Translations under genes and position numbers: made by a program
NCBI RefSeq assembly: GCF_044647545.1
Contig: NZ_CP172818.1
Length of the DNA: 64,000 bases
Source of the DNA: Escherichia coli
GTDB lineage: Bacteria; Pseudomonadota; Gammaproteobacteria; Enterobacterales; Enterobacteriaceae
Strand: one strand, 5' to 3'
Part shown: positions 1-64,000 of the stretch, one piece after another
Position numbering within the stretch: position 1 is the stretch's first letter
How the letters are laid out: the number at the start of each line of letters is the position of its first letter
Notes under the pieces: generated by a model
What the model was told of the DNA's origin: nothing
The model's database searches: none
Seen by the model: only the letters and a program-made list of their open reading frames with translations

Positions 1-90
1 AAGATGGTGTTGGCGTTGCAATTTTACGAGGAGGATTCAGAAAAAAGCTGATTAGCCAGAGGGAAGCTCACGCCCCCCTCTTGCAAATAG

Positions 91-1176
91 TTACTGCACG
101 CGCGCCAGCGCCACGGCTTGTCCTAACTGCCAGACCGCCATTGCGTAATGGGTGCTGTGGTTATAACGGGTAATGGTGTAGAAGTTCGGCAGACCGTACC
201 AGTACTGGTAACCTGTTCCAACATCCAGACGCAGCAGGCTGGCTTGTTGATGGTTGCCCAGCGGCTGCTGTGGCGTTAAACCTGCCGCGGCAAGTTGTGA
301 AATGCTGTACCTGGTTTTGAAGCCATTTGGCAAGCCTGGAGCCTGACCGTTTGCCATCACCGCAACCTGATCACCTTTCACCCAGCCGTGCGCTTTGAAA
401 TAGTTCGCCACACTACCAATGGCATCAACCGGATCCCACAGGTTGATATGCCCGTCGCCGCTGAAATCTACCGCATATTGTTTGTAAGACGACGGCATAA
501 ACTGTCCGTAGCCCATCGCCCCGGCAAAGGAACCTTTCAGATTGAGCGGATCGTCCTGCTCGTCGCGCGCCATCAGCAGGAAGGTTTCCAGCTCGCCAGA
601 GAAATACTCCGCGCGGCGTGGGTAGTTAAATGACAGCGTTGCCAGCGCATCGAGGATGCGAGTTTTCCCCATCACGCGTCCCCAGCGGGTTTCAACGCCG
701 ATAATCCCGACGATAATTTCTGGCGGTACGCCATACACTTGCCATGCGCGATTCAGCGCATCTTCATACTGATTCCAGAAAACCACGCCGTTTTGCACGT
801 TGTCCGGCGTAATAAATTTTTTGCGATAACGCAGCCATGCGCCGTTCGGACCTGATGGCGGCTTCACCGATGTGGTTGGTGCCTGGTTATCCATCAGCCG
901 CAGTACCGAATCCAGACGTTTCGCCTGGGAGAGAATTTCCTGCAACTGCTGACGATTGAAACCGTGTTTGTTCACCATTTTGTCGATGAACTGCTGGGCA
1001 TTCGGGTTATTGGCGAAGTCACCGCCCATCTGCATCACATTGTGCTGCGGCTCAAGCAGGAAGCCGCCAGACGGCGTTCCGGTGGTCGTTTCAGTCTCAG
1101 TAGGTTTTGGCTTGCTGCTACAGGCGGCAAGCAACACAAAAAGGGGAAGCAATGTTACATAACGACGCTTGAACAT
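91..1176 (-). CDS. mltB: membrane-bound lytic murein transglycosylase B
   Basis: ORF 91..1281 trimmed to internal Met giving MFKRRYVTLLPLFVLLAACSS lipoprotein signal with lipobox Cys; 361 aa; recognised as MltB. Confidence 0.85.
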   Translation of the reverse strand: MFKRRYVTLLPLFVLLAACSSKPKPTETETTTGTPSGGFLLEPQHNVMQMGGDFANNPNAQQFIDKMVNKHGFNRQQLQEILSQAKRLDSVLRLMDNQAPTTSVKPPSGPNGAWLRYRKKFITPDNVQNGVVFWNQYEDALNRAWQVYGVPPEIIVGIIGVETRWGRVMGKTRILDALATLSFNYPRRAEYFSGELETFLLMARDEQDDPLNLKGSFAGAMGYGQFMPSSYKQYAVDFSGDGHINLWDPVDAIGSVANYFKAHGWVKGDQVAVMANGQAPGLPNGFKTRYSISQLAAAGLTPQQPLGNHQQASLLRLDVGTGYQYWYGLPNFYTITRYNHSTHYAMAVWQLGQAVALARVQ

Positions 1177-1414
1177 GAGGGGTCCATTTAACAGATTCAA
1201 CCAGGGGCAAGTATGGTAAAGCATCCCGCCCCGCACAAGGAAGCGGTAGTCACTGCCCGATACGGACTTTACATAACTCAACTCATTCTCCTCACTACCT
1301 TCTTTATATAAACTTTCAAAATAAAATATTTATCTTTCATTTTGCGATCAAAATAACACTTTTAAATCTTTCAATCTGATTAGATTAGATTGCCGTTTGG
1401 TAATAAAACAATAA

Positions 1415-2952
<1,538 letters not shown>

Positions 2953-2962
2953 AGGCTGAAAC

Positions 2963-4117
<1,155 letters not shown>

Positions 4118-4123
4118 TTAACA

Positions 4124-4148
4124 GCGGAGATCCGTTAAGGATCTCCGC
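4124..4148 (+). terminator. perfect 10-bp GC-rich inverted repeat (gcggagatcc/ggatctccgc, 5-nt loop) 7 nt after srlD stop; no U-run
   Basis: read directly in sequence; lacks a T-tract so may be an attenuator or processing hairpin rather than an intrinsic terminator. Confidence 0.4.
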
Positions 4149-4162
4149 GAGACTAATAGAAT

Positions 4163-4191
4163 GCCTGATGCGCTACGCTTATCAGGCCTAC
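4163..4191. repeat. REP (repetitive extragenic palindromic) element
   Basis: gcctgatgcgctacgcttatcaggcctac matches the E. coli REP/PU motif (GCCTGATGCG...CTTATCAGGCCTAC). Confidence 0.6.
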
Positions 4192-4222
4192 AGGACTTCC
4201 GCCACTACATTAAGGAGAAGTT

Positions 4223-4582
4223 ATGGTATCCGCACTCATCACCGTCGCCGTTATCGCCTGGTGTGCGCAACTGGCCTTAGGCGGCTGGCAAATTTCTCGT
4301 TTTAACCGTGCCTTCGACACACTATGCCAGCAAGGGCGGGTTGGCGTGGGCCGTTCCAGCGGGCGCTTTAAACCGCGGGTCGTGGTCGCCATCGCCCTGG
4401 ACGATCAGCAGCGCATCGTCGACACCTTGTTTATGAAAGGACTGACCGTCTTCGCCCGACCGCAAAAAATTCCCGCAATTACCGGTATGCATGCGGGTGA
4501 TTTACAGCCCGATGTGATCTTTCCCCATGATCCACTATCACAGAATGCTCTATCATTGGCGCTTAAACTGAAACGTGGATAA
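4223..4582 (+). CDS. gutM: glucitol operon activator
   Basis: 119 aa ORF between srlD and srlR, conserved position. Confidence 0.85.
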   Translation: MVSALITVAVIAWCAQLALGGWQISRFNRAFDTLCQQGRVGVGRSSGRFKPRVVVAIALDDQQRIVDTLFMKGLTVFARPQKIPAITGMHAGDLQPDVIFPHDPLSQNALSLALKLKRG

Positions 4583-4648
4583 TTTCGTTGTGAATGTTAC
4601 TTGCTTGCGAAGTTATCATTTTGAAACCTAAATCAGGTAATCACGCCC

Positions 4649-5422
4649 ATGAAACCTCGTCAGCGTCAGGCCGCCATTCTGGAGTATCTGCAAAAGCAGG
4701 GTAAATGCTCGGTTGAAGAATTGGCGCAATACTTTGACACCACAGGCACAACCATTCGCAAAGATCTGGTCATTCTGGAACATGCCGGAACCGTCATTCG
4801 TACTTATGGCGGAGTGGTGTTGAATAAAGAGGAATCCGATCCGCCTATCGATCATAAAACACTCATCAACACCCACAAGAAAGAGCTGATTGCAGAAGCT
4901 GCCGTTAGTTTTATCCATGATGGCGATTCGATCATTCTTGATGCTGGCAGTACCGTTTTGCAGATGGTTCCCCTGCTCTCGCGCTTTAATAACATCACAG
5001 TGATGACCAACAGCCTGCATATCGTCAATGCGCTATCCGAACTGGATAACGAACAAACTATCCTGATGCCAGGCGGAACATTTCGTAAAAAATCGGCCTC
5101 ATTTCACGGGCAACTGGCAGAGAATGCCTTCGAGCATTTCACCTTCGATAAATTGTTTATGGGCACCGACGGCATCGATCTCAATGCGGGCGTAACCACG
5201 TTCAACGAGGTTTATACCGTCAGTAAGGCAATGTGCAATGCCGCGCGCGAAGTGATTTTGATGGCGGACTCATCAAAGTTTGGCCGTAAAAGCCCCAACG
5301 TAGTTTGCAGTCTTGAAAGCGTCGATAAGCTAATTACCGACGCAGGTATCGATCCAGCGTTTCGTCAGGCGCTGGAAAAGAAAGGGATCGACGTGATCAT
5401 AACCGGAGAGAGCAATGAGTGA
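4649..5422 (+). CDS. srlR: DeoR-family glucitol operon repressor
   Basis: 257 aa ORF with N-terminal DeoR-type HTH ([26 protein letters not shown]). Confidence 0.9.
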
Positions 5423-6380
5423 AGCACTACTGAACGCGGGACGTCAGACGTTAATGCTGGAGTTGCAGGAAGCAAGCCGTTTACCGGAACGTCTGGGCGA
5501 TGATTTTGTTCGCGCCGCCAATATCATCCTGCACTGCGAAGGCAAAGTGGTGGTTTCGGGAATTGGCAAATCGGGCCACATTGGTAAGAAAATCGCCGCA
5601 ACGCTTGCCAGCACCGGCACTCCTGCCTTTTTTGTCCATCCGGCAGAGGCATTGCACGGCGACCTGGGGATGATCGAAAGCCGCGATGTGATGCTGTTTA
5701 TCTCTTACTCCGGTGGCGCGAAGGAACTGGATCTGATTATTCCGCGTCTGGAAGATAAATCTATCGCGCTGCTGGCGATGACCGGCAAACCGACGTCACC
5801 GCTGGGCCTGGCGGCGAAAGCGGTGCTGGATATCTCCGTAGAACGCGAAGCCTGTCCGATGCACCTTGCGCCGACCTCCAGCACCGTGAATACCCTGATG
5901 ATGGGTGACGCGCTGGCGATGGCGGTCATGCAGGCGCGCGGATTTAATGAAGAAGATTTTGCCCGCTCCCACCCTGCTGGAGCACTGGGCGCTCGCTTGC
6001 TGAATAAAGTGCATCATCTGATGCGCCGTGATGACGCTATCCCGCAGGTAGCGTTAACCGCCAGCGTGATGGATGCGATGCTGGAACTCAGCCGCACTGG
6101 TCTGGGGCTGGTGGCGGTATGTGACGCTCAACAACAGGTACAAGGCGTCTTTACCGACGGCGATTTACGTCGCTGGCTGGTTGGCGGCGGTGCACTCACC
6201 ACGCCAGTCAATGAAGCGATGACGGTCGGCGGCACCACGTTGCAATCGCAAAGCCGTGCCATCGACGCCAAAGAAATCCTGATGAAACGCAAAATCACCG
6301 CCGCACCGGTAGTGGATGAAAACGGCAAACTCACCGGCGCAATTAACCTGCAGGATTTCTATCAGGCCGGGATTATTTAA
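5415..6380 (+). CDS. gutQ: D-arabinose 5-phosphate isomerase (SIS + tandem CBS domains)
   Basis: 321 aa ORF with SIS motif [11 protein letters not shown]; overlaps srlR by 8 bp. Confidence 0.9.
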
Positions 6381-7891
6381 TCCTTCAGCCCCAGACGTTT
6401 CGCCAACCGATGCAAGTTGGCGACGTCGGTTTCCAGCATCCGTGCGCTGGCAGCCCAGTTGTGATGATTTTGTGCCAGTGCCTGACGAATGGTTTCACGC
6501 TGGAACGCTTCTGTCGCTTCACGCAGGTTTTGCTTAACGATAGGCACCGCCGCCGCTTCTGGCGGCGGCAACGTCACCTCAGGAAAAGCAAAATGTTGCG
6601 CTTCAAGAATCACTTCATCGCCGCTGCGGGTCGCTCTCGCCAGCACCACCGCCCGATGAATAGCATGTTCCAGTTCGCGCACGTTTCCCGGAAAACTGTA
6701 GTGTTGCAGTAAATTTCGCGCCCCGGCACTTAATACCACGCGGGAGAGCCCCAGCCGCAAACGACACTGCTCGCAGAAATACCCCGCCAGCAGAATGACA
6801 TCATCGCCCCGCTCACGCAGCGGCGGCACCGAAAGTGGGAACACGCTCAGGCGATGAAACAAATCGGCGCGGAATCGCCCTGCCAGCACCTCTTCGCGTA
6901 AGTCGCGGTTAGTCGCCGCCAGCACGCGCACATCGACCCGCAAACTGCGGTCATCGCCAACGCGCTGAATATCGCCATACTGCAACACCCTCAGCAGCTT
7001 GGCCTGCAATGCCAACGACAGCTCGCCGATCTCATCGAGAAACAGTGTGCCGTTATCCGCCATTTCAAACTTCCCGCTGCGGTTACTGATAGCGCCAGTA
7101 AACGCTCCTTTCACATGCCCGAACAACTCACTTTCCGCCACACTTTCCGGCAGTGCGGCACAGTTGAGATAGACCAGCGGATTCACCGCCCTTGGCGAGG
7201 TTTCATGAATCGCTTTCGCCACCAGCTCCTTACCGGTTCCCGTCTCACCGCTGATTAAGACGTTGAGATCGGACGCCGCCACAATCTCAATCTCTTTTTT
7301 CAATTGCGTCATGCCTGGCGACAAGCCAATCATCTGCGTCTGTTTCACCGCTTCAAACGGCGCGGCATCGCCCGGCAGCATATTCTGGCTTTCCAGTTGC
7401 TCAATCAGCAACGCATTGCTTAACGCTCCCGCCGCCAGCGCGGCAATCAGGCGTAACTCTTCGTCGCTGAAAACATCGAACTGATCGGGTTGCATCCCGT
7501 CGAGCGTCAATGCGCCGATCAGGTTTTGCCCGGCAAACAATGGCAGACCAACGCAGGCGTGAACCTTCAGACTCTCCTGCCCGGGAATCAAACCGTCATA
7601 GGGATCGGGCAATTCGCTGTCTGCGGGAAAGCGCACCACGTCCCCGGCGCGGGCAATCGCTTCCAGCCGTGGATGCCCTTCCAGCGCAAAGCGTCTACCG
7701 AGTACATCCTTCGCCAGCCCGTCGATGGCAAGCGGAATAAACTGCCGCGAGTCATAACGTAGCAACGCAGAGGCATCACACTCCAGCACCTGACGCAGCG
7801 TGGTGATCAGGCGCTGAAAACGATCCTGATGACCAATCCCACGCTGCAATTCGATGGCGATATTCGCCAGCACATCAACGGAAAAACTCAT
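6377..7891 (-). CDS. norR: sigma54-dependent NO-responsive transcriptional activator
   Basis: 504 aa ORF with GAF N-terminus, AAA+ domain with Walker A GETGTGKE and GAFTGA motif, C-terminal HTH. Confidence 0.92.
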
Positions 7892-7892
7892 C

Positions 7893-8030
7893 TTTGCCTC
7901 ACTGTCAATTTGACTATAGATATTGTCATATCGACCATTTTATTGATAGTCATTTTGACTACTCATTAATGAGCACAATTTTATTTATAGAGTAAAAACA
8001 ATCAGATAAAAAACTGGCACGCAATCTGCA
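7893..8030 (+). promoter_or_regulatory. norR-norV divergent control region: three GT-N7-AC NorR sites plus sigma54 -24/-12 element for norVW
   Basis: gtcaatttgac, gtcatatcgac and gtcattttgac seen at about 7895-7960; TGGCAC-N5-CTGCA at 8015..8030, about 48 bp upstream of norV ATG. Confidence 0.75.
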
Positions 8031-8077
8031 ATTAGCAAGACATCTTTTTAGAACACGCTGAATAAATTGAGGTTGCT

Positions 8078-9517
8078 ATGTCTATTGTGGTGAAAAATAA
8101 CATTCATTGGGTTGGTCAACGTGACTGGGAAGTGCGTGATTTTCACGGTACAGAATATAAAACGCTGCGCGGCAGCAGCTACAACAGCTACCTCATCCGT
8201 GAAGAAAAAAACGTGCTGATCGACACCGTCGACCATAAATTCAGCCGCGAATTTGTGCAGAACCTGCGTAATGAAATCGATCTGGCAGATATCGATTACA
8301 TCGTAATTAACCATGCTGAAGAGGACCACGCCGGGGCGCTGACCGAACTGATGGCGCAAATTCCCGATACGCCGATCTACTGTACAGCCAACGCTATCGA
8401 CTCGATAAATGGTCATCACCATCATCCGGAGTGGAATTTTAATGTGGTGAAAACTGGCGACACGCTGGATATCGGCAACGGCAAACAGCTCATTTTTGTC
8501 GAAACGCCAATGCTGCACTGGCCGGACAGCATGATGACTTACCTGACAGGCGACGCGGTGCTATTCAGTAACGATGCTTTCGGTCAGCACTACTGCGACG
8601 AGCATCTGTTCAACGATGAAGTGGATCAGACGGAGCTTTTCGAGCAGTGCCAGCGTTACTACGCCAATATCCTGACGCCGTTCAGCCGCCTGGTAACGCC
8701 GAAAATTACCGAGATCCTGGGCTTTAACTTGCCAGTCGATATGATAGCGACCTCTCACGGCGTGGTATGGCGCGATAACCCGACGCAAATTGTCGAGCTG
8801 TACCTGAAATGGGCGGCGGATTATCAGGAAGACAGAATCACCATTTTCTACGACACCATGTCGAATAACACCCGCATGATGGCTGACGCTATCGCCCAGG
8901 GGATTGCGGAAACCGACCCACGCGTGGCGGTGAAAATTTTCAACGTCGCCCGAAGCGATAAAAACGAAATCCTGACCAATGTCTTCCGCTCAAAAGGCGT
9001 CCTGGTCGGCACTTCGACGATGAATAATGTGATGATGCCGAAAATCGCCGGGCTGGTGGAGGAGATGACCGGATTACGCTTCCGTAACAAACGCGCCAGT
9101 GCTTTCGGCTCTCACGGCTGGAGCGGCGGTGCGGTGGATCGTCTTTCCACGCGCCTGCAGGATGCGGGTTTCGAAATGTCGCTTAGCCTGAAAGCCAAAT
9201 GGCGACCAGACCAGGACGCTCTGGAGTTATGTCGTGAACACGGTCGCGAAATCGCCCGTCAGTGGGCGCTCGCGCCGCTGCCGCAGAGCACGGTGAATAC
9301 GGTGGTTAAAGAAGAAACCTCTGCCGCCACGACGGCTGACCTCGGCCCACGGATGCAATGCAGCGTCTGCCAGTGGATTTACGATCCGGCAAAAGGTGAG
9401 CCAATGCAGGACGTTGCGCCAGGAACGCCGTGGAGTGAAGTCCCGGATAACTTCCTGTGCCCGGAATGCTCTCTCGGCAAAGACGTCTTTGACGAACTGG
9501 CATCGGAGGCAAAATGA
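8078..9517 (+). CDS. norV: anaerobic nitric oxide reductase flavorubredoxin
   Basis: 479 aa ORF: metallo-beta-lactamase-like di-iron domain, flavodoxin domain, C-terminal rubredoxin CxxC...CxxC (CSVCQWIY...CPECSLGK). Confidence 0.92.
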
Positions 9518-10647
9518 GCAACGGCATTGTGATCATTGGTTCGGGCTTCGCCGCCCGCCAACTGGTGAAAAATATTCGCAAACAGGACGCCAGTATTCCA
9601 TTAACTCTGATTGCCGCCGACAGCATGGATGAGTACAACAAACCTGACCTCAGCCATGTTATCAGTCAGGGGCAACGTGCCGATGACCTTACCCGCCAGA
9701 CGGCAGGTGAATTTGCCGAGCAGTTTAATCTGCGCTTGTTTCCGCACACCTGGGTAACGGATATCGATGCCGAAGCCCATGTGGTGAAAAGTCAGAATAA
9801 TCAGTGGCAATACGACAAGTTAGTGCTGGCAACCGGTGCCAGCGCCTTTGTCCCGCCAGTGCCCGGGCGTGAGTTAATGCTGACGTTAAATAGTCAGCAA
9901 GAGTATCGCGCCTGTGAAACGCAACTGCGGGATGCCCGACGCGTGTTGATTGTTGGCGGTGGCTTGATTGGTAGCGAGCTGGCGATGGATTTTTGTCGGG
10001 CAGGCAAAGCGGTCACGCTAATCGACAACGCTGCCAGTATTCTGGCGTCGTTAATGCCACCGGAAGTAAGCAGCCGCTTGCAGCATCGGTTGACGGAGAT
10101 GGGCGTTCATCTGCTGTTAAAATCTCAGTTGCAGGGACTGGAAAAAACAGATTCTGGCATTCTGGCAACGCTGGACCGCCAGCGCTGCATTGAAGTGGAT
10201 GCGGTAATTGCCGCCACCGGACTGCGCCCGGAAACCGCCCTGGCACGACGCGCCGGGCTGACGATTAATCGTGGCGTTTGCGTCGATAGCTATCTGCAAA
10301 CCAGTAATGCCGATATTTATGCGCTGGGCGATTGCGCGGAAATTAACGGTCAGGTATTGCCGTTCCTCCAGCCGATTCAACTTAGCGCAATGGTGCTGGC
10401 AAAAAATCTTCTCGGCAATAACACGCCGCTGAAACTACCGGCGATGCTGGTGAAAATCAAAACGCCGGAATTACCGCTGCATCTGGCAGGCGAAACCCAG
10501 CGTCAGGATTTACGCTGGCAAATTAATACCGAACGCCAGGGAATGGTTGCGCGCGGTGTTGACGATGCTGACCAGCTTCGCGCCTTTGTGGTCAGTGAGG
10601 ATCGGATGAAAGAGGCGTTTGGATTGTTGAAAACGTTGCCGATGTAG
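9514..10647 (+). CDS. norW: flavorubredoxin NADH reductase
   Basis: 377 aa ORF with N-terminal FAD-binding GxGxxG ([10 protein letters not shown]), 4-bp overlap with norV. Confidence 0.9.
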
Positions 10648-10659
10648 GCATGGTTTTCT

Positions 10660-10680
10660 CCCTCGCCCAAAGGGCGAGGG
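10660..10680. terminator. 9-bp stem hairpin (ccctcgccc-aaa-gggcgaggg) between convergent norW and hypF
   Basis: perfect inverted repeat read in sequence; T-run on upstream side only. Confidence 0.45.
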
Positions 10681-10697
10681 GACTGTCCGCGCTACTT

Positions 10698-12965
10698 TTA
10701 ACGCTTAGTTACGCCACATCCGCCACTATGCAGCATGCAGGAGCGCGCCGCAGCAATAACCCCCTGCCCCAGAGACAAGCCGCCATCACCCGCCGGTAAA
10801 CTCTGCGGAAAGAGTAATGTGAAATCAGCGAGATAATGCGCCAGGCGTGTACGCAGCAATCGGTTATGAATAACCCCACCGCTAAATACCAGCGTAGTGA
10901 TACCGCGCATCGTGGCCTGCTCACGCATCAACGCGGCAAAACCCTGCGCCAGCGCATCATGAAACGCCCACGCGCGTTGATTAACCGGTGCCTGCCAGTT
11001 CAGCCACTGCTGCCAGAAGGTGGCGAGATCCAGTTGATTGTCCACCAGCGGCATCGTCACCGGATGCGTCACTCCCTGGCTCGAAGCCGCCAGCGCCTCG
11101 AGGGCGCAAGCCGCTTCACCTTCATAACTTAACGTGGCTGGCGCACAGCCCAACGCCGCCGCTACGGCATCGAACAAACGTCCACACGATGATGCCAGCG
11201 GCGCGTTAATTCCACGCTCAATGGCCCGCGCCAGCACGCTCCAGTTTTGCTGTTGCACACTTGCCGTTTCAGGGTAATTCTGCCACTCCGGCACAAAGCG
11301 CAGGCACTGCGCCAGCAGGTTACGCCACGGCTGCTTTGCAGCCAAATCGCCCCCCGGAAGCGCCACCGCAGGCAAGCCGCCCAGGTGTTCACATTCGCGA
11401 TAGTTCACCCGCAGGCACTCGCCGCCCCATAAAGCGCCGTTCTCCCCCATACCGATACCGTCGAGCGTCAACGCAATGACATCACCGCCATCCAGCGGCC
11501 AGTGATGTTCTGCCAGACACGCCGCCGCATGAGCATGATGATGCAGCACCGTTTGCGTCGGCAGATTCATTTCGCGCGCCCACTGGCTGGAGACATAGCC
11601 CGGATGCGCGTCATGCACAACGTATTGCGGAGTGAAATCGTAGATGTTTTGCATCAGGCGTAACGCTTCGCGCCACTGCATCTGGATGCCATCGTCACTT
11701 AAATCGCCCAGATGCTGACTCAACACCGCTTGTTTACCGCGCACCAGGCAGAAGGTATTTTTCAGATCCGCGCCGAGACACAGCACAGGCGGAACATTTT
11801 TAAAGCCTGGAGGCAAAGCCAGCGCATCCGGCACATACCCCCGCGAACGGCGCAGCATTTCGCCGTTTTCGCGCACCACCGAATCATCCATCCGCTGCAC
11901 GATGTCGCGGTTATGTATCAAGAATCCGTCGGCAATCCCCTGCAAATCCGCCAGCGCCTGTTCGTTGCTGATAGCTGGTGGTTTACCGCTCAGGTTGCCG
12001 GAGGTCATCACCAGCGGGCATTGCAGTTCCTGTAACAGCAAATGTTGGAGCGGGTTCGCAGGCAACATCACCCCAACTTCGTTAAGGCCAGGGGCGATAT
12101 CATCACAAAGCTCAGGAACGTATTTTTTATCCACCAGAACAATCGGCGCGGCGGGCGTGGTAAGCAACTGGCGCGCAGCGTCAGGTAAACCGTCAGCCAC
12201 TGGCAACATGACCGCCAGCGGTTTCGCCGGGCGATGTTTGCGTGCCCGTAGTGTCGCCACCGCGTTACTGTTACGCGCATCGCAGGCGAGATGAAATCCG
12301 CCAATCCCTTTGATGGCGACAATGTTGCCCATTTTTAACTGTGCGATAGCCGCCTGTAATGCCGCCTCTTGTTCTGCATGTTCACCATGACTTACCCATT
12401 CAAGATGTGGGCCACACTCCGGGCAGGCCACCGGCTGGGCGTGGAAGCGACGATCGAGCGGGTCACAGTACTCTTTGTCACAAGCCGGACACAGCGGAAA
12501 CGCCGCCATCACGGTAAACGGGCGATCGTAAGGCATGGCGCGAATAATGGTGAAACGCGGGCCACAGTGGGTACAGTTGATAAACGGATAACGATAACGC
12601 CGCTCGCCTGGGGTATTCATTTCGGCAAGGCAAGCAGGGCAAGTGGCGGCATCCGGGACAATTTGCGTATTCATAGTGCCGCCTGTGCTCTGGCGGATAG
12701 TGAACTCAGTGGGCAGTTGTGACCAGATAAACGGCTCACGCTCGACGCTATCAATACGCGCCAGCGGCGGGCAGTGCTGATGCAACTGCACAAGAAACGT
12801 TTCCGGGTCTTCCAGCAGCCGGACTTCTACGCCATCGCCGTCATTACAGACATCGCCGTGAAGATTTAATTGCTGTGCCAGTTGCCAGACAAACGGACGA
12901 AAACCGACGCCCTGCACTTTGCCACGAATACGCAGTTGGACACCGCAAGATGTGTTTTTTGCCAT
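10698..12965 (-). CDS. hypF: hydrogenase maturation carbamoyltransferase HypF
   Basis: ORF 10698..13037 trimmed to [25 protein letters not shown] (acylphosphatase domain), followed by two CxxC-x18-CxxC zinc fingers, YrdC-like and Kae1-like domains. Confidence 0.88.
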
Positions 12966-13117
12966 TGAGTTATTCCCGCCATCATGAATTGCGTAACCCG
13001 CCCAGCCGGACACGACAGCGTCGTATCCGGCAATCACAGGTCGGCGATACTGCCCGCTTCGTATTCTACGAATATTTCCGGGAATTCCTTTGATGCCAGA
13101 ACAGTTCTGTAAGATTT

Positions 13118-13645
13118 TTAGAACATCAGCGCCGTACGGCGACGTTTTTCTGCGCTCAGTTGTTCAAGTTTATTACGATCGACACAAATCAGCGCATGGG
13201 TCGGGCAAGCCGCCATACACGCCGGGCCGTCTTCACGATGGTTACAGAGGTCGCATTTATTGGCTTCGGCTTTGTCAGCCCGTACGTTAAGCCCTGCGCC
13301 GCTGTTGCGAATCACCGGACGTACCACCACTTCCATCGCGCCATACGGGCAAGCCACAACGCAGGTTTTGCAACCAATGCAACGTTCCTGCATCACATGA
13401 ACAAACCCTTTATCACGGCTGATAGCACCATTCGGGCAGACGTTAGCGCACGGTGCATCTTCACACTGACGGCAGACTGTTGCCGTAGAAATGTTCACAC
13501 CTTTAATGACATGGATTCGCGGTAAAAAAGTTTCCGGGGTCAGCGATGCACAGTCCTGATTCTCCTGATGAGAAACCACGCACGCCACTTCACAGGTACG
13601 GCAACCAATACATTTACTCGCGTCAGCAATGATGAAACGGTTCAT
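13118..13645 (-). CDS. hydN: 4Fe-4S ferredoxin-type electron transfer protein
   Basis: ORF trimmed to [22 protein letters not shown]; multiple CxxCxxCxxxCP ferredoxin motifs. Confidence 0.88.
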
Positions 13646-13752
13646 CAAATTCTCCAGCAATGACAGTTAATGCGCCGATACATTCACAAATCATGCCAGT
13701 TTTTAATTTACTGTTATTTAAAGAAATTAAATTCTGTAATGCAGGAAAAACG

Positions 13753-13780
13753 ATGTCATCGACACTAGTGACGATGACAT
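13753..13780. promoter_or_regulatory. inverted repeat atgtcatcg-N10-cgatgacat upstream of hydN, candidate FhlA upstream activating sequence
   Basis: motif TGTCAT..CGACA read in sequence; related copies at 25421-25475 and 26095-26127; hydN-hypF is formate/FhlA regulated in E. coli (established). Confidence 0.45.
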
Positions 13781-13793
13781 GTGTTGACAATGT

Positions 13794-14804
13794 TTATTGC
13801 GAAAGAGCAATGAGGGAGCCGCGGCGGATCAGTTTTCCGCTGAAGGTTTTCGGCGGTGAGAAATCCCCGCCATCGAGCATAAAAATCAGCCGTCCAATAA
13901 TTTCCTGAATCATCTCAGTTACCGGAATTTTTACGCTGGAGAGCGCCGGAACGGTGTAGGGGGCAATTGCGATATCATCGAATCCGATAACTGACACCTG
14001 CTCTGGCACCGCTACGCCGCGCTCGTGCAACGCTTTCATCGCACCTATCGCCATATCGTCGTTACTGGCAACTAACGCGCTAAATTTAGCCCCACGTTCG
14101 AGCAACGTTTCTACCCCTTCGGCCCCGCTGGCGGGCGTCCATTTACCGTTAGCGATAAGTTTTTCATTGAGCGCAATACCATGCTGCGCCAGCGCGTCTT
14201 TATACCCGGCAAGACGTTCAACGCTGGTGGGGGAATCCATCGAGCCGGTAAGGAAAGCAATCTCCTGATGTCCGGCGTTTATCAACTCTGCCACGGCGTT
14301 AAAGCTGGTCTGTTTATGATCGCACCAGACGCTATGGCTGCTGTTTTTGCGCAGGCGGCGATTAAGCACCATTATCGGCTGACTGTGTGCGTCAATGATG
14401 TCATCAATCTCATCCACGCTTAAAAAACGCGGGTAAATCATAATGGCGTCGCAGCGCAAATCCAGCAGATACTGAATCGCCTGGCGCTCTTCTTCGGCGC
14501 TGTGTTTACCATCTGCCAATAGCAACTGTCGCCCTTTCTCTTCAGCCATTCGCGCGGCATGAAACAGTAGTTCACTAAAATAAATGCCGTGGTAAAGCGT
14601 GTTGGTCACTACCAGCCCCAGCGTCTGAGTACTCTTCGCCGACAGATTGCGCGCCAGCAAGTTTGGGCGGTAACCGCTCTCTTCTACCGCCTGAAACACG
14701 CGATCTTTAGTCTCCTGGCTGACGTAGCCATTACCTGAAAGCACGCGGGAAACGGTCGCTTTTGAAACCCCGGCGCGCTTCGCCACTTCCAGCATCGTCG
14801 TCAT
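13794..14804 (-). CDS. ascG: LacI/GalR-family repressor of the cryptic asc operon
   Basis: ORF 13794..14870 trimmed to MTTMLEVAKRAGVSKATVSRVLSG (LacI-type HTH). Confidence 0.85.
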   Translation of the reverse strand: MTTMLEVAKRAGVSKATVSRVLSGNGYVSQETKDRVFQAVEESGYRPNLLARNLSAKSTQTLGLVVTNTLYHGIYFSELLFHAARMAEEKGRQLLLADGKHSAEEERQAIQYLLDLRCDAIMIYPRFLSVDEIDDIIDAHSQPIMVLNRRLRKNSSHSVWCDHKQTSFNAVAELINAGHQEIAFLTGSMDSPTSVERLAGYKDALAQHGIALNEKLIANGKWTPASGAEGVETLLERGAKFSALVASNDDMAIGAMKALHERGVAVPEQVSVIGFDDIAIAPYTVPALSSVKIPVTEMIQEIIGRLIFMLDGGDFSPPKTFSGKLIRRGSLIALSQ

Positions 14805-15062
14805 CATTTTCATCCCTTTACACGCAATCAACGCAGTGTACTGCACCGTTTGCCGATTGTCCTTGCGCAATCGGCGGGAAAAATATTCAGGTGACCGGTT
14901 TCACAAATATAAAAAATGAACAATTAACTCTCTTGCTTATTTAGTGACAACTATTCATGATTTTGTGAAACCGGTTTCCTAATTCCGTTTCAGCATCGGC
15001 ATTTTCCGTCACGTCGACTGATAACAACTACATCTACCCTACTGATAACAGGATAAAATCCG

Positions 15063-17953
<2,891 letters not shown>

Positions 17954-17980
17954 GCAACTACCGTCGCACGAACCAGGAAA

Positions 17981-18005
17981 GCCCGATAAGCGTAGCGCAT
18001 CGGGC
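17981..18005. repeat. REP-like palindromic element downstream of ascB
   Basis: gcccgataagcgtagcgcatcgggc inverted repeat, REP-like. Confidence 0.45.
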
Positions 18006-18124
18006 AATCTGGGGTTTGGCATCAGAAAAAAAAAGCTGGTGGCCTGTGCAGGCAGCACTAAGCTCAATAAAAAAGCGCACATCCCTGTTCTGATGTTCAA
18101 TTCCCTGAATTCCTTACTGAAAAA

Positions 18125-18595
18125 CTACTCTTCTTCCACCGCTAACTGCGCGAAGCCGCCGTTCCCTTCCCAGCCTTCCAGACGTTGATAAACGGTTTCC
18201 ACCGCATCTTTAATCGGCTGGGTCATCGGGTAGTAAAAGCCGACGATATCCGGCTGGATGCCGAGGAAAATCACTTCGCCAATGTCTTCTTTCAACTGGT
18301 CGATAAGGTAGTTCAGCGGCATGTTATGGGTAGTCATCATAAACATCTCGGCGATATCATCCGGGTCGATGATGCGGATTTCGCCGGGGTTTAGCCCCAT
18401 ATCCGTGGCGTCAACAATCAGCAGTCGTGTAGGGCGCAGTTCACGGATAGCGACGATGTCGTTTTCCGGTGCGCTACCGCCGTCAATCACCACCCAGTTA
18501 CCTTTCGGTGCGGCGGCGCACTTTTCCGCCAGCAGCGGACCTGCGCCATCATCGCCCATCATGCTATTGCCAACACAGAGTAAAACGTCAGTCAC
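18125..18595 (-). CDS. hycI: hydrogenase 3 large-subunit maturation endopeptidase
   Basis: 156 aa [26 protein letters not shown], HybD/HycI protease family. Confidence 0.9.
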   Translation of the reverse strand: MTDVLLCVGNSMMGDDGAGPLLAEKCAAAPKGNWVVIDGGSAPENDIVAIRELRPTRLLIVDATDMGLNPGEIRIIDPDDIAEMFMMTTHNMPLNYLIDQLKEDIGEVIFLGIQPDIVGFYYPMTQPIKDAVETVYQRLEGWEGNGGFAQLAVEEE

Positions 18596-18998
18596 GCAGT
18601 CTCCTCACCATCAAATAGATGGCGTTTTCCTGATGAATATCATGCAGCATACTTAACAGCATTGTACTCCATTCTTTCTGCTGCGAAGTTTGCGCTGCCC
18701 GGGCTTTATCGAATGCGTTGGCCAGCATCGGCACATGGTTAATGTCGATGACGATCTCACCATATTTCGGCACGCCTTCCATTTTGCGGCGGGCTTCGCT
18801 GCCCGCCTCCAGAGTGGCAATCCATGCCAGATAGTCATCCCACGGGCAGGTAAGTGCCGCTTCCAGGCAATCGATAACCCCAAGGTGGTGACCAATCGCC
18901 AGGCTGTAATAGACCACCTGCTGCGCCTCGGCGGGCGTGGCATCGTTCTCATCAATAAATTTACGGCTCAGTTGACTGAACACCACCTTTTCAATCAT
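18588..18998 (-). CDS. hycH: formate hydrogenlyase maturation protein
   Basis: 136 aa ORF in conserved position, overlaps hycI by 8 bp. Confidence 0.88.
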
Positions 18999-19762
18999 CG
19001 GATACGCGCCTCTTCAACAACATGATTCAGATGGCTGACAATCTCGTTCAGACGCGGATCGTTTTCCGCTTCCAGCCAGCGTGCAACCTGTTCTTCGCCC
19101 TGCCCTAACTGTGTCAGGAAGTCATCGGCAATCTGACGACCGTAACGATAACCCGCCAGGCGGCGTGCTTCGCGATCCACTTTCACGCGCAGCGGCTGCA
19201 CCATATCGCCATGAAGGATTTCCGCCGGTTGTTCATCCTGCTCACCCGGGCCACGGGCGTGAATTTTCTGCTCCAGCAGGCCGAGCGCCATTGCAAAGCC
19301 GTACAGCGTGGCGGCTGGCGTTGGCGGGCACCCCGGAATGTAGACATCCACCGGGACGATTTTATCCGTACCGCCCCACACGCAGTAGAGATCGTGGAAA
19401 ATGCCACCGCTGTTACCGCAGGCACCGTAGGAGATACAGATTTTCGGGTCCGGCGCGGACTGCCACGCACGCAGCGCAGGGGATCGCATTGCACGGGTGA
19501 CCGCGCCGGTAAACAGTAAAATATCCGCATGACGCGGTGAAGGAACGACTTTAATGCCGAAGCGTTCTGCATCAAACAGCGGCGAAAGCGTGGCGAAAAT
19601 TTCGATTTCGCAGCCGTTGCAGCCGCCGCAGTCCACGCGGTAAACGTAGGCAGAACGTTTGATTTTTTTCAGTAACGACGCCTTCATGCTGGCGATGGAT
19701 TCATCCACCGTCATCGGGACCGGAATGCCGTTGGCGTCACGGGGGCCTAATAAATTGCTCAT
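18995..19762 (-). CDS. hycG: hydrogenase 3 small subunit (NuoB-like)
   Basis: 255 aa ORF with Cys-rich NuoB/PsbG-type Fe-S motifs ([12 protein letters not shown]). Confidence 0.9.
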
Positions 19763-20304
19763 CAGATGGCCTCTTTCATATGGCGAGTCAGTTCAATACG
19801 GTCGGACGGCACCAGGCATTTCTGGCGCTTACATTCCGGGCAAGTCTCAAAGCTTTCGCGGTGGTTTTCCGCGCGGCTGTCGCCGTTGTGCTTAAGCAGC
19901 GCAATGGCGTAGTCGATCTCTTTCTGGACGGCGAAAGGACGATTGCAGACGCGGCAGTTGCACAGCGCGAAGCGGGACTGTTGCAGGAAGTCTTCTTTCT
20001 TCCACACCGCCAGTTCGTATTCTTGCGACAGCTTAATCGCCGCCGTCGGACAGACTTCTTCACAGCGTCCACAGAAGATGCAGCGCCCGAGATTGAACTG
20101 CCACGCCAGCTCTCCTGTGGCGAGGTCAGTTTCAACCGTTAAGGCGTTTGACGGGCAGGCATTGACGCAGGCCGCACAGCCGATGCACTGCTGCGGGTTC
20201 TGCTCTGGCTTACCACGGAAGTTTTTATCAACCGCAATCGGCTCCAGCGGATAAGACGAGGTCGCCGTGCCGGTTTTGATAACTTTTTTGATAAAGGTAA
20301 ACAT
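19762..20304 (-). CDS. hycF: formate hydrogenlyase 4Fe-4S subunit
   Basis: 180 aa ORF with two CxxCxxCxxxCP motifs. Confidence 0.9.
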
Positions 20305-20313
20305 GGCGACTCC

Positions 20314-22023
20314 TTATTTCAGCGGCGAGTTTTTACGCTCAATGCTGTAGCGCTCGAGTTCTTTGTACGGCACCACTTTGCTCTTCTTCTTACGTACATC
20401 GACCACGGTCATGCGGTCGGTACAGGAGTAGCAAGGGTCCAGGCTACCGATAATCAACGGCGCATCGGAAACGGTGTTGCCGCGCAGCATGTAGCGCAGG
20501 GTCGGCCAGTTTGCGTAGGTCGCCGCACGGCAGCGCCAGCGGTACAGCTTCTGGTTGTCGCCGGTCATGCTCCAGTGGATATCGTCGCCGCGCGGCGCTT
20601 CGGCAAAGCCCAGCGCGAAACGGTGCGGAATGTAGGTAAAGCCTTCCACCATCAGCGGGCCGCCCGGCAGGTTATCCAGACCGTAATCGATCATATTCAG
20701 CGCGGTATAGACTTCGTTGATACGCACTTTCAGACGGGAAATAACGTCGCAGCCCTGCTCGCTGTGGACTTCCATTGGCAGCAGGCCATAACCAACAAAC
20801 GGGTGATCGGCACGGGTATCACGGGCGTGACCGCTGGCACGGACCATCGGGCCAACGTTACTGAAGTCGCGAGCGATTTCCGGGTCCAGACGACCAATAC
20901 CGACGGTGCGTTGTTCCATGTTCGGTGTGCTCAGCAGCACATCCACCAGCTCCTGCACTTCACGACGCATCTGTTGTGCCAGCTGGCGGGTCTGGATCAT
21001 GTCGTCTTTCAGCAGATCGCGACGAATCCCGCCGATCAGGTTCAGGCCGTAGGTTTTACGTGCACCGGTAAGGATCTCTGCCATTTTCATGGAGGTTTCA
21101 CGCACGCGGAAGAACTGCATAAAGCCGGAGTCGAAGCCGGTAAAGTGACAGGCGAGGCCGAGGTTGAGCAGATGCGAGTGCAGGCGTTCTACCTCCAGCA
21201 GAATGGCGCGGATCATCTGCGCACGTTCTGGCACCTGAATACCCATCGCGTTTTCCACCGACGTGGTGTAGGCGGTGCTGTGAGCAAAGCCGCAGATCCC
21301 GCACACACGGTCAGAGAGGAAGGTCACTTCGTTGTAACCCATGCGGGTTTCCGCCAGTTTTTCCATGCCGCGATGGACATAGAACAGGCGGTAGTCGGCG
21401 TCGATAATGTTTTCGCCATCGACGAACAGACGGAAGTGGCCCGGTTCGTCAGAAGTGACGTGCAGCGGACCAATCGGCACGACATTGTTTTTCTTGTCGC
21501 CCAGTTCGTTGATGAACTCGTAGGTTTCAGCATCGGTAGTCGGTGCCGGACGCTGACGATAATCCATGCTGTCTTTACGCAGCGGATAAAGTTCATCCGG
21601 CCAGTCATCCGGCAGCACCAGACGACGTTCATCCGGAAGCCCTACCGGAATCAAACCGTACATATCGCGCACTTCGCGCTCGCCCCACACCGCCGCCGGA
21701 ACGCGCGGTGTCACGGACGGATATTCCGGTTTGTTGGCGTCAACTTCGACGCGCACGGTTATCCAGCATTTGGTGCCCTTCTCCATCGACAGCACGTAGT
21801 AAACGGCGTAATGACCATTCAGTTTGCGTTCGTCGTTACCAAACAGCACCGACAGCCAGCCACCCTGCTTGTAATAGAGAAACTCCACCACTTCCGGCAG
21901 GTAGTTTACCTTCACGGTCACGGTCAGCTGATCTTTGGTCTGCCAGGCGTGGTCCAGCACGACGCCCGGAAATGCCTCATTCAGCGCGGCGAGATAATGT
22001 TGACCTAATTTTTCTTCAGACAT
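20314..22023 (-). CDS. hycE: hydrogenase 3 [NiFe] large subunit
   Basis: ORF 20314..22044 trimmed to MSEEKLGQHYL; NuoC/NuoD fusion-like large subunit, C-terminal extension removed by HycI. Confidence 0.9.
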   Translation of the reverse strand: MSEEKLGQHYLAALNEAFPGVVLDHAWQTKDQLTVTVKVNYLPEVVEFLYYKQGGWLSVLFGNDERKLNGHYAVYYVLSMEKGTKCWITVRVEVDANKPEYPSVTPRVPAAVWGEREVRDMYGLIPVGLPDERRLVLPDDWPDELYPLRKDSMDYRQRPAPTTDAETYEFINELGDKKNNVVPIGPLHVTSDEPGHFRLFVDGENIIDADYRLFYVHRGMEKLAETRMGYNEVTFLSDRVCGICGFAHSTAYTTSVENAMGIQVPERAQMIRAILLEVERLHSHLLNLGLACHFTGFDSGFMQFFRVRETSMKMAEILTGARKTYGLNLIGGIRRDLLKDDMIQTRQLAQQMRREVQELVDVLLSTPNMEQRTVGIGRLDPEIARDFSNVGPMVRASGHARDTRADHPFVGYGLLPMEVHSEQGCDVISRLKVRINEVYTALNMIDYGLDNLPGGPLMVEGFTYIPHRFALGFAEAPRGDDIHWSMTGDNQKLYRWRCRAATYANWPTLRYMLRGNTVSDAPLIIGSLDPCYSCTDRMTVVDVRKKKSKVVPYKELERYSIERKNSPLK

Positions 22024-22040
22024 GCTCAAACTCTCTTTAA

Positions 22041-22964
22041 TCACGCCGCCAGCAAGGAGACGAACGCTAAAAATGCAAAGCCAAACCCAGCCCAGGTAAT
22101 GCGCGGAGTAATATCAAGACGCAGACGGGCCATGCTGTTTTCGAACAGCGCGATAACCAGTACGCCGACCACCAGTTTGACGATGGCAATCACCAGTGCC
22201 AGCAGCAGCCCACCGACGGTGAAGGTTTCCATTTGTCCCCACGGAATAAACACCCCGACGAACATCTGCAACACCACCAGCTGTTTCAGGCTGATGCCCC
22301 ATTTCATGACGCCAAAACCGCTGCCGCTGTACTCAGAGAGCGGACCTTCCTGCAACTCCTGCTCGGCTTCCGCCAGGTCGAACGGCAGTTTGCCCATTTC
22401 GATAAAAGTGGCGAACGCACAGGCACAAAGCGCCAGCACCAGCGGGATGCTCTGGCTCAGTGGCCAGTGATAAACGGTGTCGGTGATGTTGCTGATGTTG
22501 GTGGAACCGGCAACCTGTGCGGCGACCCACAGACCAAGCAGCAGCATCGGTTCAACCAACACGCCAAGCATCGCTTCACGGCTCGCGCCGATAGCGGTAA
22601 ACGGGCTACCGGTATCCAGACCAGAAATGGCAAAGAAGAAACGCGCGATGGCGAAGAGATACAGTAAGGTGATCAAATCGCCCAGTTGCGGCAGCGGAGA
22701 ACCCACGGTCACCACCGGCAGCGCAGTGGCGATAGTCAGCATGACGCCCACCATCACATACGGCGTCAGGCGGAACACCCAGCCGGAGGCATCCGGGCCA
22801 ACGCTCTGGCGACCCAGCAGTTTGATAATGTCGCGATACTCCTGCAACACGCCCGGCCCGCGACGGTTATGCAAGCGGGCGCGCGCCACGCGGGTTATAC
22901 CGGAGAGCAGCGGCGCAACGGCAAATAACACCAGCGCCTGAATTAACGGATATAAAACACTCAT
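22041..22964 (-). CDS. hycD: formate hydrogenlyase membrane subunit (NuoH-like)
   Basis: 307 aa polytopic ORF. Confidence 0.9.
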   Translation of the reverse strand: MSVLYPLIQALVLFAVAPLLSGITRVARARLHNRRGPGVLQEYRDIIKLLGRQSVGPDASGWVFRLTPYVMVGVMLTIATALPVVTVGSPLPQLGDLITLLYLFAIARFFFAISGLDTGSPFTAIGASREAMLGVLVEPMLLLGLWVAAQVAGSTNISNITDTVYHWPLSQSIPLVLALCACAFATFIEMGKLPFDLAEAEQELQEGPLSEYSGSGFGVMKWGISLKQLVVLQMFVGVFIPWGQMETFTVGGLLLALVIAIVKLVVGVLVIALFENSMARLRLDITPRITWAGFGFAFLAFVSLLAA

Positions 22965-22966
22965 TC

Positions 22967-24793
22967 TCAGGCTCCTCGTGAAACAATAATCACCACCAGC
23001 ACCGCCAGTTCAACCAGCGCCATCCGGCGGAACAGCAACGCACTCCCCTCGCACTGCCAGCCCGGCACCAGCGACACCGGATTCAGCCATTTGCGTAGTT
23101 TCAGCACCGGCGCAAACGCCTGTTTCACCGGCATGGCAAAACCGTGAGCGGTAATCACCATTGATTTTTCATGATCGTAGCCGCACACCCAGGCCGCGCC
23201 GCGGGAACGCGACGGCAAACGATCGCCTTTGCAAATCGCCATAATGATGAATGGCAGCAGCGGGCAGGCAATCAGCAGCAACGTGATCATGGGTTGAGAA
23301 ACGGTGGTGTTAGCAGGCTCCAGCGGCAGAGGTACAGCAGCAGAGAGCATCGGCAGTAGCCACGGCGCAGCAACACCGCCAATTACGCAGCAAATCGCCA
23401 GTGCCACTACGCTTACGCTCATCAGGAGCGGCGCACAGGTGGCGTTTTCGGCCTCTTTGGTACGCGGCGCGCCGAGGAAAGTAACGCCATAAACTTTCGC
23501 CATACACATCACCGCCAGCGCACCGGTAATTGCCAGCCCCACGGCAAGCAGCGGCCCGAGAAGACGGGCAACAAACGCGCCACTATTGCTCAGTTTGAAG
23601 AAGGATTGATAGATAACCCATTCCCCGGCAAACCCGTTCAGCGGCGGCAGCGCAGCCATTGCCATCAGCCCGACTAACATGGCGATGGAGATAACCGGCA
23701 TTTTCTTGCCAATACCACCGAGTTTTTCGATATCGCGATGACCGGTACGGAACCAGACGCTCCCCGCCCCGAGGAAAAGCACGCTTTTGAACAGGCTATG
23801 GTTAAGCAGATGGTACAGACCACCAACCAGACCAAGGGCAATCAGCGCCGGTTGTTCGAGCGCGATACCCGTTACGCCAGCGCCCAGCCCCAGCAGGATA
23901 ATGCCGATATTTTCCAGGGTGTGGTAAGCCAGCAGGCGCTGGATGTTATGCTCCATCAGCGCATACAGACCACCGACGAACGCGGTGATCATACCGAGCA
24001 CCAGCAGCGCGATCCCCCACCACAGCGGTGCGTTACCGCCCAGCAGTGACAGGGTTAAAATGCCCAGCAGGCCAATTTTCATGACTACCGTAGAAAACAA
24101 CGCGGCAGCTGGCGCAGAGGCGTTAGCATGTGCCTGCGGCACCCAGCCGTGCAGCGGAATAATCCCTGCCAGCAGACCAAAGCCAATCACACCGAGCAGC
24201 CAGATATCGGAACCGAGCGGCAGCTGTTGCATACGCATATCCAGCAGGCGCAGATCCAGCGTGCCGTAACGCTGCCACAGCAGCCAGCAAGCAATCGCCA
24301 GCAGCAGAGTGCCAAGACGTCCCAGAGCAAACCACAGTTTGCCCTCTTTGCTGTTGCTGGTGAGGAACACCGCACACAGGGCCATGATTTCGGCCATTAC
24401 CACGAACATGCCGAGGTTGCTGGCGATGACGGCACAGACGGCGGCAGCCATCAACATATTGATCTGCAAGCCGTTGCACTTCACCTGCGCGTGGCGATGC
24501 CAGTCAATGTTGTAGAGGCTGATAAACAGACCGCACAGACCGAGCGTAATCAGCCAAATCGCGTTAAGCGGAGAGATTTGCACATCGTAGCTTACCAGCG
24601 ACAGCGCACCGCTCACGCCAACCGCGCCAGTCAGCACTGTGAAGCCCGCGGCTGCCGTATACAGGCCACCCACCGCGCCGCCAATTCCGGCTATCCAGCC
24701 GCTTAGCGCCTTTTGAAAAGAAAAGAGAAATGCCAGAACAGCGGCGGCGACAAACCACGCCACGCCGCTATTGATCAGGGAAATTGCGCTCAT
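22967..24793 (-). CDS. hycC: formate hydrogenlyase membrane subunit (NuoL/antiporter-like)
   Basis: 608 aa polytopic ORF. Confidence 0.9.
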   Translation of the reverse strand: MSAISLINSGVAWFVAAAVLAFLFSFQKALSGWIAGIGGAVGGLYTAAAGFTVLTGAVGVSGALSLVSYDVQISPLNAIWLITLGLCGLFISLYNIDWHRHAQVKCNGLQINMLMAAAVCAVIASNLGMFVVMAEIMALCAVFLTSNSKEGKLWFALGRLGTLLLAIACWLLWQRYGTLDLRLLDMRMQQLPLGSDIWLLGVIGFGLLAGIIPLHGWVPQAHANASAPAAALFSTVVMKIGLLGILTLSLLGGNAPLWWGIALLVLGMITAFVGGLYALMEHNIQRLLAYHTLENIGIILLGLGAGVTGIALEQPALIALGLVGGLYHLLNHSLFKSVLFLGAGSVWFRTGHRDIEKLGGIGKKMPVISIAMLVGLMAMAALPPLNGFAGEWVIYQSFFKLSNSGAFVARLLGPLLAVGLAITGALAVMCMAKVYGVTFLGAPRTKEAENATCAPLLMSVSVVALAICCVIGGVAAPWLLPMLSAAVPLPLEPANTTVSQPMITLLLIACPLLPFIIMAICKGDRLPSRSRGAAWVCGYDHEKSMVITAHGFAMPVKQAFAPVLKLRKWLNPVSLVPGWQCEGSALLFRRMALVELAVLVVIIVSRGA

Positions 24794-25401
24794 TTAGCCT
24801 CTCCACTTTGAGCCTGCTGAAACAAGGTGAGATCGCCAAAGTCCGTGTTAAAAGTCAGCTCACGCTTACGTTTGCTGACGCGGGCGATATCGGTGTTATC
24901 CACCAGATGCAGGGCTTTAGTCGGGCACATCCGCACGCAGGCCGGACCTTGTTCATCAAAACTACAAAGGTCACATTTGACGGCGATCGCGCGAATACCT
25001 GGCACCCAGTCAAGCAATGTGCTGACACGCGCCGGAGCAGGCGGTGCCGGTGGCGCTTTCGGGGTATTGGCGTTTGCCGGAATATCCAGCGGACGGCTGC
25101 CGGAAAATTCAATTGCGCCAAACGGGCAGGCGATGCCGCACAGTTTGCAGCTTACGCACAGACTTTCATTCAACTGCACGGCCCCATCAACGCGGGTGAT
25201 GGCGTTAACCGGGCAAACCACCGCACAGGGCGCATCTTCACAGTGGTGACAGAGCTGCGGCGCAGATTCTTTTTCATTGAGCATCACTCGCAGGCGCGGC
25301 ATTGATTGCAGGCCGTGCTGGCGATGCGTCTCTGAACAGGCGGCCTCACAGGTGTGGCAGCCGATACAGAGCGTGGAGTCAGCAATTACAAAACGATTCA
25401 C
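24790..25401 (-). CDS. hycB: formate hydrogenlyase 4Fe-4S ferredoxin subunit
   Basis: 203 aa ORF with four Cys clusters (CIGCHTCEAAC etc). Confidence 0.9.
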   Translation of the reverse strand: MNRFVIADSTLCIGCHTCEAACSETHRQHGLQSMPRLRVMLNEKESAPQLCHHCEDAPCAVVCPVNAITRVDGAVQLNESLCVSCKLCGIACPFGAIEFSGSRPLDIPANANTPKAPPAPPAPARVSTLLDWVPGIRAIAVKCDLCSFDEQGPACVRMCPTKALHLVDNTDIARVSKRKRELTFNTDFGDLTLFQQAQSGEAK

Positions 25402-25420
25402 CAGGCATTCCTCAGGTGAT

Positions 25421-25475
25421 TGTCATTTTTGACGAAAACATGCCGATGAAATGTCATTTTCGACACTCATCGACA
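25421..25475. promoter_or_regulatory. tandem tgtcattttt-gacg / tgtcattttcgaca-ctcatcgaca motifs in hycB-hycA intergenic region, candidate FhlA site
   Basis: motif read in sequence; an FhlA site between hycA and hycB is described for E. coli (established). Confidence 0.5.
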
Positions 25476-25525
25476 CGCCCATCCCCAAACAGGCGTAACG
25501 CCTGCAAAACGGGCAAAGCCTCAGC

Positions 25526-25987
25526 TCATGCTGCCGGGCTTTGTCCCTTTACCAGTTGGCTTAAATTCACCGGCACATTGTTTTCAATGGCGGTGTATAA
25601 GCTGTCGTAAACGCCAGCGATTTTTTCGAGATAGTGTTCCAGAACCTGTTCGCGATCGCGGATGTTGACCTTGCCATCAATCATGCCGTCAATGCTCAGT
25701 TGCGCCTGCGCAATCCGCTGTTTGTCTTCACCCTCTTTCGTTTCGACGTAATACTCGATGGTGTGGCTGTTAAAGCCATCCGCCAGGGTGACGTAAATAC
25801 GAAAATGTTCAAAAAGGACGAAACAGAGTTCTTTGTCCGGCGCGCAGCTCATGGCGTGATGCAGGCGCGCTTTCGATAACGTGATCCCCTGAACCAGCGA
25901 ATTGCAGTAGATGTGCCACTGGTCCTGTAGGCGACGATGCCGCTGTGCGATGTAATCGGCTTTCTCGCTTATTTCCCAAATAGTCAT
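25526..25987 (-). CDS. hycA: formate hydrogenlyase regulatory protein (anti-activator)
   Basis: 153 aa ORF MTIWEISEKADYIAQRHRRLQDQW, first gene of hyc operon. Confidence 0.9.
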   Translation of the reverse strand: MTIWEISEKADYIAQRHRRLQDQWHIYCNSLVQGITLSKARLHHAMSCAPDKELCFVLFEHFRIYVTLADGFNSHTIEYYVETKEGEDKQRIAQAQLSIDGMIDGKVNIRDREQVLEHYLEKIAGVYDSLYTAIENNVPVNLSQLVKGQSPAA

Positions 25988-26023
25988 TGTCAGGTTACCC
26001 GTTTAACAGAGATGCCAGCTTTA

Positions 26024-26039
26024 AGCATTTTTTATGCCA
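26024..26039 (-). promoter_or_regulatory. sigma54 -24/-12 promoter of hyc operon
   Basis: minus-strand TGGCAT-aaaaa-ATGCT about 40 bp upstream of hycA start. Confidence 0.6.
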
Positions 26040-26094
26040 ACTTTTAATTCATTGTTATTAAAACGATTTTTAAGCTAAAGATGAATTTCGTCGC

Positions 26095-26127
26095 CGTGTC
26101 GACGTGTCATTTCGACATCATCGACAT
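26095..26127. promoter_or_regulatory. gtgtcgacgtgtcatttcgacatcatcgaca: shared FhlA UAS candidate for divergent hyc and hyp promoters
   Basis: same TGTCATTTCGACA-type motif as 25421-25475 and 13753-13780. Confidence 0.55.
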
Positions 26128-26152
26128 TATTCACCGCAGGGATAATCAACAC

Positions 26153-26168
26153 TGGCACAATTATTGCT
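26153..26168 (+). promoter_or_regulatory. sigma54 -24/-12 promoter of hyp operon
   Basis: TGGCAC-aatta-TTGCT 31 bp upstream of hypA ATG. Confidence 0.7.
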
Positions 26169-26198
26169 TGTAGCTGGCAATAGTTAATGGGAGGCGAT

Positions 26199-26549
26199 AT
26201 GCACGAAATAACCCTCTGCCAACGGGCACTGGAATTGATCGAACAGCAGGCCGCAAAACACGGCGCAAAACGCGTAACTGGGGTCTGGCTCAAAATTGGC
26301 GCATTTTCTTGTGTCGAAACCAGCTCTCTTGCCTTTTGTTTTGATCTGGTTTGCCGCGGCAGCGTGGCGGAAGGTTGTAAACTGCACCTCGAAGAACAAG
26401 AGGCCGAATGCTGGTGTGAAACATGCCAACAGTATGTGACGCTACTGACCCAGCGCGTCCGCCGCTGTCCACAGTGTCATGGCGACATGCTACAAATTGT
26501 GGCAGACGACGGTTTACAGATTCGGCGGATAGAAATAGACCAGGAGTGA
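26199..26549 (+). CDS. hypA: hydrogenase nickel incorporation protein HypA
   Basis: ORF trimmed to MHEITLCQRALELIEQ; C-terminal zinc motif CxxC-x12-CxxC. Confidence 0.9.
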   Translation: MHEITLCQRALELIEQQAAKHGAKRVTGVWLKIGAFSCVETSSLAFCFDLVCRGSVAEGCKLHLEEQEAECWCETCQQYVTLLTQRVRRCPQCHGDMLQIVADDGLQIRRIEIDQE

Positions 26550-26552
26550 GCG

Positions 26553-27425
26553 ATGTGTACAACATGCGGTTGCGGTGAAGGCAACCTGTATATCGAGGGT
26601 GATGAACATAACCCTCATTCCGCGTTTCGTAGCGCGCCATTTGCCCCGGCGGCACGCCCGAAGATGAAAATCACCGGCATTAAAACGCCTGAATTTACCC
26701 CCAGCCAGACTGAAGAAGGCGACCTGCATTACGGTCATGGCGAAGCGGGCACTCACGCGCCGGGCATGAGCCAGCGTCGGATGCTGGAAGTCGAAATTGA
26801 CGTGCTGGACAAAAATAACCGTCTGGCTGAACGCAACCGCGCGCGCTTTGCTGCCCGCAAGCAACTGGTGCTCAACCTGGTTTCCAGCCCTGGTTCCGGT
26901 AAAACCACCCTGCTGACGGAAACCTTAATGCGCCTGAAAGACAGCGTTCCGTGCGCGGTTATTGAAGGCGATCAGCAAACCGTGAACGATGCCGCACGCA
27001 TTCGTGCTACCGGCACACCAGCGATTCAGGTGAATACCGGTAAAGGCTGCCATCTCGACGCTCAGATGATTGCCGACGCCGCACCGCGCCTGCCACTGGA
27101 CGATAACGGTATTCTGTTTATCGAAAACGTTGGCAACCTGGTATGCCCGGCCAGCTTCGATCTCGGTGAAAAACACAAAGTGGCGGTGCTTTCCGTTACC
27201 GAAGGTGAAGACAAACCGCTGAAATATCCGCACATGTTTGCCGCCGCCTCGCTGATGCTGCTCAACAAAGTTGACTTGCTGCCGTATCTCAATTTCGACG
27301 TTGAGAAGTGCATCGCCTGCGCCCGTGAAGTCAATCCAGAAATTGAAATCATCCTTATTTCCGCCACCAGCGGCGAAGGGATGGACCAGTGGCTGAACTG
27401 GCTGGAGACACAGCGATGTGCATAG
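26553..27425 (+). CDS. hypB: hydrogenase nickel-binding GTPase HypB
   Basis: 290 aa ORF; N-terminal [10 protein letters not shown] metal site, P-loop GSGKTTL. Confidence 0.9.
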
Positions 27426-27688
27426 GCGTTCCCGGCCAGATCCGCACCATTGACGGCAACCAGGCGAAAGTCGACGTCTGCGGCATTCAGCGCGATGTCG
27501 ATTTAACGTTAGTCGGCAGCTACGATGAAAACGGTCAGCCACGCGTAGGCCAGTGGGTACTGGTTCACGTTGGCTTTGCCATGAGCGTAATTAATGAAGC
27601 CGAAGCGCGCGACACTCTCGACGCCTTACAAAACATGTTTGACGTTGAGCCGGATGTCGGTGCGCTGTTGTATGGCGAGGAAAAATAA
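27416..27688 (+). CDS. hypC: hydrogenase maturation chaperone HypC
   Basis: ORF trimmed to [15 protein letters not shown] (conserved N-terminal Cys2); 90 aa. Confidence 0.88.
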
Positions 27689-28809
27689 TGCGTTTTGTTG
27701 ATGAATATCGCGCGCCGGAACAGGTGATGCAGTTAATTGAGCATCTGCGCGAACGTGCTTCACATCTCTCTTACACCGCCGAACGCCCTCTGCGGATTAT
27801 GGAAGTGTGTGGCGGTCATACCCACGCCATTTTTAAATTCGGCCTCGACCAGTTGCTGCCGGAAAACGTTGAGTTTATCCACGGTCCCGGTTGCCCGGTG
27901 TGTGTACTGCCGATGGGTAGAATCGACACCTGCGTGGAGATTGCCAGCCATCCGGAAGTCATCTTCTGTACCTTTGGCGACGCCATGCGCGTACCAGGGA
28001 AACAGGGTTCGCTGTTACAGGCAAAAGCGCGCGGTGCCGATGTGCGCATCGTTTACTCGCCGATGGATGCGTTGAAACTGGCGCAGGAGAATCCAACCCG
28101 CAAAGTGGTGTTCTTCGGCTTAGGTTTTGAAACCACCATGCCGACCACCGCCATCACTCTGCAACAGGCAAAAGCCCGCGATGTGCAGAATTTTTACTTC
28201 TTCTGCCAGCACATTACGCTCATCCCAACACTGCGCAGTTTGCTGGAACAGCCGGATAACGGTATCGACGCGTTCCTCGCGCCCGGCCACGTCAGTATGG
28301 TGATTGGCACTGATGCCTATAATTTTATCGCCAGCGATTTTCATCGTCCGCTGGTGGTGGCTGGTTTCGAACCGCTTGATCTACTGCAAGGCGTGGTCAT
28401 GCTGGTGGAGCAGAAAATAGCGGCCCACAGCAAGGTAGAGAATCAGTATCGTCGGGTGGTGCCGGATGCCGGTAACCTGCTGGCGCAACAGGCGATTGCC
28501 GATGTGTTCTGTGTCAACGGCGACAGCGAATGGCGCGGCTTAGGCGTGATTGAATCTTCTGGTGTACACCTGACGCCGGATTATCAACGATTCGATGCCG
28601 AAGCGCATTTCCGCCCGGCACCGCAGCAGGTCTGCGATGACCCGCGCGCACGTTGTGGAGAAGTATTAACGGGCAAATGTAAGCCGCATCAATGCCCGCT
28701 GTTTGGTAACACCTGTAATCCTCAAACCGCGTTTGGTGCGCTGATGGTTTCCTCCGAAGGAGCGTGCGCCGCGTGGTATCAGTATCGTCAGCAGGAGAGT
28801 GAAGCGTGA
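27688..28809 (+). CDS. hypD: hydrogenase maturation Fe-S protein HypD
   Basis: 373 aa ORF with CGxH, GPGCPVC and C-terminal CxxC-x-CPxxGxC motifs. Confidence 0.9.
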   Translation: MRFVDEYRAPEQVMQLIEHLRERASHLSYTAERPLRIMEVCGGHTHAIFKFGLDQLLPENVEFIHGPGCPVCVLPMGRIDTCVEIASHPEVIFCTFGDAMRVPGKQGSLLQAKARGADVRIVYSPMDALKLAQENPTRKVVFFGLGFETTMPTTAITLQQAKARDVQNFYFFCQHITLIPTLRSLLEQPDNGIDAFLAPGHVSMVIGTDAYNFIASDFHRPLVVAGFEPLDLLQGVVMLVEQKIAAHSKVENQYRRVVPDAGNLLAQQAIADVFCVNGDSEWRGLGVIESSGVHLTPDYQRFDAEAHFRPAPQQVCDDPRARCGEVLTGKCKPHQCPLFGNTCNPQTAFGALMVSSEGACAAWYQYRQQESEA

Positions 28810-29816
28810 ATAATATCCAACTCGCCCACGGTAGCGGCGGCCAGGCGATGCAGCAATTAATCAACAGCCTGTTTATGGAAGCCTTTGCCAACCCATGGCT
28901 GGCAGAGCAGGAAGATCAGGCCCGTCTTGATCTGGCGCAGCTGGTAGCGGAAGGCGACCGTCTGGCGTTCTCCACCGACAGCTACGTCATCGACCCGCTG
29001 TTCTTTCCTGGTGGCAATATCGGCAAGTTGGCGATTTGCGGCACCGCGAACGACGTAGCGGTCAGTGGCGCTATTCCGCGTTATCTCTCCTGTGGATTTA
29101 TCCTTGAAGAAGGATTACCGATGGAGACGCTGAAAGCCGTTGTGACCAGCATGGCAGAAACCGCCCGCGCGGCAGGCATTGCCATCGTTACTGGCGACAC
29201 TAAAGTGGTGCAGCGCGGCGCGGCAGATAAACTGTTTATCAACACCGCTGGTATGGGCGCAATTCCGGCGAATATTCACTGGGGCGCACAGACGCTAACC
29301 GCAGGCGATGTATTGCTGGTTAGCGGTACACTCGGCGACCACGGGGCGACTATCCTTAACCTGCGTGAGCAGCTGGGGCTGGATGGCGAACTGGTCAGCG
29401 ACTGTGCGGTACTAACGCCGCTTATTCAGACGCTGCGTGACATTCCCTGCGTGAAAGCGCTGCGTGATGCCACCCGTGGTGGTGTAAACGCGGTGGTACA
29501 TGAGTTCGCGGAAGCCTGCGGTTGTGGTATTGAAATTTCAGAAGCGGCACTGCCGGTTAAACCTGCTGTGCGCGGCGTTTGCGAACTGCTGGGACTGGAC
29601 GCCCTTAACTTTGCCAACGAAGGCAAACTGGTGATCGCCGTTGAACGCAACGCGGCAGAGCAAGTGCTGGCAGCGTTACATTCCCATCCACTGGGAAAAG
29701 ACGCGGCGCTGATTGGTGAAGTGGTGGAACGTAAAGGTGTTCGTCTTGCCGGTCTATATGGCGTGAAACGAACCCTCGATTTACCACACGCCGAACCGCT
29801 TCCGCGTATATGCTAA
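28806..29816 (+). CDS. hypE: hydrogenase maturation carbamoyl dehydratase HypE
   Basis: 336 aa ORF, PurM-like fold, C-terminal PRIC. Confidence 0.9.
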   Translation: MNNIQLAHGSGGQAMQQLINSLFMEAFANPWLAEQEDQARLDLAQLVAEGDRLAFSTDSYVIDPLFFPGGNIGKLAICGTANDVAVSGAIPRYLSCGFILEEGLPMETLKAVVTSMAETARAAGIAIVTGDTKVVQRGAADKLFINTAGMGAIPANIHWGAQTLTAGDVLLVSGTLGDHGATILNLREQLGLDGELVSDCAVLTPLIQTLRDIPCVKALRDATRGGVNAVVHEFAEACGCGIEISEAALPVKPAVRGVCELLGLDALNFANEGKLVIAVERNAAEQVLAALHSHPLGKDAALIGEVVERKGVRLAGLYGVKRTLDLPHAEPLPRIC

Positions 29817-29889
29817 TAAAATTCTAAATCTCCTATAGTTAGTCAATGACCTTTTGCACCGCTTTGCGGTGCTTTCCTGGAAGAACAAA

Positions 29890-31968
29890 ATGTCATATAC
29901 ACCGATGAGTGATCTCGGACAACAAGGGTTGTTCGACATCACTCGGACACTATTGCAGCAGCCCGATCTGGCCTCGCTGTGTGAGGCTCTTTCGCAACTG
30001 GTAAAGCGTTCTGCGCTCGCCGACAACGCGGCTATTGTGTTGTGGCAAGCGCAGACTCAACGTGCGTCTTATTACGCGTCGCGTGAAAAAGACACCCCCA
30101 TTAAATATGAAGACGAAACTGTTCTGGCACACGGTCCGGTACGCAGCATTTTGTCGCGCCCTGATACGCTGCATTGCAGTTACGAAGAATTTTGTGAAAC
30201 CTGGCCGCAGCTGGCCGCAGGTGGGCTATACCCCAAATTTGGTCACTATTGCCTGATGCCACTGGCGGCGGAAGGGCATATTTTTGGTGGCTGTGAATTT
30301 ATTCGTTATGACGATCGCCCGTGGAGTGAAAAAGAGTTCAATCGCCTGCAAACATTTACGCAGATCGTTTCTGTCGTCACCGAACAAATCCAGAGCCGCG
30401 TCGTTAACAATGTCGACTATGAGTTGTTATGCCGGGAACGCGATAACTTCCGCATCCTGGTCGCCATCACCAACGCGGTGCTTTCCCGCCTGGATATGGA
30501 CGAACTGGTCAGCGAAGTCGCCAAAGAAATCCATTACTATTTCGACATTGACGATATCAGCATTGTCTTACGCAGCCACCGTAAAAACAAACTCAACATC
30601 TACTCCACTCACTATCTTGATAAACAGCATCCCGCCCACGAACAGAGCGAAGTCGATGAAGCCGGAACCCTCACCGAACGCGTCTTCAAAAGTAAAGAGA
30701 TGCTGTTGATTAATCTCCACGAGCGGGACGATTTAGCCCCCTATGAACGCATGTTGTTCGACACCTGGGGCAACCAGATTCAAACCTTGTGCCTGTTACC
30801 GCTGATGTCTGGCGACACCATGCTGGGCGTGCTGAAACTGGCGCAATGCGAAGAGAAAGTATTTACCACTACCAATCTGAGCTTACTGCGCCAGATTGCC
30901 GAACGTGTGGCAATCGCTGTCGATAACGCCCTCGCCTATCAGGAAATTCATCGTCTGAAAGAACGGCTGGTTGATGAAAACCTCGCCCTGACCGAGCAGC
31001 TCAACAATGTTGATAGTGAATTTGGCGAGATTATTGGCCGCAGCGAAGCCATGTACAGCGTACTTAAACAAGTTGAAATGGTGGCGCAAAGTGACAGTAC
31101 CGTGCTGATCCTCGGTGAAACTGGTACAGGTAAAGAGCTGATTGCCCGCGCGATCCATAATCTCAGTGGGCGTAATAATCGCCGCATGGTCAAAATGAAC
31201 TGCGCGGCGATGCCTGCCGGATTGCTGGAGAGCGATCTATTTGGTCATGAGCGTGGGGCTTTTACCGGTGCCAGCGCTCAGCGCATTGGTCGTTTTGAAC
31301 TGGCGGATAAAAGCTCACTATTCCTCGATGAAGTGGGCGATATGCCGCTGGAGTTACAGCCGAAGTTGCTGCGTGTATTACAGGAACAGGAGTTTGAACG
31401 TCTTGGCAGCAACAAAATCATTCAGACGGACGTACGTTTAATTGCCGCGACTAACCGCGATCTGAAAAAAATGGTCGCAGACCGAGAGTTCCGTAGCGAT
31501 CTCTATTACCGCCTGAACGTATTCCCGATCCACCTGCCGCCACTACGCGAGCGTCCGGAAGATATTCCGCTGCTGGCGAAAGCCTTTACCTTCAAAATTG
31601 CCCGTCGTCTGGGGCGCAATATCGACAGCATTCCTGCCGAGACGCTGCGCATCCTGAGCAACATGGAATGGCCGTGCAACGTGCGTGAGCTGGAAAACGT
31701 CATTGAGCGCGCGGTATTGCTAACACGCGGCAACGTGCTGCAGCTGTCATTGCCAGATATTGCTTTACCAGAACCTGAAACGCCGCCTGCCGCAACGGTT
31801 GTCGCCCAGGAGGGCGAAGATGAATATCAGTTGATTGTTCGCGTGCTGAAAGAAACCAACGGCGTGGTTGCCGGGCCTAAAGGCGCTGCGCAACGTCTGG
31901 GGCTGAAACGCACGACTCTGCTGTCACGGATGAAGCGACTGGGAATTGATAAATCGGCATTGATTTAA
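29890..31968 (+). CDS. fhlA: formate hydrogenlyase sigma54-dependent transcriptional activator
   Basis: ORF 29854..31968 trimmed to MSYTPMSDLGQQGLF; two GAF domains, AAA+ with GETGTGKE and GAFTGA, C-terminal HTH. Confidence 0.92.
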   Translation: MSYTPMSDLGQQGLFDITRTLLQQPDLASLCEALSQLVKRSALADNAAIVLWQAQTQRASYYASREKDTPIKYEDETVLAHGPVRSILSRPDTLHCSYEEFCETWPQLAAGGLYPKFGHYCLMPLAAEGHIFGGCEFIRYDDRPWSEKEFNRLQTFTQIVSVVTEQIQSRVVNNVDYELLCRERDNFRILVAITNAVLSRLDMDELVSEVAKEIHYYFDIDDISIVLRSHRKNKLNIYSTHYLDKQHPAHEQSEVDEAGTLTERVFKSKEMLLINLHERDDLAPYERMLFDTWGNQIQTLCLLPLMSGDTMLGVLKLAQCEEKVFTTTNLSLLRQIAERVAIAVDNALAYQEIHRLKERLVDENLALTEQLNNVDSEFGEIIGRSEAMYSVLKQVEMVAQSDSTVLILGETGTGKELIARAIHNLSGRNNRRMVKMNCAAMPAGLLESDLFGHERGAFTGASAQRIGRFELADKSSLFLDEVGDMPLELQPKLLRVLQEQEFERLGSNKIIQTDVRLIAATNRDLKKMVADREFRSDLYYRLNVFPIHLPPLRERPEDIPLLAKAFTFKIARRLGRNIDSIPAETLRILSNMEWPCNVRELENVIERAVLLTRGNVLQLSLPDIALPEPETPPAATVVAQEGEDEYQLIVRVLKETNGVVAGPKGAAQRLGLKRTTLLSRMKRLGIDKSALI

Positions 31969-32011
31969 CAGATGTGTTATACTCGATCAACATTCAATGA
32001 AAGGAGGCAGT

Positions 32012-32059
32012 ATGGCAGTTTCAGCAAGAAATCAATTAACCGGAACAGTTACGCAGTAG
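32012..32059 (+). pseudogene. 15-codon ORF with molbindin (Mop/TOBE)-like N-terminus MAVSARNQLTGTVTQ behind a strong RBS; truncated
   Basis: aaggagg 6 nt upstream of ATG; MxxSARNxLxGxV is the typical start of Mop domains; in-frame TAG after 15 codons. Confidence 0.35.
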
Positions 32060-32139
32060 CAATGGGCGCTTGAATGATGAAGTAGAACCGACGCCGCAGG
32101 TGTGCAAAACTTGCAATTGTTACACACAGCAGCCAGCAG

Positions 32140-32390
32140 GCTCTTGGCCGGGAAAAAGGAAAAAAAGGCGCCCCCCCGAAAAAGCCCCCGGGGGGAAACG
32201 CGGAAAAGAAAAGCGGGGGGGAAACTCCCCCCCCCCACCCGCTGCGCGGCGCGCGGGCAAACACCCGCGAAGGGCGGGGGGAGCCCCCTCCAAAAAAAAA
32301 AAGGGGGGGTTTTAAAATGGGGGGGAAAAAAAAAAAAAAGGAAGGAAAAAAAAACCCCCTAAAAAAAAAACACCAAAAAGGAAAAATTTG
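32140..32390. repeat. low-complexity block dominated by homopolymer runs (A up to 14, C up to 10, G up to 7)
   Basis: read directly; composition atypical for E. coli chromosome; resembles degraded base-calls. Confidence 0.8.
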
Positions 32391-32412
32391 CCGGAGAGTA
32401 TGGCTCTCCGGC
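32390..32412 (-). terminator. intrinsic terminator candidate for ygbA
   Basis: gccggagag-tatgg-ctctccggc hairpin 5 nt after ygbA stop, followed on the minus strand by a T-rich tract. Confidence 0.55.
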
Positions 32413-32416
32413 AGAT

Positions 32417-32761
32417 TTATTTCTTTGGACGATATTTTTCTGGCAACTCCGGCACCGGACGCTTGTCATCGATGAGATGACGCACGGTTAAGATCGGATG
32501 ACGCCACAGCATTCGCGGCCCGGCCCAACGCATAATCTGTTTCATCTCTTCACGCTTTGCTGGCTGGTAACAGTGCACCGGACACTGCTTACAGGCTGGT
32601 TTCTCTTCGCCGAACACACATTTATCCAGCCGCTTTTGCGCGTAGGCAAACAGCGCGTCGTAATGCTCCGGCTCCGCTGACGCCTGCGGGCATTTCGCTT
32701 GATAAAGATCGATCATTTTTTTAATCGTCAGTTTTTCACGAGAGATACGCTTGCCGGACAT
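32417..32761 (-). CDS. ygbA: Cys-rich small protein YgbA (nitrous oxide-stimulated promoter family)
   Basis: 114 aa ORF with CxxxC...CxxC...CxxCxxHC cysteine pattern. Confidence 0.85.
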   Translation of the reverse strand: MSGKRISREKLTIKKMIDLYQAKCPQASAEPEHYDALFAYAQKRLDKCVFGEEKPACKQCPVHCYQPAKREEMKQIMRWAGPRMLWRHPILTVRHLIDDKRPVPELPEKYRPKK

Positions 32762-33047
32762 GCTGCCTCCATACTCTTAAGGTGTATTTATATTACAACT
32801 TAATTTGAAAGGGGACTATGGCTCTGAAGGAGGAGGTTTATTCAACCGACGCAATTTTGCGTACTTGCTTCATAAGCATCACGCAAAAGCTGCAAAACAG
32901 CATCTTTCCCGGAATCACCATCAAGAACTCGCCGTTCGCTTCTTCCCCTGAAATGATTAACTCCGGTATCATGTGCGCCTTATGTGATAACAACGAAAAT
33001 AAAAACCATCACACCCCATTTAATATCAGGGAACCGGACATAACCCC

Positions 33048-35609
33048 ATGAGTGCAATAGAAAATTTCGATGCCCATACGCCCATGATGCAGCAGTATCT
33101 CAAGCTGAAAGCCCAGCATCCCGAGATCCTGCTGTTTTACCGGATGGGCGACTTTTATGAACTGTTTTATGACGACGCAAAACGGGCGTCGCAACTGCTG
33201 GATATTTCACTGACCAAACGCGGTGCTTCAGCGGGAGAGCCAATCCCGATGGCGGGGATTCCCTACCATGCGGTGGAAAACTACCTCGCCAAACTGGTGA
33301 ACCAGGGCGAATCGGTTGCTATTTGTGAACAGATTGGCGATCCGGCGACCAGCAAAGGGCCGGTCGAGCGCAAAGTTGTCCGTATCGTTACGCCGGGCAC
33401 CATCAGCGATGAAGCGCTGTTGCAGGAACGTCAGGACAACCTGCTGGCGGCTATCTGGCAGGACAGTAAAGGTTTCGGCTACGCAACGCTGGATATCAGT
33501 TCCGGTCGTTTTCGCCTGAGCGAACCGGCGGACCGCGAAACGATGGCGGCAGAACTGCAACGTACGAATCCAGCGGAATTACTGTATGCGGAAGATTTCG
33601 CCGAGATGTCGCTGATTGAAGGTCGCCGCGGCCTGCGTCGTCGCCCGCTGTGGGAGTTTGAAATCGACACCGCGCGCCAGCAGTTAAACTTGCAATTTGG
33701 CACTCGCGATCTGGTCGGTTTTGGCGTCGAGAACGCGCCGCGCGGACTTTGTGCCGCCGGTTGTCTGTTGCAATATGCGAAAGATACCCAACGCACGACC
33801 CTGCCGCATATTCGTTCTATCACTATGGAACGTGAGCAGGACAGCATCATTATGGATGCCGCGACGCGTCGTAACCTGGAAATCACCCAGAATCTGGCGG
33901 GTGGTGCGGAAAATACGCTGGCTTCTGTGCTCGACTGCACCGTCACGCCGATGGGCAGCCGTATGCTGAAACGCTGGCTGCATATGCCAGTGCGCGATAC
34001 CCGCGTCTTGCTTGAGCGCCAGCAAACTATTGGCGCATTGCAGGATTTCACCGCCGAGCTGCAGCCGGTACTGCGTCAGGTCGGCGACCTGGAACGTATT
34101 CTGGCGCGTCTGGCTTTACGAACCGCTCGCCCACGCGATCTGGCCCGTATGCGTCACGCTTTCCAGCAACTGCCGGAGCTGCGTGCACTATTAGAAAATG
34201 TCGAAAGCGCACCGGTACAGGCGCTGCGTGAGAAGATGGGCGAGTTTGCCGAACTGCGCGATCTGCTGGAGCGGGCCATTATCGACACACCGCCGGTACT
34301 GGTGCGCGACGGTGGTGTTATCGCGCCGGGCTATAACGAAGAGCTGGATGAGTGGCGGGCGCTGGCTGACGGCGCGACCGATTATCTGGAGCGTCTGGAA
34401 ATCCGCGAGCGTGAACGTACCGGCCTGGACACGCTGAAAGTCGGCTTTAACGCGGTTCATGGTTATTACATTCAGATCAGCCGTGGACAAAGCCATCTGG
34501 CACCCATCAACTATATGCGTCGCCAGACGCTGAAAAACGCCGAACGCTACATTATTCCAGAGCTAAAAGAGTATGAAGACAAAGTACTCACCTCGAAAGG
34601 TAAAGCACTGGCACTGGAAAAACAGCTTTATGAAGAGTTGTTCGACCTGCTGTTGCCGCATCTGGAAGCGTTGCAACAGAGCGCGAGCGCGCTGGCGGAA
34701 CTCGACGTGCTGGTGAACCTGGCGGAACGGGCCTATACCCTGAACTACACCTGCCCGACCTTTATTGATAAACCTGGCATTCGCATTACCGAAGGCCGCC
34801 ATCCAGTGGTTGAACAGGTACTGAACGAACCGTTTATCGCTAACCCGCTAAACCTGTCGCCACAGCGCCGCATGTTGATCATTACCGGTCCGAACATGGG
34901 CGGTAAAAGTACCTATATGCGCCAGACCGCGTTGATTGCGCTGATGGCGTATATCGGCAGCTACGTACCGGCGCAAAAAGTCGAGATTGGCCCGATCGAC
35001 CGTATCTTTACCCGCGTAGGCGCGGCAGACGATCTGGCATCCGGGCGTTCAACCTTTATGGTGGAGATGACCGAAACCGCCAATATTTTACATAACGCCA
35101 CCGAATATAGTCTGGTGTTGATGGATGAGATCGGGCGTGGAACGTCCACTTACGATGGTCTGTCGCTGGCGTGGGCATGCGCGGAAAATCTGGCAAATAA
35201 GATCAAAGCGTTGACGCTGTTTGCTACCCACTATTTCGAGCTGACCCAGTTACCGGAGAAAATGGAAGGCGTCGCCAACGTGCATCTCGATGCGCTGGAG
35301 CACGGCGACACCATTGCCTTTATGCACAGCGTGCAGGATGGCGCGGCGAGCAAAAGCTACGGCCTGGCGGTTGCAGCTCTGGCAGGCGTGCCAAAAGAGG
35401 TTATTAAGCGCGCACGGCAAAAACTGCGTGAGCTGGAAAGCATTTCGCCGAACGCCGCCGCTACACAGGTTGATGGTACGCAGATGTCCCTGCTTTCTGC
35501 GCCAGAAGAAACGTCGCCTGCGGTCGAGGCACTGGAAAACCTCGACCCGGATTCACTGACTCCGCGTCAGGCGCTGGAGTGGATTTATCGGTTGAAGAGT
35601 CTGGTGTAA
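33048..35609 (+). CDS. mutS: DNA mismatch repair protein MutS
   Basis: 853 aa ORF; N-terminal mismatch-binding GDFYELF, Walker [10 protein letters not shown]. Confidence 0.95.
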
Positions 35610-35615
35610 TAACAA

Positions 35616-35642
35616 TTCCCGATAGTCTTTTGCTATCGGGAA
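35616..35642 (+). terminator. 10-bp stem hairpin after mutS (ttcccgatag-tcttttg-ctatcgggaa)
   Basis: read in sequence 7 nt after mutS stop; no strong U-run. Confidence 0.45.
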
Positions 35643-35714
35643 TATTAACGACAACTGACGAATCAAATAAAAATACCCTGTATAATAGGAAATCTTATTT
35701 TACAGGGTAAAACC

Positions 35715-36371
35715 ATGCCATCTACACGCTATCAAAAAATTAATGCCCATCACTATCGTTATATATGGGCCGTTGGTGATATTCATGGTGACTATCAATT
35801 ATTACAATCCCGCTTACATCAACTCTCTTTTTGCCCTGAAACCGACTTACTTATTTCCACAGGCGATAATATTGATCGTGGGCCGAAGAGTCTTAACGTG
35901 CTGCACCTGCTAAACCAACCCTGGTTTACGTCGGTTAAAGGCAACCACGAAGCGATGGCGTTGGATGCATTCGAAACTGGCGATGGAAATATGTGGCTTG
36001 CCAGCGGTGGTGACTGGTTTTTCGATTTAAATGATTCAGAGCAACAAGCGGCAATAGATCTGTTGCTGAAATTCCATCACCTTCCACATATTATTGAAGT
36101 TACTAACGACAACACAAAATATGTCATCACACATGCAGATTATCCGGGGAATGAATATCTCTTTGGTAAAGAAATAGCGGAGAGCGAATTACTCTGGCCT
36201 GTTGATCGTGTGCAGAAATCGCTTAATGGCGAGTTACAACAAATAAACGGCGCTGATTATTTTATATTTGGACATATGGTGTTTGATAACATTCAGACGT
36301 TCGCAAACCAGATTTATATTGATACCGGATCGCCGAAAAGCGGGCGGCTGTCATTTTATAAAATAAAGTAG
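35715..36371 (+). CDS. pphB: serine/threonine protein phosphatase 2 (calcineurin-like metallophosphatase)
   Basis: 218 aa ORF with GDIHGD and GDNIDRGP metallophosphatase motifs. Confidence 0.9.
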   Translation: MPSTRYQKINAHHYRYIWAVGDIHGDYQLLQSRLHQLSFCPETDLLISTGDNIDRGPKSLNVLHLLNQPWFTSVKGNHEAMALDAFETGDGNMWLASGGDWFFDLNDSEQQAAIDLLLKFHHLPHIIEVTNDNTKYVITHADYPGNEYLFGKEIAESELLWPVDRVQKSLNGELQQINGADYFIFGHMVFDNIQTFANQIYIDTGSPKSGRLSFYKIK

Positions 36372-36372
36372 T

Positions 36373-36398
36373 CTCATGCTTCTTCTGTGAAGCATGAG
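36373..36398. terminator. 10-bp perfect hairpin (ctcatgcttc-ttctgt-gaagcatgag) between convergent pphB and ygbI
   Basis: read in sequence 2 nt after pphB stop. Confidence 0.5.
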
Positions 36399-36399
36399 T

Positions 36400-37150
36400 A
36401 ACCGAGATGTTCTGCAGGCCCCTACTCATTTTTCGCTACCAGCAAAGAGAGATCCTGCTTCGCCAGCACGCAACTGGCGCTCTCCGGCGAAGCCGCATAT
36501 CTAATAATCTGATCAAACTAGTAATGGTAACGCCAGCCATGTCGCCACCTGACCATATTTCGTCGCATCACAGACCAAAACTCGCTGGCGGCTGGCACTG
36601 GCAATCGCCCGTTTCACCGTGACTTTATCTTTCCGCTGGCGTAAATCCCCCGCACACTCCATGACGATGCAGAAATAAAAACCTGATCAATCATCAGGCT
36701 GCGCAGCATGGTCGCAGCGGCTTCCCCGACACAGGAACGGTTTTCCCGACACACTGCACCGCCAGTGTGAATAATTGTGCAATTACTGTTGTCAGCAAGT
36801 AGTTCGCAATAACGAAATCGTTTGTGACCACAGTCAGTGACTCCATGTGAATCAGATGCTGTGCTATCGCTAACGTGGTCGTTCCCGCATCCAGATAGAT
36901 ACAACTTTCCGGCTGAACAGACTTTTGCCGCCAGCTTGCCAATAGCCGCTTTTTGCGTCATTGCCAGCGCAGTTTTACCTAAGTTCGCCATGCGCCACGC
37001 GTCCCGGAGACTGGACGCCTCCGGACACCCAGCACAACGGCTCCCTGCTGCTCCAGTTTTTGTAAATCCCGACGAATGGTCATATGTGACACATTACTCA
37101 TTCTGTCCGTTAGTTCAGCAATACTGACAATGCCTTTTTCAGCTTATCTC
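36400..37150 (-). pseudogene. ygbI: DeoR-family regulator YgbI, reading frame broken in several places
   Basis: minus-strand translation gives DeoR HTH fragment VSHMTIRRDLQKLEQQGAVVLGV and a C-terminal sugar-binding fragment (ORF 36614..36991) in different frames separated by stops. Confidence 0.5.
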
Positions 37151-37382
37151 AAGGATCATCTGGCGACGCTCTACGGGTATCAACTTTTGCTCCTTCCTTT
37201 GTCCTGCTGACATTCTACGCTATTTGCCTGCGAAACGTGCGCGGCGCAACTAACGCTTAGTTCACATAAAATAACACACAATGTTAATTTATGTGAATCA
37301 GCTCACCATATCGTTATCTTCCAGCGCTTATATTCACAATATCAAACAAAATATCACTTAAATTAACCAACAAGGAGAGCAG

Positions 37383-38291
37383 ATGAAAACGGGATCTGAG
37401 TTTCATGTCGGTATCGTTGGCTTAGGGTGAATGGGAATGGGAGCAGCACTGTCATGTGTCACGAGCAGGTCTTTCTACCTGGGGCGCAGACCTGAACAGC
37501 AATGCCTGCGCTACGTTGAAAGAGGCAGGTGCTTGCGGGGTTGCTTGATAACGCCGCGACGTTTGCCGAAAAACTGGACATTATGCTGGTGCTGGTGGTA
37601 AATGCGGCCCAGGTTAAACAGGTGCTGTTTGGTGAAACGGCGTTTGCACAACATCTGAAACCCGGTACGGCAGTAATGGTTTCTTCCACTATCGCTAGTG
37701 CTGATCGCGCAAGAAATTGCTACCGCTCTGGCTGGATTCGATCTGGAAATGCTGGATGCGCCAGTTTCTGGTGGTGCAGTAAAAGCCGCTAACGGTGAAA
37801 TGACTGTCATGGCCTCCGGTAGCGATATTGCCTTTGAACGACTGGCACCCGTGCTGGAAGCCGTTGCCGGAAAAGTTTATCGCATAGGTGCAGAACCGGG
37901 ACTAAAGAGTTCGACCATTAAAGTTCTTCACCAGTTAGCGGGCGTACATATTGCTGCCGGAGCCGAAGCGATGGCACTTGCAGCCCGTGGGATCCCGCTG
38001 GATGTGATGTATGACGTCGTGACCAATGCCGCCGGAAATTCCTGGATGTTCGAAAACCAGATACGTCATGTGGTGGATGGCGATTACACCCCGCATTCAG
38101 CCGTCGATATTTTTGTTAAGGATCTTGGTCTGGTTGCCGATACAGCCAAAGCCCTGCACTTCCCGCTGCCATTGGCCTCAACAGCATTGAATATGTTCAC
38201 CAGCGCCAGTAACGCGGGTTACGGGAAAGAAGACGATAGCGCAGTTATCAAGATTTTCTCTGGCATCACTCTACCGGGAGCGAAATCATGA
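37383..38291 (+). pseudogene. ygbJ: 3-hydroxyisobutyrate dehydrogenase-family enzyme YgbJ (putative L-threonate dehydrogenase) with premature stop and compensating frameshifts
   Basis: ATG 37383 then GIVGLG Rossmann start, TGA at codon 16 (37428); middle segment readable in frame of ORF 37529..37792 and C-terminal 197 aa in ORF 37698..38291; total span 909 nt equals an intact 302-aa gene. Confidence 0.55.
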
Positions 38292-39454
38292 TCAAGATTG
38301 GCGTTATCGCCGATGATTTTACCGGCGCGACGGATATCGCCAGTTTTCTGGTGGAAAACGGTCTACCAACGGTACAAATTAACGGTGTTCCAACAGGTAA
38401 AATGCCGGAAGCAATCGACGCACTGGTGATCAGCCTGAAAACGCGCTCCTGTCCAGTGGTTGAAGCCACACAGCAATCGCTGGCGGCTCTGAGCTGGTTG
38501 CAACAGCAAGGTTGCAAACAGATCTATTTCAAATACTGCTCTACTTTCGACAGTACGGCGAAAGGTAATATTGGCCCGGTTACCGATGCCTTAATGGATG
38601 CTCTCGACACGCCGTTTACGGTCTTCTCTCCGGCCCTGCCGGTCAACGGACGTACGGTTTATCAGGGGTATTTGTTCGTAATGAATCAACTGCTGGCCGA
38701 ATCCGGGATGCGCCATCACCCGGTAAATCCCATGACCGACAGCTATCTTCCCCGTCTGGTTGAAGCGCAATCCACAGGGCGCTGCGGCGTCGTTTCGGCA
38801 CATGTTTTCGAACAAGGTGTGGATGCCGTTCGTCAAGAGCTGGCTCGCTTACAGCAAGAGGGCTACCGCTACGCGGTGCTTGATGCGCTGACCGAACACC
38901 ATCTGGAAATTCAGGGAGAAGCCTTGCGCGATGCCCCACTGGTAACGGGCGGTTCTGGTCTGGCGATTGGCCTGGCCCGGCAGTGGGCGCAAGAAAACGG
39001 TAACCAGGCTCGCAAAGCAGGGCGTCCGCTCGCTGGGCGCGGCGTAGTGCTCTCCGGTTCATGCTCTCAAATGACCAACCGCCAGGTAGCACATTACCGT
39101 CAAATTGCACCAGCCCGTGAAGTTGATGTGGCACGCTGCCTCTCAATTGAAACTCTGGCCGCTTATGCACACGAACTGGCAGAGTGGGTTCTGGGCCAGG
39201 AAAGTGTACTTGCTCCACTGGTTTTTGCCACCGCCAGCACTGACGCATTGGCAGCAATTCAACAGCAATACGGTGCACAAAAAGCCAGTCAGGCAGTAGA
39301 AACACTGTTTTCTCAACTAGCGGCGCGGTTAGCAGCGGAAGGCGTGACACGCTTTATTGTCGCAGGCGGTGAGACCTCCGGCGTAGTCACACAGAGCCTG
39401 GGAATAAAAGGGTTTCATATTGGCCCAACCATTTCCCCGGCGTGCCGTGGGTAA
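38288..39454 (+). CDS. ygbK: four-carbon acid sugar kinase family protein YgbK (putative 3-oxo-tetronate kinase)
   Basis: 388 aa ORF MIKIGVIADDFTGATDIASFL (DUF1537 N-terminus); 4-bp overlap with ygbJ stop. Confidence 0.8.
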   Translation: MIKIGVIADDFTGATDIASFLVENGLPTVQINGVPTGKMPEAIDALVISLKTRSCPVVEATQQSLAALSWLQQQGCKQIYFKYCSTFDSTAKGNIGPVTDALMDALDTPFTVFSPALPVNGRTVYQGYLFVMNQLLAESGMRHHPVNPMTDSYLPRLVEAQSTGRCGVVSAHVFEQGVDAVRQELARLQQEGYRYAVLDALTEHHLEIQGEALRDAPLVTGGSGLAIGLARQWAQENGNQARKAGRPLAGRGVVLSGSCSQMTNRQVAHYRQIAPAREVDVARCLSIETLAAYAHELAEWVLGQESVLAPLVFATASTDALAAIQQQYGAQKASQAVETLFSQLAARLAAEGVTRFIVAGGETSGVVTQSLGIKGFHIGPTISPACRG

Positions 39455-39545
39455 ACGCACTGGATAAGCCTGTCTCACTCGCCCTTAAATCTGGCAACTT
39501 CGGTGATGACGCCTTTTTTTCACGAGCCCAAAGAGAGTTTTTATC

Positions 39546-40184
39546 ATGAGCGATTTCGCAAAAGTAGAGCAGTCTTTGCGAGAGGAGATGACGCGGATTG
39601 CCAGTTCATTCTTTCAGCGCGGCTATGCAACCGGTTCGGCTGGCAATCTGTCGCTGCTTTTACCTGACGGGAATTTACTGGCGACACCGACAGGTTCATG
39701 CCTGGGCAATCTCGATCCGCAGCGGCTTTCCAAAGTCGCCGCGGATGGCGAATGGTTAAGTGGTGACAAACCCTCGAAAGAGGTGCTCTTTCATCTGGCG
39801 CTGTATCGCAACAATCCGCGCTGTAAAGCGGTGGTGCATTTGCACAGCACATGGTCGACGGCGCTTTCCTGCCTGCAAGGGCTGGACAGCAGCAACGTTA
39901 TTCGTCCGTTCACACCATACGTGGTGATGCGGATGGGAAATGTCCCGCTGGTGCCTTATTACCGACCGGGCGATAAACGCATCGCACAGGATCTGGCGGA
40001 ACTGGCAGCAGACAATCAGGCTTTTTTACTGGCAAATCATGGCCCAGTGGTTTGCGGTGAAAGCCTGCAAGAAGCCGCCAACAATATGGAAGAGCTGGAG
40101 GAAACGGCAAAGCTGATTTTTATTCTCGGTGACCGCCCGATCCGTTATCTGACCGCAGGTGAAATTGCGGAATTAAGGAGTTAA
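39546..40184 (+). CDS. ygbL: class II aldolase/adducin-family protein YgbL (putative 3-oxo-tetronate 4-phosphate decarboxylase)
   Basis: 212 aa ORF, class II aldolase fold signature (HLHS, GS). Confidence 0.8.
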
Positions 40185-40188
40185 TGCA

Positions 40189-40965
40189 ATGCCTCGTTTT
40201 GCAGCTAATTTATCCATGATGTTCACCGAAGTGCCTTTTATTGAACGCTTCGCCGCAGCGCGAAAAGCCGGGTTCGATGCTGTGGAATTTCTGTTTCCCT
40301 ATAACTACTCCACCCTGCAAATCCAAAAGCAACTGGAGCAAAACCATCTGACACTGGCGCTGTTCAATACCGCTCCCGGAGATATTAATGCGGGGGAATG
40401 GGGATTATCCGCCCTTCCCGGACGTGAGCACGAAGCACACGCAGACATCGACCTGGCACTGGAATATGCATTGGCGCTCAATTGTGAACAAGTCCATGTG
40501 ATGGCAGGCGTCGTGCCCGCTGGCGAAGATGCTGAACGGTACCGGGCAGTATTTATCGATAATATCCGCTACGCTGCCGACCGCTTTGCGCCACACGGCA
40601 AGCGAATATTAGTTGAAGCACTCAGCCCCGGCGTTAAGCCTCATTATCTCTTCTCCAGCCAGTATCAGGCACTGGCTATTGTTGAAGAGGTTGCGCGAGA
40701 TAACGTGTTTATTCAACTAGATACTTTTCATGCGCAAAAAGTAGATGGCAACCTGACGCATTTAATCCGCGACTACGCCGGGAAATATGCGCACGTACAA
40801 ATTGCCGGACTACCTGATCGACATGAACCGGACGATGGAGAAATCAACTATCCGTGGCTGTTCCGCCTGTTCGATGAGGTGGGATATCAGGGCTGGATCG
40901 GTTGTGAATATAAACCTCGTGGCCTCACCGAAGAAGGGCTTGGCTGGTTTGACGCCTGGCGCTAA
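40189..40965 (+). CDS. ygbM: hydroxypyruvate isomerase-like TIM-barrel protein YgbM (putative 2-oxo-tetronate isomerase)
   Basis: 258 aa ORF, xylose isomerase-like TIM barrel. Confidence 0.8.
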
Positions 40966-41053
40966 TTCGTTAAATCCCTAATTACAACGTACCCATACAT
41001 CCCCCCATCTACGGATGGGGTAGGTTAACTATAACTTTCAGACAGGGTTTCCC

Positions 41054-42418
41054 ATGTCCACAATTACATTGTTATGCATTGCGTTAGCTGGCGTAATCAT
41101 GCTGTTGCTGCTGGTCATCAAGGCAAAGGTACAACCATTCGTTGCTTTGCTCCTCGTCAGCCTGTTAGTCGCACTTGCGGCAGGTATACCGGCGGGCGAA
41201 GTGGGTAAAGTGATGATCGCCGGGATGGGCGGTGTGCTTGGTTCCGTCACTATTATTATTGGTCTGGGCGCTATGCTGGGGCGTATGATCGAACACTCTG
41301 GTGGTGCAGAGTCACTGGCTAATTATTTCAGTCGCAAGTTAGGTGACAAACGAACTATCGCTGCGCTGACTCTGGCAGCGTTCTTCCTCGGTATTCCCGT
41401 CTTCTTTGATGTCGGCTTTATTATTCTTGCGCCAATCATTTACGGTTTTGCCAAGGTTGCCAAAATATCGCCACTCAAATTTGGCCTGCCTGTCGCTGGG
41501 ATCATGCTCACTGTTCACGTGGCGGTACCGCCGCATCCAGGCCCTGTCGCCGCAGCGGGGTTACTCCACGCAGACATCGGCTGGCTAACCATCATCGGTA
41601 TTGCGATTTCTATTCCCGTAGGGGTTGTTGGCTACTTTGCAGCGAAAATAATCAATAAGCGCCAATATGCGATGTCAGTAGAAGTACTGGAACAGATGCA
41701 ACTGGCTCCGGCCAGTGAGGAAGGCGCGACAAAATTAAGCGATAAAATAAATCCACCGGGCGTCGCGCTGGTCACCTCGCTAATTGTTATTCCTATCGCG
41801 ATTATCATGGCGGGTACGGTTTCCGCAACACTGATGCCGCCTTCGCATCCCCTGCTTGGTACGCTACAGCTGATCGGCTCACCAATGGTAGCTCTAATGA
41901 TTGCGCTGGTGCTGGCATTCTGGTTATTGGCTTTACGTCGCGGCTGGAGCTTACAACACACCAGCGACATTATGGGCTCAGCGCTTCCTACTGCGGCGGT
42001 AGTGATTTTGGTTACTGGTGCTGGAGGGGTATTTGGCAAAGTGCTGGTGGAATCGGGCGTCGGCAAAGCCCTTGCCAACATGCTACAAATGATTGACCTG
42101 CCTCTGTTACCAGCCGCATTTATTATTTCACTGGCGCTGCGTGCATCGCAGGGGTCAGCAACCGTAGCAATACTGACAACCGGCGGGTTACTCTCAGAAG
42201 CGGTGATGGGATTGAATCCGATTCAGTGCGTATTGGTGACGCTGGCAGCCTGCTTTGGTGGGCTTGGTGCGTCACATATTAATGACTCAGGGTTCTGGAT
42301 TGTGACCAAATATCTGGGGTTGTCGGTAGCAGACGGTCTGAAAACCTGGACAGTGTTAACGACCATTCTCGGTTTTACCGGATTCTTAATTACCTGGTGC
42401 GTATGGGCGGTAATTTGA
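41054..42418 (+). CDS. ygbN: GntP-family acid sugar transporter
   Basis: 454 aa polytopic membrane ORF. Confidence 0.85.
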   Translation: MSTITLLCIALAGVIMLLLLVIKAKVQPFVALLLVSLLVALAAGIPAGEVGKVMIAGMGGVLGSVTIIIGLGAMLGRMIEHSGGAESLANYFSRKLGDKRTIAALTLAAFFLGIPVFFDVGFIILAPIIYGFAKVAKISPLKFGLPVAGIMLTVHVAVPPHPGPVAAAGLLHADIGWLTIIGIAISIPVGVVGYFAAKIINKRQYAMSVEVLEQMQLAPASEEGATKLSDKINPPGVALVTSLIVIPIAIIMAGTVSATLMPPSHPLLGTLQLIGSPMVALMIALVLAFWLLALRRGWSLQHTSDIMGSALPTAAVVILVTGAGGVFGKVLVESGVGKALANMLQMIDLPLLPAAFIISLALRASQGSATVAILTTGGLLSEAVMGLNPIQCVLVTLAACFGGLGASHINDSGFWIVTKYLGLSVADGLKTWTVLTTILGFTGFLITWCVWAVI

Positions 42419-42424
42419 CCTTAA

Positions 42425-42457
42425 TAAAAAGGTCCGATGGGCATCGGACCTTTTATT
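42425..42457. terminator. bidirectional intrinsic terminator between ygbN and rpoS
   Basis: aaaa-ggtccgat-gggc-atcggacc-ttttatt: 8-bp GC-rich stem flanked by A-run and T-run. Confidence 0.8.
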
Positions 42458-42511
42458 GTGCACAGAAAAGGCCAGCCTCATAAGAGACTGGCCTTTATGA
42501 CAGATGCTTAC

Positions 42512-43504
42512 TTATTCGCGGAACAGCGCTTCGATATTCAGCCCCTGCGTTTGCAGGATTTCGCGCAAACGGCGCAGGCCTTCAACCTGAATCTGGCGAA
42601 CACGTTCACGGGTGAGGCCAATTTCACGACCTACATCTTCCAGTGTTGCCGCTTCGTACCCCAGCAAACCGAATCGACGTGCCAGTACTTCACGCTGTTT
42701 GGCGTTCAGCTCGAACAGCCATTTGACGATGCTCTGCTTCATATCGTCATCTTGCGTGGTATCTTCCGGACCGTTCTCTTTTTCATCGGCCAGGATGTCC
42801 AGCAACGCTTTTTCGGAATCACCACCCAGCGGGGTGTCTACCGAGGTAATGCGCTCGTTAAGACGAAGCATACGGCTGACGTCATCAACTGGCTTATCCA
42901 GTTGCTCTGCGATCTCTTCCGCACTTGGTTCATGGTCCAGTTTATGGGACAACTCGCGTGCGGTTCGCAGGTAAACGTTCAGCTCCTTTACGATGTGAAT
43001 CGGCAAACGAATAGTACGGGTTTGGTTCATAATCGCCCGTTCGATCGTCTGGCGAATCCACCAGGTTGCGTATGTTGAGAAGCGGAAACCACGTTCCGGG
43101 TCAAACTTCTCTACCGCGCGGATCAGCCCCAGGTTGCCCTCTTCGATAAGATCCAGCAAAGCCAGACCACGATTGCCATAACGGCGGGCAATTTTTACCA
43201 CCAGACGCAAGTTACTCTCGATCATCCGGCGGCGAGAGGCAACATCTCCACGCAGTGCGCGACGCGCAAAATAAACTTCTTCTTCGGCCGTTAACAGTGG
43301 TGAATAACCAATCTCACCAAGGTAAAGCTGAGTCGCGTCCAGCACACGCTGTGTGGCTCCCTGCGATAACAGTTCCTCTTCGGCCAAATCGTTATCACTG
43401 GGTTCCTCTTCTACTAAGGCCTTTTCGTCAAAAACCTCAACTCCGTTCTCATCAAATTCCGCATCTTCATTTAAATCATGAACTTTCAGCGTATTCTGAC
43501 TCAT
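42512..43504 (-). CDS. rpoS: RNA polymerase sigma factor sigma-S (sigma38)
   Basis: ORF 42512..43540 trimmed to [17 protein letters not shown]; sigma70-family regions 2-4; 330 aa. Confidence 0.93.
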
Positions 43505-43566
43505 AAGGTGGCTCCTACCCGTGATCCCTTGACGGAACATTCAAGCAAAAGCCTGGTTCCGCCGAT

Positions 43567-44706
43567 TTATCGCTGCGGCAAATAACGCAGCGGGTTTACG
43601 GATTTCCCCTTGTAACGAATTTCAAAATGCAAGCGTGTTGAACTGGTTCCGGTGCTACCCATGGTTGCTATTTTTTGCCCCGCCTTCACTTCTTGTTGTT
43701 CCCGGACCAGCATTGTGTCGTTATGGGCGTAGGCACTCAGGTAATCATCATTATGTTTGATGATAATCAGATTACCGTAGCCGCGCAGCGCGTTACCGGC
43801 ATAAACAACGCGGCCATCTGCAGTCGCGATAATTGCCTGTCCTTTGCTGCCTGCGATATCAATCCCCTTGTTGCCCCCCTCAGAAGCGCCAAAGGTTTCG
43901 ATCACTTTGCCCTCAGTCGGCCAGCGCCAGGTGGAGATAGGCGTACTGGTTGATGTACTGCTGACAGTCGGCTCGGTTGTGCTTGCTGTTGGTACCGTTA
44001 CAGGCGCTGTGACCGTGGTCGCAGTTGGCTTGTTGTTCGGCAACATTTTGTTAGCACTCTGTTCACCCGAAGACTCAGAATACGTAATTGTCGGTTGCGA
44101 AGCAACAGCAACGGTGGAATTTTGTGCAGGCTTGATCACAACTCCTTGCTCTGCTGCGTCGGCCTGGGTAATGGCATTTCCGCCAGTGATTGGCGTACCG
44201 GAAGCATTCCCCACCTGTAAGGTCTGACCGACGTTCAGCGCATATGGTGCCTGAATATTGTTGCGCTGAGCAAGGTCACGGAAATCGTTGCCAGTAATCC
44301 AGGCGATATAGAAAAGTGTGTCGCCTTTTTTCACGGTGTATGTACTGCCGCTATAACTGCCTTTCGGAATGTTCCCATACTGACGGTTGTAGACGATTCG
44401 TCCGTTTTCCATCTGTACCGGCTGCTGAGCTACTGGCTGCACAGGCTGGATTTGCGGTTGTTGAGTAGCCTGAATTTGTGGCTGCTGTACCGGCTGAATT
44501 TGCGGTTGCTGCGCTGTAGACGTCGTCCCCATTTTCGACGGCGGCGTAATCAACATACCAGAATTGGTATTTGTAGGCGCATTGCCATTAACGGAGCTGA
44601 CCGGTGCCGGTGGATTTGAAGTGTCAGAACAGCCTGCCAGCCATAGCGAAACCAGTGACAAAGCCGCAATGCGGCGAACGGTGAATTTTGGGCTTCCCGC
44701 GCTCAT
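43567..44706 (-). CDS. nlpD: LysM/M23-peptidase lipoprotein, amidase activator NlpD
   Basis: 379 aa ORF with lipobox LAGCS, QPQIQ repeats, LysM and C-terminal M23 domain; rpoS promoter known to lie within this gene. Confidence 0.92.
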
Positions 44707-44845
44707 TTATCCCCCAGGAAAAATTGGTTAATAACCAGTGACATAATTACCGTGCAAGGCACCATACTGAACACTGGAAAAGATGTTCACGATACGCTGA
44801 CTTGCGGCAAAATAACCAGGAAAAATCCAGGTATTTCCTCACGTT

Positions 44846-46207
<1,362 letters not shown>

Positions 46208-46227
<20 letters not shown>

Positions 46228-47257
46228 AATCACCTGTTGTGTTGATAAGTTCCCTGACAACGCTGGTTGCAAAACTACCCGCCGGAAGCCAGAAACGGAT
46301 TTCTACGGTGACGTCATCCCACCAGTTCCAGCTTAATTGTTGCGGATACAGCAGCATCGCTCTGCGCGCGGCTTCAACTTTTTCGCGCACCAGTAAGGCT
46401 TGTAATTCAGTTTCTGCGGCGACAGCTGCTTGTTCGAATGCCAGCGCTTCACGCTGAGTTCCCCATTCGCCACTGCCCGGCAATGCGGCGGTTATCATCA
46501 GCTCTTTATCGTTGACGCGACGCTGTAATTCCACCAGTTCTTCGGTGGTTGCGACAAACCAGCTACCACGTCCGGCTAATTGTAGCGCATCGCCGTCAAC
46601 AACTTGATTAACGTCTGCTTTTTTGAGGCGCTCAGCAACAATCTGATTAAACAACGCACTGCGGGCTGCCGACAACCAAAAACTCCGTTTATTGCGATCG
46701 CGCACCGGAGTATTGGTTTGCGCCCAGCGCAGCGCGCCCTGCAAGTTGCTACCGCCAATCCCAAAACGTTGGGCACCGAAGTAGTTCGGTACACCTTTTA
46801 CGCAAATATCGATCAGACGTTGTTCAACGTCATCGCGATTGCTCACTTCGCGCAGAACCAGGGTAAAGGCGTTACCTTTCAGCGCGCCTAAACGCAGCTT
46901 GCGCTTGTGCCGCGCATACTCCAGCACCTGGCAGCCTTCCAGTTGAAAGGCGCTCAGATCGGGCATCTCTTTGCCCGGCACGCGAGCGCATAACCACTGT
47001 TCCGTAACAGCATGTTTGTCTTTTTGCCCAGCGAAGCTGACTTCACGGGAATGAATTTTCAGGAATTTCGCCAGTGCATCCGCCACAAAACGGGTATTGC
47101 AGCCGTTTTTGAGGATTCTAACCAGAATATGCTCACCTTCACCATCAGGCTCAAAGCCCAAATCTTCCACCACCACAAAGTCTTCCGGATTGGCTTTCAG
47201 CAGCCCGGTGCCTTGCGGTTTACCGTGGAGGTAAGTGAGATTATCAAACTCAATCAT
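46208..47257 (-). CDS. truD: tRNA pseudouridine13 synthase
   Basis: 349 aa [30 protein letters not shown]. Confidence 0.9.
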
Positions 47258-47733
47258 TTTGTTGCCTTAATGAGTAGCGCCACCGCTTCACAGGCAATCC
47301 CTTCCCCACGTCCGGTAAATCCAAGTTTTTCCGTAGTAGTGGCTTTCACGTTAACATCATCCATATGGCAGCCGAGATCTTCGGCAATAAACACGCGCAT
47401 TTGTGGAATGTGCGGCAACATCTTCGGTGCCTGAGCGATGATAGTGACATCGACGTTGCCAAGGGTATAACCCTTCGCCTGAATACGACGCCAGGCTTCG
47501 CGTAGCAGCTCGCGGCTGTCGGCACCTTTAAATGCCGGATCGGTATCCGGGAACAGTTTGCCGATATCCCCCAGCGCCGCCGCGCCAAGCAATGCATCGG
47601 TCAACGCATGGAGCGCCACATCGCCATCAGAATGCGCCAGCAATCCTTTTTCGTAAGGAATGCGTACGCCACCAATGATAATTGGGCCTTCACCGCCAAA
47701 GGCGTGTACGTCAAAACCGTGTCCAATTCGCAT
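47254..47733 (-). CDS. ispF: 2-C-methyl-D-erythritol 2,4-cyclodiphosphate synthase
   Basis: 159 aa [16 protein letters not shown]. Confidence 0.93.
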
Positions 47734-48443
47734 TATGTATTCTCCTGATGGATGGTTCGGGTGAGGTAAAACTCGGCCAGTGCCAAATCTTCCGGGCGCG
47801 TGACTTTAATGTTATCCGCGCGGCCTTCGACCAACTGCGGATGAAATCCGCAATATTCCAGCGCCGAGGCTTCGTCGGTAATGGTAGCGCCTTCATTTAG
47901 AGCGCGCGTCAGGCAGTCATGTAACAGCTCACGAGGGAAAAATTGCGGCGTCAGCGCGTGCCATAAGCCGTTGCGATCAACGGTATGAGCAATGGCATTT
48001 TTGCCCGGTTCGGCACGTTTCATCGTATCGCGCACTGGTGCGGCGAGGATCCCCCCCGTGCGGCTGGTTTCGCTCAACGCCAACAGGCGCGCGAGGTCAT
48101 CCTGATGCAGACAAGGACGAGCGGCATCATGCACCAATACCCACTGCGCGTCGCCAGCGGCTTTCAAACCTGCCAGCACGGAATCGGCACGCTCATCACC
48201 GCCATCTACAACGGTGATTTGCGGATGATTCGCCAGAGGAAGTTGTGCAAAACGGCTATCGCCAGGACTTATGGCAATGACGACATGTTTCACCCGGGGA
48301 TGCGCCAGCAGCGCATGCACCGAGTGTTCAAGAATGGTTTGATTACCGATTGAGAGATATTGCTTAGGACATTCCGTTTGCATTCGACGGCCAAATCCGG
48401 CCGCCGGAACCACGGCGCAAACATCCAAATGAGTGGTTGCCAT
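47733..48443 (-). CDS. ispD: 2-C-methyl-D-erythritol 4-phosphate cytidylyltransferase
   Basis: 236 aa ORF with [10 protein letters not shown] motif; 1-bp overlap with ispF. Confidence 0.93.
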
Positions 48444-48461
48444 GTTAATTCCTGGGCTGAT

Positions 48462-48773
48462 TTATCGATTGTTTTGCCCCGCAGACTGTGCGCGCTTCGA
48501 CGCGTCAGGCACCAGACGATAAAAAGTTTCGCCCGGCCTGGTCATGCTGAGTTCATTACGCGCACGCTCTTCGAGCGCCTCCTGGCCGCCATTGAGATCG
48601 TCAATTTCGGCAAAAAGTTGATCGTTTCGCGCTTTAAGTTTCGCGTTTGTAGCTTGCTGTGCCGCCACATCATCATTGACGCGGGTATAGTCATGTATAC
48701 CGTTCTTACCGAACCACAGCGAATACTGTAGCCAGACCAGAATAGCCAGCAACAGCAGCGTTAGTTTACCCAT
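48462..48773 (-). CDS. ftsB: cell division protein FtsB
   Basis: 103 aa ORF, N-terminal TM helix followed by coiled coil. Confidence 0.9.
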
Positions 48774-48966
48774 CCTGCCCCCTGAAAAACGGCATCATCA
48801 TCCCATGCATCCGAAGACGACTCTACATCCTCTGTTGGGGATACCGCGACAACGCGGGCAAATGTACCACATTTGTCCATTGTTACGTATACCCAGGGCG
48901 TGCAGAACATAATCTCATTATTAGTTACGGTTTGAATTATGAACAGAGGAGACAAGAAAGTACAAA

Positions 48967-49290
48967 TTAGCCCAGTAGCCACATAAACAGTGCGCCAAAC
49001 ATAATGCCTACTGTCACCAGGGTGAAAACAATACTGTAGCGTAGCTTTCCGTCCATCAATGAATGCAGCGCAATCCCCACCACTACCGCGACAGGCATCA
49101 GTGCCAGAAAGAAAGGCCAGGTGTAGATAAAGAAGAACAGCGTGTTAGAGCCATAAATCAACATCGGCATCGCCAGCGCAAATAACCATGAGATAAAACC
49201 GACCACGGCACCAGGCAGTGACCATGTGGTTTCTTCATCCTCAGTAAGGCTGTCGTTATTTGTTAGTGTAATGTTATGGCTATTACGCAT
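48967..49290 (-). CDS. ygbE: small inner-membrane protein YgbE
   Basis: 107 aa ORF with three hydrophobic segments. Confidence 0.8.
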   Translation of the reverse strand: MRNSHNITLTNNDSLTEDEETTWSLPGAVVGFISWLFALAMPMLIYGSNTLFFFIYTWPFFLALMPVAVVVGIALHSLMDGKLRYSIVFTLVTVGIMFGALFMWLLG

Positions 49291-49339
49291 ATTTGATCCT
49301 GTTACTTTGACGAACCGGGCATGGAAACCCGGTGGTGTC

Positions 49340-49945
49340 TCAGGATCTGATAATATCGTTCTGTCTCAACAGATCTAATAATTGCTGTACCAAATTTGTT
49401 ACTAATTGTTCACCATTGAGATGAATTTCTGCCGATTCAGGCGCTTCGTAAACGGAATCTATTCCCGTAAAGTTGCGCAGTTCACCGGCACGCGCTTTCT
49501 TATATAAGCCTTTTGGATCGCGGGCTTCGCAAATCGCCAGCGGTGTATCGACAAACACTTCGATAAAGCGCCCTTCTCCTACGCGTTCGCGAACCATCTG
49601 GCGTTCGGCGCGGTGTGGCGAGATAAATGCGGTCAGCACCACCAGTCCGGCTTCAACCATCAAATTCGCCACTTCACCGACGCGACGGATATTCTCTTTA
49701 CGATCGGCATCGCTAAAACCGAGATCGCTGCATAATCCGTGGCGAACATTGTCGCCATCCAGCAGATACGTACTGACGCCGAGTTTATGTAACGCCTCCT
49801 CCAGCGCCCCGGCGACCGTTGATTTACCGGACCCGGAGAGGCCGGTAAACCACAGCACTACACCACGATGACCGTGGTGTAGCTCGCGTTGTTGCACAGT
49901 GACTGGATGGCTATGCCAGACGACGTTTTCGTCATGCAGCGCCAT
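49340..49945 (-). CDS. cysC: adenylylsulfate (APS) kinase
   Basis: 201 aa ORF with P-loop GLSGSGKST. Confidence 0.93.
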
Positions 49946-51372
49946 TATTTATCTCCCAGCAAATCGCGCGCGCCCCAGTGCGGAAAGTGGCGGCGAACCA
50001 GAGCATTCAATTCCAGTTCGAATACACTGAATTGAGATGGCGCAGCAGTTGCCTGGCTAACTGGCTCGTGCACCATACCGGCACCTACGGTCACATTGCT
50101 CAGGCGATCGATTAAAATCAGCCCACCGGTCACCGGATTTTGCTGATAACGATCTAACACCAGTGGCTCGTCAAAGGTGAGATCTACCAGGCCGATGCCG
50201 TTCAGCGGCAGGTTTTCAACTTCGCGTTGGGTAAGGTTATTAATATCAACCTGATAACGAATACCATCAACACGAGCACGCGTCTTCTTACCGGCAATTT
50301 TGATGTCATAACTCTGGCCCGGGGAAAGCGGCTGTTCCGCCATCCATACCACATCCACCGACGCGCTCTGCACAGCCGGTAACGCTTCGTCTGCCGCCAG
50401 CAGCAGATCGCCACGGCTGATGTCGATCTCATCCGTCAGCACCAGGGTGATCGCTTCTCCGGCAAAGGCTTCTTCGCGATCGCCATCAAAAGTCACGATC
50501 CGCGCGACGTTTGATTCCACACCAGAGGGCAGCACTTTGACACGTTGCCCGACTTCCACGCGACCGGATGCCAGCGTTCCGGCGTAGCCACGAAAATCGA
50601 GATTCGGACGGTTAACGTACTGCACCGGGAAGCGCATTGGCTGAGCATCCACCACTCGCTGGATCTCCACGGTTTCCAGCACTTCTAGCAGTGTCGGACC
50701 GCTGTACCACGGCATACTTTCACTTTGCGAAGCCACGTTGTCGCCTTCCAGTGCGGAGAGCGGCACAAAGCGGATATCCAGATTACCCGGCAGCTGCCCG
50801 GCAAAAGTCAGATAATCTTCACGAATACGGGTGAACGTCTCTTCACTGTAATCCACCAGATCCATTTTGTTGATCGCCACGACCAGATGTTTGATCCCCA
50901 ACAGTGTGGAGATAAAACTGTGACGACGGGTTTGATCGAGCACGCCTTTACGGGCATCGATCAGTAAGATCGCCAGTTCACATGTCGATGCGCCAGTCGC
51001 CATATTGCGGGTGTACTGCTCGTGCCCTGGGGTGTCGGCGATAATAAATTTACGCTTCTCGGTAGAGAAATAGCGGTAGGCCACATCAATAGTGATGCCC
51101 TGTTCGCGCTCAGCTTGCAGGCCGTCCACCAGCAGTGCCAGATCCAGCTTTTCGCCCTGGGTGCCGTGACGCTTACTGTCGTTATGCAGCGATGAGAGCT
51201 GATCTTCGTAGATTTGGCGGGTATCGTGTAGCAGGCGACCAATCAGGGTACTTTTGCCGTCATCGACGCTACCACAGGTCAGAAAACGCAGCAGGCTTTT
51301 ATGTTGTTGCGCAATCATCCAGGCTTCGACGCCGCCTTCATTGGCGATTTGTTGTGCAAGTGCGGTGTTCAT
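49945..51372 (-). CDS. cysN: sulfate adenylyltransferase subunit 1 (GTPase)
   Basis: 475 aa ORF, EF-Tu-like GTPase motifs GSVDDGKST and DTPGH. Confidence 0.93.
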
Positions 51373-51373
51373 C

Positions 51374-52282
51374 TTAAAAATACCCCTGACGTTTTTTCAG
51401 CTCCATAGACCCCGCCTGGTCGCGGTCAATCACGCGGCCCTGACGTTCACTGGTGGTGGAAACCAGCATCTCTTCGATGATCTCCGGCAGTGTTTGTGCA
51501 TTTGACTCCACCGCACCGGTCAGCGGCCAGCAGCCCAGCGTACGGAAACGCACCATCCGTTTTTTAATCACTTCGCCCGGTTGCAGGTCGATACGGTTGT
51601 CATCAATCATCATCAACATACCGTCGCGTTCCAGAACCGGACGTTCCGCAGCGAGATACAGCGGCACAATGTCGATATTTTCCAGCCAGATGTATTGCCA
51701 GATATCCTGCTCGGTCCAGTTAGAGAGCGGGAAGACGCGGATGCTTTCGCCTTTGTTAATTTGCCCGTTGTAGTTGTGCCACAGCTCCGGGCGCTGATTT
51801 TTCGGATCCCAGCGATGGAAGCGGTCACGGAAAGAGTAGATTCGCTCTTTAGCGCGGGATTTCTCTTCGTCACGACGTGCGCCACCGAAGGCGGCATCAA
51901 AACCGTATTTGTTCAGCGCCTGTTTCAGGCCTTCAGTTTTCATAATATCGGTATGTTTCGCGCTGCCGTGTACGAATGGATTAATCCCCATCGCCACGCC
52001 TTCCGGGTTTTTATGCACCAGCAGCTCGCAGCCGTAGGCTTTCGCCGTACGATCGCGGAACTCATACATCTCGCGGAATTTCCAGCCGGTATCGACATGC
52101 AGCAACGGGAAAGGCAGCGTACCTGGATAAAACGCCTTGCGCGCCAGATGCAGCATGACGCTGGAATCTTTACCGATAGAGTAGAGCATCACCGGATTTG
52201 AGAATTCTGCAGCCACCTCGCGAATAATGTGGATGCTTTCCGCCTCCAGTTGCCGCAGGTGAGTAAGTCGTTTTTGATCCAT
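51374..52282 (-). CDS. cysD: sulfate adenylyltransferase subunit 2
   Basis: 302 aa ORF, PAPS reductase-like fold, SIGKDS motif. Confidence 0.93.
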
Positions 52283-52533
52283 AACCGTTCCTTTGCAATA
52301 CCGCTATTTTCTTGCCATCAGATGTTTCGACTATAGGGAGCGCAGGAGAACGAATGAAATTACCAATTAGAATGAGTAGTTCCTTAACGGAATAACGATT
52401 TGGCAAAGCTAATGTCAAAAAGTGCTTAAGGCACCAGATTTCGGGCGTTTAGGAAGATTTGAAATTGTTTTAGCGCATCGGCAGTTTCATACTATGGCGG
52501 TAAAAAAATTTGCATGGTATTTAAGGACTCACT

Positions 52534-53571
52534 ATGTTTTCCGCATTGCGCCACCGTACCGCTGCCCTGGCGCTCGGCGTATGCTTTATTCTCCCCGTAC
52601 ACGCCTCGTCACCTAAACCTGGCGATTTTGCTAATACCCAGGCACGACATATTGCTACTTTCTTTCCGGGACGCATGACCGGAACTCCTGCAGAAATGTT
52701 ATCTGCCGATTATATTCGCCAACAGTTTCAGCAAATGGGTTATCGCAGTGATATTCGGACATTTAATAGTCGGTATATTTATACCGCCCGCGATAATCGC
52801 AAGAGCTGGCATAACGTGACGGGAAGTACGGTGATTGCCGCTCATGAAGGCAAAGCTCCGCAGCAGATTATCATTATGGCGCATCTGGATACTTACGCCC
52901 CGCTGAGCGATGCTGACGCCGATGCCAATCTCGGCGGGCTGACGTTACAAGGAATGGATGATAACGCCGCAGGTTTAGGTGTCATGCTGGAATTGGCAGA
53001 ACGCCTGAAAAATACGCCTACCGAGTATGGTATTCGATTTGTGGCGACCAGCGGCGAAGAGGAAGGGAAATTAGGCGCTGAGAATTTACTCAAGCGGATG
53101 AGTGACACCGAAAAGAAAAATACGCTGCTGGTGATTAATCTCGATAACTTAATTGTTGGCGATAAATTGTATTTCAACAGTGGTGTAAAAACCCCTGAAG
53201 CAGTAAGGAAATTAACGCGCGACAGGGCACTGGCAATTGCGCGTAGTCATGGAATTGCCGCAACGACCAATCCGGGTTTGAATAAAAATTATCCGAAGGG
53301 TACTGGCTGTTGTAATGACGCCGAAGTTTTCGACAAAGCCGGTATTGCGGTACTTTCGGTGGAGGCGACCAACTGGAATCTTGGAAATAAGGATGGTTAT
53401 CAGCAACGCTCAAAAACACCGGCCTTCCCGGCGGGAAATAGCTGGCATGATGTAAGGCTTGATAATCAACAGCATATTGATAAGGCGCTTCCTGGAAGAA
53501 TAGAACGTCGTTGCCGTGATGTTATGCGGATAATACTACCGCTGGTGAAGAAACTGGCGAAGGCGTCTTGA
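52534..53571 (+). CDS. iap: alkaline phosphatase isozyme conversion aminopeptidase (M28 family)
   Basis: 345 aa ORF with signal peptide and M28 peptidase metal-binding motifs. Confidence 0.9.
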   Translation: MFSALRHRTAALALGVCFILPVHASSPKPGDFANTQARHIATFFPGRMTGTPAEMLSADYIRQQFQQMGYRSDIRTFNSRYIYTARDNRKSWHNVTGSTVIAAHEGKAPQQIIIMAHLDTYAPLSDADADANLGGLTLQGMDDNAAGLGVMLELAERLKNTPTEYGIRFVATSGEEEGKLGAENLLKRMSDTEKKNTLLVINLDNLIVGDKLYFNSGVKTPEAVRKLTRDRALAIARSHGIAATTNPGLNKNYPKGTGCCNDAEVFDKAGIAVLSVEATNWNLGNKDGYQQRSKTPAFPAGNSWHDVRLDNQQHIDKALPGRIERRCRDVMRIILPLVKKLAKAS

Positions 53572-53652
53572 TGGGTTTGAAAATGGGAGCTGCGAGTTCT
53601 ACCGCAGGGGCGGGGAATTCTAAGTGATATCCATCATCGCATCCAGTGCGCC

Positions 53653-54418
53653 CGGTTTATCCCCGCTGGCGCGGGGAATCGCCGGAAAATATTCATGATG
53701 GGGGTGGTTATGGCGGTTTATCCCCGCTGGCGCGGGGAATCTCGGGGCCGCCGTGTTCACATTTGCCTAATTTCCCGGTTTATCCCCGCTGGCGCGGGGA
53801 ACTCTATCATAAACGAGGTGAATTTATGGAAACTGTACGGTTTATCCCCGCTGGCGCGGGGAACTCGTTAGTTTTCGAAAAAATTGTTTTCTTACGCTGG
53901 TTTATCCCCGCTGGCGCGGGGAACTCAATTATTGTCGTGGACAAATGCCGGTGTTATTGCGGTTTATCCCCGCTGGCGCGGGGAACTCATTCGAGACAAT
54001 CTCTCAAAATTAATGAAATCGGTTTATCCCCGCTGGCGCGGGGAACTCCAGGTATCAAGAAATAATCGAAGCCTTCATGACGGTTTATCCCCGCTGGCGC
54101 GGGGAACTCAATTGATTGCTGGGTGATATTGGAAAATGTTGCGGTTTATCCCCGCTGGCGCGGGGAACTCCTACCGTACAGATCCTGACCGGATATTATT
54201 TTTTTGCGGTTTATCCCCGCTGGCGCGGGGAACTCCGACGTTCGACGAAATGCGCGATGGCGGTCGGCGGTTTATCCCCGCTGGCGCGGGGAACTCTTCT
54301 GCGTCCCCGATGTCTGGCCCGACTGGTCCGGTTTATCCCCGCTGGCGCGGGGAACTCTATATGACCGGAACACTTCCGCCTGACGTTTGCGGTTTATCCC
54401 CGCTGGCGCGGGGAACTC
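53653..54418 (-). CRISPR. type I-E CRISPR array: 13 copies of 29-bp repeat (minus-strand GAGTTCCCCGCGCCAGCGGGGATAAACCG), 12 spacers
   Basis: repeat starts on + strand at 53653, 53714, 53776, 53838, 53898, 53960, 54020, 54081, 54142, 54207, 54268, 54329, 54390; distal repeats degenerate; spacers about 31-33 nt except one of 36 nt. Confidence 0.97.
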
Positions 54419-54523
54419 TCTAAAAGTATACATTTGTTCTTAAAGCATTTTTTCCCATAAAAACAACCCACCAACCTTAATGTAACATTTCCTTATTATT
54501 AAAGATCAGCTAATTCTTTGTTT
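54419..54523 (-). promoter_or_regulatory. AT-rich CRISPR leader between cas2 stop and first repeat
   Basis: 105 bp AT-rich tract adjacent to consensus repeats; the degenerate repeat is at the opposite end. Confidence 0.8.
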
Positions 54524-55727
<1,204 letters not shown>

Positions 55728-55742
55728 TTTATTACACCTAAA

Positions 55743-56342
55743 TCACAGTGGAGCCAAAGATAGCAAGCCACATCCCATCGATTTAGCTGGCCCAATACCT
55801 TGCTGTACAAGATCTATTAACGCTGGCGCGTCGTTGATGGTGATCACCCCTTCAAAGCAAACCGTTTGAATCTTTCCACTTTTACCATCACCAGAAAAAT
55901 ACTGTGGCCGTTCCGATATGGGATGCACATCTTCAACGCGCGCCGCATTGCCCAATTTACGTTGCAACCACGCGATTTGTTCTGCTTCTTTTATTAACGG
56001 AACCCGACAGCGTTTAATATTCCCTTTACTGTCCAGGCGCTTTTGATTGTCGAGAATAGTTTTGATCGGATTTGCCCGAAGCCGAAAATAGAGTGGAACA
56101 CCAACCTGAAGTTGAAATTCAACCTGTTTAGTTTTAATGACTGTCGCAACGGCAGTTGAAACAGGCATTTGCGCTGACTGCAATAAAACATGACAGCCTT
56201 CTGGTGTGTTTCGCTTCTCAACATGAAAAAGAAAATCACGAGCAGCATCCGGTCTGTTTGGAAATAAATGCCATAATCCCTGGTGAAGTTGGTAAAGATC
56301 CCTGCTCCAGGCCCTGGCAATGATGACTTTACTGAGATACAT
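55743..56342 (-). CDS. casE: Cascade pre-crRNA endoribonuclease CasE (Cas6e/Cse3)
   Basis: 199 aa ORF MYLSKVIIARAWSRDLYQLHQGLW. Confidence 0.93.
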   Translation of the reverse strand: MYLSKVIIARAWSRDLYQLHQGLWHLFPNRPDAARDFLFHVEKRNTPEGCHVLLQSAQMPVSTAVATVIKTKQVEFQLQVGVPLYFRLRANPIKTILDNQKRLDSKGNIKRCRVPLIKEAEQIAWLQRKLGNAARVEDVHPISERPQYFSGDGKSGKIQTVCFEGVITINDAPALIDLVQQGIGPAKSMGCGLLSLAPL

Positions 56343-57003
56343 CCATACCTCCTTTAATCACATACCATTCTCGGGAAGCAAATTGTCGAGGTAAGGTGAT
56401 CATCGGTTCGTCGCGCGCCGTAAATTTTAAATAATGCCCTGTAACTGATTCCTCACTATAAATATCGCCGCCAACGGGCTCATAATTTAATAGCGCCTTC
56501 TGAGGATCCGATGCCTTACATGTCCCCAAAAAAAGCGGGTGTGTTAGTGGGCAACTTCTCCGCCCCAGGTAGGGTGTATACCGAGGCTTTAATACTGCTT
56601 TTTCAAGTTCTGAGATAACCATCGTTGCATGGGGTGTTAACCAGAGAGCGACGGTAAAGGAGGCATCACATAAATATTCGCGCCATGTTTGAATCGTTTC
56701 ATGACTTTTCAAACCACGGTAATCTTCTCGCGCTCCAAGGACTGTATGGTAATCACGCAACCCCGTTACAGACACACGACGATCGTCAAGAATGAGTTCA
56801 TCGCAGCGCACTGCAAATTGCACACTCTCTGATAACGCCTGTAATGAAGAAGTATCATCACGTTGGATCCCAAGACAAGCACCGAGTAGCCCTAATAACC
56901 CGCTTCGGGTCGGAAATCTTCCGGTAGGTCGCGTTCCTTCAAAGGTCGGCTGCCCCCAGGCTTGCATTGGCCCAGCAAGCCGCAAGATCAAATAAGATCT
57001 CAT
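56329..57003 (-). CDS. casD: Cascade subunit CasD (Cas5e)
   Basis: ORF trimmed to MRSYLILRLAGPMQAWG; 224 aa. Confidence 0.92.
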   Translation of the reverse strand: MRSYLILRLAGPMQAWGQPTFEGTRPTGRFPTRSGLLGLLGACLGIQRDDTSSLQALSESVQFAVRCDELILDDRRVSVTGLRDYHTVLGAREDYRGLKSHETIQTWREYLCDASFTVALWLTPHATMVISELEKAVLKPRYTPYLGRRSCPLTHPLFLGTCKASDPQKALLNYEPVGGDIYSEESVTGHYLKFTARDEPMITLPRQFASREWYVIKGGMDVSQ

Positions 57004-57005
57004 GT

Positions 57006-58097
57006 TCACGCCTCGCCATTATTACGAACCCAGGATTTTAACTGTTCTAAAGTAGGCATTTGTTTAACTTGAGCAGTAATTGGGTCTACATCAGATAAGC
57101 TGAATTGCGCAGCAGCTCCGTTCAGACCATATCCATTGGCAACGCGATCCCAATATTGATTAAAAGCCTGTATAGACGGTTGCAAAAAGCCATCTTTCGC
57201 TTTAACCGCTTTTTCAAAAGCATTTGCCATAGAAAGTGGCATATCGGAGAAATTAACCATTACCATATCCGCAGGGTTAAAAGCGGCATAAGTACGCTGT
57301 TTTGCTCCAGGGACCTCTGTTGCCAGCATATGAACAACATGGGTTGCAATTTCCAGAGCCTGCTCCCTGGAGGCACCACCTAAATTTTCCTGAAGTTGAG
57401 CGAGGTTAATGTTGGCATAACGATAAAAAACACCCGATGAAAATTCCTGAGTTCCCAGATGTGCAGAACCTTGTTCCTGTAAATCATCTACAGCGGTGAA
57501 CCAGTCAATATCAGAATCAACCTGATGAGTAGTGATCGCATGCGCAATGGACATTGCACCATCAACTTTTCCCAACTCACTCATCATGCCGCTGGTTGCC
57601 ATTCTTCCACTAAGCGCAATATCAACACCCTGCTGTAAATTCACACGTATGGCGGCAATATCTTCCTTAAGAACTTTGAGCAGCTTTTTATCATCCAGAT
57701 TATCAGCCTCTGCTTTTGCAACCTGCTCACAGAACCAGGCTATTTCTCCCACAACCCAGGGAGTAACCGCATCGGCAGAAATCTTTTCGGCTTCATCAAC
57801 TAATTTACCGGAGAGCAGCGCTAATGTCTTATCGATGATTTTTTGGTCAAAACGTTCACCAAGTTTTTGCCGAAGAACATCACGTAATTGTGCAAGATGA
57901 ATTGTTCTGAGACTGGATTCACCAATATTTTGTGCGTAATAATCACTTTTACGCATCGCACGTTTAAGGCTTTGACTTGAAATTCTTACTCGTCTTTTCC
58001 CGCCGAAAATAGCGTCTTTCTGCATGTTCATATCGTCGCGGTTCAGACATGAAGGGCTGTGAGAAATCAGAACATGAATATTGATAAAGTTAGACAT
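57006..58097 (-). CDS. casC: Cascade backbone subunit CasC (Cas7e/Cse4)
   Basis: 363 aa [25 protein letters not shown]. Confidence 0.93.
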
Positions 58098-58109
58098 AGA
58101 AAGGTTTCC

Positions 58110-58592
58110 TTACGCATTTTTGTTTGTGGTCAATACAAAATCTTCCAGAAGTTGCTGGCGTTCGCGCTTTCCCCACCAGGTCAACATCCTGGCCATTAAT
58201 GGCCAGTCAAGTACGGGTTCGGCGTGAGTAAGTAATCGACGTAACTGGACCATATCGGCTGTTCTGTCAGCCCGAATTAATTGAAAGATACGGCGCTCGT
58301 TAATTCTTCCACTATTGGCTAAAGCTCTTCCCAACGAGATACCTGTTGTTTGCTCCGGTTTTTTGTCCTGATGTCGGATGACATTCTTTCCTGCGCTCAG
58401 GCAAAACACCATGCGCAAAAGAGCCTGCTGGTGACGTGGGTTTTCCCAACCAAAAGGTTGCACCAGCCTATAAAACGCAGGGATATCGCGTAATTCATCA
58501 GGTTCTGAAACACGTCTAATTTGCGCACATGCTCCATTATCCAGTTGTTGCCAGGCTCGATATAAAGCCATTGCATCAATTTCATCAGCCAT
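58110..58592 (-). CDS. casB: Cascade small subunit CasB (Cse2)
   Basis: 160 aa ORF MADEIDAMALYRAWQQL. Confidence 0.93.
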   Translation of the reverse strand: MADEIDAMALYRAWQQLDNGACAQIRRVSEPDELRDIPAFYRLVQPFGWENPRHQQALLRMVFCLSAGKNVIRHQDKKPEQTTGISLGRALANSGRINERRIFQLIRADRTADMVQLRRLLTHAEPVLDWPLMARMLTWWGKRERQQLLEDFVLTTNKNA

Positions 58593-60093
58593 TTGATGGC
58601 CCTCCTTGCGGTTTTAACTCCCGTAAATGTTTGTATAGCGTGGCGCGGGCAAGCGCTAATGTGCTTATTAATTTAGGATGATGTGCATAGGGAGCTTCAG
58701 ATTGATTAAATAGCATTTCACACAATTGATGAAGTTTGTCTCGTAAATCAGCTATTACCTCATCAGCTTGGGAAAAATTAATATTCGCCAGTACATCGGG
58801 AATTAATAATTCACTCTGTCGATAGAAATGCCTTTCTGCAGTCTCATGAACAGAGACTCCGGCCCCTTTGAAATCTTTATTTTTAAACCCTTCTGCAAAG
58901 GTATATAACGCCTTGCGTAAGGCTGTTTTATATCCCAAACCAACAGTCACTATTTCGTTTATCACATTGCCGTATTGTTGCCACCCCTGATTAAACATCA
59001 ACACATCATGACGCCGTTCAAGAATAGATGCTTGATTATTACGATATCCCCCCATAATCAATTCAAGAGGACTTTGCGGCGCAATATTTCTGAATTGATT
59101 CACAACCGCCGCCACGCGATTTCCATTTTCATTTTGAATAATCTTATCTACCACAACTCGGCTGATTTGTGTCCATGATGGTGCGGAGGTGGTGAAAGCA
59201 AGAAATTTTTCCTCAACCTCCCCTTTCTTGACTGTTACCAGACAAGGGGAATGCGGATGGGGCCATAGCCCATTAACTGTAAAGGTAAATTTTTCCTTAA
59301 GAAAACCGGTATAACGCAAATTGCTTTCCTGTCCACAGCAAGAACATTTACCAATCCCAATGGGATCGCATAATTCAATATGCGCTGGTTGCCAGAATAA
59401 GCCACGGACAAACCCAATTGACGAAGCTGGCACAGATTCATTGGGTTTGACAGGCTTAACCCAGGTAGGTTGGTTTTCCGTATGTAATTCATTGGGAAAT
59501 TGTTTTTGAAGACGAGGTATTGTGAGGACATTGAGTAATACCGTCGAGCGAAGATCGATCCCACATACGAAGGTGGTTATAGGTGTTCCTCCACGTAAAC
59601 CGCTTTTAAAGCCACCACCAAAACCAGGTGCCTGATTCGCCTGGTTGAATAACGCAATCGCAGTGCATCCACCACATAATGCTTCACCCTGCCCCGGTTG
59701 ATTGACAAATGCACAATTCGTCGCGCCGCTTACCCCAGCCAACAGTTTTTCCATTGGAGTCACATCATTTGCTTTGACACCTTTGGTCTGCATAAAGGGA
59801 TGTTCTGCGTGATTAAGGTAGAACATATCTATCCACGGCGCGATGAGTTGTTGAAACTCATCTTCAGTGAGCGGATTCATTATGCGATGTCGAAATTCAA
59901 CGTCATCTTTTGCCGGGGCGATAATTTGCCCAATGCAAACCAGCAGTGCTAAAGCGGCCAGTTCCATATCGTCACGGGGCAAACTTAATCGCCACTGATC
60001 TCTACTGCAGTATAGCGATTGCAGATTTATGATTTGGACTTCCCCCCCGTTTCGCGGGCGTACAGGGATCCAGTTATCAATAAGCAAATTCAT
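58585..60093 (-). CDS. casA: Cascade large subunit CasA (Cse1)
   Basis: 502 aa ORF MNLLIDNWIPVRPRNGGEVQIINLQSLY. Confidence 0.93.
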   Translation of the reverse strand: MNLLIDNWIPVRPRNGGEVQIINLQSLYCSRDQWRLSLPRDDMELAALALLVCIGQIIAPAKDDVEFRHRIMNPLTEDEFQQLIAPWIDMFYLNHAEHPFMQTKGVKANDVTPMEKLLAGVSGATNCAFVNQPGQGEALCGGCTAIALFNQANQAPGFGGGFKSGLRGGTPITTFVCGIDLRSTVLLNVLTIPRLQKQFPNELHTENQPTWVKPVKPNESVPASSIGFVRGLFWQPAHIELCDPIGIGKCSCCGQESNLRYTGFLKEKFTFTVNGLWPHPHSPCLVTVKKGEVEEKFLAFTTSAPSWTQISRVVVDKIIQNENGNRVAAVVNQFRNIAPQSPLELIMGGYRNNQASILERRHDVLMFNQGWQQYGNVINEIVTVGLGYKTALRKALYTFAEGFKNKDFKGAGVSVHETAERHFYRQSELLIPDVLANINFSQADEVIADLRDKLHQLCEMLFNQSEAPYAHHPKLISTLALARATLYKHLRELKPQGGPSNG

Positions 60094-60507
60094 TTGTTCT
60101 CCTTCATATGCTCCGACATTTCTCCTGCATTTCTATACGTCGGCACACTTCCGTTATCGGTAAAAACAAAGAAAAAATACGGCGTAATTAATTCAATAAT
60201 CACATTCACTGCAAAAATATATTCATTGGTTTAATACAATTAACCTATGCATATATTAAGATGTGTTGAATTGTTTAAAGACAATAATGCATGCATTTCA
60301 AATCTGCAAGTTATTCGTTTTATTATCAAAGAAATTTTTAGTTATAATAATTACCATAAATTTTATTACATAAAATATTCATACTGTGAATATAAAATCT
60401 CATACCGGGAAATTAAAAGAAGATGTACATTGTGCACCTTCCCTACTTAAGTAGGGATAAACCGTTATTGGTCTTGTTATCGTCATTGATACCAATCATT
60501 CCCGAAG
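60094..60507. promoter_or_regulatory. AT-rich casA-cas3 intergenic region; expected site of Pcas promoter and H-NS/LeuO control
   Basis: 414 bp, strongly AT-rich, upstream of casA; contains 16-bp perfect palindrome ccctacttaagtaggg at 60441..60456; regulatory roles are from established K-12 literature, not read from sequence. Confidence 0.6.
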
Positions 60508-63174
60508 TTATTTGGGATTTGCAGGGATGACTCTGGTCATCCCTTCATCCCGAGTGTAGGTAATAACAATATTATTACCCTGCCAGATCCATCCATCCTG
60601 ATTCTGTTTCCCTTCCAGCCAAAGTACCCCATCTTCATCTACTACTTCAGAAAAATTACGTTTCCAGGTGAAGGGTACATTGACGCGATTAAGTGCTAAC
60701 GCCTCATACTGCTGTTCATGACTTAGGTCCTCGTAGACCTGGCCATCGAGCAGTTGTTTACCTGAAGACGTTTGTAAATAAGGCAATAATGGCAGGCTCA
60801 TTTCCCCATCCCTCGTTACCGCAAGAATTGTTTCATCGTTATCCTGCAAGCTATATTCTTCAGCCCACTGCAGAACCTTGCGAGCCTTGAACCTCTTTTC
60901 ACACTCAGCACTTTCATACTTATCCATGCCTTTGATGACCCATTCTGGCTCATCCATTTCAGCATCATCGTAAATGCTATCCAGCCATTGCCGGTAGGCA
61001 TCAGGGAAAAATAAGGATGCTCCATTAAGTTCCTCAATATGTTGCTGCGTCCGCCACATGACTCTAACGTTGCTATAAATATGCTCATGTCGTCCGTAAC
61101 CTTCGCCATCAGGCAGCAAAACGCTGGCAAGAGGAACCTCAAAACCAGCGGGACGATATTTGCGATGATGGCGATGTAAACGGCCCAATCGTTGGAAAAG
61201 TAAATCTGCGGGGCAATGCTGAGTAATTAACCAATCAAAATCAACGTCGAGTGATTGTTCCACGACCTGGGTGGCGACAAGTATCCGTCCAACATTTCGC
61301 TTCCCATTTTTGCCGAAATTGCTAATAACTCGATTCTCTTTTTCACGACGATCGTTCAGCGTAAAGCGCGCATGAAACAAATCTATATCTACTTGCGTGT
61401 TATTTAGTTCCTTTAACCGTTGGTGGCATAGTTGTGCAACATCAACCAAATTGCAGATAAGACAGACTTGTGCACCCGCATTTGCCGCTACGATCATTCG
61501 CTCTAACATCCTAAGGTCAGGTAACATGTCAGCTAAATAAATAGGTTCTGGCCGAATCGAAAAGCGGGGCGGGAGTTGTTCTGAATGAGCTAACAGATCA
61601 AAACGTTGTGCACCATTCACACCTCGCCAGTTAATGAGTGGATATGCGGAGTTATTTTCCTCTGGATCTGTATGCAGACCATAAGTATCCAGAAGTTTCT
61701 GTTTTTGTTTCATTGGTAGAGTTGCGGAAAGAAGAATAACACTCCCCCCCACATCAGCCTGAGCCTTGAGCACAGCCTCCAGCAAGCCGTTCATATACGT
61801 GTCGTAAGCATGAACTTCATCAACAATTAAAACACTTCGACCAATTCCCAAACCACGGATAAAGCGGTGTTTAACTGGCAATACCGATATCAACACCTGA
61901 TCAATCGTGCAAACGCCGATTTGCCCAAGAAACACTTTCTTATTGCTTTGTGACAACCACTGACAACACTGAACCCATGCTTCTTCTTGCCCCTGCTCAG
62001 TAAATGCGCGTGATTTTATTGATTGAAAAAGGTGGTTAAAACGTGAATTACCATGAGCAAGAATAAGATTTGGGGAGGTAAATAAACGGCTCGCGTTCGC
62101 TTCCATTCTGCTGAGCATTGCATTTGCAGTAGCTTGTGTAGGGAGGGCAAAAATAACACTATCCGCAAGTTGTTGGTCAATAAGTTTCCAGGCATAGGCC
62201 AGCGCTGTTTCGGTTTTACCTGATCCCGTAGGTGCCTCAATCACCGTCAGCCCGGGAGCTGCAGGAAGAGCATCAACTAACACTTGTAATTGTCTGGGTT
62301 GATAGCCATTGTCCAGTAGAGCATGAACACCTTCATAACATCGCTTATTTGATACAAGGCCGCTCAACTCCAATACCCGGCTCGCATCCTGCTGTCGGTC
62401 CTGGAAATACGTTCTTAGAGCATTTATGTTGGAAGGTGCATCCTCTTTAAACAGAAAGGTATTCGTTGTAGTCCAGGAGCCTAACCAGTCAGCAAGCGAG
62501 CAAAAACCTGCTAACAGTGATGAACAATCAGGTGGTATATCGTTTATAGATAACCCGGCTGGCGTTAAAAATAATGCTTCGAGTACAGATATCCACTCCT
62601 CACGAGCCTGTTTATCTTGCGCAGCATAAGATGCCAGAGAAGCTGGCATTTCCCAACGCGACTTATCTTGATCCTGGGAATGTAATATAAAACCATGATG
62701 TCCTGTAACGGCCTCTACCCATGGAAACCAGGACTCATAAGGATGAGGAGCGGCATCAAAAAAACTGAAAAAATCCCCGGGAGATTGCTCTGAAAGTGAA
62801 TCCTGGTTAAACCAATACAGACCGGCTGCACCATGATTAAATTTACGGCACATTTGTGTTGATGGACCATTAAGTGATGGCGTTGCAGGATTTAATTTCA
62901 GCCAACTTTCTGCTGATTTATATTGGAATCGTATATCAAACTTTCCGATATCATGAAGGGCAATGAAAAATAACAGCCAGGCTTTCACCATCTGTTTTGA
63001 TAGCATTTCATTTTGGCAAAAAGCATTTTGTAGTACGACTGATTGTTCCCACCAGCAATCTGCAACAGCTGCAACATCCAGGCAATGATAAATCAACAGA
63101 TGAATATCATTTCCTTTCGTCAGGCTTTTTGAGGATTTCCCCCAGTAATGACATATATATTTAAAAGGTTCCAT
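60508..63174 (-). CDS. cas3: CRISPR-associated nuclease/helicase Cas3
   Basis: 888 aa ORF with N-terminal HD nuclease motif (ALHDIGKFD) and SF2 helicase Walker A (APTGSGKTE) and DEVH box (LIVDEVHAYD). Confidence 0.95.
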   Translation of the reverse strand: MEPFKYICHYWGKSSKSLTKGNDIHLLIYHCLDVAAVADCWWEQSVVLQNAFCQNEMLSKQMVKAWLLFFIALHDIGKFDIRFQYKSAESWLKLNPATPSLNGPSTQMCRKFNHGAAGLYWFNQDSLSEQSPGDFFSFFDAAPHPYESWFPWVEAVTGHHGFILHSQDQDKSRWEMPASLASYAAQDKQAREEWISVLEALFLTPAGLSINDIPPDCSSLLAGFCSLADWLGSWTTTNTFLFKEDAPSNINALRTYFQDRQQDASRVLELSGLVSNKRCYEGVHALLDNGYQPRQLQVLVDALPAAPGLTVIEAPTGSGKTETALAYAWKLIDQQLADSVIFALPTQATANAMLSRMEANASRLFTSPNLILAHGNSRFNHLFQSIKSRAFTEQGQEEAWVQCCQWLSQSNKKVFLGQIGVCTIDQVLISVLPVKHRFIRGLGIGRSVLIVDEVHAYDTYMNGLLEAVLKAQADVGGSVILLSATLPMKQKQKLLDTYGLHTDPEENNSAYPLINWRGVNGAQRFDLLAHSEQLPPRFSIRPEPIYLADMLPDLRMLERMIVAANAGAQVCLICNLVDVAQLCHQRLKELNNTQVDIDLFHARFTLNDRREKENRVISNFGKNGKRNVGRILVATQVVEQSLDVDFDWLITQHCPADLLFQRLGRLHRHHRKYRPAGFEVPLASVLLPDGEGYGRHEHIYSNVRVMWRTQQHIEELNGASLFFPDAYRQWLDSIYDDAEMDEPEWVIKGMDKYESAECEKRFKARKVLQWAEEYSLQDNDETILAVTRDGEMSLPLLPYLQTSSGKQLLDGQVYEDLSHEQQYEALALNRVNVPFTWKRNFSEVVDEDGVLWLEGKQNQDGWIWQGNNIVITYTRDEGMTRVIPANPK

Positions 63175-63532
63175 TAATAGCCTCCCTGTTTTTTTAGTAT
63201 TATCGATGATATCAGTGGACTATTTTTCGATGCTGCTCATAAATATCGAATTACAGTGATATACACATGTCTTGCCTCCCTGCAAAGAAGAGACTAACAT
63301 CCGAATTGCTTAGGTTCGAACGCTGGCCTCAGGTTGATAGAAATATCGCCTGGGGCTTTTGTCCATCTGGTACCTCGCGAATGCTTAATGCCAGACAGCC
63401 TCAAGCACCCAACGCCATTCTATACCTGTTAATTCTTCCAACGACGTTCACGTTTAAAATCAGGAATGCTGCTCGCAAAATAAAAACGCCCCCATCATTT
63501 CTGACAGAGGCGTTTAATTTATCCGGCAATAT

Positions 63533-64000
63533 TTACCCTTCGTGTAATCCACATTCCCTTTTTAAGCCAAAGAAACGCGTTTCTTCTTCCGCCATGCCGG
63601 GTTCCCATTTACGGGTTGTATGGGTATCGCCCACCGATAAATATCCTTCGTCCCATAATGGGTGATATTTCAGGCCATGTTTTTGCAGGTACTGATATAT
63701 CGTTCGGTTATTCCAGTCGATAATCGGCAGCACTTTAAATACGCCACGCTGAATTGCCAGCACCGGTAAATTGGCGCGGCTGCCGGATTGTTCACGGCGC
63801 AGGCCAGCAAACCACGTTTGCGCATTCAGTTCTTTCAGCGCCCGGTTCATCGGTTCGACTTTGTTGATGTCATTGTACTTTTCAATGCCTTCAACGCCCT
63901 GCTCCCACAGTTTGCCGTAGCGTGCTTCCTGCCAGGCGGCGCTTTCAGTAGCACGGTACACTTTCAGGTTGAGCTTGAGTTTGTCCGTTAACTCGTCAAT
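63533..64000 (-). CDS. cysH: phosphoadenosine phosphosulfate reductase, C-terminal part (N-terminus lies beyond window end)
   Basis: ORF 63533..63961 and upstream in-frame sequence match CysH C-terminus (...ECGLHEG); truncated by window edge. Confidence 0.9.

Follow-up and report, generated by a model that had tools for sequence, protein, structure and literature searches.

REP elements inside operons are described as mRNA stabilisers, the closest type being that of malE-malF (Newbury, Higgins et al. 1987, as cited in PMC6061677). Dar & Sorek 2018 (PMC6061677) found that Rho-dependent transcripts end just past stable stem-loops without a U-tract, 24% of them REPs, and that these ends are made by diffuse termination downstream followed by trimming by PNPase or RNase II. 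The same paper cites Espeli, Moulin & Boccard 2001 for Rho-dependent attenuation associated with BIMEs, which are inverted REP pairs with defined linkers.

We have analyzed a hairpin followed by a REP unit in the 105-nt spacer between srlD and gutM of the sorbitol (glucitol) operon, located in a stretch of 64,000 nucleotides of Escherichia coli (contig NZ_CP172818.1), hereafter the window. Like the malE-malF stabilisers, this spacer has a transcribed intercistronic REP stem-loop 3' of the higher-expressed genes, no U-tract, and an RNA 3' end just past the stem. Unlike the malE-malF type, which is a REP pair, it combines one REP with an unrelated single-copy hairpin, and here we infer the effect on mRNA half-life. 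With the protective stem-loops of Dar & Sorek 2018 it shares a U-less stem just 5' of a precise end, a Rho signal downstream and the REP itself, and the REP fits their picture exactly; their cases lie at the end of a transcription unit, whereas this one is internal to an operon, with the next ORF 31 nt away and a modest Rho score of 1.91. As in BIME attenuation, a REP-family element stands between co-transcribed genes and read-through may be sensitive to bicyclomycin (BCM), but the window has a single REP, and it is Citrobacter, Klebsiella and Kosakonia that have BIME-like pairs at this place. The G+C-rich hairpin resembles that of an intrinsic terminator in size and energy and differs in having no U-tract, the score in K-12 also falling below the cut-off. 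The arrangement of hairpin and REP is ordinary, essentially textbook, and the genome is among those studied best. A public supplement already lists the 3' end; none of the papers searched discusses the spacer, and the literature searches returned no locus-specific account of it.

Features of the srlD-gutM spacer

The features of the spacer and its flanks are listed below by window position, with the genes taken from the ORF list and from the RefSeq annotation.

1433-1996: srlA
1993-2952: srlE
2963-3334: srlB
3338-4117, plus strand: srlD, an ORF for sorbitol dehydrogenase, labelled srlD in identical E. coli genomes
4115-4117, plus strand: TGA stop codon of the srlD ORF (3338-4117)
4124-4148, plus strand: RNA hairpin, arms 4124-4133 and 4139-4148, loop GTTAA at 4134-4138, no U-tract
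4129-4132 and 4140-4143: two GATC (Dam) sites, one per arm, read from the sequence; the second is absent in locus L005
4135-4140 and 4157-4162, plus strand: candidate sigma-70 promoter TTAAGG-16-TAGAAT, 8/12 matches, with the -35 in the loop and 3' arm of the hairpin and the -10 in the linker
4149-4162, plus strand: A/T-rich linker GAGACTAATAGAAT, 14 nt, from hairpin to REP
4163-4191, plus strand: REP unit GCCTGATGCGCTACGCTTATCAGGCCTAC, of the short GCCTGATG... type
4181-4191, plus strand: ATCAGGCCTAC, a natural insertion target of IS621 (IS110 family, bridge RNA), as given in PMC11208160
4192, plus strand: position of the K-12 steady-state RNA 3' end (2828590), the base right after the REP and 5 nt beyond its stem, placed by verified homology mapping
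4212-4217 and 4223-4225, plus strand: gutM Shine-Dalgarno AAGGAG and ATG, from the sequence and the ORF
4223-4582: gutM, regulator (activator GutM)
4649-5422: srlR, repressor SrlR
5415-6380: gutQ
6377-7891: norR, convergent

The initial annotation described a perfect 10-bp GC-rich inverted repeat 7 nt after the srlD stop, lacking a U-tract and followed 15 bp later by a REP palindromic unit, and this description holds almost to the base. The arms GCGGAGATCC (4124-4133) and GGATCTCCGC (4139-4148) are 100% complementary around a 5-nt loop, with 10/10 pairs, a stem G+C of 7/10 (70%) and an RNA dG of -19.4 kcal/mol. Six nucleotides separate the TGA from the stem, which begins at the seventh; the tail after the hairpin, GAGACTAA, has no T-run, and the REP begins at 4163 after the 14-nt linker, within one base of the distance given. 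The names srlD and gutM were also correct, as RefSeq annotation puts both genes at the flanks of the spacer. The 501 nt around the element occur with 100% identity in several complete E. coli genomes, including one of an ST648 strain.

Dinucleotide shuffles give a chance expectation of 0.31 perfect stems of at least 10 bp with loops of 3-8 nt per 64 kb, or about 5e-4 when scaled to a 105-nt spacer, so that a perfect 10-bp hairpin within this spacer is beyond chance. The fold of 4105-4230 has a z of -4.66, and the hairpin and REP stems both persist when folded jointly. A 41-nt query recovered the hairpin in 5408 of 5426 E. coli genomes, at a median of one place per genome and always at srlD. 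The hairpin sequence has no REP motif and shows neither the dispersal nor the consensus of a REP; because it is single-copy, the hairpin is not a REP and its pairing with the REP is not a BIME, which also disposes of the hairpin as a dispersed repeat or BIME part. Elsewhere in the window there are five further perfect hairpins of at least 10 bp (32389-32413, 35616-35642, 36373-36398, 42427-42454 and 49858-49882), the one at 42427 having 12 bp, against a whole-window chance expectation of 0.31 perfect hairpins. The heptamer TTAAGGA occurs twice in the spacer, at 4135-4141 (hairpin loop and 3' arm) and at 4210-4216 (gutM Shine-Dalgarno), and its ARGGA core resembles CsrA-type sites.

The REP unit matches, at 29/29 positions, the query GCCTGATGCGCTACGCTTATCAGGCCTACG, which the paper on the IS621 bridge RNA (PMC11208160) uses as one of its three 'known REP sequences', and both the head pattern GCC(G/T)GATG and the tail pattern CTTATC(A/C)GGCCTAC are present. 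Its stem pairs 4163-4170 with 4180-4187, plus an inner 2 bp, with a dG of -13.2 kcal/mol. A 33-nt query found at least 40 places per genome in 5425 of 5426 E. coli genomes (at least 40 in 4865 records), and identical copies occur at other loci, for example near yahH. The unit is extragenic, between the srlD stop at 4117 and the gutM start at 4223, and is transcribed in K-12, given the Term-seq 3' end just past it. All the properties of REP membership that we assessed (palindrome and consensus, dispersal, extragenic and transcribed position) were thus found. The RefSeq annotation of K-12 carries no repeat_region features at all, so the missing REP label there is uninformative. Other REP-like motifs in the window lie at 11823-11832 (minus strand) and 17348-17359 (plus strand) (GCCGGATGCG; TATCCGGCTTAC).

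Other element classes were considered and rejected. A BIME would need an inverted pair, and the spacer has only one REP. An intrinsic terminator would need a T-run, which follows neither the hairpin nor the REP, whose tail is CTACAGGA; the terminator scan of 3300-4700 found no terminator-like sites. Rfam gave only chance hits below threshold, with naRNA4 at 23.4 bits against a gathering score of 59.5 and NiCo-AnGGAG at 24.9 against 64.5, and the naRNA4 score merely reflects REP-likeness.

Transcript ends and coverage in K-12

Adams et al. 2021 (PMC7815308) analyzed uninduced K-12 MG1655 cells in LB at OD 0.4 by Term-seq and DirectRNA-seq. A Term-seq 3' end at 2828590 on the plus strand, 3-5 nt past the REP stem, is given in their supplementary files 1 and 3, with a mean of 4666 reads and the flank ...CATCAGGCATAC/A. 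Of the three growth conditions, a single one has this end, and the lists give no Term-seq 3' end following the 10-bp hairpin. Its intrinsic-terminator score of 1.51 is under the cut-off of 3 and makes it non-intrinsic (PMC7815308). Another Term-seq 3' end of the same study lies inside srlA, at 2826058 (window ~1659), with the flank ...CCGGTAACCCTGTTTCCCGTTACC...GCACGTTTGTCTTT.

DirectRNA-seq coverage in 800-nt windows falls from 585 upstream to 197 downstream without BCM, a drop of about 3-fold, and is 309 upstream and 199 downstream with BCM (PMC7815308). Coverage across the junction is therefore not uniform, in line with the step that the initial annotation had anticipated. The downstream window extends as far as the Rho site of srlR, so the drop cannot be pinned to the spacer. 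The Rho score at 2828590, just below the authors' 2-fold guide, comes with the entry 'significant Rho termination region: Yes', and the peak of the flagged region is in srlR. This stronger Rho region peaks at 2829346 (window ~4948) with a score of 3.7, where coverage without BCM drops from 697 to 76 (PMC7815308), and without induction most transcripts apparently end short of gutQ. The locus does not appear in the TERMITe supplements, and transcriptome papers that name the operon gave no per-gene values from which a srlD/gutM step could be read. A 3'-UTR-derived sRNA or Hfq partner was also considered and set aside, there being no such srlD or gutM entries in two RIL-seq-related supplements.

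The best explanation of the element, to which we assign a probability of about 0.6, is that the two transcribed stem-loops block 3'-to-5' exonucleases and set the stable end of the srlAEBD mRNA after Rho-linked termination further downstream. The spacer would be transcribed within the operon and both stem-loops would fold, and transcripts running into gutM and srlR would be ended diffusely by Rho, or cleaved. Trimming in the 3'-to-5' direction by PNPase or RNase II would then halt where the enzymes first meet a stable duplex, at the REP, with the 10-bp hairpin as a second barrier behind it. The result would be a stable srlAEBD mRNA with its 3' end a few bases past the REP, and srlAEBD structural genes that outlast and outnumber gutM, srlR and gutQ.

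The initial annotation had proposed that such combinations often act as mRNA stabilisers or partial terminators setting differential expression of structural and regulatory genes; this interpretation gains support from the REP search and from the K-12 coverage step, with the mapped end at the REP and not at the hairpin. A stable U-less stem-loop does stand 3' of the better-expressed cistrons, and the steady-state 3' end is a few nucleotides past the stem in the case of the REP; none is reported at the 10-bp hairpin, so the contribution of the latter is putative. Also to be set against the exonuclease barrier are the 800-nt windows and uninduced cells behind the 585/197 step, with the downstream window reaching into srlR, and the listing of the 2828590 end in a single growth condition. 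The element possibly also overlaps a weak internal promoter of gutM, and such a promoter could coexist with the stabilising role.

The junction in Escherichia and other genera

Twelve sequences were compared within Escherichia: the window, K-12, O157:H7, W, three other E. coli and five Escherichia species representatives. Seven pairs of the hairpin stem are invariant and three vary on one side only (closing G-C to G.U, C-G to U.G and U-A to U.G), so that 100% of the stem cells remain paired. On the minus strand, or in a DNA dyad, the same changes are A.C mismatches, and minus-strand folds lose more energy. Positions in the loop and linker vary freely; the linker has a 1-nt deletion in K-12 and W, and reads TAGAAT or TAAAAT. 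The Escherichia sequences contain no compensatory double substitutions and hence no covariation that would prove the structure, and the one-sided G.U changes give directional support, short of proof, for an RNA structure on the plus strand. Directly 3' of the srlD stop, position 4119 is T in the window (TGATTAACAG) and C in the 11 other Escherichia sequences.

The K-12-type REP is two substitutions (T to C and C to A) off the REP consensus, which replace a G.U by a G-C pair and lengthen the stem, making it more stable at -18.2 against -13.2 kcal/mol. K-12 reads ATCAGGCATAC at the equivalent of 4181-4191 and has thereby lost the IS621 target. In E. coli XD35 (L074, NZ_CP089142.1, 121-266), an IS5-like ISEc68 is inserted at the loop TTAA, splitting the hairpin and parting srlD from gutM, which amounts to a natural knockout of the element.

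A GutM probe returned 70 loci from species-representative genomes, and 69 srlD-gutM spacers, including those of the window and K-12, were extracted, 68 of them distinct. Judged by reading the sequences, the hairpin plus REP architecture is confined to Escherichia among the 69 spacers. All 69 nevertheless have a stable hairpin, the best single one ranging from -11.4 to -30.2 kcal/mol, and in most relatives the strongest hairpin begins 0-13 nt past the srlD stop. The 68 distinct spacers have a median fold z of -3.75 and dG/nt of -0.42, while the neighbouring gutM-srlR spacer, taken for comparison, has a median z of -1.28 and dG/nt of -0.21, both sets being uncorrected for phylogeny, which weakens them as support for a stabiliser. 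A T-run follows the hairpin in only 5 of the 68 spacers. The gutM Shine-Dalgarno is of the AGGAG type in nearly all 69 extracted spacers, with a few degenerate exceptions such as L032, L037 and L030.

What forms the hairpin differs between genera. Single REPs are found in several Citrobacter, Salmonella diarizonae and Kluyvera, and inverted BIME-like REP pairs in most Citrobacter, Klebsiella, Lelliottia and some Enterobacter, as well as in Kosakonia. Tandem BIME-like arrays of alternating inverted REPs extend to 612 nt in Kosakonia cowanii (L053) and 550 nt in Phytobacter ursingii (L066), and several Enterobacter have CCCTCTCCC..GGGAGAGGG elements. Trabulsiella, Pluralibacter, Cedecea and some Kosakonia have short G+C hairpins unlike known repeat types, in spacers of 41-60 nt. 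With hairpins in 69/69 spacers, a T-run in 5/68 and spacers of other genera that do not resemble the Escherichia sequence, the conserved feature after srlD is a hairpin without a U-tract, neither a particular sequence nor an intrinsic terminator. Two loci stand apart. L002 (DXKH01000030.1, a 'Citrobacter sp.' MAG) is 100% identical to the window across srlD-gutM, and its MAG has a second, Citrobacter-type copy (L039), so L002 is probably a mis-binned E. coli contig. The enterobacterial GutM fragment of L070 (a 'Flavobacterium psychrophilum' MAG), at 76% identity, is probably contamination.

The one mildly interesting result is evolutionary: Enterobacteriaceae retain a post-srlD hairpin, but again and again with a new sequence, in many cases that of a mobile palindrome. 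We propose tentatively, as a possibility that we do not favour, that the srlD-gutM junction acts as an obligatory, sequence-independent 'valve' across the family. The U-less hairpin would be kept and its identity repeatedly replaced by short GC-rich hairpins, box-C-like elements, single REPs, BIME pairs or long BIME arrays, with mobile palindromes recruited and then selected for RNA stability, and would set the ratio of the structural genes to the regulators GutM and SrlR; in Escherichia it may share its sequence with a weak promoter of gutM whose -35 falls in the loop of the hairpin. The drift of the K-12 REP off consensus towards a stronger stem fits such a valve.

Rival readings and wider meaning

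Several other explanations bear on the same observations. A weak constitutive sigma-70 promoter for gutM-srlR-gutQ, with the palindromes incidental or modulating, is a somewhat doubtful proposal that is compatible with mRNA stabilisation. An RpoD holoenzyme gSELEX peak lies in the spacer, with an inferred unit gutM-srlRQ (PMC3946193), but the peak is coarse and is given without hexamers. From the filter that Adams et al. applied it follows that a dRNA-seq TSS lies 21-200 nt before the 3' end, and TTAAGG-16-TAGAAT is the only candidate with at least 8/12 matches in 3950-4175; it falls below the scan threshold of 9/12, its spacing is 15 nt in K-12, from which the data come, and its predicted start at ~4169 is only ~23 nt from the mapped 3' end. 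A -10-like hexamer, TAGAAT or TAAAAT, is however present in 12/12 Escherichia sequences. We consider it rather unlikely that the elements are neutral passengers, with the REP as a selfish or mobile insertion, the hairpin as a tolerated leftover and the 3' end as a harmless by-product. The REP is indeed dispersed and contains a target of IS621, palindromic repeats tend to accumulate in this spacer, as the long Kosakonia and Phytobacter arrays illustrate, and the hairpin loop of XD35 has received an IS5-like element; REPs and BIMEs insert readily in permissive spacers, so that their presence alone is no proof of selection, which tells against the stabiliser too, as does the lack of true covariation. 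Yet the genera that are free of REPs keep short GC-rich hairpins even where the spacer is only 41-60 nt, every stem change in Escherichia preserves pairing, 5408/5426 genomes retain the hairpin, and the K-12 REP has drifted to a stronger stem.

Direct attenuation, in which the hairpin or REP pauses or releases RNA polymerase (as a Rho-dependent BIME-type element or a U-less hairpin) and makes the end without later trimming, is again an improbable account. The Rho score of 1.91 at the 3' end is flagged as significant, a 1.55-fold drop remains with BCM (309 vs 199), hairpins with a T-run occur in 5/68 relatives, and Espeli et al. 2001 is cited in Dar & Sorek for direct roles of REPs in Rho termination (PMC6061677). 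The spacer, however, holds a single REP and no BIME pair, the 31 nt between the 3' end and the strongly SD-led gutM ATG leave little untranslated RNA for Rho, the C/G enrichment just downstream is mild (1.26), and the Rho signal reaches its peak only in srlR, ~750 nt downstream. A stem 6 nt past the srlD stop could instead hinder the terminating ribosome and lower SrlD yield, a brake on translation termination that we regard as quite improbable. Liang, Rudd and Deutscher reportedly showed in 2015 that REPs within 15 nt of stop codons lower protein yield, and the hairpin, like the strongest hairpin of most relatives at 0-13 nt, begins within such a distance; but the effect is for REPs, the REP here is 45 nt from the stop, and SrlD, as a structural enzyme, ought to be made in large amounts on induction. 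Least credible by far is a role at the DNA level, with the palindrome as the operator of SrlR, GutM or another dimeric regulator, or as a Dam-sensitive site. The perfect 10-bp dyad, its 5-bp spacer and the two GATC sites are what such a site might look like, but L005 lacks one of the GATC sites, no other genus that retains gutM and srlR has the sequence in its extracted spacers, the literature searches found no binding data, and natural variants break the DNA dyad symmetry while keeping plus-strand RNA pairing, on which ground we rejected it.

The element has little importance beyond the sorbitol operon. If the exonuclease barrier is confirmed, a single promoter would give high sorbitol transport and dehydrogenase together with low, buffered amounts of the GutM activator, the SrlR repressor and GutQ. 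The cross-genus pattern would be a natural example of REP-type repeats co-opted as protectors of RNA 3' ends, with the structure kept and the sequence replaced, and the hairpin plus REP could serve as a compact natural part to tune gene ratios in synthetic operons.

Two observations concern the neighbouring intergenic regions. The gutM-srlR spacer (4583-4648) has weak structure, and the Escherichia and Citrobacter copies that were inspected share most of its sequence (TTTCGTTGTGAATG..GCTTGCGAA.TTATCATTT); a promoter-like TTGGCG-16-GATAAT lies where gutM ends (4556-4583); together these suggest a conserved srlR promoter or operator. An RpoN holoenzyme gSELEX peak lies between srlB and srlD (window ~3330), with an inferred unit srlD-gutM-srlR-gutQ (PMC8743547).

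Follow-up and report, generated by a model that had tools for sequence, protein, structure and literature searches.

The norR-norVW intergenic region of an Escherichia coli strain carries the known NorR enhancer and sigma54 promoter architecture

Introduction

The closest described system to the region analysed here is the norR/norVW spacer of Escherichia coli (E. coli) K-12, which gSELEX identified as the single NorR target in that strain (PMC8249747). It contains three repeats whose consensus has the core GT-N7-AC (PMC2831303; PMC1274295). NorR shields these sites from methylation, a GG-N7-CC change in any single one of them abolishes norV-lacZ induction, and all three are indispensable for the ATPase activity of the protein; ring-shaped higher oligomers (hexamer rings) of NorR have been seen on a 266-bp fragment, with the DNA serving as the assembly ligand (PMC2831303). 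NO at the iron of the GAF domain, whose ligands are listed as R75, D96, D99, C113, and D131 (PMC4601167), releases the AAA+ domain for action on sigma54 via the GAFTGA motif (PMC2941729; PMC4601167), and IHF has been described as binding between the enhancer and the promoter (PMC2831303, introduction; PMC4601167, Fig. 4 legend). With respect to the promoter, the sigma54 ChIP-seq study of Bonocora et al. includes norV as motif OS25, which is flagged as experimentally confirmed in EcoCyc (PMC4591121). That study predicts the transcription start as the motif centre plus 19 bp and lists a distance of 37 for norV.

Like the NorR system, that of NtrC at glnAp2 has dyad-symmetric sites upstream of the promoter, loops to a sigma54 closed complex, and uses ATP to drive promoter opening. 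The two differ in how they are controlled, that is, by phosphorylation-driven oligomerisation in NtrC as opposed to control by the GAF domain on an oligomer that is already bound to DNA in NorR (for NorR, PMC2831303). Further, unlike NtrC and other bEBPs, NorR requires DNA for hexamer assembly and ATPase activity, with three sites being indispensable; a parallel has been drawn to TyrR, for which three TyrR boxes form a hexamer (PMC2831303). Here, we describe the norR-norV region of an E. coli genome within a 64,000-nt stretch of DNA (hereafter, the window), and compare it with K-12 and with related loci.

Results

In the window, norR occupies positions 6377-7891 on the minus strand (504 aa, with its ATG at 7891) and encodes the sigma54-dependent, NO-sensing enhancer-binding protein with GAF, AAA+, and HTH domains. 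norV, at 8078-9517 on the plus strand, encodes a full-length (479 aa) flavorubredoxin NO reductase, and the norW ORF, which overlaps that of norV (9514-10647, plus strand; 377 aa), encodes NADH:flavorubredoxin reductase. All three proteins matched NCBIfam equivalog models, namely NF003451 for NorR (824.6 bits vs. a cut-off of 476), NF003954 for NorV (1047 vs. 711), and NF003437 for NorW (685.6 vs. 392). NorR carries GAFTGA at residue 262 and retains R75, R81, D96, D99, C113, and D131, so that all five iron ligands are intact; it shows 8 amino acid changes relative to K-12, and NorV shows 3. The rpoN and ihf genes are outside the window.

The intergenic region between norR and norV is 186 bp long, with 68% A+T. 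Gene order, the 186-bp length, the three boxes, the -24/-12 motif, and the leader are all the same as in K-12 MG1655, and only 3 of the 186 positions differ, none of them in a box, the promoter, or the leader. These single-nucleotide differences are T for G at 7941 (between sites 2 and 1), and A for G at 7972 and C for T at 7976, both in the spacer between the enhancer and the promoter.

A sequence-only reading of this region had reported three inverted repeats spread over about 60 bp, and we found all three at the places that it gave, with a measured spread of 56 bp. Specifically, NorR enhancer site 3 (GTCAATTTGAC, 7904-7914) is promoter-distal and 13 bp from the norR ATG, site 2 (GTCATATCGAC) is at 7925-7935, and site 1 (GTCATTTTGAC, 7949-7959) is promoter-proximal. 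Measured between centres, neighbouring boxes are 21 and 24 bp apart, and the centres lie at about -132, -111, and -87, respectively, from the predicted norV transcription start (below). The reading had also proposed a comparison with published NorR footprints, and the K-12 reagents of PMC2831303 do fall on these boxes, with no box differing. That is, the Site3 mutagenic primer aligns to 7892-7921 with its two designed changes as the only mismatches, the Site2 primer aligns to 7918-7943 with its two designed changes plus the 7941 difference, the Site 1 primer corresponds to 7949-7959, and the 21-bp NorR1 oligonucleotide matches 7945-7965 exactly. It follows from this mapping that the published site 1 is the promoter-proximal one and that site 3 abuts norR.

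A fourth NorR-box-like palindrome, GTCAACGTGAC, is found at 8115-8125, within norV (codons 13-16) and about 75 nt past the predicted start. It also occurs in E. albertii, Pseudescherichia, and Enterobacter cloacae, and takes the form GTCAGCGTGAC in Moellerella; conserved codons may explain this recurrence.

Downstream of the boxes, the core element TGGCACGCAATCTGCA is present on the plus strand at 8015-8030, exactly where TGGCAC-N5-CTGCA had been read, with canonical -24/-12 spacing and facing norV. The slightly longer motif CTGGCACGCAATCTGCA (PnorV; 8014-8030, plus strand; -24 GG at 8016-8017 and -12 GC at 8028-8029) is identical to ChIP-seq motif OS25 for norV (PMC4591121, Table 1), and the sigma54 assignment was thus borne out when checked against published promoters. 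The description of the motif as lying immediately upstream of norV was accurate as to "upstream" but not as to "immediately", since 47 bp separate the end of the motif from the ATG and a 37-nt leader is predicted in between. By the rule of PMC4591121, norV transcription is predicted to start at 8041, about 12 nt past the -12 GC, which would give a leader at 8041-8077 (plus strand) with a Shine-Dalgarno GAGG at 8069-8072. An Rfam scan of positions 7000-9000 at E<=1 matched no family, and hence no known RNA element in the leader.

Further known sigma54 promoters in the window, all corresponding to ChIP-seq motifs of PMC4591121, are located at 13683-13699 (minus strand), 26024-26040 (minus), and 26152-26168 (plus). 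The hydN and hypA motifs match that study exactly, and the hycA motif carries one change (TTGGCATAAAAAATGCT vs. TTGGCACAAAAAATGCT in K-12). A near-consensus sigma54 motif, TGGCACATCTACTGCA, also lies in sense orientation at 25903-25918 (minus strand), within the 5' portion of hycA (25526-25987, minus strand); the E. coli sigma54 ChIP-seq paper does not list it in its main-text tables.

The A+T-rich spacer between enhancer and promoter spans 7960-8013 and contains two of the three differences from K-12 (7972 and 7976). It is to this spacer that the literature assigns IHF binding and DNA bending. A scan with the IHF consensus WATCARNNNNTTR, allowing at most one mismatch, gave no match within 7960-8013, and the sole intergenic match was at 7936-7948 on the minus strand; the scan discriminates weakly, with 131 matches in the window vs. 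86 expected. Any role of IHF at the spacer of this strain would thus be a literature-based attribution. Just upstream of the -24 element, we also noted ATCAA-N4-TTA, which is common in other Enterobacterales.

A scan for three GTCA-N4-GAC boxes, with each species represented by one genome and a pattern that imposed neither a -24 element nor linkage to NorR, gave at least 120 loci, which are a sample and not a census. About three quarters of the matches listed were tandem repeats or chance matches in unrelated phyla without a NorR homologue, and in at least 27 loci the match is flanked by the start of a gene for a NorR homologue (45-97% identity). We compared the layout of 25 of these, and since they were chosen for having three boxes, conservation of the boxes within this set is circular. 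Boxes 3 and 1 were 43-46 bp apart (45 bp in 18 of the 25), and a TGGCA[CT] -24 element was present in every one of the 25. This element follows box 1 by 64-67 bp in the norV-type Enterobacterales loci and by 75 bp in the single Shewanella norV-type locus. The layout agrees with earlier comparative work (PMC1274295).

The NorR-hmp (fhp) promoters of Pseudomonas and Comamonadaceae are like the locus in the window in having three GTCA-N4-GAC boxes (box 3 lying 44-46 bp from box 1), a divergent norR homologue, and a downstream TGGCA[CT] -24 element, but they differ in several respects. Their target is the flavohaemoprotein Hmp (NF009805) rather than norVW, the promoter is 51-53 bp from box 1 as opposed to 66 bp in the window, and the box spacings are 19-21 and 25-26 bp as opposed to 21 and 24 bp; NorR is only 45-53% identical.

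Many NorR-linked promoters combine a perfect -24 element (TGGCAC/T) with a -12 element that lacks the canonical GC. TTGAT, CTGTA, GTGAT, or CTGAG then stand in place of TTGCA, with TG alone being constant. Such loci include seven from Enterobacter, Pseudescherichia, and others, and seven from Pseudomonas.

The position of the boxes also bears on norR itself. Site 3 is only 13 bp from the norR ATG, and therefore any norR transcript must begin within or beyond the boxes. A scan of 7800-8150 for sigma70 promoters and terminators found none on the norR strand, so no norR promoter was assigned; the one plus-strand promoter-like site in the same scan (7923-7950) is at chance level (1 vs. 1.2 expected). 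Based on the anatomy of the region, it is very likely that the boxes double as operators for norR autoregulation, and their location on the path of norR transcription is consistent with the reported control of both norR and norVW by NorR (PMC8249747). One could go further and propose that NorR uses the boxes chiefly as operators to repress norR, itself driven by sigma70, with norVW activation being secondary or exerted via other sites. In favour of such a proposal, NorR bound at the boxes would occupy, or lie downstream of, any norR promoter, NorR does regulate norR in addition to norVW, and autoregulation of Vibrio norR2 via a NorR site has been proposed (PMC1274295). However, norV-lacZ activation and NorR ATPase activity both require every one of the boxes, the fixed spacing between box 1 and a -24 element across the 25 loci makes sense only for an enhancer-promoter unit, and the minus strand has no sigma70 promoter above chance. 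The published K-12 box mutations, which abolish norVW induction, refute operator function as the sole role, and the two roles are compatible, which makes the operator an added function rather than an alternative one. We therefore regard a chiefly operator role as very improbable, and continue to read the boxes as the enhancer of norVW.

Whether such motifs could arise by chance depends on how strictly the box is defined. The loose core GT-N7-AC has 197 matches in the window, and triples of it within 60 bp also occur at 157-210 and 33419-33480, with no sigma54 motif nearby; the published GT-N7-AC consensus alone is therefore insufficient for calling NorR sites. The extended palindrome GTCA-N4-GAC gave 15 strand matches in the window vs. 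5.6 expected (a count reached in none of 100 shuffles), and a cluster of three within 60 bp is seen a single time in the window, with a Poisson expectation of about 5e-5 per window and no occurrence in 300 first-order Markov simulations. The signal resides in the extended palindrome, not in the loose core. Likewise, TGGCAC-N5-YTGCW matched 3 times vs. 0.17 expected. Hence, although the abundance of the loose core, its triples elsewhere, and the A+T-richness of the intergenic region could be taken to mean that the repeats and TGGCAC-N5-CTGCA are functionless chance matches, these figures, the identity of boxes and promoter to experimentally proven sites, the conservation of the architecture over Enterobacterales, Shewanella, Pseudomonas, and Comamonadaceae, and the published mutagenesis already refute this notion, leaving it a vanishingly small probability. 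Equally improbable, in our assessment, is that another nitrogen-oxide regulator (e.g., FNR, NarL/NarP, or NsrR) binds the palindromes and controls norVW instead of NorR: some regulatory elements of the promoter are indeed said to be omitted from the figure of PMC4601167 (Fig. 4 legend) and norVW of Photobacterium profundum is NsrR-regulated (PMC1274295), but GTCA-N3-TGAC is unlike the NsrR consensus gATGyAT-N5-ATrCATc or the FNR-like CTTGAT-N4-ATCAAG (PMC1274295), at least 27 loci have the triple box together with a NorR homologue, and NorR itself protects these sites from methylation.

Turning to variation within the species, a 601-bp query around the site was matched by 5,425 of the 5,426 complete genomes of E. 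coli, and the match invariably fell on genes annotated as norR and norV. One of the 5,426 genomes had no match, one record is a plasmid copy, and some genomes matched in up to 3 places. The 186-bp intergenic region was at least 99% identical to that of the window in about 440 of 5,426 records, the 42-bp segment with boxes 3 and 2 was identical in 5,042 of 5,425, and the segment comprising promoter and leader was identical in 3,509 of 5,426. Most of the E. coli variation falls in the spacer, with several of the variant positions lying in 7960-7998, and the leader was unchanged among the genomes sampled. The variants that we inspected, which are samples, keep the GT/AC and GG/GC consensus bases with a single exception (AF3, below). 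For instance, a variant of box 2, GTCATATTGAC, spares the consensus bases, and a promoter variant has a C to T change inside the N5.

Two alleles with larger changes were found. Among the 5,426 genomes, only the E. coli blood isolate AF3 (NZ_OZ547117.1; positions 3989-4129 of locus L002) has less than 80% of the region covered. A deletion has removed 45 bp between its boxes 3 and 1, which are homologous, and a single hybrid NorR box remains. As K-12 needs every one of the three sites (PMC2831303), norVW of AF3 is predicted to be non-inducible. In strain AHM8C160RI (NZ_CP104598.1; approximately positions 131-223 of locus L129), 14 bp within the sigma54 promoter of norV are duplicated in tandem (CACGCAATCTGCAA). 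One intact TGGCACGCAATCTGCA is retained, and its distance to the norV ATG has grown by 14 bp.

A few differences between the window and its closest genome, NZ_CP033850.1, were also observed outside the norR-norVW region. The two are not colinear at about 18026-18032 and 36371-42465. The ascB-hycI interval of the window is without the 562-bp insertion of NZ_CP033850.1, which comprises an HTH gene and a small hypothetical gene. The mutS-rpoS region of the window contains a ygb cluster like that of K-12 (ORFs of 388, 212, 258, and 454 aa) and not hydroxyarylic acid decarboxylase genes, and the ORFs at the places expected for ygbI and ygbJ look shortened. Finally, 52532-54419, which lies beside iap and holds the type I-E CRISPR array, shares only about 90% identity with the closest genome, with many gaps, as opposed to more than 99.8% in the flanks, a divergence that fits a different spacer content of the array.

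Discussion

Taken together, our results make it nearly certain that this region provides the norVW operon with its NorR-dependent enhancer and its sigma54 promoter, and none of them contradicts this reading. Identity with K-12, the positions of the published primers, the match to OS25, and the equivalog-level neighbours all support the sequence-only reading of the region as an enhancer and promoter for NorR-dependent NO detoxification. That reading was also right to treat the site as well-characterised rather than novel, given that the K-12 region has already been characterised experimentally; the feature is already known and is intact in this strain.

If the steps described in the K-12 literature hold here, three NorR dimers would bind the three dyad-symmetric boxes, with the DNA acting as both scaffold and ligand in promoting the NorR hexamer's assembly, while sigma54 RNA polymerase would wait as a closed complex on the -24/-12 element. 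IHF would bend the A+T-rich spacer and thereby let the enhancer and promoter complexes touch. Binding of NO to the mononuclear iron of the GAF domain would then release the AAA+ domain, whose ATP hydrolysis would open the promoter, leading to norVW transcription from about position 8041.

It is conceivable, albeit unlikely, that the differences from K-12 at 7941, 7972, and 7976 alter IHF-assisted looping or NorR wrapping and thus give this lineage a norVW induction threshold or amplitude of its own relative to K-12. If that were the case, these differences, along with the 45-bp deletion and 14-bp duplication alleles, would amount to regulatory tuning of NO defence at the population level.

More broadly, the norVW promoter is a textbook case of enhancer DNA that serves as the assembly ligand for a bEBP hexamer, and its recovery here represents a positive control, in that a real regulatory architecture could be recognised from sequence alone. 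NorVW ranks among the main systems with which enteric bacteria detoxify NO anaerobically, and with the region intact, this strain should mount a normal NorR response.

Follow-up and report, generated by a model that had tools for sequence, protein, structure and literature searches.

The cytoplasmic protein ModG of Azotobacter vinelandii (PDB entries 1H9J, 1H9K and 1H9M) is a stand-alone chain of ~140 amino acids made up of tandem TOBE/Mop domains. With two TOBE domains per chain, ModG trimerises to bind eight molybdates and serves molybdenum homeostasis, and the type-1 site of Tub, with its Ala-Val-Asn backbone, resembles the ModG site (PMC11980592). Single-domain Mop and Tub subunits assemble as hexamers (PMC11980592); those compared here are MopII of Clostridium pasteurianum (1GUG), Mop of Sporomusa ovata (1FR3) and Tub of Eubacterium limosum (9BEB), which are ~70 amino acids long. 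Two TOBE domains in tandem also make up the C-terminal di-Mop part of the Escherichia coli regulator ModE (1B9M, 1O7L, 1H9R).

The window analysed here, a 64-kb stretch of E. coli DNA, contains a gene of this family in the hyp-fhlA-ygbA-mutS region (mutS at 33048–35609), where the gap between fhlA and ygbA measures ~450 nt compared to 36 nt in E. coli K-12 (Table 1). By sequence match, the interval 32012–32385 is this strain's copy of a known and already annotated enterobacterial molbindin gene of the ModG type (di-Mop gene), the intact form of which is a 429-bp CDS encoding a 142-aa protein (RefSeq WP_000301062.1, strain FDAARGOS_497). The FDAARGOS_497 CDS lies between fhlA and ygbA and matches the window DNA in alignment, and a megablast search of 31900–32480 against 5,426 complete genomes showed that many E. 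coli have a gene annotated as 'TOBE domain-containing protein' or 'molybdopterin-binding protein' at this position. WP_000301062.1 contains two PF03459 TOBE domains in Pfam (residues 4–66, E = 1.6e-17, and 76–137, E = 6.2e-16), scores 142 bits on the NCBIfam model TIGR00638 Mop (cut-off 55), and aligns over residues 1–140 with ModG (1H9J) at E = 5e-33. We consider the identity of the gene settled because it is borne out by the match to PDB sequences, by the profiles of Pfam and NCBIfam and by annotation in RefSeq, and the assignment to the Mop/TOBE molbindins made in the original prediction was right. That prediction had envisaged a small single-domain Mop protein of ~70 aa, which was wrong, as every intact orthologue is a 142-aa protein with two TOBE domains. 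The SARN, GAVN and KAP/KAS motifs are kept in both halves of WP_000301062.1 in the alignment with 1H9J; in the window's own copy the first SARN is the only one of these oxyanion-site motifs that can be read.

Table 1. Features at and around the di-Mop gene in the window.
Feature	Positions	Strand	Basis
fhlA, formate hydrogenlyase transcriptional activator, 692 aa	29890..31968	+	ORF; annotated flhA/FhlA in matching RefSeq regions; no indels compared to reference
Start of the graded errors: loss of one G (GTGG to GTG) in the 43-nt fhlA-Mop spacer	31975..31976	+	Alignments, BLAST gaps
Shine-Dalgarno sequence aaggagg, 4 nt 5' of the ATG	32001..32007	+	Sequence; identical in intact alleles
Readable 5' third of the di-Mop gene (codons 1 to ~48), split over three frames	32012..32148	+	tblastn; alignments to reference loci L001 and L002
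Homopolymer 'smear', the other two thirds of the gene, codons ~49–142 and stop	32149..32385	+	Register test, composition
GC-rich hairpin (ATTTGCCGGAGAGTATGGCTCTCCGGCAGAT) followed by a T-rich tail, candidate intrinsic terminator of the Mop gene, abutting the ygbA stop codon	32386..32416	.	L002 6650–6680
ygbA, 114 aa, nitrous-oxide-stimulated-promoter family, convergent, downstream, intact	32417..32761	-	ORF; RefSeq annotation

Like ModG, WP_000301062.1 is a free-standing chain of ~140 aa in which one TOBE domain follows another and no further domain is present, but the two differ in their setting: the E. coli gene follows fhlA in the hyp-fhlA cluster and is not found beside mod genes, whereas modG of Azotobacter adjoins the genes for molybdate transport, and the host of the E. 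coli gene does not fix nitrogen. With ModE the protein shares the two-TOBE architecture, matching residues ~125–260 of the regulator with E ~1e-15, but it is without the N-terminal winged-helix DNA-binding domain. Identity as a ModE-type regulator was considered and rejected: the protein reaches 88 bits where the ModE equivalog NF007957 requires 369, and its alignment is limited to the C-terminal half of ModE, the N-terminal helix-turn-helix being absent, thus it is not ModE and would not bind DNA by that route. The single-domain proteins 1GUG, 1FR3 and 9BEB match each half of the protein (E = 2e-9 to 3e-5) and share with it the TOBE fold family and the N-terminal signature M-x-x-SARNQ, by which the original prediction had identified the family, but the E. 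coli protein is a covalent tandem of two such domains.

The Shine-Dalgarno sequence, start codon and 15-codon reading frame from which the gene was first suspected are all present in the window. The ATG at 32012 opens MAVSARNQLTGTVTQ and the frame ends at a TAG stop at 32057–32059; the ORF list gives the same frame as 31997..32059. The Mop-like fragments claimed for other frames were recovered when the intact orthologue was used as a tblastn query over the whole window, with residues 1–14 found at 32012–32053 in frame 2 (13 of 14 identical), a piece containing NDEVE at 32064–32159 in frame 3, and residues 33–48 (AKL-AIVTHSSQQALG) at 32104–32148 in frame 1 (15 of 16 identical). No match comparable to these fragments was found elsewhere in the 64 kb, and the similarity to the molbindin gene, as measured by sequence comparison, is far beyond chance. 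At the DNA level, the window is nearly identical to intact alleles from 31900 to ~32148 save for a few single-base deletions. Within the legible part of the gene there are single-base and 2–3-base dropouts (near 32051, 32070, 32096, 32102 and 32111–32112) in addition to miscalls in which T has been replaced by a neighbouring base. The extent originally proposed for the gene, 32012–32140, is therefore a good description of its legible first third but not of its end, as the remains reach ~32385 through the homopolymer block.

The gene is common in the species. An intact, single-copy, chromosomal gene is present in 1,890 of the 5,426 complete E. coli genomes (~35%), and an open reading frame at this site is also found in Citrobacter and E. 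albertii, which bears out the expectation that orthologous regions would contain a gene here. Truncated matches, with less than 80% coverage, occur in only two of 1,892 carriers. The identical protein is found on at least 1,000 contigs, and its cluster at 90% identity counts 1,003 members, some of them from Citrobacter species and E. albertii. The gene is absent from 65% of the complete E. coli genomes, K-12 among them, and is thus a presence/absence polymorphism in E. coli. The order hypD-hypE-fhlA-TOBE-ygbA is common to Citrobacter amalonaticus and the contig with the variant named for E. albertii, which suggests that the position after fhlA is ancestral and that strains of the K-12 type have lost the gene. 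In K-12 MG1655, the 36-nt spacer between fhlA and ygbA (L003 518–553) contains a different hairpin (gccggacagatctgcctgtccggc), and ygbA is annotated at 354 bp compared to 345 bp where the di-Mop gene is present.

The differences between the window's copy and the intact alleles are graded from left to right. Global alignment of 31900–32450 with an intact allele gives, for successive blocks of 30 reference nucleotides, error counts of 0, 0, 1, 0, 0, 2, 4, 5, 4, 13, 12, 14, 11, 14, 10, 13, 24, 20, 6 and 0, with 551 nt in the window corresponding to 614 nt in the reference, a difference of 63 nt. Damage begins with the lost G at 31976 and continues with single-base dropouts at ~32051 and ~32070 and losses of one to three bases at 32096–32112, after which the homopolymer runs begin at ~32149. 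From 31976 the errors climb rightwards, reaching 10–24 per 30 nt in the homopolymer block (hereafter the smear), and end abruptly, perfect identity restarting at 32386 with the first base of the terminator hairpin. There are ~200 changes within 370 nt, and both flanks of the damaged interval are 100% identical to intact alleles. Over the flanking kilobases, the closest E. coli matches are at ~96–98%.

The smear itself is the remainder of the same gene, in register, rather than foreign DNA. Its alignment to the missing part of the gene scores 124, compared to 8.1±15.7 for random segments of the window (z = 7.4) and 18.3±11.9 for shuffles of its run order (z = 8.9), and its length is that of the missing remainder minus dropouts, so that nothing has been added. 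In composition it departs from the gene in one direction, the number of T falling from 69 to 16 over 32130–32400 while no A, C or G is read as T. Of 74 miscalls, 62 copy an adjacent true base (34.4±4.1 in permutations, maximum 47). The mean run length is 2.9 in the smear and 1.4 in the true gene, and up to 72% of the bases of the smear lie in runs of four or more, compared to a window mean of 5.8%; no second 100-nt segment with more than 35% of its bases in such runs exists across the 64 kb. None of the 5,426 complete E. coli genomes covers at least 80% of the interval 31900–32480, and an 80-nt string from the smear has no match among 100,044 species-representative genomes.

We propose that the gene is most probably intact in the organism, and that the deposited record most probably owes its frameshifts and homopolymer block here to errors in base calling; judging from the sequence, we put the probability of this reading at about 0.92. 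The pattern of the errors points most probably to a technical origin, which we favour over natural decay because ~200 changes lie between identical flanks, the damage follows a one-way gradient with an abrupt end, and one nucleotide has been replaced by copies of its neighbours. The original prediction had offered corruption by sequence errors as one of two alternatives, and the graded errors, the register with the gene and the loss of T all favour it. The damage could have come from a single read, running from left to right, whose quality collapsed over ~400 nt; isolated G calls would have dropped out first, the T signal would have been lost next with neighbouring peaks bleeding into runs, and the unedited tail would then have been joined to good sequence from 32386 on. 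The features shared with an unedited low-quality read tail are the one-directional, graded dropping and smearing of calls over ~400 nt followed by an abrupt return to perfect sequence, and the loss of one base channel (T) with miscalls that copy neighbours, an assignment drawn from the pattern of the errors. Homopolymer-length error as known from 454, Ion Torrent or nanopore sequencing was considered as the sole cause and rejected, since in such error existing runs change in length, whereas here mixed sequence became runs and one base was lost.

The quality of the record is also uneven elsewhere. A second damaged patch (36380–38300), 4 kb from the smear, spans ygbI (- strand), the ygbI-ltnD spacer and ltnD (+ strand), and shows 94 differences from the best reference, with 34 gap columns in ~20 events. 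These take the form of clustered scrambles and an in-frame TGA between long perfect runs, and break the ygbI and ltnD open reading frames, of which only pieces of 125 and 197 aa are left. The best identity for this patch among 4,587 E. coli genomes is 96.0%. The other ~55 kb of the window contain ~8 small indel events relative to the same reference genome, and there are no indels relative to the reference in 26000–31950 or 32400–36500. The damage in ygbI and ltnD probably represents further base-call errors, with real pseudogenes as the alternative, and such patchy quality in the record supports a technical origin for the damage in the di-Mop gene.

Among the competing explanations, the one that survives best is that at least one of the early deletions (31976, ~32051 or ~32070) is real, so that the gene is truly inactivated and only the smear is technical. 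These deletions sit in otherwise perfect sequence, and each is the loss of a single G, which could well be a natural event. However, they form the foot of a smooth rise in errors that leads into the smear, the first of them lies in the spacer outside the coding sequence, the neighbouring 6 kb on the left and 4 kb on the right are entirely free of indels, and dropped isolated G calls would suit the same process of signal loss. We therefore consider a real early deletion improbable.

It is less probable again that the strain's DNA truly carries all of the frameshifts together with the degenerate block, and that the molbindin gene has decayed as a genuine pseudogene. The gene is evidently dispensable, given its absence from 65% of complete genomes including K-12, and the apparent disruption of nearby ygbI and ltnD is what one might expect of a pseudogene-rich lineage. 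However, neutral decay cannot produce ~200 changes over 370 nt when the sequence on either side is 100% identical to intact alleles, nor does it account for a gradient of damage that runs one way and ends abruptly, or for a one-way loss of T with miscalls that copy neighbouring bases. The spectrum of the lesions is not that of natural mutation and is out of proportion to the divergence of the flanks, and we know of no natural mutational process that would combine one-way T loss with neighbour-copying miscalls. In addition, the block occurs in no other genome among the 5,426 E. coli and 100,044 species representatives, and natural disruption of the gene is rare (two of 1,892 carriers). The description of the locus as decayed, the other alternative of the original prediction, thus finds no support in the error gradient, the register test or the miscall pattern, and very little probability attaches to it.

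Slighter still is the chance that the block is real DNA in which some localised process turned ~240 nt into T-depleted runs while keeping the order of the remaining bases; this would imply an unknown kind of targeted hypermutation or a repair scar. Finally, the legible Mop-like part does stop where the runs start, as it would if a separate entity (a phase-variable tract, an insertion or low-complexity filler) had truncated a single-domain Mop gene of ~70 aa, but this is refuted by the register of the block with codons ~49–142 of a two-domain gene, far above controls, by its length, which equals the missing remainder less dropouts, and by the two-domain, 142-aa form of all intact orthologues. 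Nor was the block found as an independent element in the other genomes searched.

With base-calling error as the preferred explanation, the main value of the locus is for quality control. At least two patches of the record (31975–32385 and ~36400–38000) are of low quality and will give false frameshifts in any annotation. It would be wrong to enter the interval containing the di-Mop gene as a pseudogene or a new small open reading frame, or to treat the homopolymer block as a separate feature.

As to the intact gene, its locus showed neither a sigma-70-like promoter site nor a terminator in the spacer that separates it from fhlA, and the hairpin that follows the gene is predicted to be a strong terminator (-25.4 kcal/mol, z = -4.25 in RNA folding). 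The simplest reading of this arrangement is that the gene is probably co-transcribed with fhlA. A candidate ModE operator in the 43-nt spacer (GTTATAC...AACAT) was rejected, as it fits the ModE operator pattern, TATAT-N7-TAYAT, poorly by eye.

By homology to ModG and to Mop/Tub, the intact protein would be cytoplasmic and would bind, buffer or store molybdate, and possibly tungstate, at the interfaces between TOBE domains or subunits; molybdate binding is thus predicted from its relatives. Its role may nevertheless differ from that of Azotobacter ModG, because the gene adjoins fhlA and not a mod transport operon. Formate dehydrogenase-H is a molybdoenzyme and needs molybdenum, and expression of hyc reportedly depends on molybdate through ModE, which fits the place of the gene after fhlA. 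Given its probable co-transcription with fhlA, the molbindin could provide formate dehydrogenase-H and the formate hydrogenlyase regulon with molybdate, or sense it for them, a link that is plausible on the grounds of homology and gene order. No paper or experiment on this E. coli gene or protein was found in the literature searched by neighbours and names, which yielded general background on molbindins. That a metal-buffering protein encoded next to a metal-dependent regulon should be present in some strains and absent from others poses a small and tractable question, if an unsurprising one.

The window also differs from the collinear region of strain SCU-172 at several places. A segment of ~9.6 kb (53616–63265) has no BLAST match to that region, so that its genes must be divergent or of another set; in SCU-172 the corresponding interval, between cysH and iap, carries cas3-casABCDE-cas1-cas2 (type I-E). 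Between ygbN and rpoS (42457–42466), in the variable mutS-rpoS region, the window is without a ~2.9-kb segment of SCU-172 that encodes a MarR-family regulator and hydroxyarylic acid decarboxylase subunits B, C and D. Between hycI and ascB (18026–18032) it is without ~700 bp present in SCU-172 as a 'frameshifted hypothetical protein' (L005 7974–8729), and there are small indels nearby at 18074–18127. Lastly, hypE (28750–29500) and the stretch from the 3' end of mutS through pphB (34750–36500) show, relative to the best-matching genome, 13–28 substitutions per 250 nt compared to 0–8 elsewhere, with no indels, and these clusters look like recombination mosaicism rather than sequencing error.

Follow-up and report, generated by a model that had tools for sequence, protein, structure and literature searches.

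Between fhlA and ygbA of the Escherichia coli DNA analysed here (one stretch of 64 kb, which we call the window), a block of homopolymer runs at 32140-32390 stands where close relatives carry an ordinary gene for a small TOBE/di-Mop protein. Our reading of the sequence is that this tract is almost certainly an artefact of the sequence record, all possible technical causes being taken together. Very probably, to judge by the pattern of its errors, it is the low-quality 3′ tail of a plus-strand read, most probably a capillary one, that ran across the ordinary TOBE gene. The initial annotation had proposed degraded base-calling or an assembly patch, and this proposal is supported by the intact 429-bp gene that we find at this place in strains whose flanking DNA is 100% identical to that of the window.

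The composition of the block sets it far apart from its surroundings. Runs of at least 4 bases hold 60% of its bases, against 5.8% across the 64 kb of the window, which bears out the earlier description of a homopolymer-rich block at these coordinates. Of the 25 runs of at least 7 bases that the 64 kb contain, ten lie in it (the longest include A14, A11, A10 and C10), and nowhere else in the 64 kb do runs take up over 35% of the bases per 100 bp. On that per-100-bp measure run content peaks at 83% in the block, against a window median of 4%, and is far above that of the remainder of the window. T is nearly missing: the base counts are A 100, G 74, C 62 and T 15. The open reading frames (ORFs) predicted across the block are rich in Lys, Gly and Pro and had earlier been set aside as nonsense; they are indeed by-products of miscalled sequence, and none of the seven is present, as an exact sequence, among some 15 billion deposited proteins. 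Similarly, the region 31900-32850 holds 10 terminator-like matches where 1.6 were expected; 7 of the 10 are pairings of G-runs with C-runs inside the block, and most of the 10 are products of the miscalling. The coordinates of the block and of its neighbours are collected in Table 1.

Table 1. Features of the fhlA-ygbA region in window coordinates, with the intervals compared with E. coli DFL.5.
Feature	Position	Strand	Basis or remark
fhlA, formate hydrogenlyase transcriptional activator, intact, 692 aa from ATG	29890..31968	+	ORF; DNA 100% identical to DFL.5
TOBE/di-Mop (molbindin-type) gene remnant	32012..32378 (3′ end approximate)	+	Collinear alignment to WP_000301062.1 loci
Probable corrupted interval, full extent	31975..32385	+	About 411 called bases for about 474 true bases
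Run-rich block, probably where calling in the read tail is worst	32140..32390	.	Run statistics
Putative join between degraded read and good sequence	32385..32386	.	Single-step fall in error, about 60% to 0%
GC-rich hairpin, genuine, terminator-like on both strands	32389..32413	.	Separates the TOBE gene and ygbA, which converge
ygbA, nitrous-oxide-stimulated promoter family protein, intact, 114 aa	32417..32761	-	
Left flank, 0 differences from DFL.5	26890-31969 (5,081 bp)		
Divergent interval, 147 differences from DFL.5	31970-32390 (421 bp)		
Right flank, 0 differences from DFL.5	32391-34905 (2,515 bp)		

The nature of the underlying locus became clear from a megablast search of 5,426 complete E. 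coli genomes with the segment 31900-32480 as the query. Matches were found in 5,419 of these genomes, but coverage of the query never exceeded 62%, and in none of the 5,419 did the match extend into the block. The best matches consisted of two pieces, which spanned 644 bp in the subject genome against 581 bp in the window, and the matched genomes annotate a "TOBE domain-containing protein" between fhlA and ygbA. An alignment to complete E. coli genomes, which had been suggested as a check, thus finds clean, complex sequence at this position, and this argues for an artefact. In intact relatives the TOBE gene is 429 bp long and encodes 142 aa, and pairwise alignment shows the block to be collinear with it; the block had been taken for intergenic DNA, which is wrong, as it overlies this TOBE/Mop gene with its ATG at 32012. 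The upstream region, the Shine-Dalgarno sequence, the ATG and the 13 initial codons are all identical to those of the intact allele. Beyond these, the loss of a G at 32051 puts the gene out of frame and brings in a stop at 32057-32059, so that the ORF as written in the window ends ...MAVSARNQLTGTVTQ* and is untranslatable past codon 15; we regard this frameshift as a fault of the record rather than of the strain.

Among deposited sequences the counterpart is the E. coli TOBE/di-Mop gene of WP_000301062.1 (which also goes under the name 'molybdopterin-binding protein'). The window copy resembles it in position, strand and 5′ sequence, with collinear homology that can be traced to the end of the gene, and differs from it in being frameshifted at 32051. 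Two Mop domains (TIGR00638, E 4.1e-42, 142 bits against a cutoff of 55) are found in the intact protein, which also carries PF03459 (TOBE). With two Mop/TOBE domains in about 140 aa, the product of the intact allele has the make-up of a molbindin, and it belongs to the "molbindin"-type family of small molybdate/tungstate-binding proteins.

Upstream of the gene, a sigma-70-like promoter match (a match to consensus only) lies at 31954-31983, directly 3′ of the fhlA stop and 5′ of the TOBE gene; it comprises TCGGCA, an 18-nt spacer and TATACT with an extended -10 TG. As the base lost at 31975 falls inside this spacer, the true spacer would be 19 nt. Downstream, the hairpin at 32389-32413 has the same sequence in all reference loci. 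It had been described as the terminator of ygbA: the hairpin itself is real, but it is not exclusive to ygbA, because a T-rich tail follows it on the plus strand and it therefore fits the TOBE gene at least as well.

The TOBE gene is present full-length between fhlA and ygbA in 1,890 of the 5,426 complete E. coli genomes and, where it adjoins fhlA in these genomes, it is always chromosomal and single-copy. The remaining genomes, about 65% of the total, have a short allele of 335 bp without the TOBE gene; the laboratory-evolved strain AML003_ev03 (4.63 Mb) is one of them. There are just these two alleles at the locus, the intact gene or the short gene-less one, and the frequency of the latter explains why the first reading of the window expected plain intergenic DNA here. 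The FhlA protein of the window occurs unchanged in 1,096 collection blocks, and each of the 26 contigs with identical FhlA that we examined has an intact 142-aa TOBE gene; the same intact gene is found in all 10 of the loci listed with identical YgbA, from 72 contigs read. One locus, in GCA_964040975.1 (OZ039084.1; positions 3857-5935 of locus L011), has fhlA split into ORFs of 387 and 302 aa beside an intact TOBE gene, and this split is either a real disruption or a frameshift error of that record. It is suggestive that the TOBE gene adjoins the activator of the formate hydrogenlyase regulon, which is molybdoenzyme-dependent.

For a base-by-base comparison we relied upon near-identical relatives, chiefly E. 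coli DFL.5, in which the intact TOBE gene lies at positions 5124-5552 of the locus (L013). Two structural differences aside, the window and DFL.5 are 99.98-100% identical over about 45 kb. The top-ranked match had been only 97% identical, and we considered whether the window came from a more divergent lineage; this was rejected, because the ranking favoured coverage and DFL.5 is identical at the level just given. Against DFL.5 the differences around the block are confined to a single interval (Table 1): the first is at 31975, the last is at 32385, and perfect identity is back at ATTTGCCGG (32386). The earlier reading had thus placed the block correctly but began it too late, as the corruption sets in about 165 bp before 32140; it was also right that normal sequence resumes abruptly, although at 32386 and not at 32390. 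The near-identical genomes lack the tract altogether and have normal sequence in its place. Outside the tract the window is essentially error-free, with the exception of a singleton base deletion at 10742, which means that the record is not poor throughout.

Within 31975-32385 the errors are not evenly spread. Counted per 40 alignment columns in the plus direction they number 1, 0, 1, 3, 10, 9, 16, 19, 20, 19, 20, 32 and 25, and then 0: a ramp that starts with isolated drop-outs, rises to about 25% error and then to about 50%, and ends in collapse. This is a directional gradient that is closed by an abrupt join. The earliest errors are single missing Gs, at 31975, 32051 and 32070. Further in, 56 of the 64 substitutions give a wrong base equal to the true base immediately adjacent to it (±1), against a mean of 30.7 and a maximum of 43 in 2,000 permutations. 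No substitution or insertion yields T, and a true T is kept in 48% of cases against 88% for A. The net loss is 63 bases, mostly in the last 80 columns. Such a spectrum, with smearing of neighbours, bias against one channel and under-calling, resembles that of an instrument. Even the worst 215 bases (32172-32386) can still be aligned locally, with a score of 34, to the 3′ portion of the true gene, where our controls peaked at 19 (random E. coli segments), 16 (shuffles) and 14 (shuffles of run order); the block is thus a degraded collinear copy of the gene rather than unrelated DNA.

Nor does the tract recur elsewhere. Neither a set of one genome per GTDB species nor the JGI metagenome contigs gave an exact match to a 56-mer taken from the most complex part of the block. 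Exact reproduction of the tract by independent sequence would have spoken against an artefact, and none was found in the genomes, metagenomes or proteins searched.

We propose that an ordinary TOBE/di-Mop gene of 429 bp lies between fhlA and ygbA in the strain, and that in the record its place is taken by the low-quality 3′ tail of one plus-strand read. This read would most probably be a capillary dye-terminator (Sanger) read, made for finishing or gap closing and primed in or upstream of fhlA; we infer both the platform and this history of gap patching from the shape of the errors. Late in a capillary run the peaks broaden, the signal falls and errors of spacing appear. With the peaks less well resolved and the signal weakening, the base-caller would first have lost single G peaks; later, copies of neighbouring bases would have replaced true ones, giving rise to homopolymer runs, with T being under-called and, finally, too few bases being called at all. 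The next good contig, which would start just before the hairpin at 32389-32413, would then have been attached to the tail at 32385/32386. The likeness to the tail of a Sanger read extends to error that rises on one strand, early drop-outs of single peaks, errors that copy neighbours, the loss of one dye channel, terminal under-calling and a step back to perfect sequence. In two respects the tract differs from such a tail: it has neither N nor ambiguity codes, and the other sequence in the 64 kb is essentially free of error.

Some other technical origin, such as the unpolished consensus of low-coverage long reads, an error in a finishing edit or patch, or corruption in the preparation of the record or of the window, is unlikely. 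All the evidence for a non-genomic source of the tract would apply to it equally, the platform being a matter of inference; however, a smooth ramp over about 400 nt, the loss of a single dye (T) and terminal under-calling make up the classic pattern of a late capillary read. Errors in nanopore, 454 and Ion Torrent data are mostly changes in the length of existing homopolymers, and to our knowledge none of these platforms converts complex sequence into new runs through substitutions that copy a neighbour. Were such an origin to apply instead of the capillary tail, the verdict of an artefact would be unchanged. That the block is real DNA, the TOBE gene having been destroyed in situ by a directional, neighbour-copying mutation to leave a hypermutable tract next to fhlA, is highly improbable. 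The sequence does stand in the record, and the gene is dispensable, about 65% of complete genomes being without it, so that its loss would be tolerable; if real, the tract could be a hypermutable element beside the formate-regulon activator gene. Against this, a divergence of about 35% in 421 bp and of zero in 7.6 kb of flanks would require a strictly local process, one which must also be directional, copy neighbours, avoid T and end at one base, and we know of no mutational mechanism that gives local change of this directional, neighbour-copying and T-free kind. No intermediate or related allele was found in the 5,426 complete genomes, the GTDB species representatives or the JGI metagenomes. 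The real hypermutable simple-sequence tract that the initial annotation had entertained is not supported.

It is scarcely credible that foreign DNA of low complexity, arriving as an insertion or a replacement cassette, displaced the gene. The right-hand boundary is abrupt, as an inserted segment might have it, but the left edge is a gradient and not a junction, over its whole length the block follows the resident gene collinearly and with significant homology, and repeats, target duplications and coding capacity are all lacking. Two further candidates were rejected. A natural pseudogene should have diverged in proportion to its flanks, or at least by undirected mutation; here 421 bp hold 147 differences while 7,596 bp of flanks hold none, and the changes are graded and copy neighbours. 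A phase-variable contingency locus was discarded because no tract of variable length exists at this locus in the 5,419 genomes. The likeness to the contingency loci of Haemophilus and Neisseria, namely long homopolymer runs near a regulatory gene, is superficial only: such loci have one defined repeat tract, which varies in length between strains within conserved surroundings, whereas the block consists of many runs of A, C and G, has no counterpart elsewhere and is homologous to a gene of complex sequence.

The comparison with DFL.5 also brought out differences at other places in the window. At 10742, in the 3′ end of hypF (minus strand, ORF 10698-13037), the window has one base fewer than DFL.5, which changes the C-terminus of HypF from ...AARILHAA* to other residues. 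The resulting variant protein is not on record, and the full-length matches listed from complete E. coli genomes all have the extra base (98.9% identity, 87 against 86 bp); the deletion is a frameshift private to this genome or else another small error in the record. Between hycI and ascB, DFL.5 has 562 bp more than the window, holding a hypothetical gene and a gene for an HTH-domain protein; the corresponding junction in the window, 18031/18032 (18026-18034), lies within a run of nine As. This is a presence/absence difference between genomes that are otherwise near-identical.

In the variable segment between mutS and rpoS (36371-42465), a well-known hot spot of recombination, the window has about 6.1 kb against about 2.9 kb in DFL.5, and the flanks are 100% identical to DFL.5 on both sides. 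Among the matches of the window segment to other strains is a gene, annotated ygbN, for a GntP-family transporter; the DFL.5 segment holds MarR and hydroxyarylic acid decarboxylase genes. No complete E. coli genome covers the 24.9-kb stretch 17500-42400 in full at 99% identity or above, and in none are this backbone and this mutS-rpoS segment combined at that level of identity.

The importance of the tract is one of data hygiene only, and it has no biological consequence. As it stands, the record misrepresents about 470 bp, and a real gene beside fhlA, that of the TOBE/di-Mop molybdate-binding protein, loses its annotation there. Surveys of pan-genomes, pseudogenes or simple repeats that draw on this record would count a gene loss and a hypermutable tract, neither of them genuine.

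Follow-up and report, generated by a model that had tools for sequence, protein, structure and literature searches.

The 64,000-nucleotide stretch of Escherichia coli DNA analyzed here (the window; contig NZ_CP172818.1) carries a ygbI-ygbN cluster of acid-sugar genes between mutS and rpoS. From left to right it consists of a remnant of ygbI, which encodes the DeoR-family repressor of ygbJK (36425..37183, minus strand), a divergent promoter region shared with ltnD (37184..37382), a remnant of ltnD, which is also called ygbJ (37383..38291, plus strand), and then otnK (ygbK), otnC (ygbL), otnI (ygbM) and ygbN on the plus strand. The RefSeq annotation gives ltnD as L-threonate dehydrogenase, otnK as 3-oxo-tetronate kinase, otnC as 3-oxo-tetronate 4-phosphate decarboxylase and ygbN as a GntP-family transporter. 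In the same annotation ygbM appears without a gene name as an "HPr family phosphocarrier protein"; we take ygbM to be the gene known as otnI. Homology and synteny identify both ygbI and ltnD, which occupy a K-12-like position between pphB and otnK. YgbI of K-12 is a DeoR-family protein with a single binding site between ygbI and ygbJ, through which ygbJK is repressed, and deletion of ygbI permits growth on L-tartrate (PMC8464067).

The remnant of ltnD has been traced with the ORF list, the raw sequence, the list of indels and a tblastn search, in which K-12 LtnD maps to 37383-38291 (E = 2e-136). The initial annotation had described a frame that opens at 37383, meets a TGA at codon 16, continues in a second frame and finally returns to the original one, within a span equal to that of an intact gene, and each of these statements is borne out. 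The ATG is present at 37383 (MKTGSEFHVGIVGLG), and the TGA is caused by a C>G change at 37429 (TCA to TGA). The second frame corresponds to the ORF at 37529-37792, and the original frame is regained in the 197-aa ORF at 37698-38291. The span of 37383-38291 is exactly 909 nt, or 302 codons, and has been kept through insertions of A, G, C and AAG and deletions of GTT and GCG, the net change being zero. With the TGA at codon 16 and three changes of frame, the gene has no full-length uninterrupted reading frame.

For ygbI, a tblastn search with K-12 YgbI covers 36425-37183 on the minus strand (E = 3e-49). As had been reported from inspection of the sequence, the gene can be read only piecewise; the pieces are in three frames, and the ORF list gives them as 36979-37101, 36694-36942, 36614-36991 and 36513-36662; according to the list of indels, its net length change is -6 nt. 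The promoter region at 37184-37382 is that of natural alleles apart from four inserted nucleotides (AACC, 37365-37368), directly upstream of the ltnD ribosome-binding site.

To define the extent of the damage, pairwise and multiple alignments were made with natural ygbI-ltnD alleles of ATCC 8739, K-12 MG1655, MLI023K1, 120899, N24 and ET846. The initial annotation had placed the damage at 36400-37720; damage is present there, but these limits are too narrow, and the real run extends over 36404-38063. In these 1.66 kb we have counted approximately 60 substitutions and 16 indel events of 1-5 nt against natural alleles. In the multiple alignment, approximately 90 columns set the window apart from five natural alleles that all agree at these sites, while those five alleles differ among themselves by up to 7%. 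The patch begins 33 nt from the left junction of the island described below, and its densest damage lies at 36404-36521; short scrambled stretches are also found within it, for example at 36977-36988 and 37639-37643. A profile of indels against K-12 over the whole window shows them only in this patch, in the CRISPR array and near 32000-32500.

Substitutions in the patch are distributed evenly over the three codon positions (15, 17 and 21 at the first, second and third), and the ratio of transitions to transversions is 1.33, compared with approximately 3.1 for natural divergence in the flanks. Only two of the 16 indel events are in homopolymers, and insertions and deletions are similar in number, without a deletion bias. 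A mutation spectrum typical of bacteria, with an excess of transitions, indels in homopolymers and repeats, and a deletion bias, was looked for in the patch and was not found. As read from the alignments, this spectrum is unlike that of selection-filtered divergence, of a diverged paralogue or of slippage-driven decay. The comparison with a reference E. coli K-12 genome that the initial annotation had proposed has been carried out, and together with further comparisons it supports the reading of the damage as sequence error.

A second copy of ygbI-ltnD-otnK' has been found on the 256-kb E. coli plasmid pEc4097 (NZ_CP047278.1, 10159-12861), where it is cut by IS26 and is approximately 77-81% identical, and the acid-sugar cluster is therefore also plasmid-mobile. 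A paralogous or xenologous ygbI-ltnD was considered as a source of the patch through cross-mapping and has been rejected, since only three of 59 window-unique bases fit the 77%-identical plasmid copy and the codon positions are evenly affected.

To the right of the patch the sequence is clean. The end of ltnD, otnK, otnC/ygbL, otnI/ygbM and ygbN (38064..42479, plus strand) are identical to K-12 at 4416 of 4416 positions. The otnK ORF (38288-39454) encodes 388 aa and has the K-12-type truncation, in which one C is missing at 39434, so that a run of four C is found in place of the five in most strains. Approximately 90 nt of formerly coding sequence separate its end from the start of otnC/ygbL at 39546, whereas in most E. 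coli OtnK has 420 aa and its gene overlaps otnC. Since K-12 is otherwise not distinguishable here from natural phylogroup A strains, the assignment of 38064-42479 to K-12 comes down to this single homopolymer base of otnK. On the left side of the island, 36462-37582 contains five SNP sites at which K-12 has a private base, and the window has the common, non-K-12 state at all of them; this speaks against a plain K-12 fill, and a straight reference fill of the whole island from K-12 has been ruled out for its left part.

One reading of these data is genuine pseudogenization, in which ygbI and ltnD, as repressor and first enzyme of the L-threonate/acid-sugar cluster, have been truly inactivated by natural decay through accumulated frameshifts and a nonsense mutation. 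Both genes are indeed unreadable in the record, K-12 tolerates the loss of ygbI and even profits from it on some substrates (PMC8464067), and decay does occur in this cluster, because otnK is naturally truncated in K-12. We nevertheless consider this reading very unlikely. The damage of the patch directly adjoins 4.4 kb without a single change, and neutral decay in situ to approximately 3-4% is contradicted by the 4,416 nt of the same island that show no difference from K-12, since a neutral clock of this rate would have to have run in one part of the island and not at all in the other. Indels that are neither associated with homopolymers nor biased to deletion also argue against decay.

The broken allele is confined to one record. 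Among 5,426 complete E. coli genomes, the best identity to 36400-38070 is 95.5%, and all 4,587 genomes that have the ygbI-ltnD locus are 90%-95.5% identical over this range. Exact matches to the 197-aa and 125-aa fragment peptides were found in only one NCBI contig, of 4,499,902 bp, in a search of approximately 15 billion proteins, and scans for exact patterns of the garbled sequence in species-representative genomes and metagenomes gave no hits. Neither the lesions nor any subset of them were found to be common to related genomes in the 5,426 genomes, the NCBI proteins or the genome and metagenome scans, and the lack of a related allele in these collections is a further point against natural decay.

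The genome around the cluster belongs to another lineage than the cluster. Outside 36371-42466, the window has no substitutions against WP4-S18-ESBL-09 over approximately 55 kb, apart from four small spots, and this backbone is also near-identical to ECONIH1 and many relatives. The lineage of ECONIH1 and WP4-S18-ESBL-09 is presumably ST648, and no MLST genes are contained in the 64-kb window. In this lineage the mutS-rpoS island consists of genes for hydroxyarylic acid decarboxylase subunits (BCD) and a MarR-family (MarR/SlyA-like) regulator, located between pphB and rpoS. In the window the lineage's own island is missing, and a phylogroup-A-type ygbI-ygbN island is found instead (36371-42480). 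The backbone's own island was also force-aligned to the ygb template as a possible source of the garbled sequence; no offset with agreement above chance and no local similarity resulted, and this source has been discarded.

Both junctions of the island are sharp. At the left junction (36371..36372), the backbone is 100% identical up to 36370, which is the end of pphB, and the last backbone-specific base is at most 34 nt from the border. At the right junction (42466..42480), backbone identity is back from 42466, with backbone-specific bases first seen at 42480-42483; the switch is thus made within 14 nt. This pphB allele is joined to ygbI in no complete genome, the best full-length match being 95.6%, and the ygb island is combined with this right flank in no complete E. 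coli genome. On these grounds the ygbI-ygbN island as a whole does not look native to the backbone of the record, and whether the cluster is inactivated in this strain is therefore probably not a meaningful question.

The genes mutS and pphB (33048-36371) are identical to those of ECONIH1 and WP4-S18-ESBL-09 and differ from K-12 by approximately 5-6%, about twice as much as neighboring genes, in keeping with the mosaic history known for mutS.

The region between mutS and rpoS is known to be polymorphic and to be a hotspot of natural island exchange (PMC4209514). Judged on context alone, an island swap at this hotspot may therefore have taken place, and the island could be real: a phylogroup-A-type ygbI-ygbN recently transferred, in nature or in the laboratory, into an ECONIH1-type backbone, with 36404-38063 covered only by reads of low depth or quality and the genes intact in the cell. 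Because the SNPs on the left are non-K-12 and the assignment of the right part to K-12 depends on one base, the island could be non-K-12 phylogroup A DNA, from the strain or from contamination, that has been badly read, and the common alleles at the left fit such donor DNA better than a fill from a K-12 reference. Junctions within 14-34 nt of the borders, with no donor-type flanks, are unusual for homologous recombination, and the combination is missing from all complete genomes. On balance a real but badly read island is unlikely, although we would give it some weight.

The position of the patch, 33 nt from the left junction and densest there, would also suit a real burst of mutation localized to 1.7 kb, for example by error-prone synthesis at a recombination junction. 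To our knowledge, no bacterial process produces approximately 4% substitutions together with 1% mixed small indels over 1.7 kb in one step, and comparable damage is found at three more unrelated loci, including a smear that can be aligned to a true gene. Localized hypermutation is thus barely credible as the origin of the patch.

These further loci and one single-base difference are the four other discrepancies of the window from the backbone lineage, and all of them fall in segments that have no counterpart in K-12. Such segments make up only approximately 2.5% of the backbone-homologous sequence, yet they contain all four discrepancy loci. By comparison with WP4-S18-ESBL-09, a second corrupted patch has been located at 31977..32385 (plus strand) in a TOBE-domain gene, which lies next to ygbA, is absent from K-12 and corresponds to a gap in the K-12 alignment at 31970-32419. 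The 3' half of this gene shows a serial loss of G and then a degenerate homopolymer smear (…GGCGCCCCCCCGAAAAAGCCCCCGGGGGG…). The smear at 31977-32385 is roughly alignable to the true gene of WP4-S18-ESBL-09 and is approximately 60 nt shorter, and the sequence is perfect again from 32386.

A third corrupted patch was found, by the same comparison, in the type I-E CRISPR array (53654-54420, with errors at 53678..54190). Its 12 spacers are the same as those of WP4-S18-ESBL-09, but seven of the 12 have indels of 1-4 nt, which give lengths of 31-36 nt in place of the normal 32, and one repeat lacks a C; no spacer is held in common with K-12. Between hycI and ascB, 562 bp comprising an HTH-domain gene and a portion of a small hypothetical gene have been lost, while they are kept in all ten of the best-matching genomes. 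The joint of this loss is a run of A (18026..18031, at 18031/18032; CATCAG-AAAAAA-AAAGCT) that lies centrally in a non-K-12 segment of 145 nt (17959-18103). The last discrepancy, between hypF and norW, is the absence at 10742 of one nucleotide that the closest genomes have, on the edge of a 95-nt stretch that cannot be aligned to K-12.

These loci bear on the alternatives given above. Natural decay of ygbI and ltnD cannot account for damage to the CRISPR array and a homopolymer smear in the same window. For a real island that was badly read, the evidence points in both directions: the error signature of its left part matches that of the other corrupted patches, whereas all other defects follow K-12-absent segments, which would indicate a template-guided build of the record.

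Since the breaks in ygbI and ltnD lie inside a 1.7-kb corrupted patch of a chimeric-looking assembly, they are most likely due to sequencing or assembly error. The initial annotation had preferred sequence error to natural decay, and our results agree with it in several respects: the damage is restricted to a single record, affects otherwise invariant sites, has no codon bias, is length-compensating, neighbors a region of zero divergence and is one of several corrupted patches. It is confined to one record, in which other non-biological defects are also found. In our judgment, based on sequence comparison, the frameshifts and stops of ygbI and ltnD are very probably errors of the deposited sequence and not mutations of a living genome, and the broken pair is not a real biological feature.

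As for the cause, we infer a template-guided assembly or gap-filling step. The record would represent an E. coli of the ECONIH1/WP4-S18-ESBL-09 type that has been assembled or repaired using a K-12-like (phylogroup A) template. Segments with a counterpart in K-12 would then have given a perfect consensus, and those without one would have been lost, garbled or replaced. Sequence present only in the template, namely the ygbI-ygbN island at mutS-rpoS, would have been kept, with its left 1.7 kb in very poor quality.

The sequence could also be taken at face value, as that of a real strain in which a phylogroup-A-type island has been swapped in at exact homology borders and a burst of mutagenesis at the junction has destroyed the repressor and first enzyme; we regard this combination as very unlikely indeed. 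Reductive evolution of the Shigella type has been rejected, since collinearity with K-12 is kept over the window, IS elements and further disrupted genes are lacking, and the backbone is 100% identical to ordinary E. coli.

For users of sequence databases, the value of this case is one of data hygiene. The record should not be used for claims of a loss of L-threonate or acid-sugar catabolism, of de-repression of ygbJK or of a new type of mutS-rpoS island, and any further disrupted genes or odd junctions described from this genome should be viewed with suspicion. Real lesions of this kind would make an unusual case of junction-associated hypermutation, and nothing found here supports that.

The window shares with the K-12 ygbI-ygbJKLMN cluster (ltnD-otnK-otnC-otnI) its gene order, spacing and promoter region and 4.4 kb of exact identity, including the 388-aa otnK, and differs from it in that neither ygbI nor ltnD can be read in one continuous frame. 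It spans the same locus as the polymorphic mutS-rpoS region, in which alternative islands are found according to phylogenetic group. Natural variants of that region have donor-type flanks or divergence typical of their lineage, whereas the window has exact-border junctions, a foreign backbone and an arrangement present in no other genome. Pseudogenes of host-restricted Escherichia and Shigella likewise include catabolic genes with frameshifts and stops, but the damage here is much denser than one or two lesions per gene and is seen in no relative, and, unlike in those lineages, neither IS elements nor other disrupted genes were found within the 64 kb. Although the island has not simply been copied from K-12 in its left part, the window resembles the artefacts of template-guided or poorly finished bacterial records. 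As in such records, errors are limited to one entry and have a random-like spectrum, with small length-compensating indels and smears; strain-specific insertions have been lost, template-only sequence has been retained, and the junctions lie exactly at the borders of homology.

Follow-up and report, generated by a model that had tools for sequence, protein, structure and literature searches.

In Escherichia coli, L-threonate is presumably taken up via YgbN and is then oxidized by LtnD to 2-oxo-tetronate, which OtnI isomerizes to 3-oxo-tetronate; OtnK is the kinase that phosphorylates 3-oxo-tetronate, and OtnC decarboxylates the OtnK product to dihydroxyacetone phosphate (DHAP). YgbI, a repressor of the DeoR family, binds the divergent promoter of ygbI and ygbJ at a single site. 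The order of steps, from LtnD through OtnI, OtnK and OtnC to DHAP, follows the outline of Zhang et al. 2016 summarized in PMC12540250, and both the repressor role of YgbI and a single ChIP-exo site between ygbI and ygbJ have been reported (PMC8464067). Four-step clusters for L-threonate or D-erythronate breakdown, built around DUF1537 kinases, in Ralstonia eutropha H16 and other bacteria (Zhang et al. 2016) and, under VdtR control, in Brucella (PMC10580937) have in common with the locus considered here a kinase, a class II aldolase-type decarboxylase and a TIM-barrel isomerase, as well as a beta-hydroxyacid dehydrogenase, a DeoR repressor and a transporter. Unlike those clusters, the present locus has an LtnD-type dehydrogenase only and no second (DenD) dehydrogenase, its transporter is of the GntP type where Brucella uses an MFS type, and as written its dehydrogenase and repressor are destroyed and its kinase is C-terminally truncated. 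The chromosomal setting is also well described: recombination is known to have made a mosaic of the mutS-rpoS region, with patterns I-IV, and pattern II, the K-12 type, is frequent among non-B2 strains (Ewers et al. 2014, PMC4209514).

Positions 38288-42418 of the window (the whole 64,000-nt stretch of E. coli DNA that was analysed), together with the sequence upstream, are the already well known ygbI/ygbJKLMN four-carbon acid-sugar locus of E. coli K-12, in which ygbJKLM are currently named ltnD-otnK-otnC-otnI and are followed by the GntP permease gene ygbN. Of 5,426 complete E. coli genomes, 5,415 have the locus. Its genes are ordered, spaced and oriented as in the K-12 locus (b2735-b2740), and all 4402 bases of 38064-42465 agree with K-12-lineage genomes (L002 and L003), so nothing in this stretch is new. 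The biological weight of the copy is correspondingly small: locus, pathway and repressor have all been described, and it adds nothing new in genes, domains or arrangement.

The four downstream genes lie on the + strand at the positions given by an earlier sequence-only reading, and profile searches placed each in its expected family and none in an unrelated one. The product of ygbK/otnK (38288-39454, 3-oxo-tetronate kinase) combines SBD_N (PF07005, 256 bits) and NBD_C (PF17042, 106 bits), the former DUF1537, and scores 544 bits against the NCBIfam equivalog OxoTetrKin (NF043035, cutoff 350) over model positions 1-384 of 418. The 212-aa class II aldolase-fold decarboxylase encoded by ygbL/otnC (39546-40184) matches Aldolase_II at 170.8 bits and the equivalog OxoTetrPhDc (NF043034) over its full length at 334.8 bits (cutoff 250), and ygbM/otnI (40189-40965) encodes a 258-aa xylose-isomerase-like TIM barrel, the 2-oxo-tetronate isomerase, with 166.9 bits to AP_endonuc_2 (PF01261) and 394.5 bits to OxoTetrIsom (NF043033, cutoff 325). 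The 454-aa permease YgbN (41054-42418), the presumed acid-sugar importer, scores 515 bits against GntP_permease and 828 bits against the GntP family transporter model NF007332 (cutoff 524). These equivalog matches, together with PMC8464067 and the pathway outline in PMC12540250, bear out the assignment to L-threonate/D-erythronate catabolism made in that reading. Its 4-bp overlap of ygbJ and ygbK is likewise present, as an ATGA between the end of the ygbJ remnant ORF at 38291 and the ygbK start at 38288. Its description of a ygbJKLMN cluster at 38288-42418 lying downstream of a disrupted dehydrogenase is inconsistent, however, in that ygbJ is itself that dehydrogenase and falls outside those coordinates.

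The sequence immediately upstream differs sharply from this perfect block. Alignment over 36404-38063 (1.66 kb) reveals 40 substitutions, 25 of them transitions, with 13 insertions and 12 deletions of 1-7 bp that are not tied to homopolymers; in K-12 the corresponding genes carry no such changes, and the 65 lesions in ygbI/ygbJ are common to no other genome searched. In alignments to K-12 and MLI023K1 the remnant of ygbI, encoding the DeoR-family repressor of ygbJKLMN, occupies 36422-37183 on the - strand, where a TTG start (37183-37181) is followed by a 2-bp deletion at 37144 that brings a stop after 14 codons, and by many later indels. K-12 YgbI finds only 44% identity in one frame by tblastn, and the longest fragment left open reaches 116 bits with trans_reg_YgbI (cutoff 400), only part of DeoRC being detected, so that the window has no intact YgbI carrying both HTH_DeoR and DeoRC. 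The same alignments place the ygbJ/ltnD remnant, for L-threonate dehydrogenase, at 37383-38291 on the + strand. Codon 16 (37428-37430) is changed from TCA to the stop TGA, at least five frame-shifting indels and three 3-bp indels follow, and all that is left open is a 197-aa C-terminal ORF (37698-38291) that scores 315 bits against ThreonDh, below the cutoff of 350, over profile positions 103-296 of 297, the N-terminal Rossmann part being missing. An intact L-threonate or D-erythronate dehydrogenase is therefore not present as written, and the lesions responsible may be artefacts.

Between the two remnants, a repeat search identified an inverted repeat with 16-nt arms (TTCACATAAAATAACA N5 TGTTAATTTATGTGAA) at 37261-37297 in the divergent promoter region. 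This operator-like element is unchanged from K-12 and is a candidate YgbI operator that may correspond to the reported ChIP-exo site, in a promoter region that differs from K-12 by 2 substitutions and a 4-bp insertion. Matches to promoter and terminator consensus sequences were no commoner than in shuffled sequence, and no Rfam family was found within 31000-46000. Among 4,587 E. coli genomes the closest sequence to the lesion zone reaches only 95.6% identity, a value that no complete RefSeq E. coli genome exceeds; neither the 197-aa YgbJ fragment nor a 125-aa YgbI fragment had an exact look-up match, and a lesion-specific 37-mer gave 0 matches in GTDB representative genomes and 0 in JGI metagenome contigs. 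Taken as written, the locus would have no entry step for L-threonate and no repressor, because ygbI and ygbJ carry these lesions, and transcripts of the genes further down would at best start at a derepressed promoter and have to cross ~900 nt of untranslated ygbJ, where Rho-dependent polarity and loss of the ATGA coupling are predicted. The statement that expression depends on whether the lesions are real can thus be accepted as to the dependence itself, but the lesions are most likely not biology and even the presence of the block is doubtful.

That doubt comes from the wider context, which the sequence-only reading overlooked: the four genes belong to a 100% K-12-identical block inside a non-K-12 backbone. 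The K-12-type block (36371-42465) stands where the otherwise identical genome DFL.5, the closest relative, has a 2.9-kb ecdBCD/MarR segment. Outside the block, positions 1-36370 and 42466-64000 (~58 kb) differ from E. coli DFL.5 only at 10742, 18006-18031, 31975-32385 and 53678-54188, and the flanks of the block contain no donor SNPs. Flanking mutS, pphB and rpoS are not of the K-12 type, mutS being ~5-6% diverged, and a TOBE-gene insertion lies between fhlA and mutS. The left junction (36300-36403) occurs at 100% identity in natural genomes. The right junction falls within a 15-nt common stretch in the rpoS terminator hairpin, at the very edge of homology, and as a 75-nt sequence it is absent from 5,426 complete E. 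coli genomes, where the best match is only 93.3%, the window having the rpoS terminator loop of DFL.5/pattern I (ATAA, against GCTT in K-12). Against the published patterns (PMC4209514), ygbN directly beside rpoS is the K-12-type pattern II order, but the K-12-type junction sequence is not matched and the remaining backbone is that of a pattern I genome, DFL.5 having ecdBCD/MarR beside rpoS. The combination of pattern II ygbN-rpoS order, pattern I backbone, fhlA-mutS TOBE-gene insertion and this right junction is absent from the 5,426 complete genomes.

All five patches that depart from DFL.5 fall where the genome structure of the DFL.5 type and that of the K-12 type diverge. The patch at 31975-32385 decays progressively into a homopolymer smear, another is a ~553 bp deletion with an A9 junction, and a third is a CRISPR array whose repeats and spacers contain single-base indels and whose repeats are spaced at 60-65 bp, not 61. 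A frameshifted 755-aa HypF had no exact look-up match. The ygbI/ygbJ lesions belong with these error-like patches at sites that vary between strains, a connection missed previously, and the TOBE gene, the hypF 3' end and the CRISPR spacers could also seed false findings. An origin from E. coli NA114 or ST131, known for its poor assembly, was set aside, a full type I-E cas operon being present in the window, and a Shigella origin was dismissed because the 64 kb contains no IS elements and its backbone is that of DFL.5.

We therefore favor, at a probability of roughly 0.7, an account in which this is a K-12-type locus whose last four genes are K-12-identical, kinase defect included, whose ygbI/ygbJ lesions are most likely non-biological, and whose block is probably chimeric. 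The lesions are most likely non-biological because error-like patches are found only where the backbone differs structurally from K-12-type genomes, and because ~4% change in 1.66 kb beside 4.4 kb unchanged excludes a neutral clock. The ygb block probably reflects a reconstruction that is chimeric or of low quality, and it is probably not native to the chromosome of the strain; it could have arisen by reference-derived fill-in, mixed-strain assembly or an in-silico join. This view of lesions and block as artefacts rests on pattern, not proof, and some observations run against it: the transition share of 25/40 fits natural mutation, and the left junction is natural. In principle a K-12-type block could also have come in naturally, since mutS-rpoS is a recombination mosaic (PMC4209514). 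No specific artefact mechanism behind the ygbI/ygbJ noise is demonstrated. Reads of the DFL.5 type blended onto a K-12 reference were rejected as its source, as three-way alignment found no DFL.5 signal in the altered bases, and so was a single low-quality read tail, since the lesions do not grow steadily denser in either direction.

A block native to the strain, with only the lesions being read or consensus errors, would leave a true locus that is intact and K-12-like, a YgbI-repressed ygbI-ygbJKLMN behaving as in K-12 with the truncated kinase included. The natural left junction, the frequency of pattern II in non-B2 strains (PMC4209514) and the clear presence of error-like sequence elsewhere in the window speak for this account, which we nevertheless consider unlikely: the right junction is unseen in 5,426 genomes and lies within only 15 nt of common sequence, the flanks are free of donor SNPs, and the nearest relative has ecdBCD/MarR at this site.

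If instead everything were real, a K-12-type block would have been imported by recombination and ygbI and ygbJ would have decayed after or before import. The result would be a derepressed remnant operon, otnK-otnC-otnI-ygbN, unable to start from L-threonate, that might handle oxo-tetronates or act promiscuously, for example on m-tartrate. This is quite improbable, given that 65 lesions in 1.66 kb stand next to 4.4 kb that match K-12 perfectly and 58 kb that match DFL.5 perfectly, which clock-like decay does not explain, and that other patches in the same window cannot be biological. Bacterial pseudogene decay shows a deletion bias, whereas here insertions about equal deletions, at 1-7 bp and outside homopolymers, and no other genome searched has any of the lesions. 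On the other side, loss of YgbI function, derepressing ygbJKLMN, was selected in m-tartrate evolution experiments (PMC6452873, PMC8464067), and the region is a recombination hotspot (PMC4209514). Least credible of all, with only a very slight chance of being correct, is a version with real lesions and a real junction, in which a K-12-type ygb block joined a pattern-I chromosome at ~15 nt of homology and its first 1.7 kb then suffered a burst of ~65 changes, for example through error-prone synthesis during the recombination event, while 4.4 kb stayed untouched. The disrupted dehydrogenase and mosaic context should accordingly not be taken as pseudogenisation or strain-specific metabolism without a check of the reads.

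One defect in the block is common to K-12 itself and had been overlooked. The ygbK product is exactly the 388-aa K-12 allele (K-12 DH10B CP000948.1 and others). Compared with the 420-aa OtnK of most E. coli, residues 1-384 are identical, and a 1-bp contraction of a C-run (C5 to C4) at 39435-39438 leads to a stop at 39454. The C4 run is followed, through 39549 on the + strand, by the out-of-frame yet undamaged coding sequence of the conserved C-terminus, which ends in an ATGA overlap with ygbL. The slip thus removes the conserved C-terminal PGVPW...KSGNFG motif of the commoner form. The kinase aligns end to end with Salmonella OtnK (PDB 3DQQ) at high overall identity, but relative to the 420-aa E. 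coli and Salmonella proteins and to H. influenzae HI1011 (1YZY) it lacks residues 385-420, which include PGVPW and KSGNFG and whose motif is conserved in four solved homologues (PDB 3DQQ, 1YZY, 5DMH and 4XFM). Consistent with this, the NBD_C profile is covered over positions 1-142 of 168 only, and a complete C-terminal nucleotide-binding domain with its PGVPW...K-x-G-x-FG end is absent from the 388-aa kinase, as it is in K-12. The description of the four genes as intact holds for ygbL, ygbM and ygbN, which are open, and for ygbK only in the K-12 sense. Their tight linkage holds for the ygbJ/ygbK overlap, but the same slip leaves a gap of 91 bp between kinase and ygbL in place of an overlap. 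Literature searches found no report on growth of K-12 on L-threonate or on how active the 388-aa kinase is. In its widely used K-12 form, OtnK is a frameshift-truncated protein, which matters for studies of threonate catabolism in K-12.

The ygb genes of the window belong to the mutS-rpoS region of E. coli, a classic variable region whose mosaic character is well documented (PMC4209514). Four open reading frames on the + strand were found where the sequence-only reading had placed them: ygbK (38288-39454, 388 aa), ygbL (39546-40184, 212 aa), ygbM (40189-40965, 258 aa) and ygbN (41054-42418, 454 aa). The 4-bp overlap between ygbJ and ygbK it described is also present as ATGA, with the ygbJ remnant ending at 38291 and ygbK beginning at 38288. 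Pfam and NCBIfam profile searches assigned YgbK to SBD_N and NBD_C (formerly DUF1537) and to the equivalog OxoTetrKin (544 bits, cutoff 350), YgbL to Aldolase_II and OxoTetrPhDc (335 bits, cutoff 250), YgbM to AP_endonuc_2 and OxoTetrIsom (394 bits, cutoff 325), and YgbN to GntP_permease and the GntP family transporter model NF007332 (828 bits, cutoff 524). The domain assignments proposed earlier thus agree with the profiles, and because all four match the expected models none belongs to an unrelated family. In gene content, order and sequence the ygb genes equal those of E. coli K-12; this is the known K-12-type ltnD-otnK-otnC-otnI-ygbN arrangement, with no new family member or variant.

According to PMC12540250 and PMC10580937, which recount Zhang et al. 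2016, L-threonate is converted by LtnD to 2-oxo-tetronate and by OtnI to 3-oxo-tetronate, which OtnK phosphorylates to 3-oxo-tetronate 4-phosphate and OtnC converts to DHAP. This pathway and the equivalog matches bear out the proposed role of the ygb genes in L-threonate catabolism. YgbM carries the label 'HPr family phosphocarrier protein' in RefSeq and NCBIfam (NF007441/PRK09989), both in the window and at another compared locus (L001, 5293-6069); the label looks wrong, since YgbM is a xylose-isomerase-like TIM barrel and also passes the 2-oxo-tetronate isomerase equivalog. Two long antisense frames, 42437-43078 (+, 213 aa, opposite rpoS) and 38643-39350 (-, 235 aa, opposite ygbK), overlap these well-supported genes and are almost certainly spurious.

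The four genes had also been called intact, which holds for the full-length YgbL, YgbM and YgbN but only in the K-12 sense for YgbK, a frameshift-truncated allele. The 388-aa product is exactly the K-12 protein, as encoded by DH10B (CP000948.1), and the gene-position collection lists it in 18,051 blocks; many other E. coli carry a 420-aa form, identical over residues 1-384, for which there are 42,840 blocks. The two forms differ by a C5>C4 contraction at 39435-39438, and the window protein ends in ISPACRG with its stop at 39454, the NBD_C profile being matched to position 142 of 168 only. The missing end, PGVPW...K(S/A)G(N/G)FG, is conserved in 3DQQ (Salmonella), 1YZY (Haemophilus), 5DMH and 4XFM, the last a distant DUF1537 member; its loss may impair the kinase. 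The 36 codons of the conserved C-terminus are undamaged in the +1 frame (39435-39549) and overlap ygbL by ATGA (39546-39549), and therefore a single-base slip would restore the 420-aa enzyme. We found no discussion in the literature of this restorable slip in K-12 OtnK, and that the K-12 gene is a frameshift-truncated allele is a point of wider use.

Upstream of ygbK the sequence is heavily altered. Relative to K-12, positions 36404-38063 contain 40 substitutions, of which 25 are transitions, together with 13 insertions and 12 deletions of 1-7 bp, mostly outside homopolymers. The ygbI frame (-, TTG start at 37183) stops after 14 codons. In ygbJ, codon 16 is changed to a stop (TCA>TGA), and reading through the gene takes at least four frame changes. 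As written, both the repressor and the entry dehydrogenase are absent. Among complete E. coli genomes the highest identity to this zone is 95.6%, and a lesion-specific 37-mer and the window-specific ORFs had zero matches in the collections queried. Lesion density follows no simple read-tail gradient. The changed bases show no admixture of sequence from E. coli DFL.5 (NZ_CP104843.1), the backbone match.

Positions 1-36370 and 42466-64000 match DFL.5, in which a 2.9-kb ecdBCD/MarR segment lies between pphB and rpoS where the window has the ygb genes. The adjoining mutS (33048-35609) and pphB (35715-36371) are identical to DFL.5-type genomes and about 5-6% diverged from K-12, chiefly at third codon positions (33048-36371), whereas 38064-42465 is identical to two K-12-lineage genomes at 4402 of 4402 positions; a K-12-identical block therefore abuts strongly non-K-12 flanks. 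The left junction occurs naturally. The right junction falls in a 15-nt stretch common to both genome types, within the terminator hairpin of rpoS (-, directly after 42465), and the first diagnostic bases beyond it are already DFL.5-type (loop ATAA, not GCTT).

Across the flanks (~58 kb) only four other places differ from DFL.5, and all five, the ygb block included, coincide with structural differences between DFL.5-type and K-12-type genomes. At 10742, the edge of one such stretch, hypF (-, 10698-12965) has lost 1 bp close to its 3′ end, 5 codons ahead of the DFL.5 stop, which alters and lengthens the C-terminus (755 aa versus 746 aa), and the exact 755-aa product has no record in the databases queried. 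At 18006-18031/18033 a deletion of ~553 bp is joined by an A9 run not in DFL.5; between hycI and ascB it takes out two small genes, one for a hypothetical protein and one for an HTH protein. Between fhlA and ygbA a TOBE-domain gene (31975-32385), which K-12 lacks and DFL.5 has intact, degenerates progressively to runs such as GGAAAAAGGAAAAAAAGGCGCCCCCCCGAAAAAGCCCCCGGGGGG before perfect identity abruptly returns at 32386, which looks like low-quality sequence and not biology. The type I-E CRISPR array (53654-54419, 13 repeats) lies beside apparently intact cas3-cse1-cse2-cas7-cas5-cas6e-cas1 ORFs (54810-63174, -); compared with DFL.5 it has one repeat-spacer unit fewer, and its repeats and spacers contain ~11 indels of one base (53678-54188), with spacings of 60-65 bp against a regular 61. 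Such error-like patches could mislead other findings from the window.

We consider the ygbI/ygbJ damage an artefact of sequence quality or reconstruction (probability roughly 0.7), and, somewhat less firmly, we lean towards the K-12 block itself being chimeric, through reference-derived fill-in, mixed-strain assembly or an in-silico join. Several observations disfavor natural decay and a natural join. The 31975-32385 smear cannot be biological, and a neutral clock cannot leave a 1.66-kb zone with ~4% change flanked by 4.4 kb and 58 kb that have none. The right junction passes from the shared 15 nt immediately to DFL.5-type sequence, and over 75 nt the closest of 5,426 complete genomes is 93.3% identical to it. 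That the block is native and only its base calls are erroneous is unlikely, and a fully real import followed by decay is very improbable.

For the DeoR repressor YgbI, ChIP-exo shows one site, located between ygbI and ygbJ; deletion of ygbI derepresses ygbJKLMN (PMC8464067); ygbI mutations also arise in laboratory evolution on m-tartrate (PMC6452873). Were the lesions real, the promoter would be derepressed through the loss of YgbI, and the codon 16 nonsense change in ygbJ would expose ~900 nt of untranslated RNA, so that ygbK-N would be expected to undergo polarity and to lose translational coupling at the ATGA; L-threonate could not start the pathway. An inverted repeat with 16-nt arms at 37261-37297 is a plausible candidate for the YgbI operator.

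Follow-up and report, generated by a model that had tools for sequence, protein, structure and literature searches.

The interval at 42512-44706 of the window, the whole 64,000-nt stretch of Escherichia coli DNA analyzed here, is almost certainly the standard nlpD-rpoS operon of the species in a wild-type, functional-looking form. The allele, judged by its sequence, is the common natural one encoding Glu33, and it matches the MS6198/IMT16316 lineage base for base. The unit is textbook biology and already known. The window around it is a mosaic, and several stretches that lie beside real genes, including the one that begins shortly past the rpoS stop codon, are probably unreal.

The open reading frame list for the window places two minus-strand frames here, at 42512-43540 and 43567-44706. 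The first overstates rpoS, as the in-frame ATG at 43540 merely reflects the longest-extension rule of the ORF finder. The start at 43504, which gives the N-terminus MSQNTLKV, is backed by a Shine-Dalgarno sequence, by the NCBIfam RpoS profile, whose alignment begins at residue 1 of the 330-aa version, and by the RefSeq annotation of the identical MS6198 DNA as a gene of 993 nt. An earlier sequence-only reading of this DNA had placed rpoS 63 bp after the nlpD stop. This is borne out as a difference of coordinates (43567 and 43504), equivalent to 62 intervening bases, and the distance is the same in MG1655 (2867614 and 2867551). A 213-aa frame antisense to rpoS (42437-43078, plus strand) lacks a Pfam match and was set aside as a shadow ORF.

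By profile score, the identifications of rpoS and nlpD are far beyond chance. RpoS matches the NCBIfam equivalog NF004207 with 604.6 bits (cut-off 394, E 5e-182, residues 1-329) and TIGR02394 with 480.7 bits (cut-off 378.7), and Pfam recovers Sigma70 regions 1.2, 2, 3, and 4 (PF00140, PF04542, PF04539, PF04545). NlpD matches the NCBIfam equivalog NF008123 with 677.7 bits (cut-off 311, E 4.5e-204). Direct reading of its translation gives an N-terminal lipoprotein signal peptide with a lipobox, and Pfam adds LysM and Peptidase_M23 domains. Read by eye, the usual HxxxD and HxH positions of the M23 domain are NKGID and RLH, so that the active site may be degenerate, as in an activator rather than a peptidase. 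Gene order at nlpD-rpoS agrees with that of MG1655 and other strains. The coordinates of all features are summarized in Table 1.

Table 1. Features of the nlpD-rpoS interval and blocks of the window that match MS6198 (positions of the window; leader positions are relative to the rpoS start codon).
Feature	Coordinates	Strand	Remarks
rpoS coding sequence	42512..43504	-	330 aa, ATG to TAA, intact
nlpD coding sequence	43567..44706	-	379 aa, intact
NlpD lipobox LAGC, Cys26	44631..44629	-	read directly from the translation
NlpD LysM domain	44340..44212	-	residues 123-165; Pfam
NlpD Peptidase_M23 domain	43872..43591	-	residues 279-372; Pfam
nlpD-rpoS spacer	43505..43566	-	62 nt, identical to MG1655; carries Shine-Dalgarno TAGGAG at 43517..43512
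pcm-nlpD intergenic region	44707..44845	-	location of the nlpD promoters in K-12 (PMC10948607)
Candidate PrpoS inside nlpD	44072..44105	-	direct reading and published start-site position
rpoS 5' untranslated leader	43505..44071	-	567 nt, by positional homology to K-12; 43567-44071 is also nlpD coding sequence
(AAN)4 element AACAACAAGAAG	43700..43689	-	in the leader
A6 element CAAAAAATAG	43677..43668	-	in the leader
Inhibitory stem, 5' arm, and small-RNA pairing hub	43597..43638	-	predicted
Inhibitory stem, 3' arm	43493..43522	-	-18 to +12; covers the Shine-Dalgarno region and AUG; predicted
rpoS terminator hairpin	42467..42496	-	AAAGGCCAGTCTC-TTAT-GAGGCTGGCCTTT then TTTTCTG; 13 pairs; ViennaRNA fold
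Block 1	1-18025		99.99% to MS6198
Block 2	18032-32167		99.88% to MS6198; errors build up from about 31976
Block 3	32386-36370		100% to MS6198
Block 4	42466-64000		identical to MS6198 outside the CRISPR array

The allele was defined by an ungapped comparison with K-12 MG1655 over 6 kb, followed by a codon-by-codon reading. The 6 kb contain 42 substitutions and no indels, with every substitution at or to the right of 42480. In MG1655, the pair (b2742-b2741, NC_000913.3 2866559-2868753) has the same order, strand, protein lengths (379 and 330 aa), and 62-nt spacer, and differs by 28 substitutions within the two genes. Ten of these fall in rpoS, of which nine are synonymous and one is not (Q33E): codon 33 is GAG (Glu) at 43408..43406, compared with CAG (Gln) in MG1655. 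The other 18 fall in nlpD and comprise 16 synonymous changes together with A45T and P57S. There are none in the spacer. The alignment with MG1655 yielded no amber codon, frameshift, deletion, or internal stop in either gene. The sequence-only reading had seen nothing anomalous in 42512-44706 and had proposed alignment with a reference in search of amber or frameshift alleles; its assessment is upheld for this interval, and the alignment returns an intact rpoS with the Glu33 allele.

This allele is widespread. GAG at codon 33 is usual in natural non-K-12 isolates, in contrast to the CAG of MG1655 and the TAG of some K-12 stocks (PMC2700278), and it is also present in all three of the other non-K-12 strains compared. 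The rpoS DNA is 100% identical to that of MS6198, and the protein is WP_000081550.1, which is also encoded by unrelated strains. At least 30 complete E. coli genomes, including MS6198, IMT16316, and ECONIH1, match the whole of 42512-44706 at 100% identity, and 1,292 of the 5,426 scanned match it at 99% or more. For MS6198, IMT16316, ECONIH1, and their relatives, which we take to be ST648, the nucleotide identity of 100% extends onward to about 53.5 kb. In this strain, RpoS would be expected to direct transcription of the general stress regulon (for example katE).

In the working proposed for the operon, nlpD would provide an outer-membrane lipoprotein that activates a cell-wall amidase and rpoS the sigma factor of stationary phase and the general stress response. 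Most rpoS mRNA would come from a weak promoter within nlpD, with a start 567 nt ahead of the rpoS AUG. A leader segment at about -124 to -94 would then pair with the ribosome-binding site and AUG and so block translation, until DsrA, RprA, and ArcZ, small RNAs that depend on Hfq, base-pair with this same segment and open the stem. Transcription start, promoter use, Hfq binding, and activation by the small RNAs would follow published K-12 work, from which they are carried over. The window itself provides the identity and integrity of the genes, the allele, the identity of the regulatory segment to K-12, the complementarity to the three small RNAs, and the predicted fold.

In K-12, transcription from a promoter ahead of nlpD yields a bicistronic nlpD-rpoS transcript at a low level, while the main rpoS promoter lies inside nlpD and starts 567 nt upstream of the rpoS AUG (PMC10948607). 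The pcm-nlpD intergenic region of the window carries two SNPs relative to K-12, at 44764 and 44802. By homology, the published PrpoS start corresponds to position 44071 of the window, the same as in MG1655 relative to rpoS. Direct reading upstream of it finds a candidate -10 hexamer (TATTCT, 44082..44077), a 17-nt spacer, and a candidate -35 hexamer (TTGCTT, 44105..44100), the last of which reads TTGCGT in K-12. The difference is a SNP at 44101 that is synonymous in nlpD codon 202 and, of the five sequences compared, is confined to the MS6198 type. Both versions of the -35 hexamer match TTGACA at three of six positions, and a sigma-70 consensus scan accordingly found no promoter here. The earlier claim of a promoter embedded in nlpD is consistent with this position and with the candidate hexamers upstream of it, and PrpoS is placed at this site by positional homology.

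The leader itself is closely conserved. Positions -1 to -161 are identical to K-12, including the small-RNA site, both arms of the stem, and the Shine-Dalgarno sequence. Four substitutions lie further upstream (-162, -183, -294, and -318), all of them synonymous in nlpD. The variants at -162 and -183 also occur in other non-K-12 strains, so K-12 is the odd one out at these two sites. Both (43666 and 43687) adjoin A-rich motifs, namely the (AAN)4 and A6 elements, which are presumably the counterparts of the Hfq-binding motifs known from the rpoS leader of K-12. The segment from -150 to +30 has a predicted folding energy of -54.3 kcal/mol, a modest departure from 200 shuffled sequences (z = -2.2). 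The minimum free energy and centroid structures are the same, with -124 to -94 paired to -18 to +12. This predicted fold matches the published inhibitory architecture.

In K-12, ArcZ, DsrA, and RprA open the inhibitory stem together with Hfq (PMC10948607). To assess pairing in the window, seed segments of the three small RNAs, with sequences taken from MG1655, were scanned against the leader for duplex energy. Full-length small RNAs run through RNAduplex against the whole leader had produced absurd duplexes of more than 100 nt with huge loops. DsrA pairs with -120 to -96 (43624..43600) at -26.4 kcal/mol and RprA with -134 to -93 at -30.2 kcal/mol, each the best site in the leader (next best -17.4 and -23.3 kcal/mol). 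ArcZ pairs with -114 to -96 at -18.1 kcal/mol, which ranks fourth in the naive scan, about 1 kcal/mol behind chance sites. This known site was recovered with a short segment of ArcZ; with the longer segment 64-100, the terminator stem of ArcZ itself drew the pairing to a spurious site at -408. The pairing site of all three shows no difference from K-12. The description of the long 5' UTR as a target of DsrA, RprA, and ArcZ is therefore supported, with a site identical to K-12 and a predicted fold that hides the Shine-Dalgarno sequence and AUG.

None of the genes dsrA, rprA, arcZ, or hfq lies within the window. As a proxy for the small-RNA genes, a concatenated dsrA-rprA-arcZ query finds matches in 5,425 of 5,426 complete E. 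coli genomes, at a median of three places per genome. Rfam, which holds no model for the rpoS leader, returned nothing for it at either the gathering threshold or E<=1. Its only two matches, both at chance level, lie in the terminator region of ygbN.

The alternative that survives best accepts the standard gene pair and holds that lineage-specific changes measurably alter rpoS expression compared with K-12. The candidates are the SNP at 44101, the four leader SNPs, and the terminator loop, where bases 42480-42483 read ATAA in place of the GCTT of K-12 (plus strand) and the flanking base 42497 also differs. It has in its favor that the SNP at 44101 falls in the presumed -35 hexamer and is MS6198-type-specific among the five sequences, and that two leader SNPs abut the A-rich motifs. 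However, the two -35 variants are equally distant from the consensus, the -162 and -183 variants are shared with other non-K-12 strains, and the small-RNA site, stem, and Shine-Dalgarno sequence are unchanged. The leader and -35 changes are, moreover, all synonymous third-position changes in nlpD, as neutral drift predicts. An altered expression is on this evidence unlikely, and a wild-type operon with unremarkable lineage variation is preferred.

The mosaic structure of the window emerged from pairwise BLAST with MS6198, which gave the four matching blocks listed in Table 1. The structural differences between MS6198 and K-12 are all disturbed in the window. A TOBE-domain gene absent from K-12 degrades from about 31976 into homopolymer runs (GGGAAAAAGGAAAAAAAGGCGCCCCCCC...) at 32143-32387, after which perfect identity to MS6198 returns abruptly. 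At 18026-18031, a 568-bp ascB-hycI segment of MS6198 that is absent from K-12 is missing. The CRISPR array (53.6-54.5 kb) has spacers of the MS6198 type, but 12 compared with 13; of the 12, seven are altered by small indels or substitutions and are 31-36 nt long. Between 36371 and 42466, the window has a K-12-type ygbI-ygbN island where MS6198 has decarboxylase and MarR genes.

The two parts of this island differ in quality. Difference counts across MG1655, MLI023K1, and 120899 show that the right part (38065-42465) differs from MG1655 nowhere in its 4,401 nt, from one natural group-A-like strain at two positions, and from a further strain at 52. Among the first 40 perfect matches listed for this part, nearly all are K-12 laboratory derivatives; the others include BLR(DE3), of the B lineage, and a few strains of unstated origin, and more ties may follow below these 40. 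In the left part (36404-38064), the window departs from every reference in about 100 alignment columns. Of 102 variable columns, 91 have a state seen in the window alone; 34 clustered columns are indels, the ygbI and ygbJ frames are both destroyed, and no match exceeds 95.7%. At six or seven sites, this noisy patch has the state of a natural allele that is not the K-12 one.

The island meets the operon just past the rpoS terminator, a hairpin that a simple consensus terminator scan did not report. From 42465 leftwards, 46 nt past the rpoS stop codon, the sequence switches to the ygb island. When the query is extended 92 nt past the stop, the best match in 5,426 genomes falls from 100% to 98.8%. 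For the 131-nt ygbN-rpoS junction, the best match in the 5,426 complete genomes is 96.2%, and a 50-nt junction string is absent from GTDB species representatives and JGI metagenome contigs. At the right switch, only 14 shared bases (42466-42479, in the terminator stem) lie between the last base of K-12 type and the first one specific to MS6198, and the left switch has a shared stretch at 36339-36370. Both switch points coincide with the ends of homology.

Four patterns (I-IV) have been described for the mutS-rpoS (o454-nlpD) region (PMC4209514). The window is arranged as pattern II, with ygbN (o454) adjoining rpoS as in K-12. Its exact junction sequence is nevertheless absent from all 5,426 complete genomes, pattern II strains included, and its flanks come from a lineage whose sequenced members have pattern I. 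In MS6198 and its relatives, genes for a MarR-family (slyA-like) protein and a hydroxyarylic acid decarboxylase lie downstream of rpoS, in line with pattern I (PMC4209514).

We infer, short of proof, that the noisy ygbI-ygbJ patch, the homopolymer block, the garbled CRISPR spacers, and the ygbN-rpoS junction are artefacts of assembly or consensus rather than biology. The source sequence, by the same reasoning, probably came from a reference-assisted or otherwise faulty assembly or consensus process. Unmodified K-12 reference is insufficient on its own to account for the noisy patch, and simple filling from a reference does not fully explain the process, because six or seven sites match a non-K-12 natural allele. 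Natural pseudogene decay of ygbI-ygbJ was also rejected, given that the neighboring 4.4 kb is identical to K-12.

The junction could instead be real, if a chromosome of the MS6198 type had received a K-12-type ygb island in place of its decarboxylase/slyA island through crossovers within 14-33 nt of the island borders. This would make the mutS-rpoS variable segment an exchangeable cassette with its end exactly at the rpoS terminator, and would place a new 3' neighborhood beside an unchanged rpoS. Such a recombinant is improbable, because homologous exchange would normally bring SNPs of the donor into the flanking sequence, and a homopolymer block is not the product of any natural process. An artefact thus remains the favored explanation of the junction, and the adjacency of ygbN and rpoS in the window should not be trusted.

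Artefactual-looking stretches nearby mean that the source sequence cannot be trusted equally throughout, and the same problems might be supposed to have affected rpoS-nlpD. The noisy or chimeric stretches at 32143-32387, 36372-42465, and 53.6-54.5 kb would be in keeping with this, as would the proximity of the chimeric junction to the rpoS stop codon. However, 42466-53499 is 100% identical to MS6198, and the operon recurs without a difference in at least 30 independent complete genomes. Noise would not recreate a natural haplotype exactly, which argues for a real allele and makes an artefact within the operon extremely improbable; because the clean surrounding sequence reproduces this haplotype, the conclusions on rpoS and nlpD stand. 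There is equally little likelihood of an attenuated or null natural allele (amber codon 33, frameshift, internal deletion, or truncation) of the kind often met among laboratory and clinical strains of E. coli: although rpoS is frequently polymorphic (PMC2700278) and its codon 33 is not that of MG1655, the gene is full length without internal stop or indel, the change from CAG to GAG is the usual one of natural isolates, the other nine changes are synonymous, and the protein is common to unrelated strains.

For the scan of this DNA, the result is of greater import as a quality flag than as biology. Apparently novel findings in the window should be distrusted where they fall in 31.9-32.4 kb, in 36.4-42.5 kb, or in the CRISPR array. 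For the biology of the organism, the import is small: rpoS in this genome is intact and of the natural type, and the whole of its regulatory leader is present. As rpoS status predicts stress tolerance and the gene is often mutated, this is useful only as a descriptor of the strain.

The ygbI-ygbN genes downstream of rpoS are of K-12 type, and are set within a backbone resembling E. coli MS6198, the relative that matches most of the window and is identical across rpoS-nlpD. Sequenced relatives of the MS6198 type instead carry decarboxylase and MarR genes at this site. From 38065 to 42465, the window shows no differences from the K-12 reference MG1655. Not one of 5,426 complete E. coli genomes, searched with a 131-nt junction sequence, has the ygbN-rpoS junction, and a 50-nt junction string is absent also from GTDB species representatives and JGI metagenome contigs. 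The combination of this island and backbone is probably an artefact of chimeric or reference-assisted assembly.

In contrast to the adjoining 4.4 kb of perfect K-12 sequence, the stretch at 36404-38064, which covers ygbI plus the 5' portion of ygbJ, is noisy. Approximately 100 differing alignment columns, including 34 clustered indel columns, are found in the window alone, and both reading frames are disrupted. The closest match anywhere reaches 95.7%, and a natural non-K-12 allele is matched at 6-7 sites.

Sequence irregularities also occur elsewhere in the window. The c3292-like TOBE-domain gene, which is present in MS6198 and absent from K-12, accumulates single-base errors and, from 32143, passes into homopolymer runs (GGGAAAAAGGAAAAAAAGGCGCCCCCCC...AAAAAAAAAAAGGGGGGGTTTTAAAA), with perfect identity returning at 32388; the affected stretch is not natural-looking as sequence. 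Between ascB and hycI, 568 bp of MS6198 and its relatives (an HTH-domain gene and part of a small hypothetical gene) are missing, leaving only AAAAAA at 18026-18031; K-12 likewise lacks this segment. The CRISPR array is of MS6198 type, with 12 spacers compared to 13 in MS6198, and has no spacers in common with K-12. Small indels or substitutions distinguish seven of its spacers from their MS6198 counterparts, and the spacers measure 31-36 nt; a real array would not usually show such alteration and length spread. The 3' ends of repeats 1 and 2 are also altered.

Features of the window
Feature	Coordinates	Strand	Remarks
Degraded TOBE-domain gene	31976-32387		Single-base errors, then homopolymer runs
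K-12-type ygbI-ygbN island	36372-42465		Junctions 36339-36370 and 42466-42479
213-aa ORF antisense to rpoS	42437-43078	+	
Type I-E CRISPR array, iap-cas2	about 53600-54520		
sok antitoxin (CssrC)	63254-63410	-	Rfam gathering-level match, 102.6 bits

The sok match, the only one in the window at Rfam gathering level, lies between cas3 and cysH, where MG1655 is annotated with sokX, and is a chromosomal hok/sok remnant. The antisense ORF, which has no Pfam match, is most likely a shadow ORF opposite the well-conserved rpoS.

For identical nlpD DNA, RefSeq/PGAP places the start at TTG (44661; 1,095 nt), whereas the MG1655 annotation uses ATG (44706; 1,140 nt); the shorter version lacks the positively charged n-region (KFTVRR) of the lipoprotein signal peptide, which the longer one contains. 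A SNP at 44101, synonymous in nlpD codon 202, falls in the presumed -35 hexamer of the rpoS promoter inside nlpD, placed by homology to the K-12 start site, and gives TTGCTT where K-12 has TTGCGT. Among the five sequences compared, this lineage-specific variant is shared only with MS6198.

What the first reader, a model, noticed from the sequence alone, without database searches (positions are those of the whole stretch)
53653..54523. CRISPR array architecture: degenerate distal repeats and one oversized spacer
The array has 13 repeats and 12 spacers, with the AT-rich leader on the cas2 side (54419-54523). The leader-distal repeat (53653-53681) ends ...ggggaatcg instead of ...ggggaactc, the next repeat (53714-53742) ends ...ggggaatct, and the repeat at 53898 starts with t instead of c. 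Spacer 54171-54206 is about 36 nt and contains a T7 run, whereas most others are 32 nt. That could be an indel in a homopolymer or an atypical acquisition. Spacer targets cannot be assigned without a search.
Basis: seen in the sequence. Interest (0 to 1): 0.45.

Follow-up and report, generated by a model that had tools for sequence, protein, structure and literature searches.

The report
E. coli CRISPR array with sequencing errors
This is an ordinary E. coli type I-E CRISPR array, and its "degenerate" distal repeats and 36-base spacer are almost certainly single-base errors in this sequence record, because closely related genomes and the matching phage DNA show perfect repeats and 32-base spacers.

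Summary
The explanation offered for them does not hold.

- **Private differences.** The window is base-for-base identical to E. coli WP4-S18-ESBL-09 across 42466-64000. The only exceptions are 13 differences (12 single-base indels, 1 substitution), all inside 53678-54188.
- **Sister arrays are regular.** In that genome and two other sister arrays, every repeat is perfect and every spacer is 32 nt (one is 33).
- **The 36-nt spacer.** It is a 32-nt spacer with 4 scattered extra bases. The T7 run is unchanged. The window's spelling occurs in none of 5,426 complete E. coli genomes. The 32-nt spelling occurs in 55 of them, and also in the second CRISPR array (CRISPR-II) of E. coli BL21.
- **Phage evidence.** Two of the altered spacers have perfect 32/32 phage protospacers with an AAG PAM. 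Both match the sister spelling.
- **Record quality.** The window has two other junk or indel-dense patches, at 31975-32386 and 36404-37988.

Real features that remain are a degenerate 14th repeat with a 13th spacer, a PAM-derived T at 53898, and one 33-nt spacer. All are known biology. Interest is low.

The parts
53592..54418 (-). Type I-E CRISPR array (CRISPR-I, between iap and cas2). It has 13 good repeats plus 1 degenerate terminal repeat, and 13 spacers (S1 is nearest the leader, S13 is distal).
   Evidence: The sister genome annotates the equivalent stretch as CRISPR. The repeat folds into a 7-bp hairpin at -15.1 kcal/mol.
54419..54523 (-). Leader, 105 nt, 27% GC. Across these 105 nt it is identical to the K-12 MG1655 leader.
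54524..54808 (-). cas2e
   Evidence: TIGR01873 at E=7e-42. Coordinates agree with the sister genome annotation.
54810..55727 (-). cas1e. The rest of the I-E operon (cas6e, cas5e, cas7e, casB, casA, cas3) follows, out to about 63174.
   Evidence: TIGR03638 at E=2e-113. Window 54189-64000 is 100% identical to the annotated sister locus.
53592..53620 (-). Truly degenerate terminal repeat R14 (18/29 identical to the consensus, weak hairpin at -7.3 kcal/mol).
   Evidence: It is identical in the three sister genomes. K-12's copy differs at only a few bases.
53621..53652 (-). Terminal spacer S13 (32 nt), shared with K-12 and many other E. coli.
53678..54188 (.). Stretch holding all 13 differences private to this record (8 inserted bases, 4 deleted bases, 1 substitution). 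It covers R13, R12, S10, S9, S8, S7 and S4.
   Evidence: 0 differences in the other ~21 kb aligned. (three sister arrays agree against the window at every site). Clustering p is about 4e-19.
53653..53681 (-). Repeat R13. The ending "...AATCG" is a perfect repeat with one C missing, after 53678. The true spacer S12 is then 53681-53713, 33 nt.
53714..53742 (-). Repeat R12. The ending "...AATCT" is a perfect repeat with one extra T at 53740. The true repeat runs to 53743 and S11 is 32 nt.
54171..54206 (-). Spacer S4, the "oversized" 36-nt spacer. It is the canonical 32-nt CAAAAAAATAATATCCGGCAGTCTGTACGGTA (crRNA sense) plus 4 extra bases at 54171, 54183, 54184 and 54188.
   Evidence: No E. coli genome has the 36-nt spelling. 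The 32-nt spelling is in 55 genomes with CRISPR-I flanks and is exact in BL21 CRISPR-II.
53989..54019 (-). Spacer S7, 31 nt here with 4 changes. The canonical 32-nt form has a perfect protospacer with an AAG PAM in a lambdoid prophage contig.
53805..53837 (-). Spacer S10, 33 nt here with one extra base at 53808. The canonical 32-nt form has a perfect protospacer with an AAG PAM in the same prophage contig.
53898..53898 (-). T on the plus strand, which is A at the last position of repeat R9 in crRNA sense (CCA instead of CCG). This variant is real and shared with sister genomes. It is the PAM-derived nucleotide of spacer S9.
   Evidence: present in WP4-S18-ESBL-09 and FDAARGOS_497. Mechanism from PMC3338789.
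54297..54328 (-). Spacer S2, intact. It partly matches P2-like (Peduoviridae) phages: 21/21 at the PAM-proximal end, 27/32 overall, with an AAG PAM.

Best explanation
The locus is a standard E. coli type I-E CRISPR-I array on the minus strand.

**How the array works (from E. coli K-12 studies, not tested here).** The array is transcribed from the leader next to cas2. Cas6e cuts each repeat hairpin to give 61-nt crRNAs. Cascade and Cas3 attack DNA whose protospacer follows an AAG PAM. Cas1-Cas2 add new spacers at the leader end.

**What the irregularities are.** The two "degenerate" distal repeats, the 36-nt spacer and four other off-length spacers are not biology. They are single-base insertion and deletion errors in this record, confined to a low-quality stretch of about 510 bp (53678-54188). 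I infer this stretch is a poor read or a gap closure across the hairpin-rich array. With the errors removed, all 13 canonical repeats are perfect apart from the real T at 53898, and the spacers are 32 nt, with one real 33-mer.

**What is real.** The genuine departures from uniformity are:
- the degenerate 14th repeat with its conserved terminal spacer;
- the CCA repeat end at 53898, whose last nucleotide was copied from a non-G PAM position when spacer S9 was acquired;
- the 33-nt spacer S12.
For: 1. Window 42466-64000 aligns to NZ_AP022098.1 with 13 differences in 21.5 kb. All 13 lie inside 53678-54188, and 12 of them are 1-nt indels. The chance of such clustering is about 4e-19.
2. Three sister arrays differ from one another by whole spacer-repeat units, yet agree with each other against the window at all 13 sites.
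3. The window's spelling of S4 with 20-nt flanks has no match in 5,426 complete E. coli genomes. The 32-nt spelling is in 55 genomes. It is also exact in a different array, CRISPR-II of BL21 and other E. coli B strains.
4. Canonical S7 and S10 have perfect 32/32 protospacers with an AAG PAM in prophage contig IMGVR_UViG_2529293142_000021. Both follow the sister spelling, not the window's.
5. The same window has other corrupt patches. Homopolymer junk at 31975-32386 replaces a TOBE-domain gene. Another 42 indel positions at 36404-37988 break ygbI and ltnD.
6. All 13 errors fall at offsets 25-46 of the 61-nt unit, just 3' of the repeat hairpin on the plus strand (Rayleigh p about 4e-4). A structure-related read artefact would be expected to produce this pattern.
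7. PMC3338789 documents PAM-derived last repeat nucleotides (a CCA end with AAA or CGA PAMs) and 32- or 33-nt spacers in this system.
Against: - I could not see reads or quality values, and I could not identify the source record. Four exact-protein look-ups with ORFs from the corrupt patches found nothing.
- The errors are mostly not in homopolymers, and their rate (about 2.5%) does not point to one sequencing technology.
- Errors are under-represented in repeat bases: 2 of 13, against 46% of bases being repeat (p=0.03). Selection on real mutations could also produce that.
- No protospacer was found for S4 itself.
Confidence: 0.9

Rival explanations
1. The 13 changes are real mutations in this isolate. 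On this reading, a localized burst of ±1 indels arose just 3' of the repeat hairpins, for example from replication slippage or error-prone repair at stalled forks. The result would be a partly crippled array with a 36-nt spacer.
For: The changes sit at a consistent position relative to the hairpin. They largely spare the repeat hairpin itself.
Against: - There are no other differences in 21 kb of flank, and the ratio is 12 indels to 1 substitution.
- The same window holds plainly non-biological junk at 31975-32386 and a second indel-dense patch that breaks conserved genes.
- No other genome shares any of these changes.
Confidence: 0.05
2. The distal repeats are naturally decayed old repeats, and the 36-nt spacer comes from a homopolymer indel or from an atypical, long acquisition by Cas1-Cas2.
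For: Distal repeat decay is real in E. coli. K-12's three distal repeats carry substitutions, and both arrays end in a degenerate repeat. Spacers of 33 nt do occur.
Against: - The distal repeats are perfect in sister genomes that are otherwise identical. The window's versions differ by an indel, not by substitutions.
- The T7 run is the same in the 32-nt and 36-nt forms.
- The 32-nt form is widespread and occurs in two different array loci.
- Four separate insertions cannot come from one acquisition event.
Confidence: 0.02
3. The window is a chimera or consensus of mixed strains, so the odd spellings are alleles from another strain's array.
For: The window carries the K-12-type ygbI-ygbN segment, where its otherwise identical relative has a different mutS-rpoS insert.
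Against: None of 5,426 complete genomes carries the window's S4 spelling. The best full-length array matches all show the canonical spelling. Mixing real alleles would not create novel single-base indels.
Confidence: 0.02

Closest known systems
E. coli K-12 MG1655 CRISPR-I array (CRISPR 2.1, between iap and cas2)
   Same: - Same chromosomal position.
- Same 29-nt repeat.
- Same leader (105/105 nt).
- Same terminal spacer and a near-identical degenerate terminal repeat.
- Same count of 13 good repeats.
- 61-nt register with occasional 33-nt spacers.
   Different: None of the 12 non-terminal spacers is shared. K-12's three distal repeats are degenerate by substitutions that keep the register, whereas the window's two differ by ±1 indels.
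CRISPR-I arrays of E. coli WP4-S18-ESBL-09, 4973, EC11 and MS14385 (NZ_AP022098.1 and others)
   Same: Same 13 spacers in the same order. For WP4-S18-ESBL-09, the aligned flanks, including iap, cas2e, cas1e and the cas operon, are 100% identical.
   Different: These arrays measure 977 bp against the window's 981 bp. Their repeats are perfect and their spacers are 32 nt (S12 is 33). The window differs at 13 private sites.
CRISPR-II (ygcE-queE) array of E. coli BL21 and other E. coli B strains
   Same: It contains the exact 32-nt canonical form of the "oversized" spacer S4.
   Different: It is a different locus with the GTGTT repeat variant, and all its other spacers differ.

Membership tests
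E. coli type I-E CRISPR array (CRISPR-I / 2.1) | 29-nt repeat matching GWGTTCCCCGCGCCAGCGGGGATAAACCG, with a hairpin | tested here: met
   10 perfect copies and 3 near-perfect copies. A 7-bp hairpin at -15.1 kcal/mol. The consensus is quoted from PMC3338789.
E. coli type I-E CRISPR array (CRISPR-I / 2.1) | Spacers of 32-33 nt in a 61-62 nt register | tested here: inconclusive
   As written, 10 of 13 spacers are 32-33 nt, two are 31 nt and one is 36 nt. All 13 are 32-33 nt in the sister genome, and the deviations are attributed to record errors.
E. coli type I-E CRISPR array (CRISPR-I / 2.1) | AT-rich leader, with adjacent cas1e-cas2e and a type I-E cas operon, located between iap and cas2 | tested here: met
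   Leader at 27% GC, identical to K-12. Cas2e and Cas1e pass the NCBIfam cut-offs. The sister annotation lists iap and cas3 through cas6e.
E. coli type I-E CRISPR array (CRISPR-I / 2.1) | Spacers derive from mobile DNA next to an AAG PAM | tested here: met
   S7 and S10 match 32/32 with an AAG PAM in a lambdoid prophage contig. S2 matches 27/32 with AAG in P2-like phages. The other spacers have no target found.
E. coli type I-E CRISPR array (CRISPR-I / 2.1) | Transcription and Cas6e processing into 61-nt crRNAs, and interference activity | not testable with these tools
   No expression data are available. The consensus promoter scan found nothing in the leader.
Naturally degenerate distal CRISPR repeats | The variant repeat is inherited, meaning it is shared by related strains | tested here: not met
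   R12 and R13 are perfect in all three sister arrays. Only R14 (53592-53620) meets this test.
Sequence-record error patch | Differences are private to the record, dominated by indels, tightly clustered in an otherwise identical background, and accompanied by other such patches in the same record | tested here: met
Sequence-record error patch | Low read quality or coverage at the site in the raw data | not testable with these tools
   The source record was not identified, and no reads are available.

The most novel reading that the evidence does not exclude
The 13 private changes are real. An otherwise clonal isolate suffered a burst of single-base indels placed just 3' of successive CRISPR repeat hairpins. 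That would point to hairpin-triggered local mutagenesis in CRISPR arrays, and it would yield a crRNA with a 36-nt spacer.
Probability: 0.04. Interest if true: 0.55.

Novelty: already known. Interest (0 to 1): 0.07.

Why it matters
The main value is as a caution. Spacer-length and repeat-decay "anomalies" seen in a single record can be read errors, and a comparison with near-identical genomes and with protospacers settles the matter quickly. The result also flags that this source record contains several low-quality patches, so other oddities in the window, such as frameshifts and broken genes, should be treated with suspicion. The biology that remains is textbook type I-E behaviour: a PAM-derived last repeat base, a 33-nt spacer, a conserved terminal spacer and AAG-flanked phage targets.

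Tried and rejected
- **Tandem Repeats Finder** on 53000-55000 returned nothing, because the spacers break the tandem identity.
- **Rfam** at gathering threshold gave no match for the repeats.
- **Consensus promoter scan** found no sigma-70-like site in the leader.
- **Source record.** I tried exact look-ups of four aberrant ORFs from the corrupt patches, and all four failed.
- **Canonical array as a megablast query** gave identity figures blurred by piece-joining, so they could not be used to count genomes. I replaced this with spacer-plus-20-nt-flank queries.
- **BLAST of all 13 canonical spacers plus the 36-nt variant.**
  - Against INPHARED phages, only the weak S2 hit appeared.
  - Against PLSDB plasmids, only the terminal spacer S13 matched, mostly in chromosome-sized records filed as plasmids.
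- **IMG/VR pattern scans** found nothing for S1, S3, S4 (two designs, one accepting either spelling) or S8.
- **E. coli genome search with 12 spacers.** All 60 sampled rows out of 400 records were CRISPR arrays. A few prophage protospacers among the unsampled rows cannot be excluded.
- **Rejected explanations:**
  - Homopolymer slippage, because the T7 run is unchanged.
  - A mismatch-repair-defective mutator background, because the changes are patchy rather than genome-wide.

Full report
**Observation.**
- A scan with the 29-nt consensus finds 13 repeats between 53653 and 54418.
- The two distal repeats end in AATCG and AATCT.
- The repeat at 53898 starts with T.
- The spacer at 54171-54206 is 36 nt and has a T7 run at 54199-54205.
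- The leader at 54419-54523 is 27% GC and abuts cas2e at 54524-54808 on the minus strand, followed by cas1e.

Two things were missed.
- Five more spacers are off-length. The hand-boundary lengths from the distal end are 32, 33, 33, 31, 33, 31, 32, 32, 36, 32, 32, 32.
- A 14th, truly degenerate repeat lies in register at 53592-53620 (18/29 identical), with a 13th spacer at 53621-53652.

**What the locus is.** It is the E. coli type I-E CRISPR-I array between iap and cas2, on the minus strand.
- The leader is identical to K-12 MG1655 over its 105 nt.
- The terminal spacer is identical to K-12's, and the degenerate terminal repeat is nearly so.
- None of the other 12 spacers is shared with K-12, so this is not the K-12 array.
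- The same 13 spacers in the same order occur in four complete genomes: WP4-S18-ESBL-09, 4973, EC11 and MS14385.

**The decisive comparison.** Window 42466-64000 (21.5 kb) covers rpoS through cysH, including iap and the whole cas operon. It aligns to NZ_AP022098.1 with only 13 differences.
- All 13 lie inside 53678-54188. They are 8 inserted bases, 4 deleted bases and 1 substitution.
- The chance that 13 scattered differences fall in one 511-nt span of that alignment is about 4e-19.
- In the sister genome every repeat is perfect, apart from the shared T at the position of 53898. Every spacer is 32 nt, apart from one 33-mer.
- The ending "AATCG" is AACTC|G with the C missing. The ending "AATCT" is AACTC with an extra T.
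- The 36-nt spacer is TACCGTACAGACTGCCGGATATTATTTTTTTG with four extra bases at 54171, 54183, 54184 and 54188. The T7 run is the same in both forms.
- WP4-S18-ESBL-09, MINF_9A and FDAARGOS_497 differ from one another by whole spacer-repeat units, which is normal CRISPR evolution. All three agree against the window at all 13 sites.

**Independent evidence on which spelling is original.**
- The window's S4 with 20-nt flanks matches none of 5,426 complete E. coli genomes.
- The 32-nt form with CRISPR-I flanks is found in 55 genomes.
- The exact 32-mer also sits in a different array, CRISPR-II (ygcE-queE) of BL21 and other E. coli B strains, flanked by the GTGTT repeat variant.
- Canonical S7 has a perfect 32/32 protospacer preceded by AAG in IMG/VR contig 2529293142_000021. 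It lies in an ORF of unknown function (phrog_5176), between a Q-like antiterminator gene and an endolysin gene.
- Canonical S10 has a perfect 32/32 protospacer with AAG about 10 kb away in the same contig, on the other strand.
- Both protospacers follow the sister spelling. The window's S7 (four changes) and S10 (one extra base) are therefore derived copies.

**Quality of the record.** The window has other corrupt patches.
- At 31975-32386 a TOBE-domain gene degrades into homopolymer junk.
- At 36404-37988 there are 42 indel positions relative to the best match. They fragment ygbI and ltnD, while the next 4 kb is nearly identical.
- Isolated single-base deletions occur at 10742 and 39434.

Within the array, all 13 errors sit at offsets 25-46 of the 61-nt unit, just 3' of the hairpin stem on the plus strand (Rayleigh p about 4e-4). 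This fits a read artefact linked to secondary structure. The technology behind it is an inference I cannot verify.

**What remains real, and how the array works.**
- The T at 53898 is shared with sister genomes. It makes repeat R9 end in CCA in crRNA sense.
- Swarts et al. 2012 (PMC3338789) showed that the last repeat nucleotide is copied from the PAM. They saw CCA ends paired with AAA or CGA PAMs, and spacers of 32 or 33 nt.
- S9 was therefore taken next to a non-consensus PAM, and the 33-nt S12 is ordinary variation.
- The 33-nt matches between other E. coli spacers and the prophage segment (the PAM G plus 32 nt) illustrate the same rule.
- Transcription from the leader, Cas6e processing, interference by Cascade and Cas3, and leader-end integration by Cas1-Cas2 are taken from K-12 knowledge. 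None of these was tested here.

**Spacer targets.**
- S7 and S10 target a lambdoid prophage contig with perfect matches and an AAG PAM.
- S2 matches P2-like Peduoviridae, such as Salmonella phage SI7 and 30 IMG/VR contigs. The match is 21/21 at the PAM-proximal end and 27/32 overall, and 20 of the 30 contigs have an AAG PAM.
- The other spacers have no target in the INPHARED phage or PLSDB plasmid searches, and the IMG/VR scans for S1, S3, S4 and S8 also found nothing.

**Rivals.**
- Real local mutagenesis is not excluded without reads. It is unlikely given the 12:1 ratio of indels to substitutions, the spotless flanks and the junk elsewhere in the window.
- A mixed-strain chimera would not create spellings that no genome has.

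**Verdict.** This is a known kind of array. The flagged irregularities are most likely (about 0.9) errors in the record. Interest is low.

Noticed in passing
window 31975-32386: The sequence degrades into homopolymer-rich junk (for example GGAAAAAGGAAAAAAAGGCGCCCCCCCGAAAAAGCCCCCGGGGG). The sister genome has an intact TOBE-domain gene here. It looks like the tail of a low-quality read left in the assembly.
   Followed up: partly
window 36404-37988: There are 42 indel positions plus substitutions relative to the best E. coli match, and they fragment ygbI and ltnD. From 38000 to 42250 the sequence is nearly identical to that match.
   Followed up: partly
window 36370-42466: The window carries the K-12-type ygbI-ygbN segment in the mutS-rpoS interval. 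Its otherwise identical relative WP4-S18-ESBL-09 carries a hydroxyarylic acid decarboxylase cluster there. This may be a known polymorphic region, or a sign of a chimeric or reference-guided assembly.
   Followed up: partly
window 18031/18032, 10742 and 39434: About 563 bp present in the sister genome is absent at 18031/18032. That stretch holds a helix-turn-helix gene and part of a small hypothetical gene. Single-base deletions relative to relatives also occur at 10742, near the 3' end of hypF, and at 39434, which truncates otnK.
   Followed up: no
window 54171-54206; L008 1201-1232: The same 32-nt spacer (S4) sits in CRISPR-I in this lineage and in CRISPR-II (ygcE-queE) in BL21, other E. coli B strains and many more. 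This means either independent acquisition of the same protospacer or exchange between arrays.
   Followed up: partly
L040 5176-6341 and L041 4121-4152 (IMGVR_UViG_2529293142_000021): S7 and S10 hit the same 41-kb lambdoid prophage contig on opposite strands. A 1.2-kb segment of that contig is matched by CRISPR spacers at three different sites across 146 complete E. coli genomes, yet the segment itself is present in none of them.
   Followed up: partly
L002 and L003 versus window 53776-53960: Sister arrays differ by whole units. FDAARGOS_497 and MINF_9A have an extra spacer (AACATGTCTTTCGTCAATTTTGGCGCTATAAA) between S10 and S11, and MINF_9A lacks the S8 unit.
   Followed up: no
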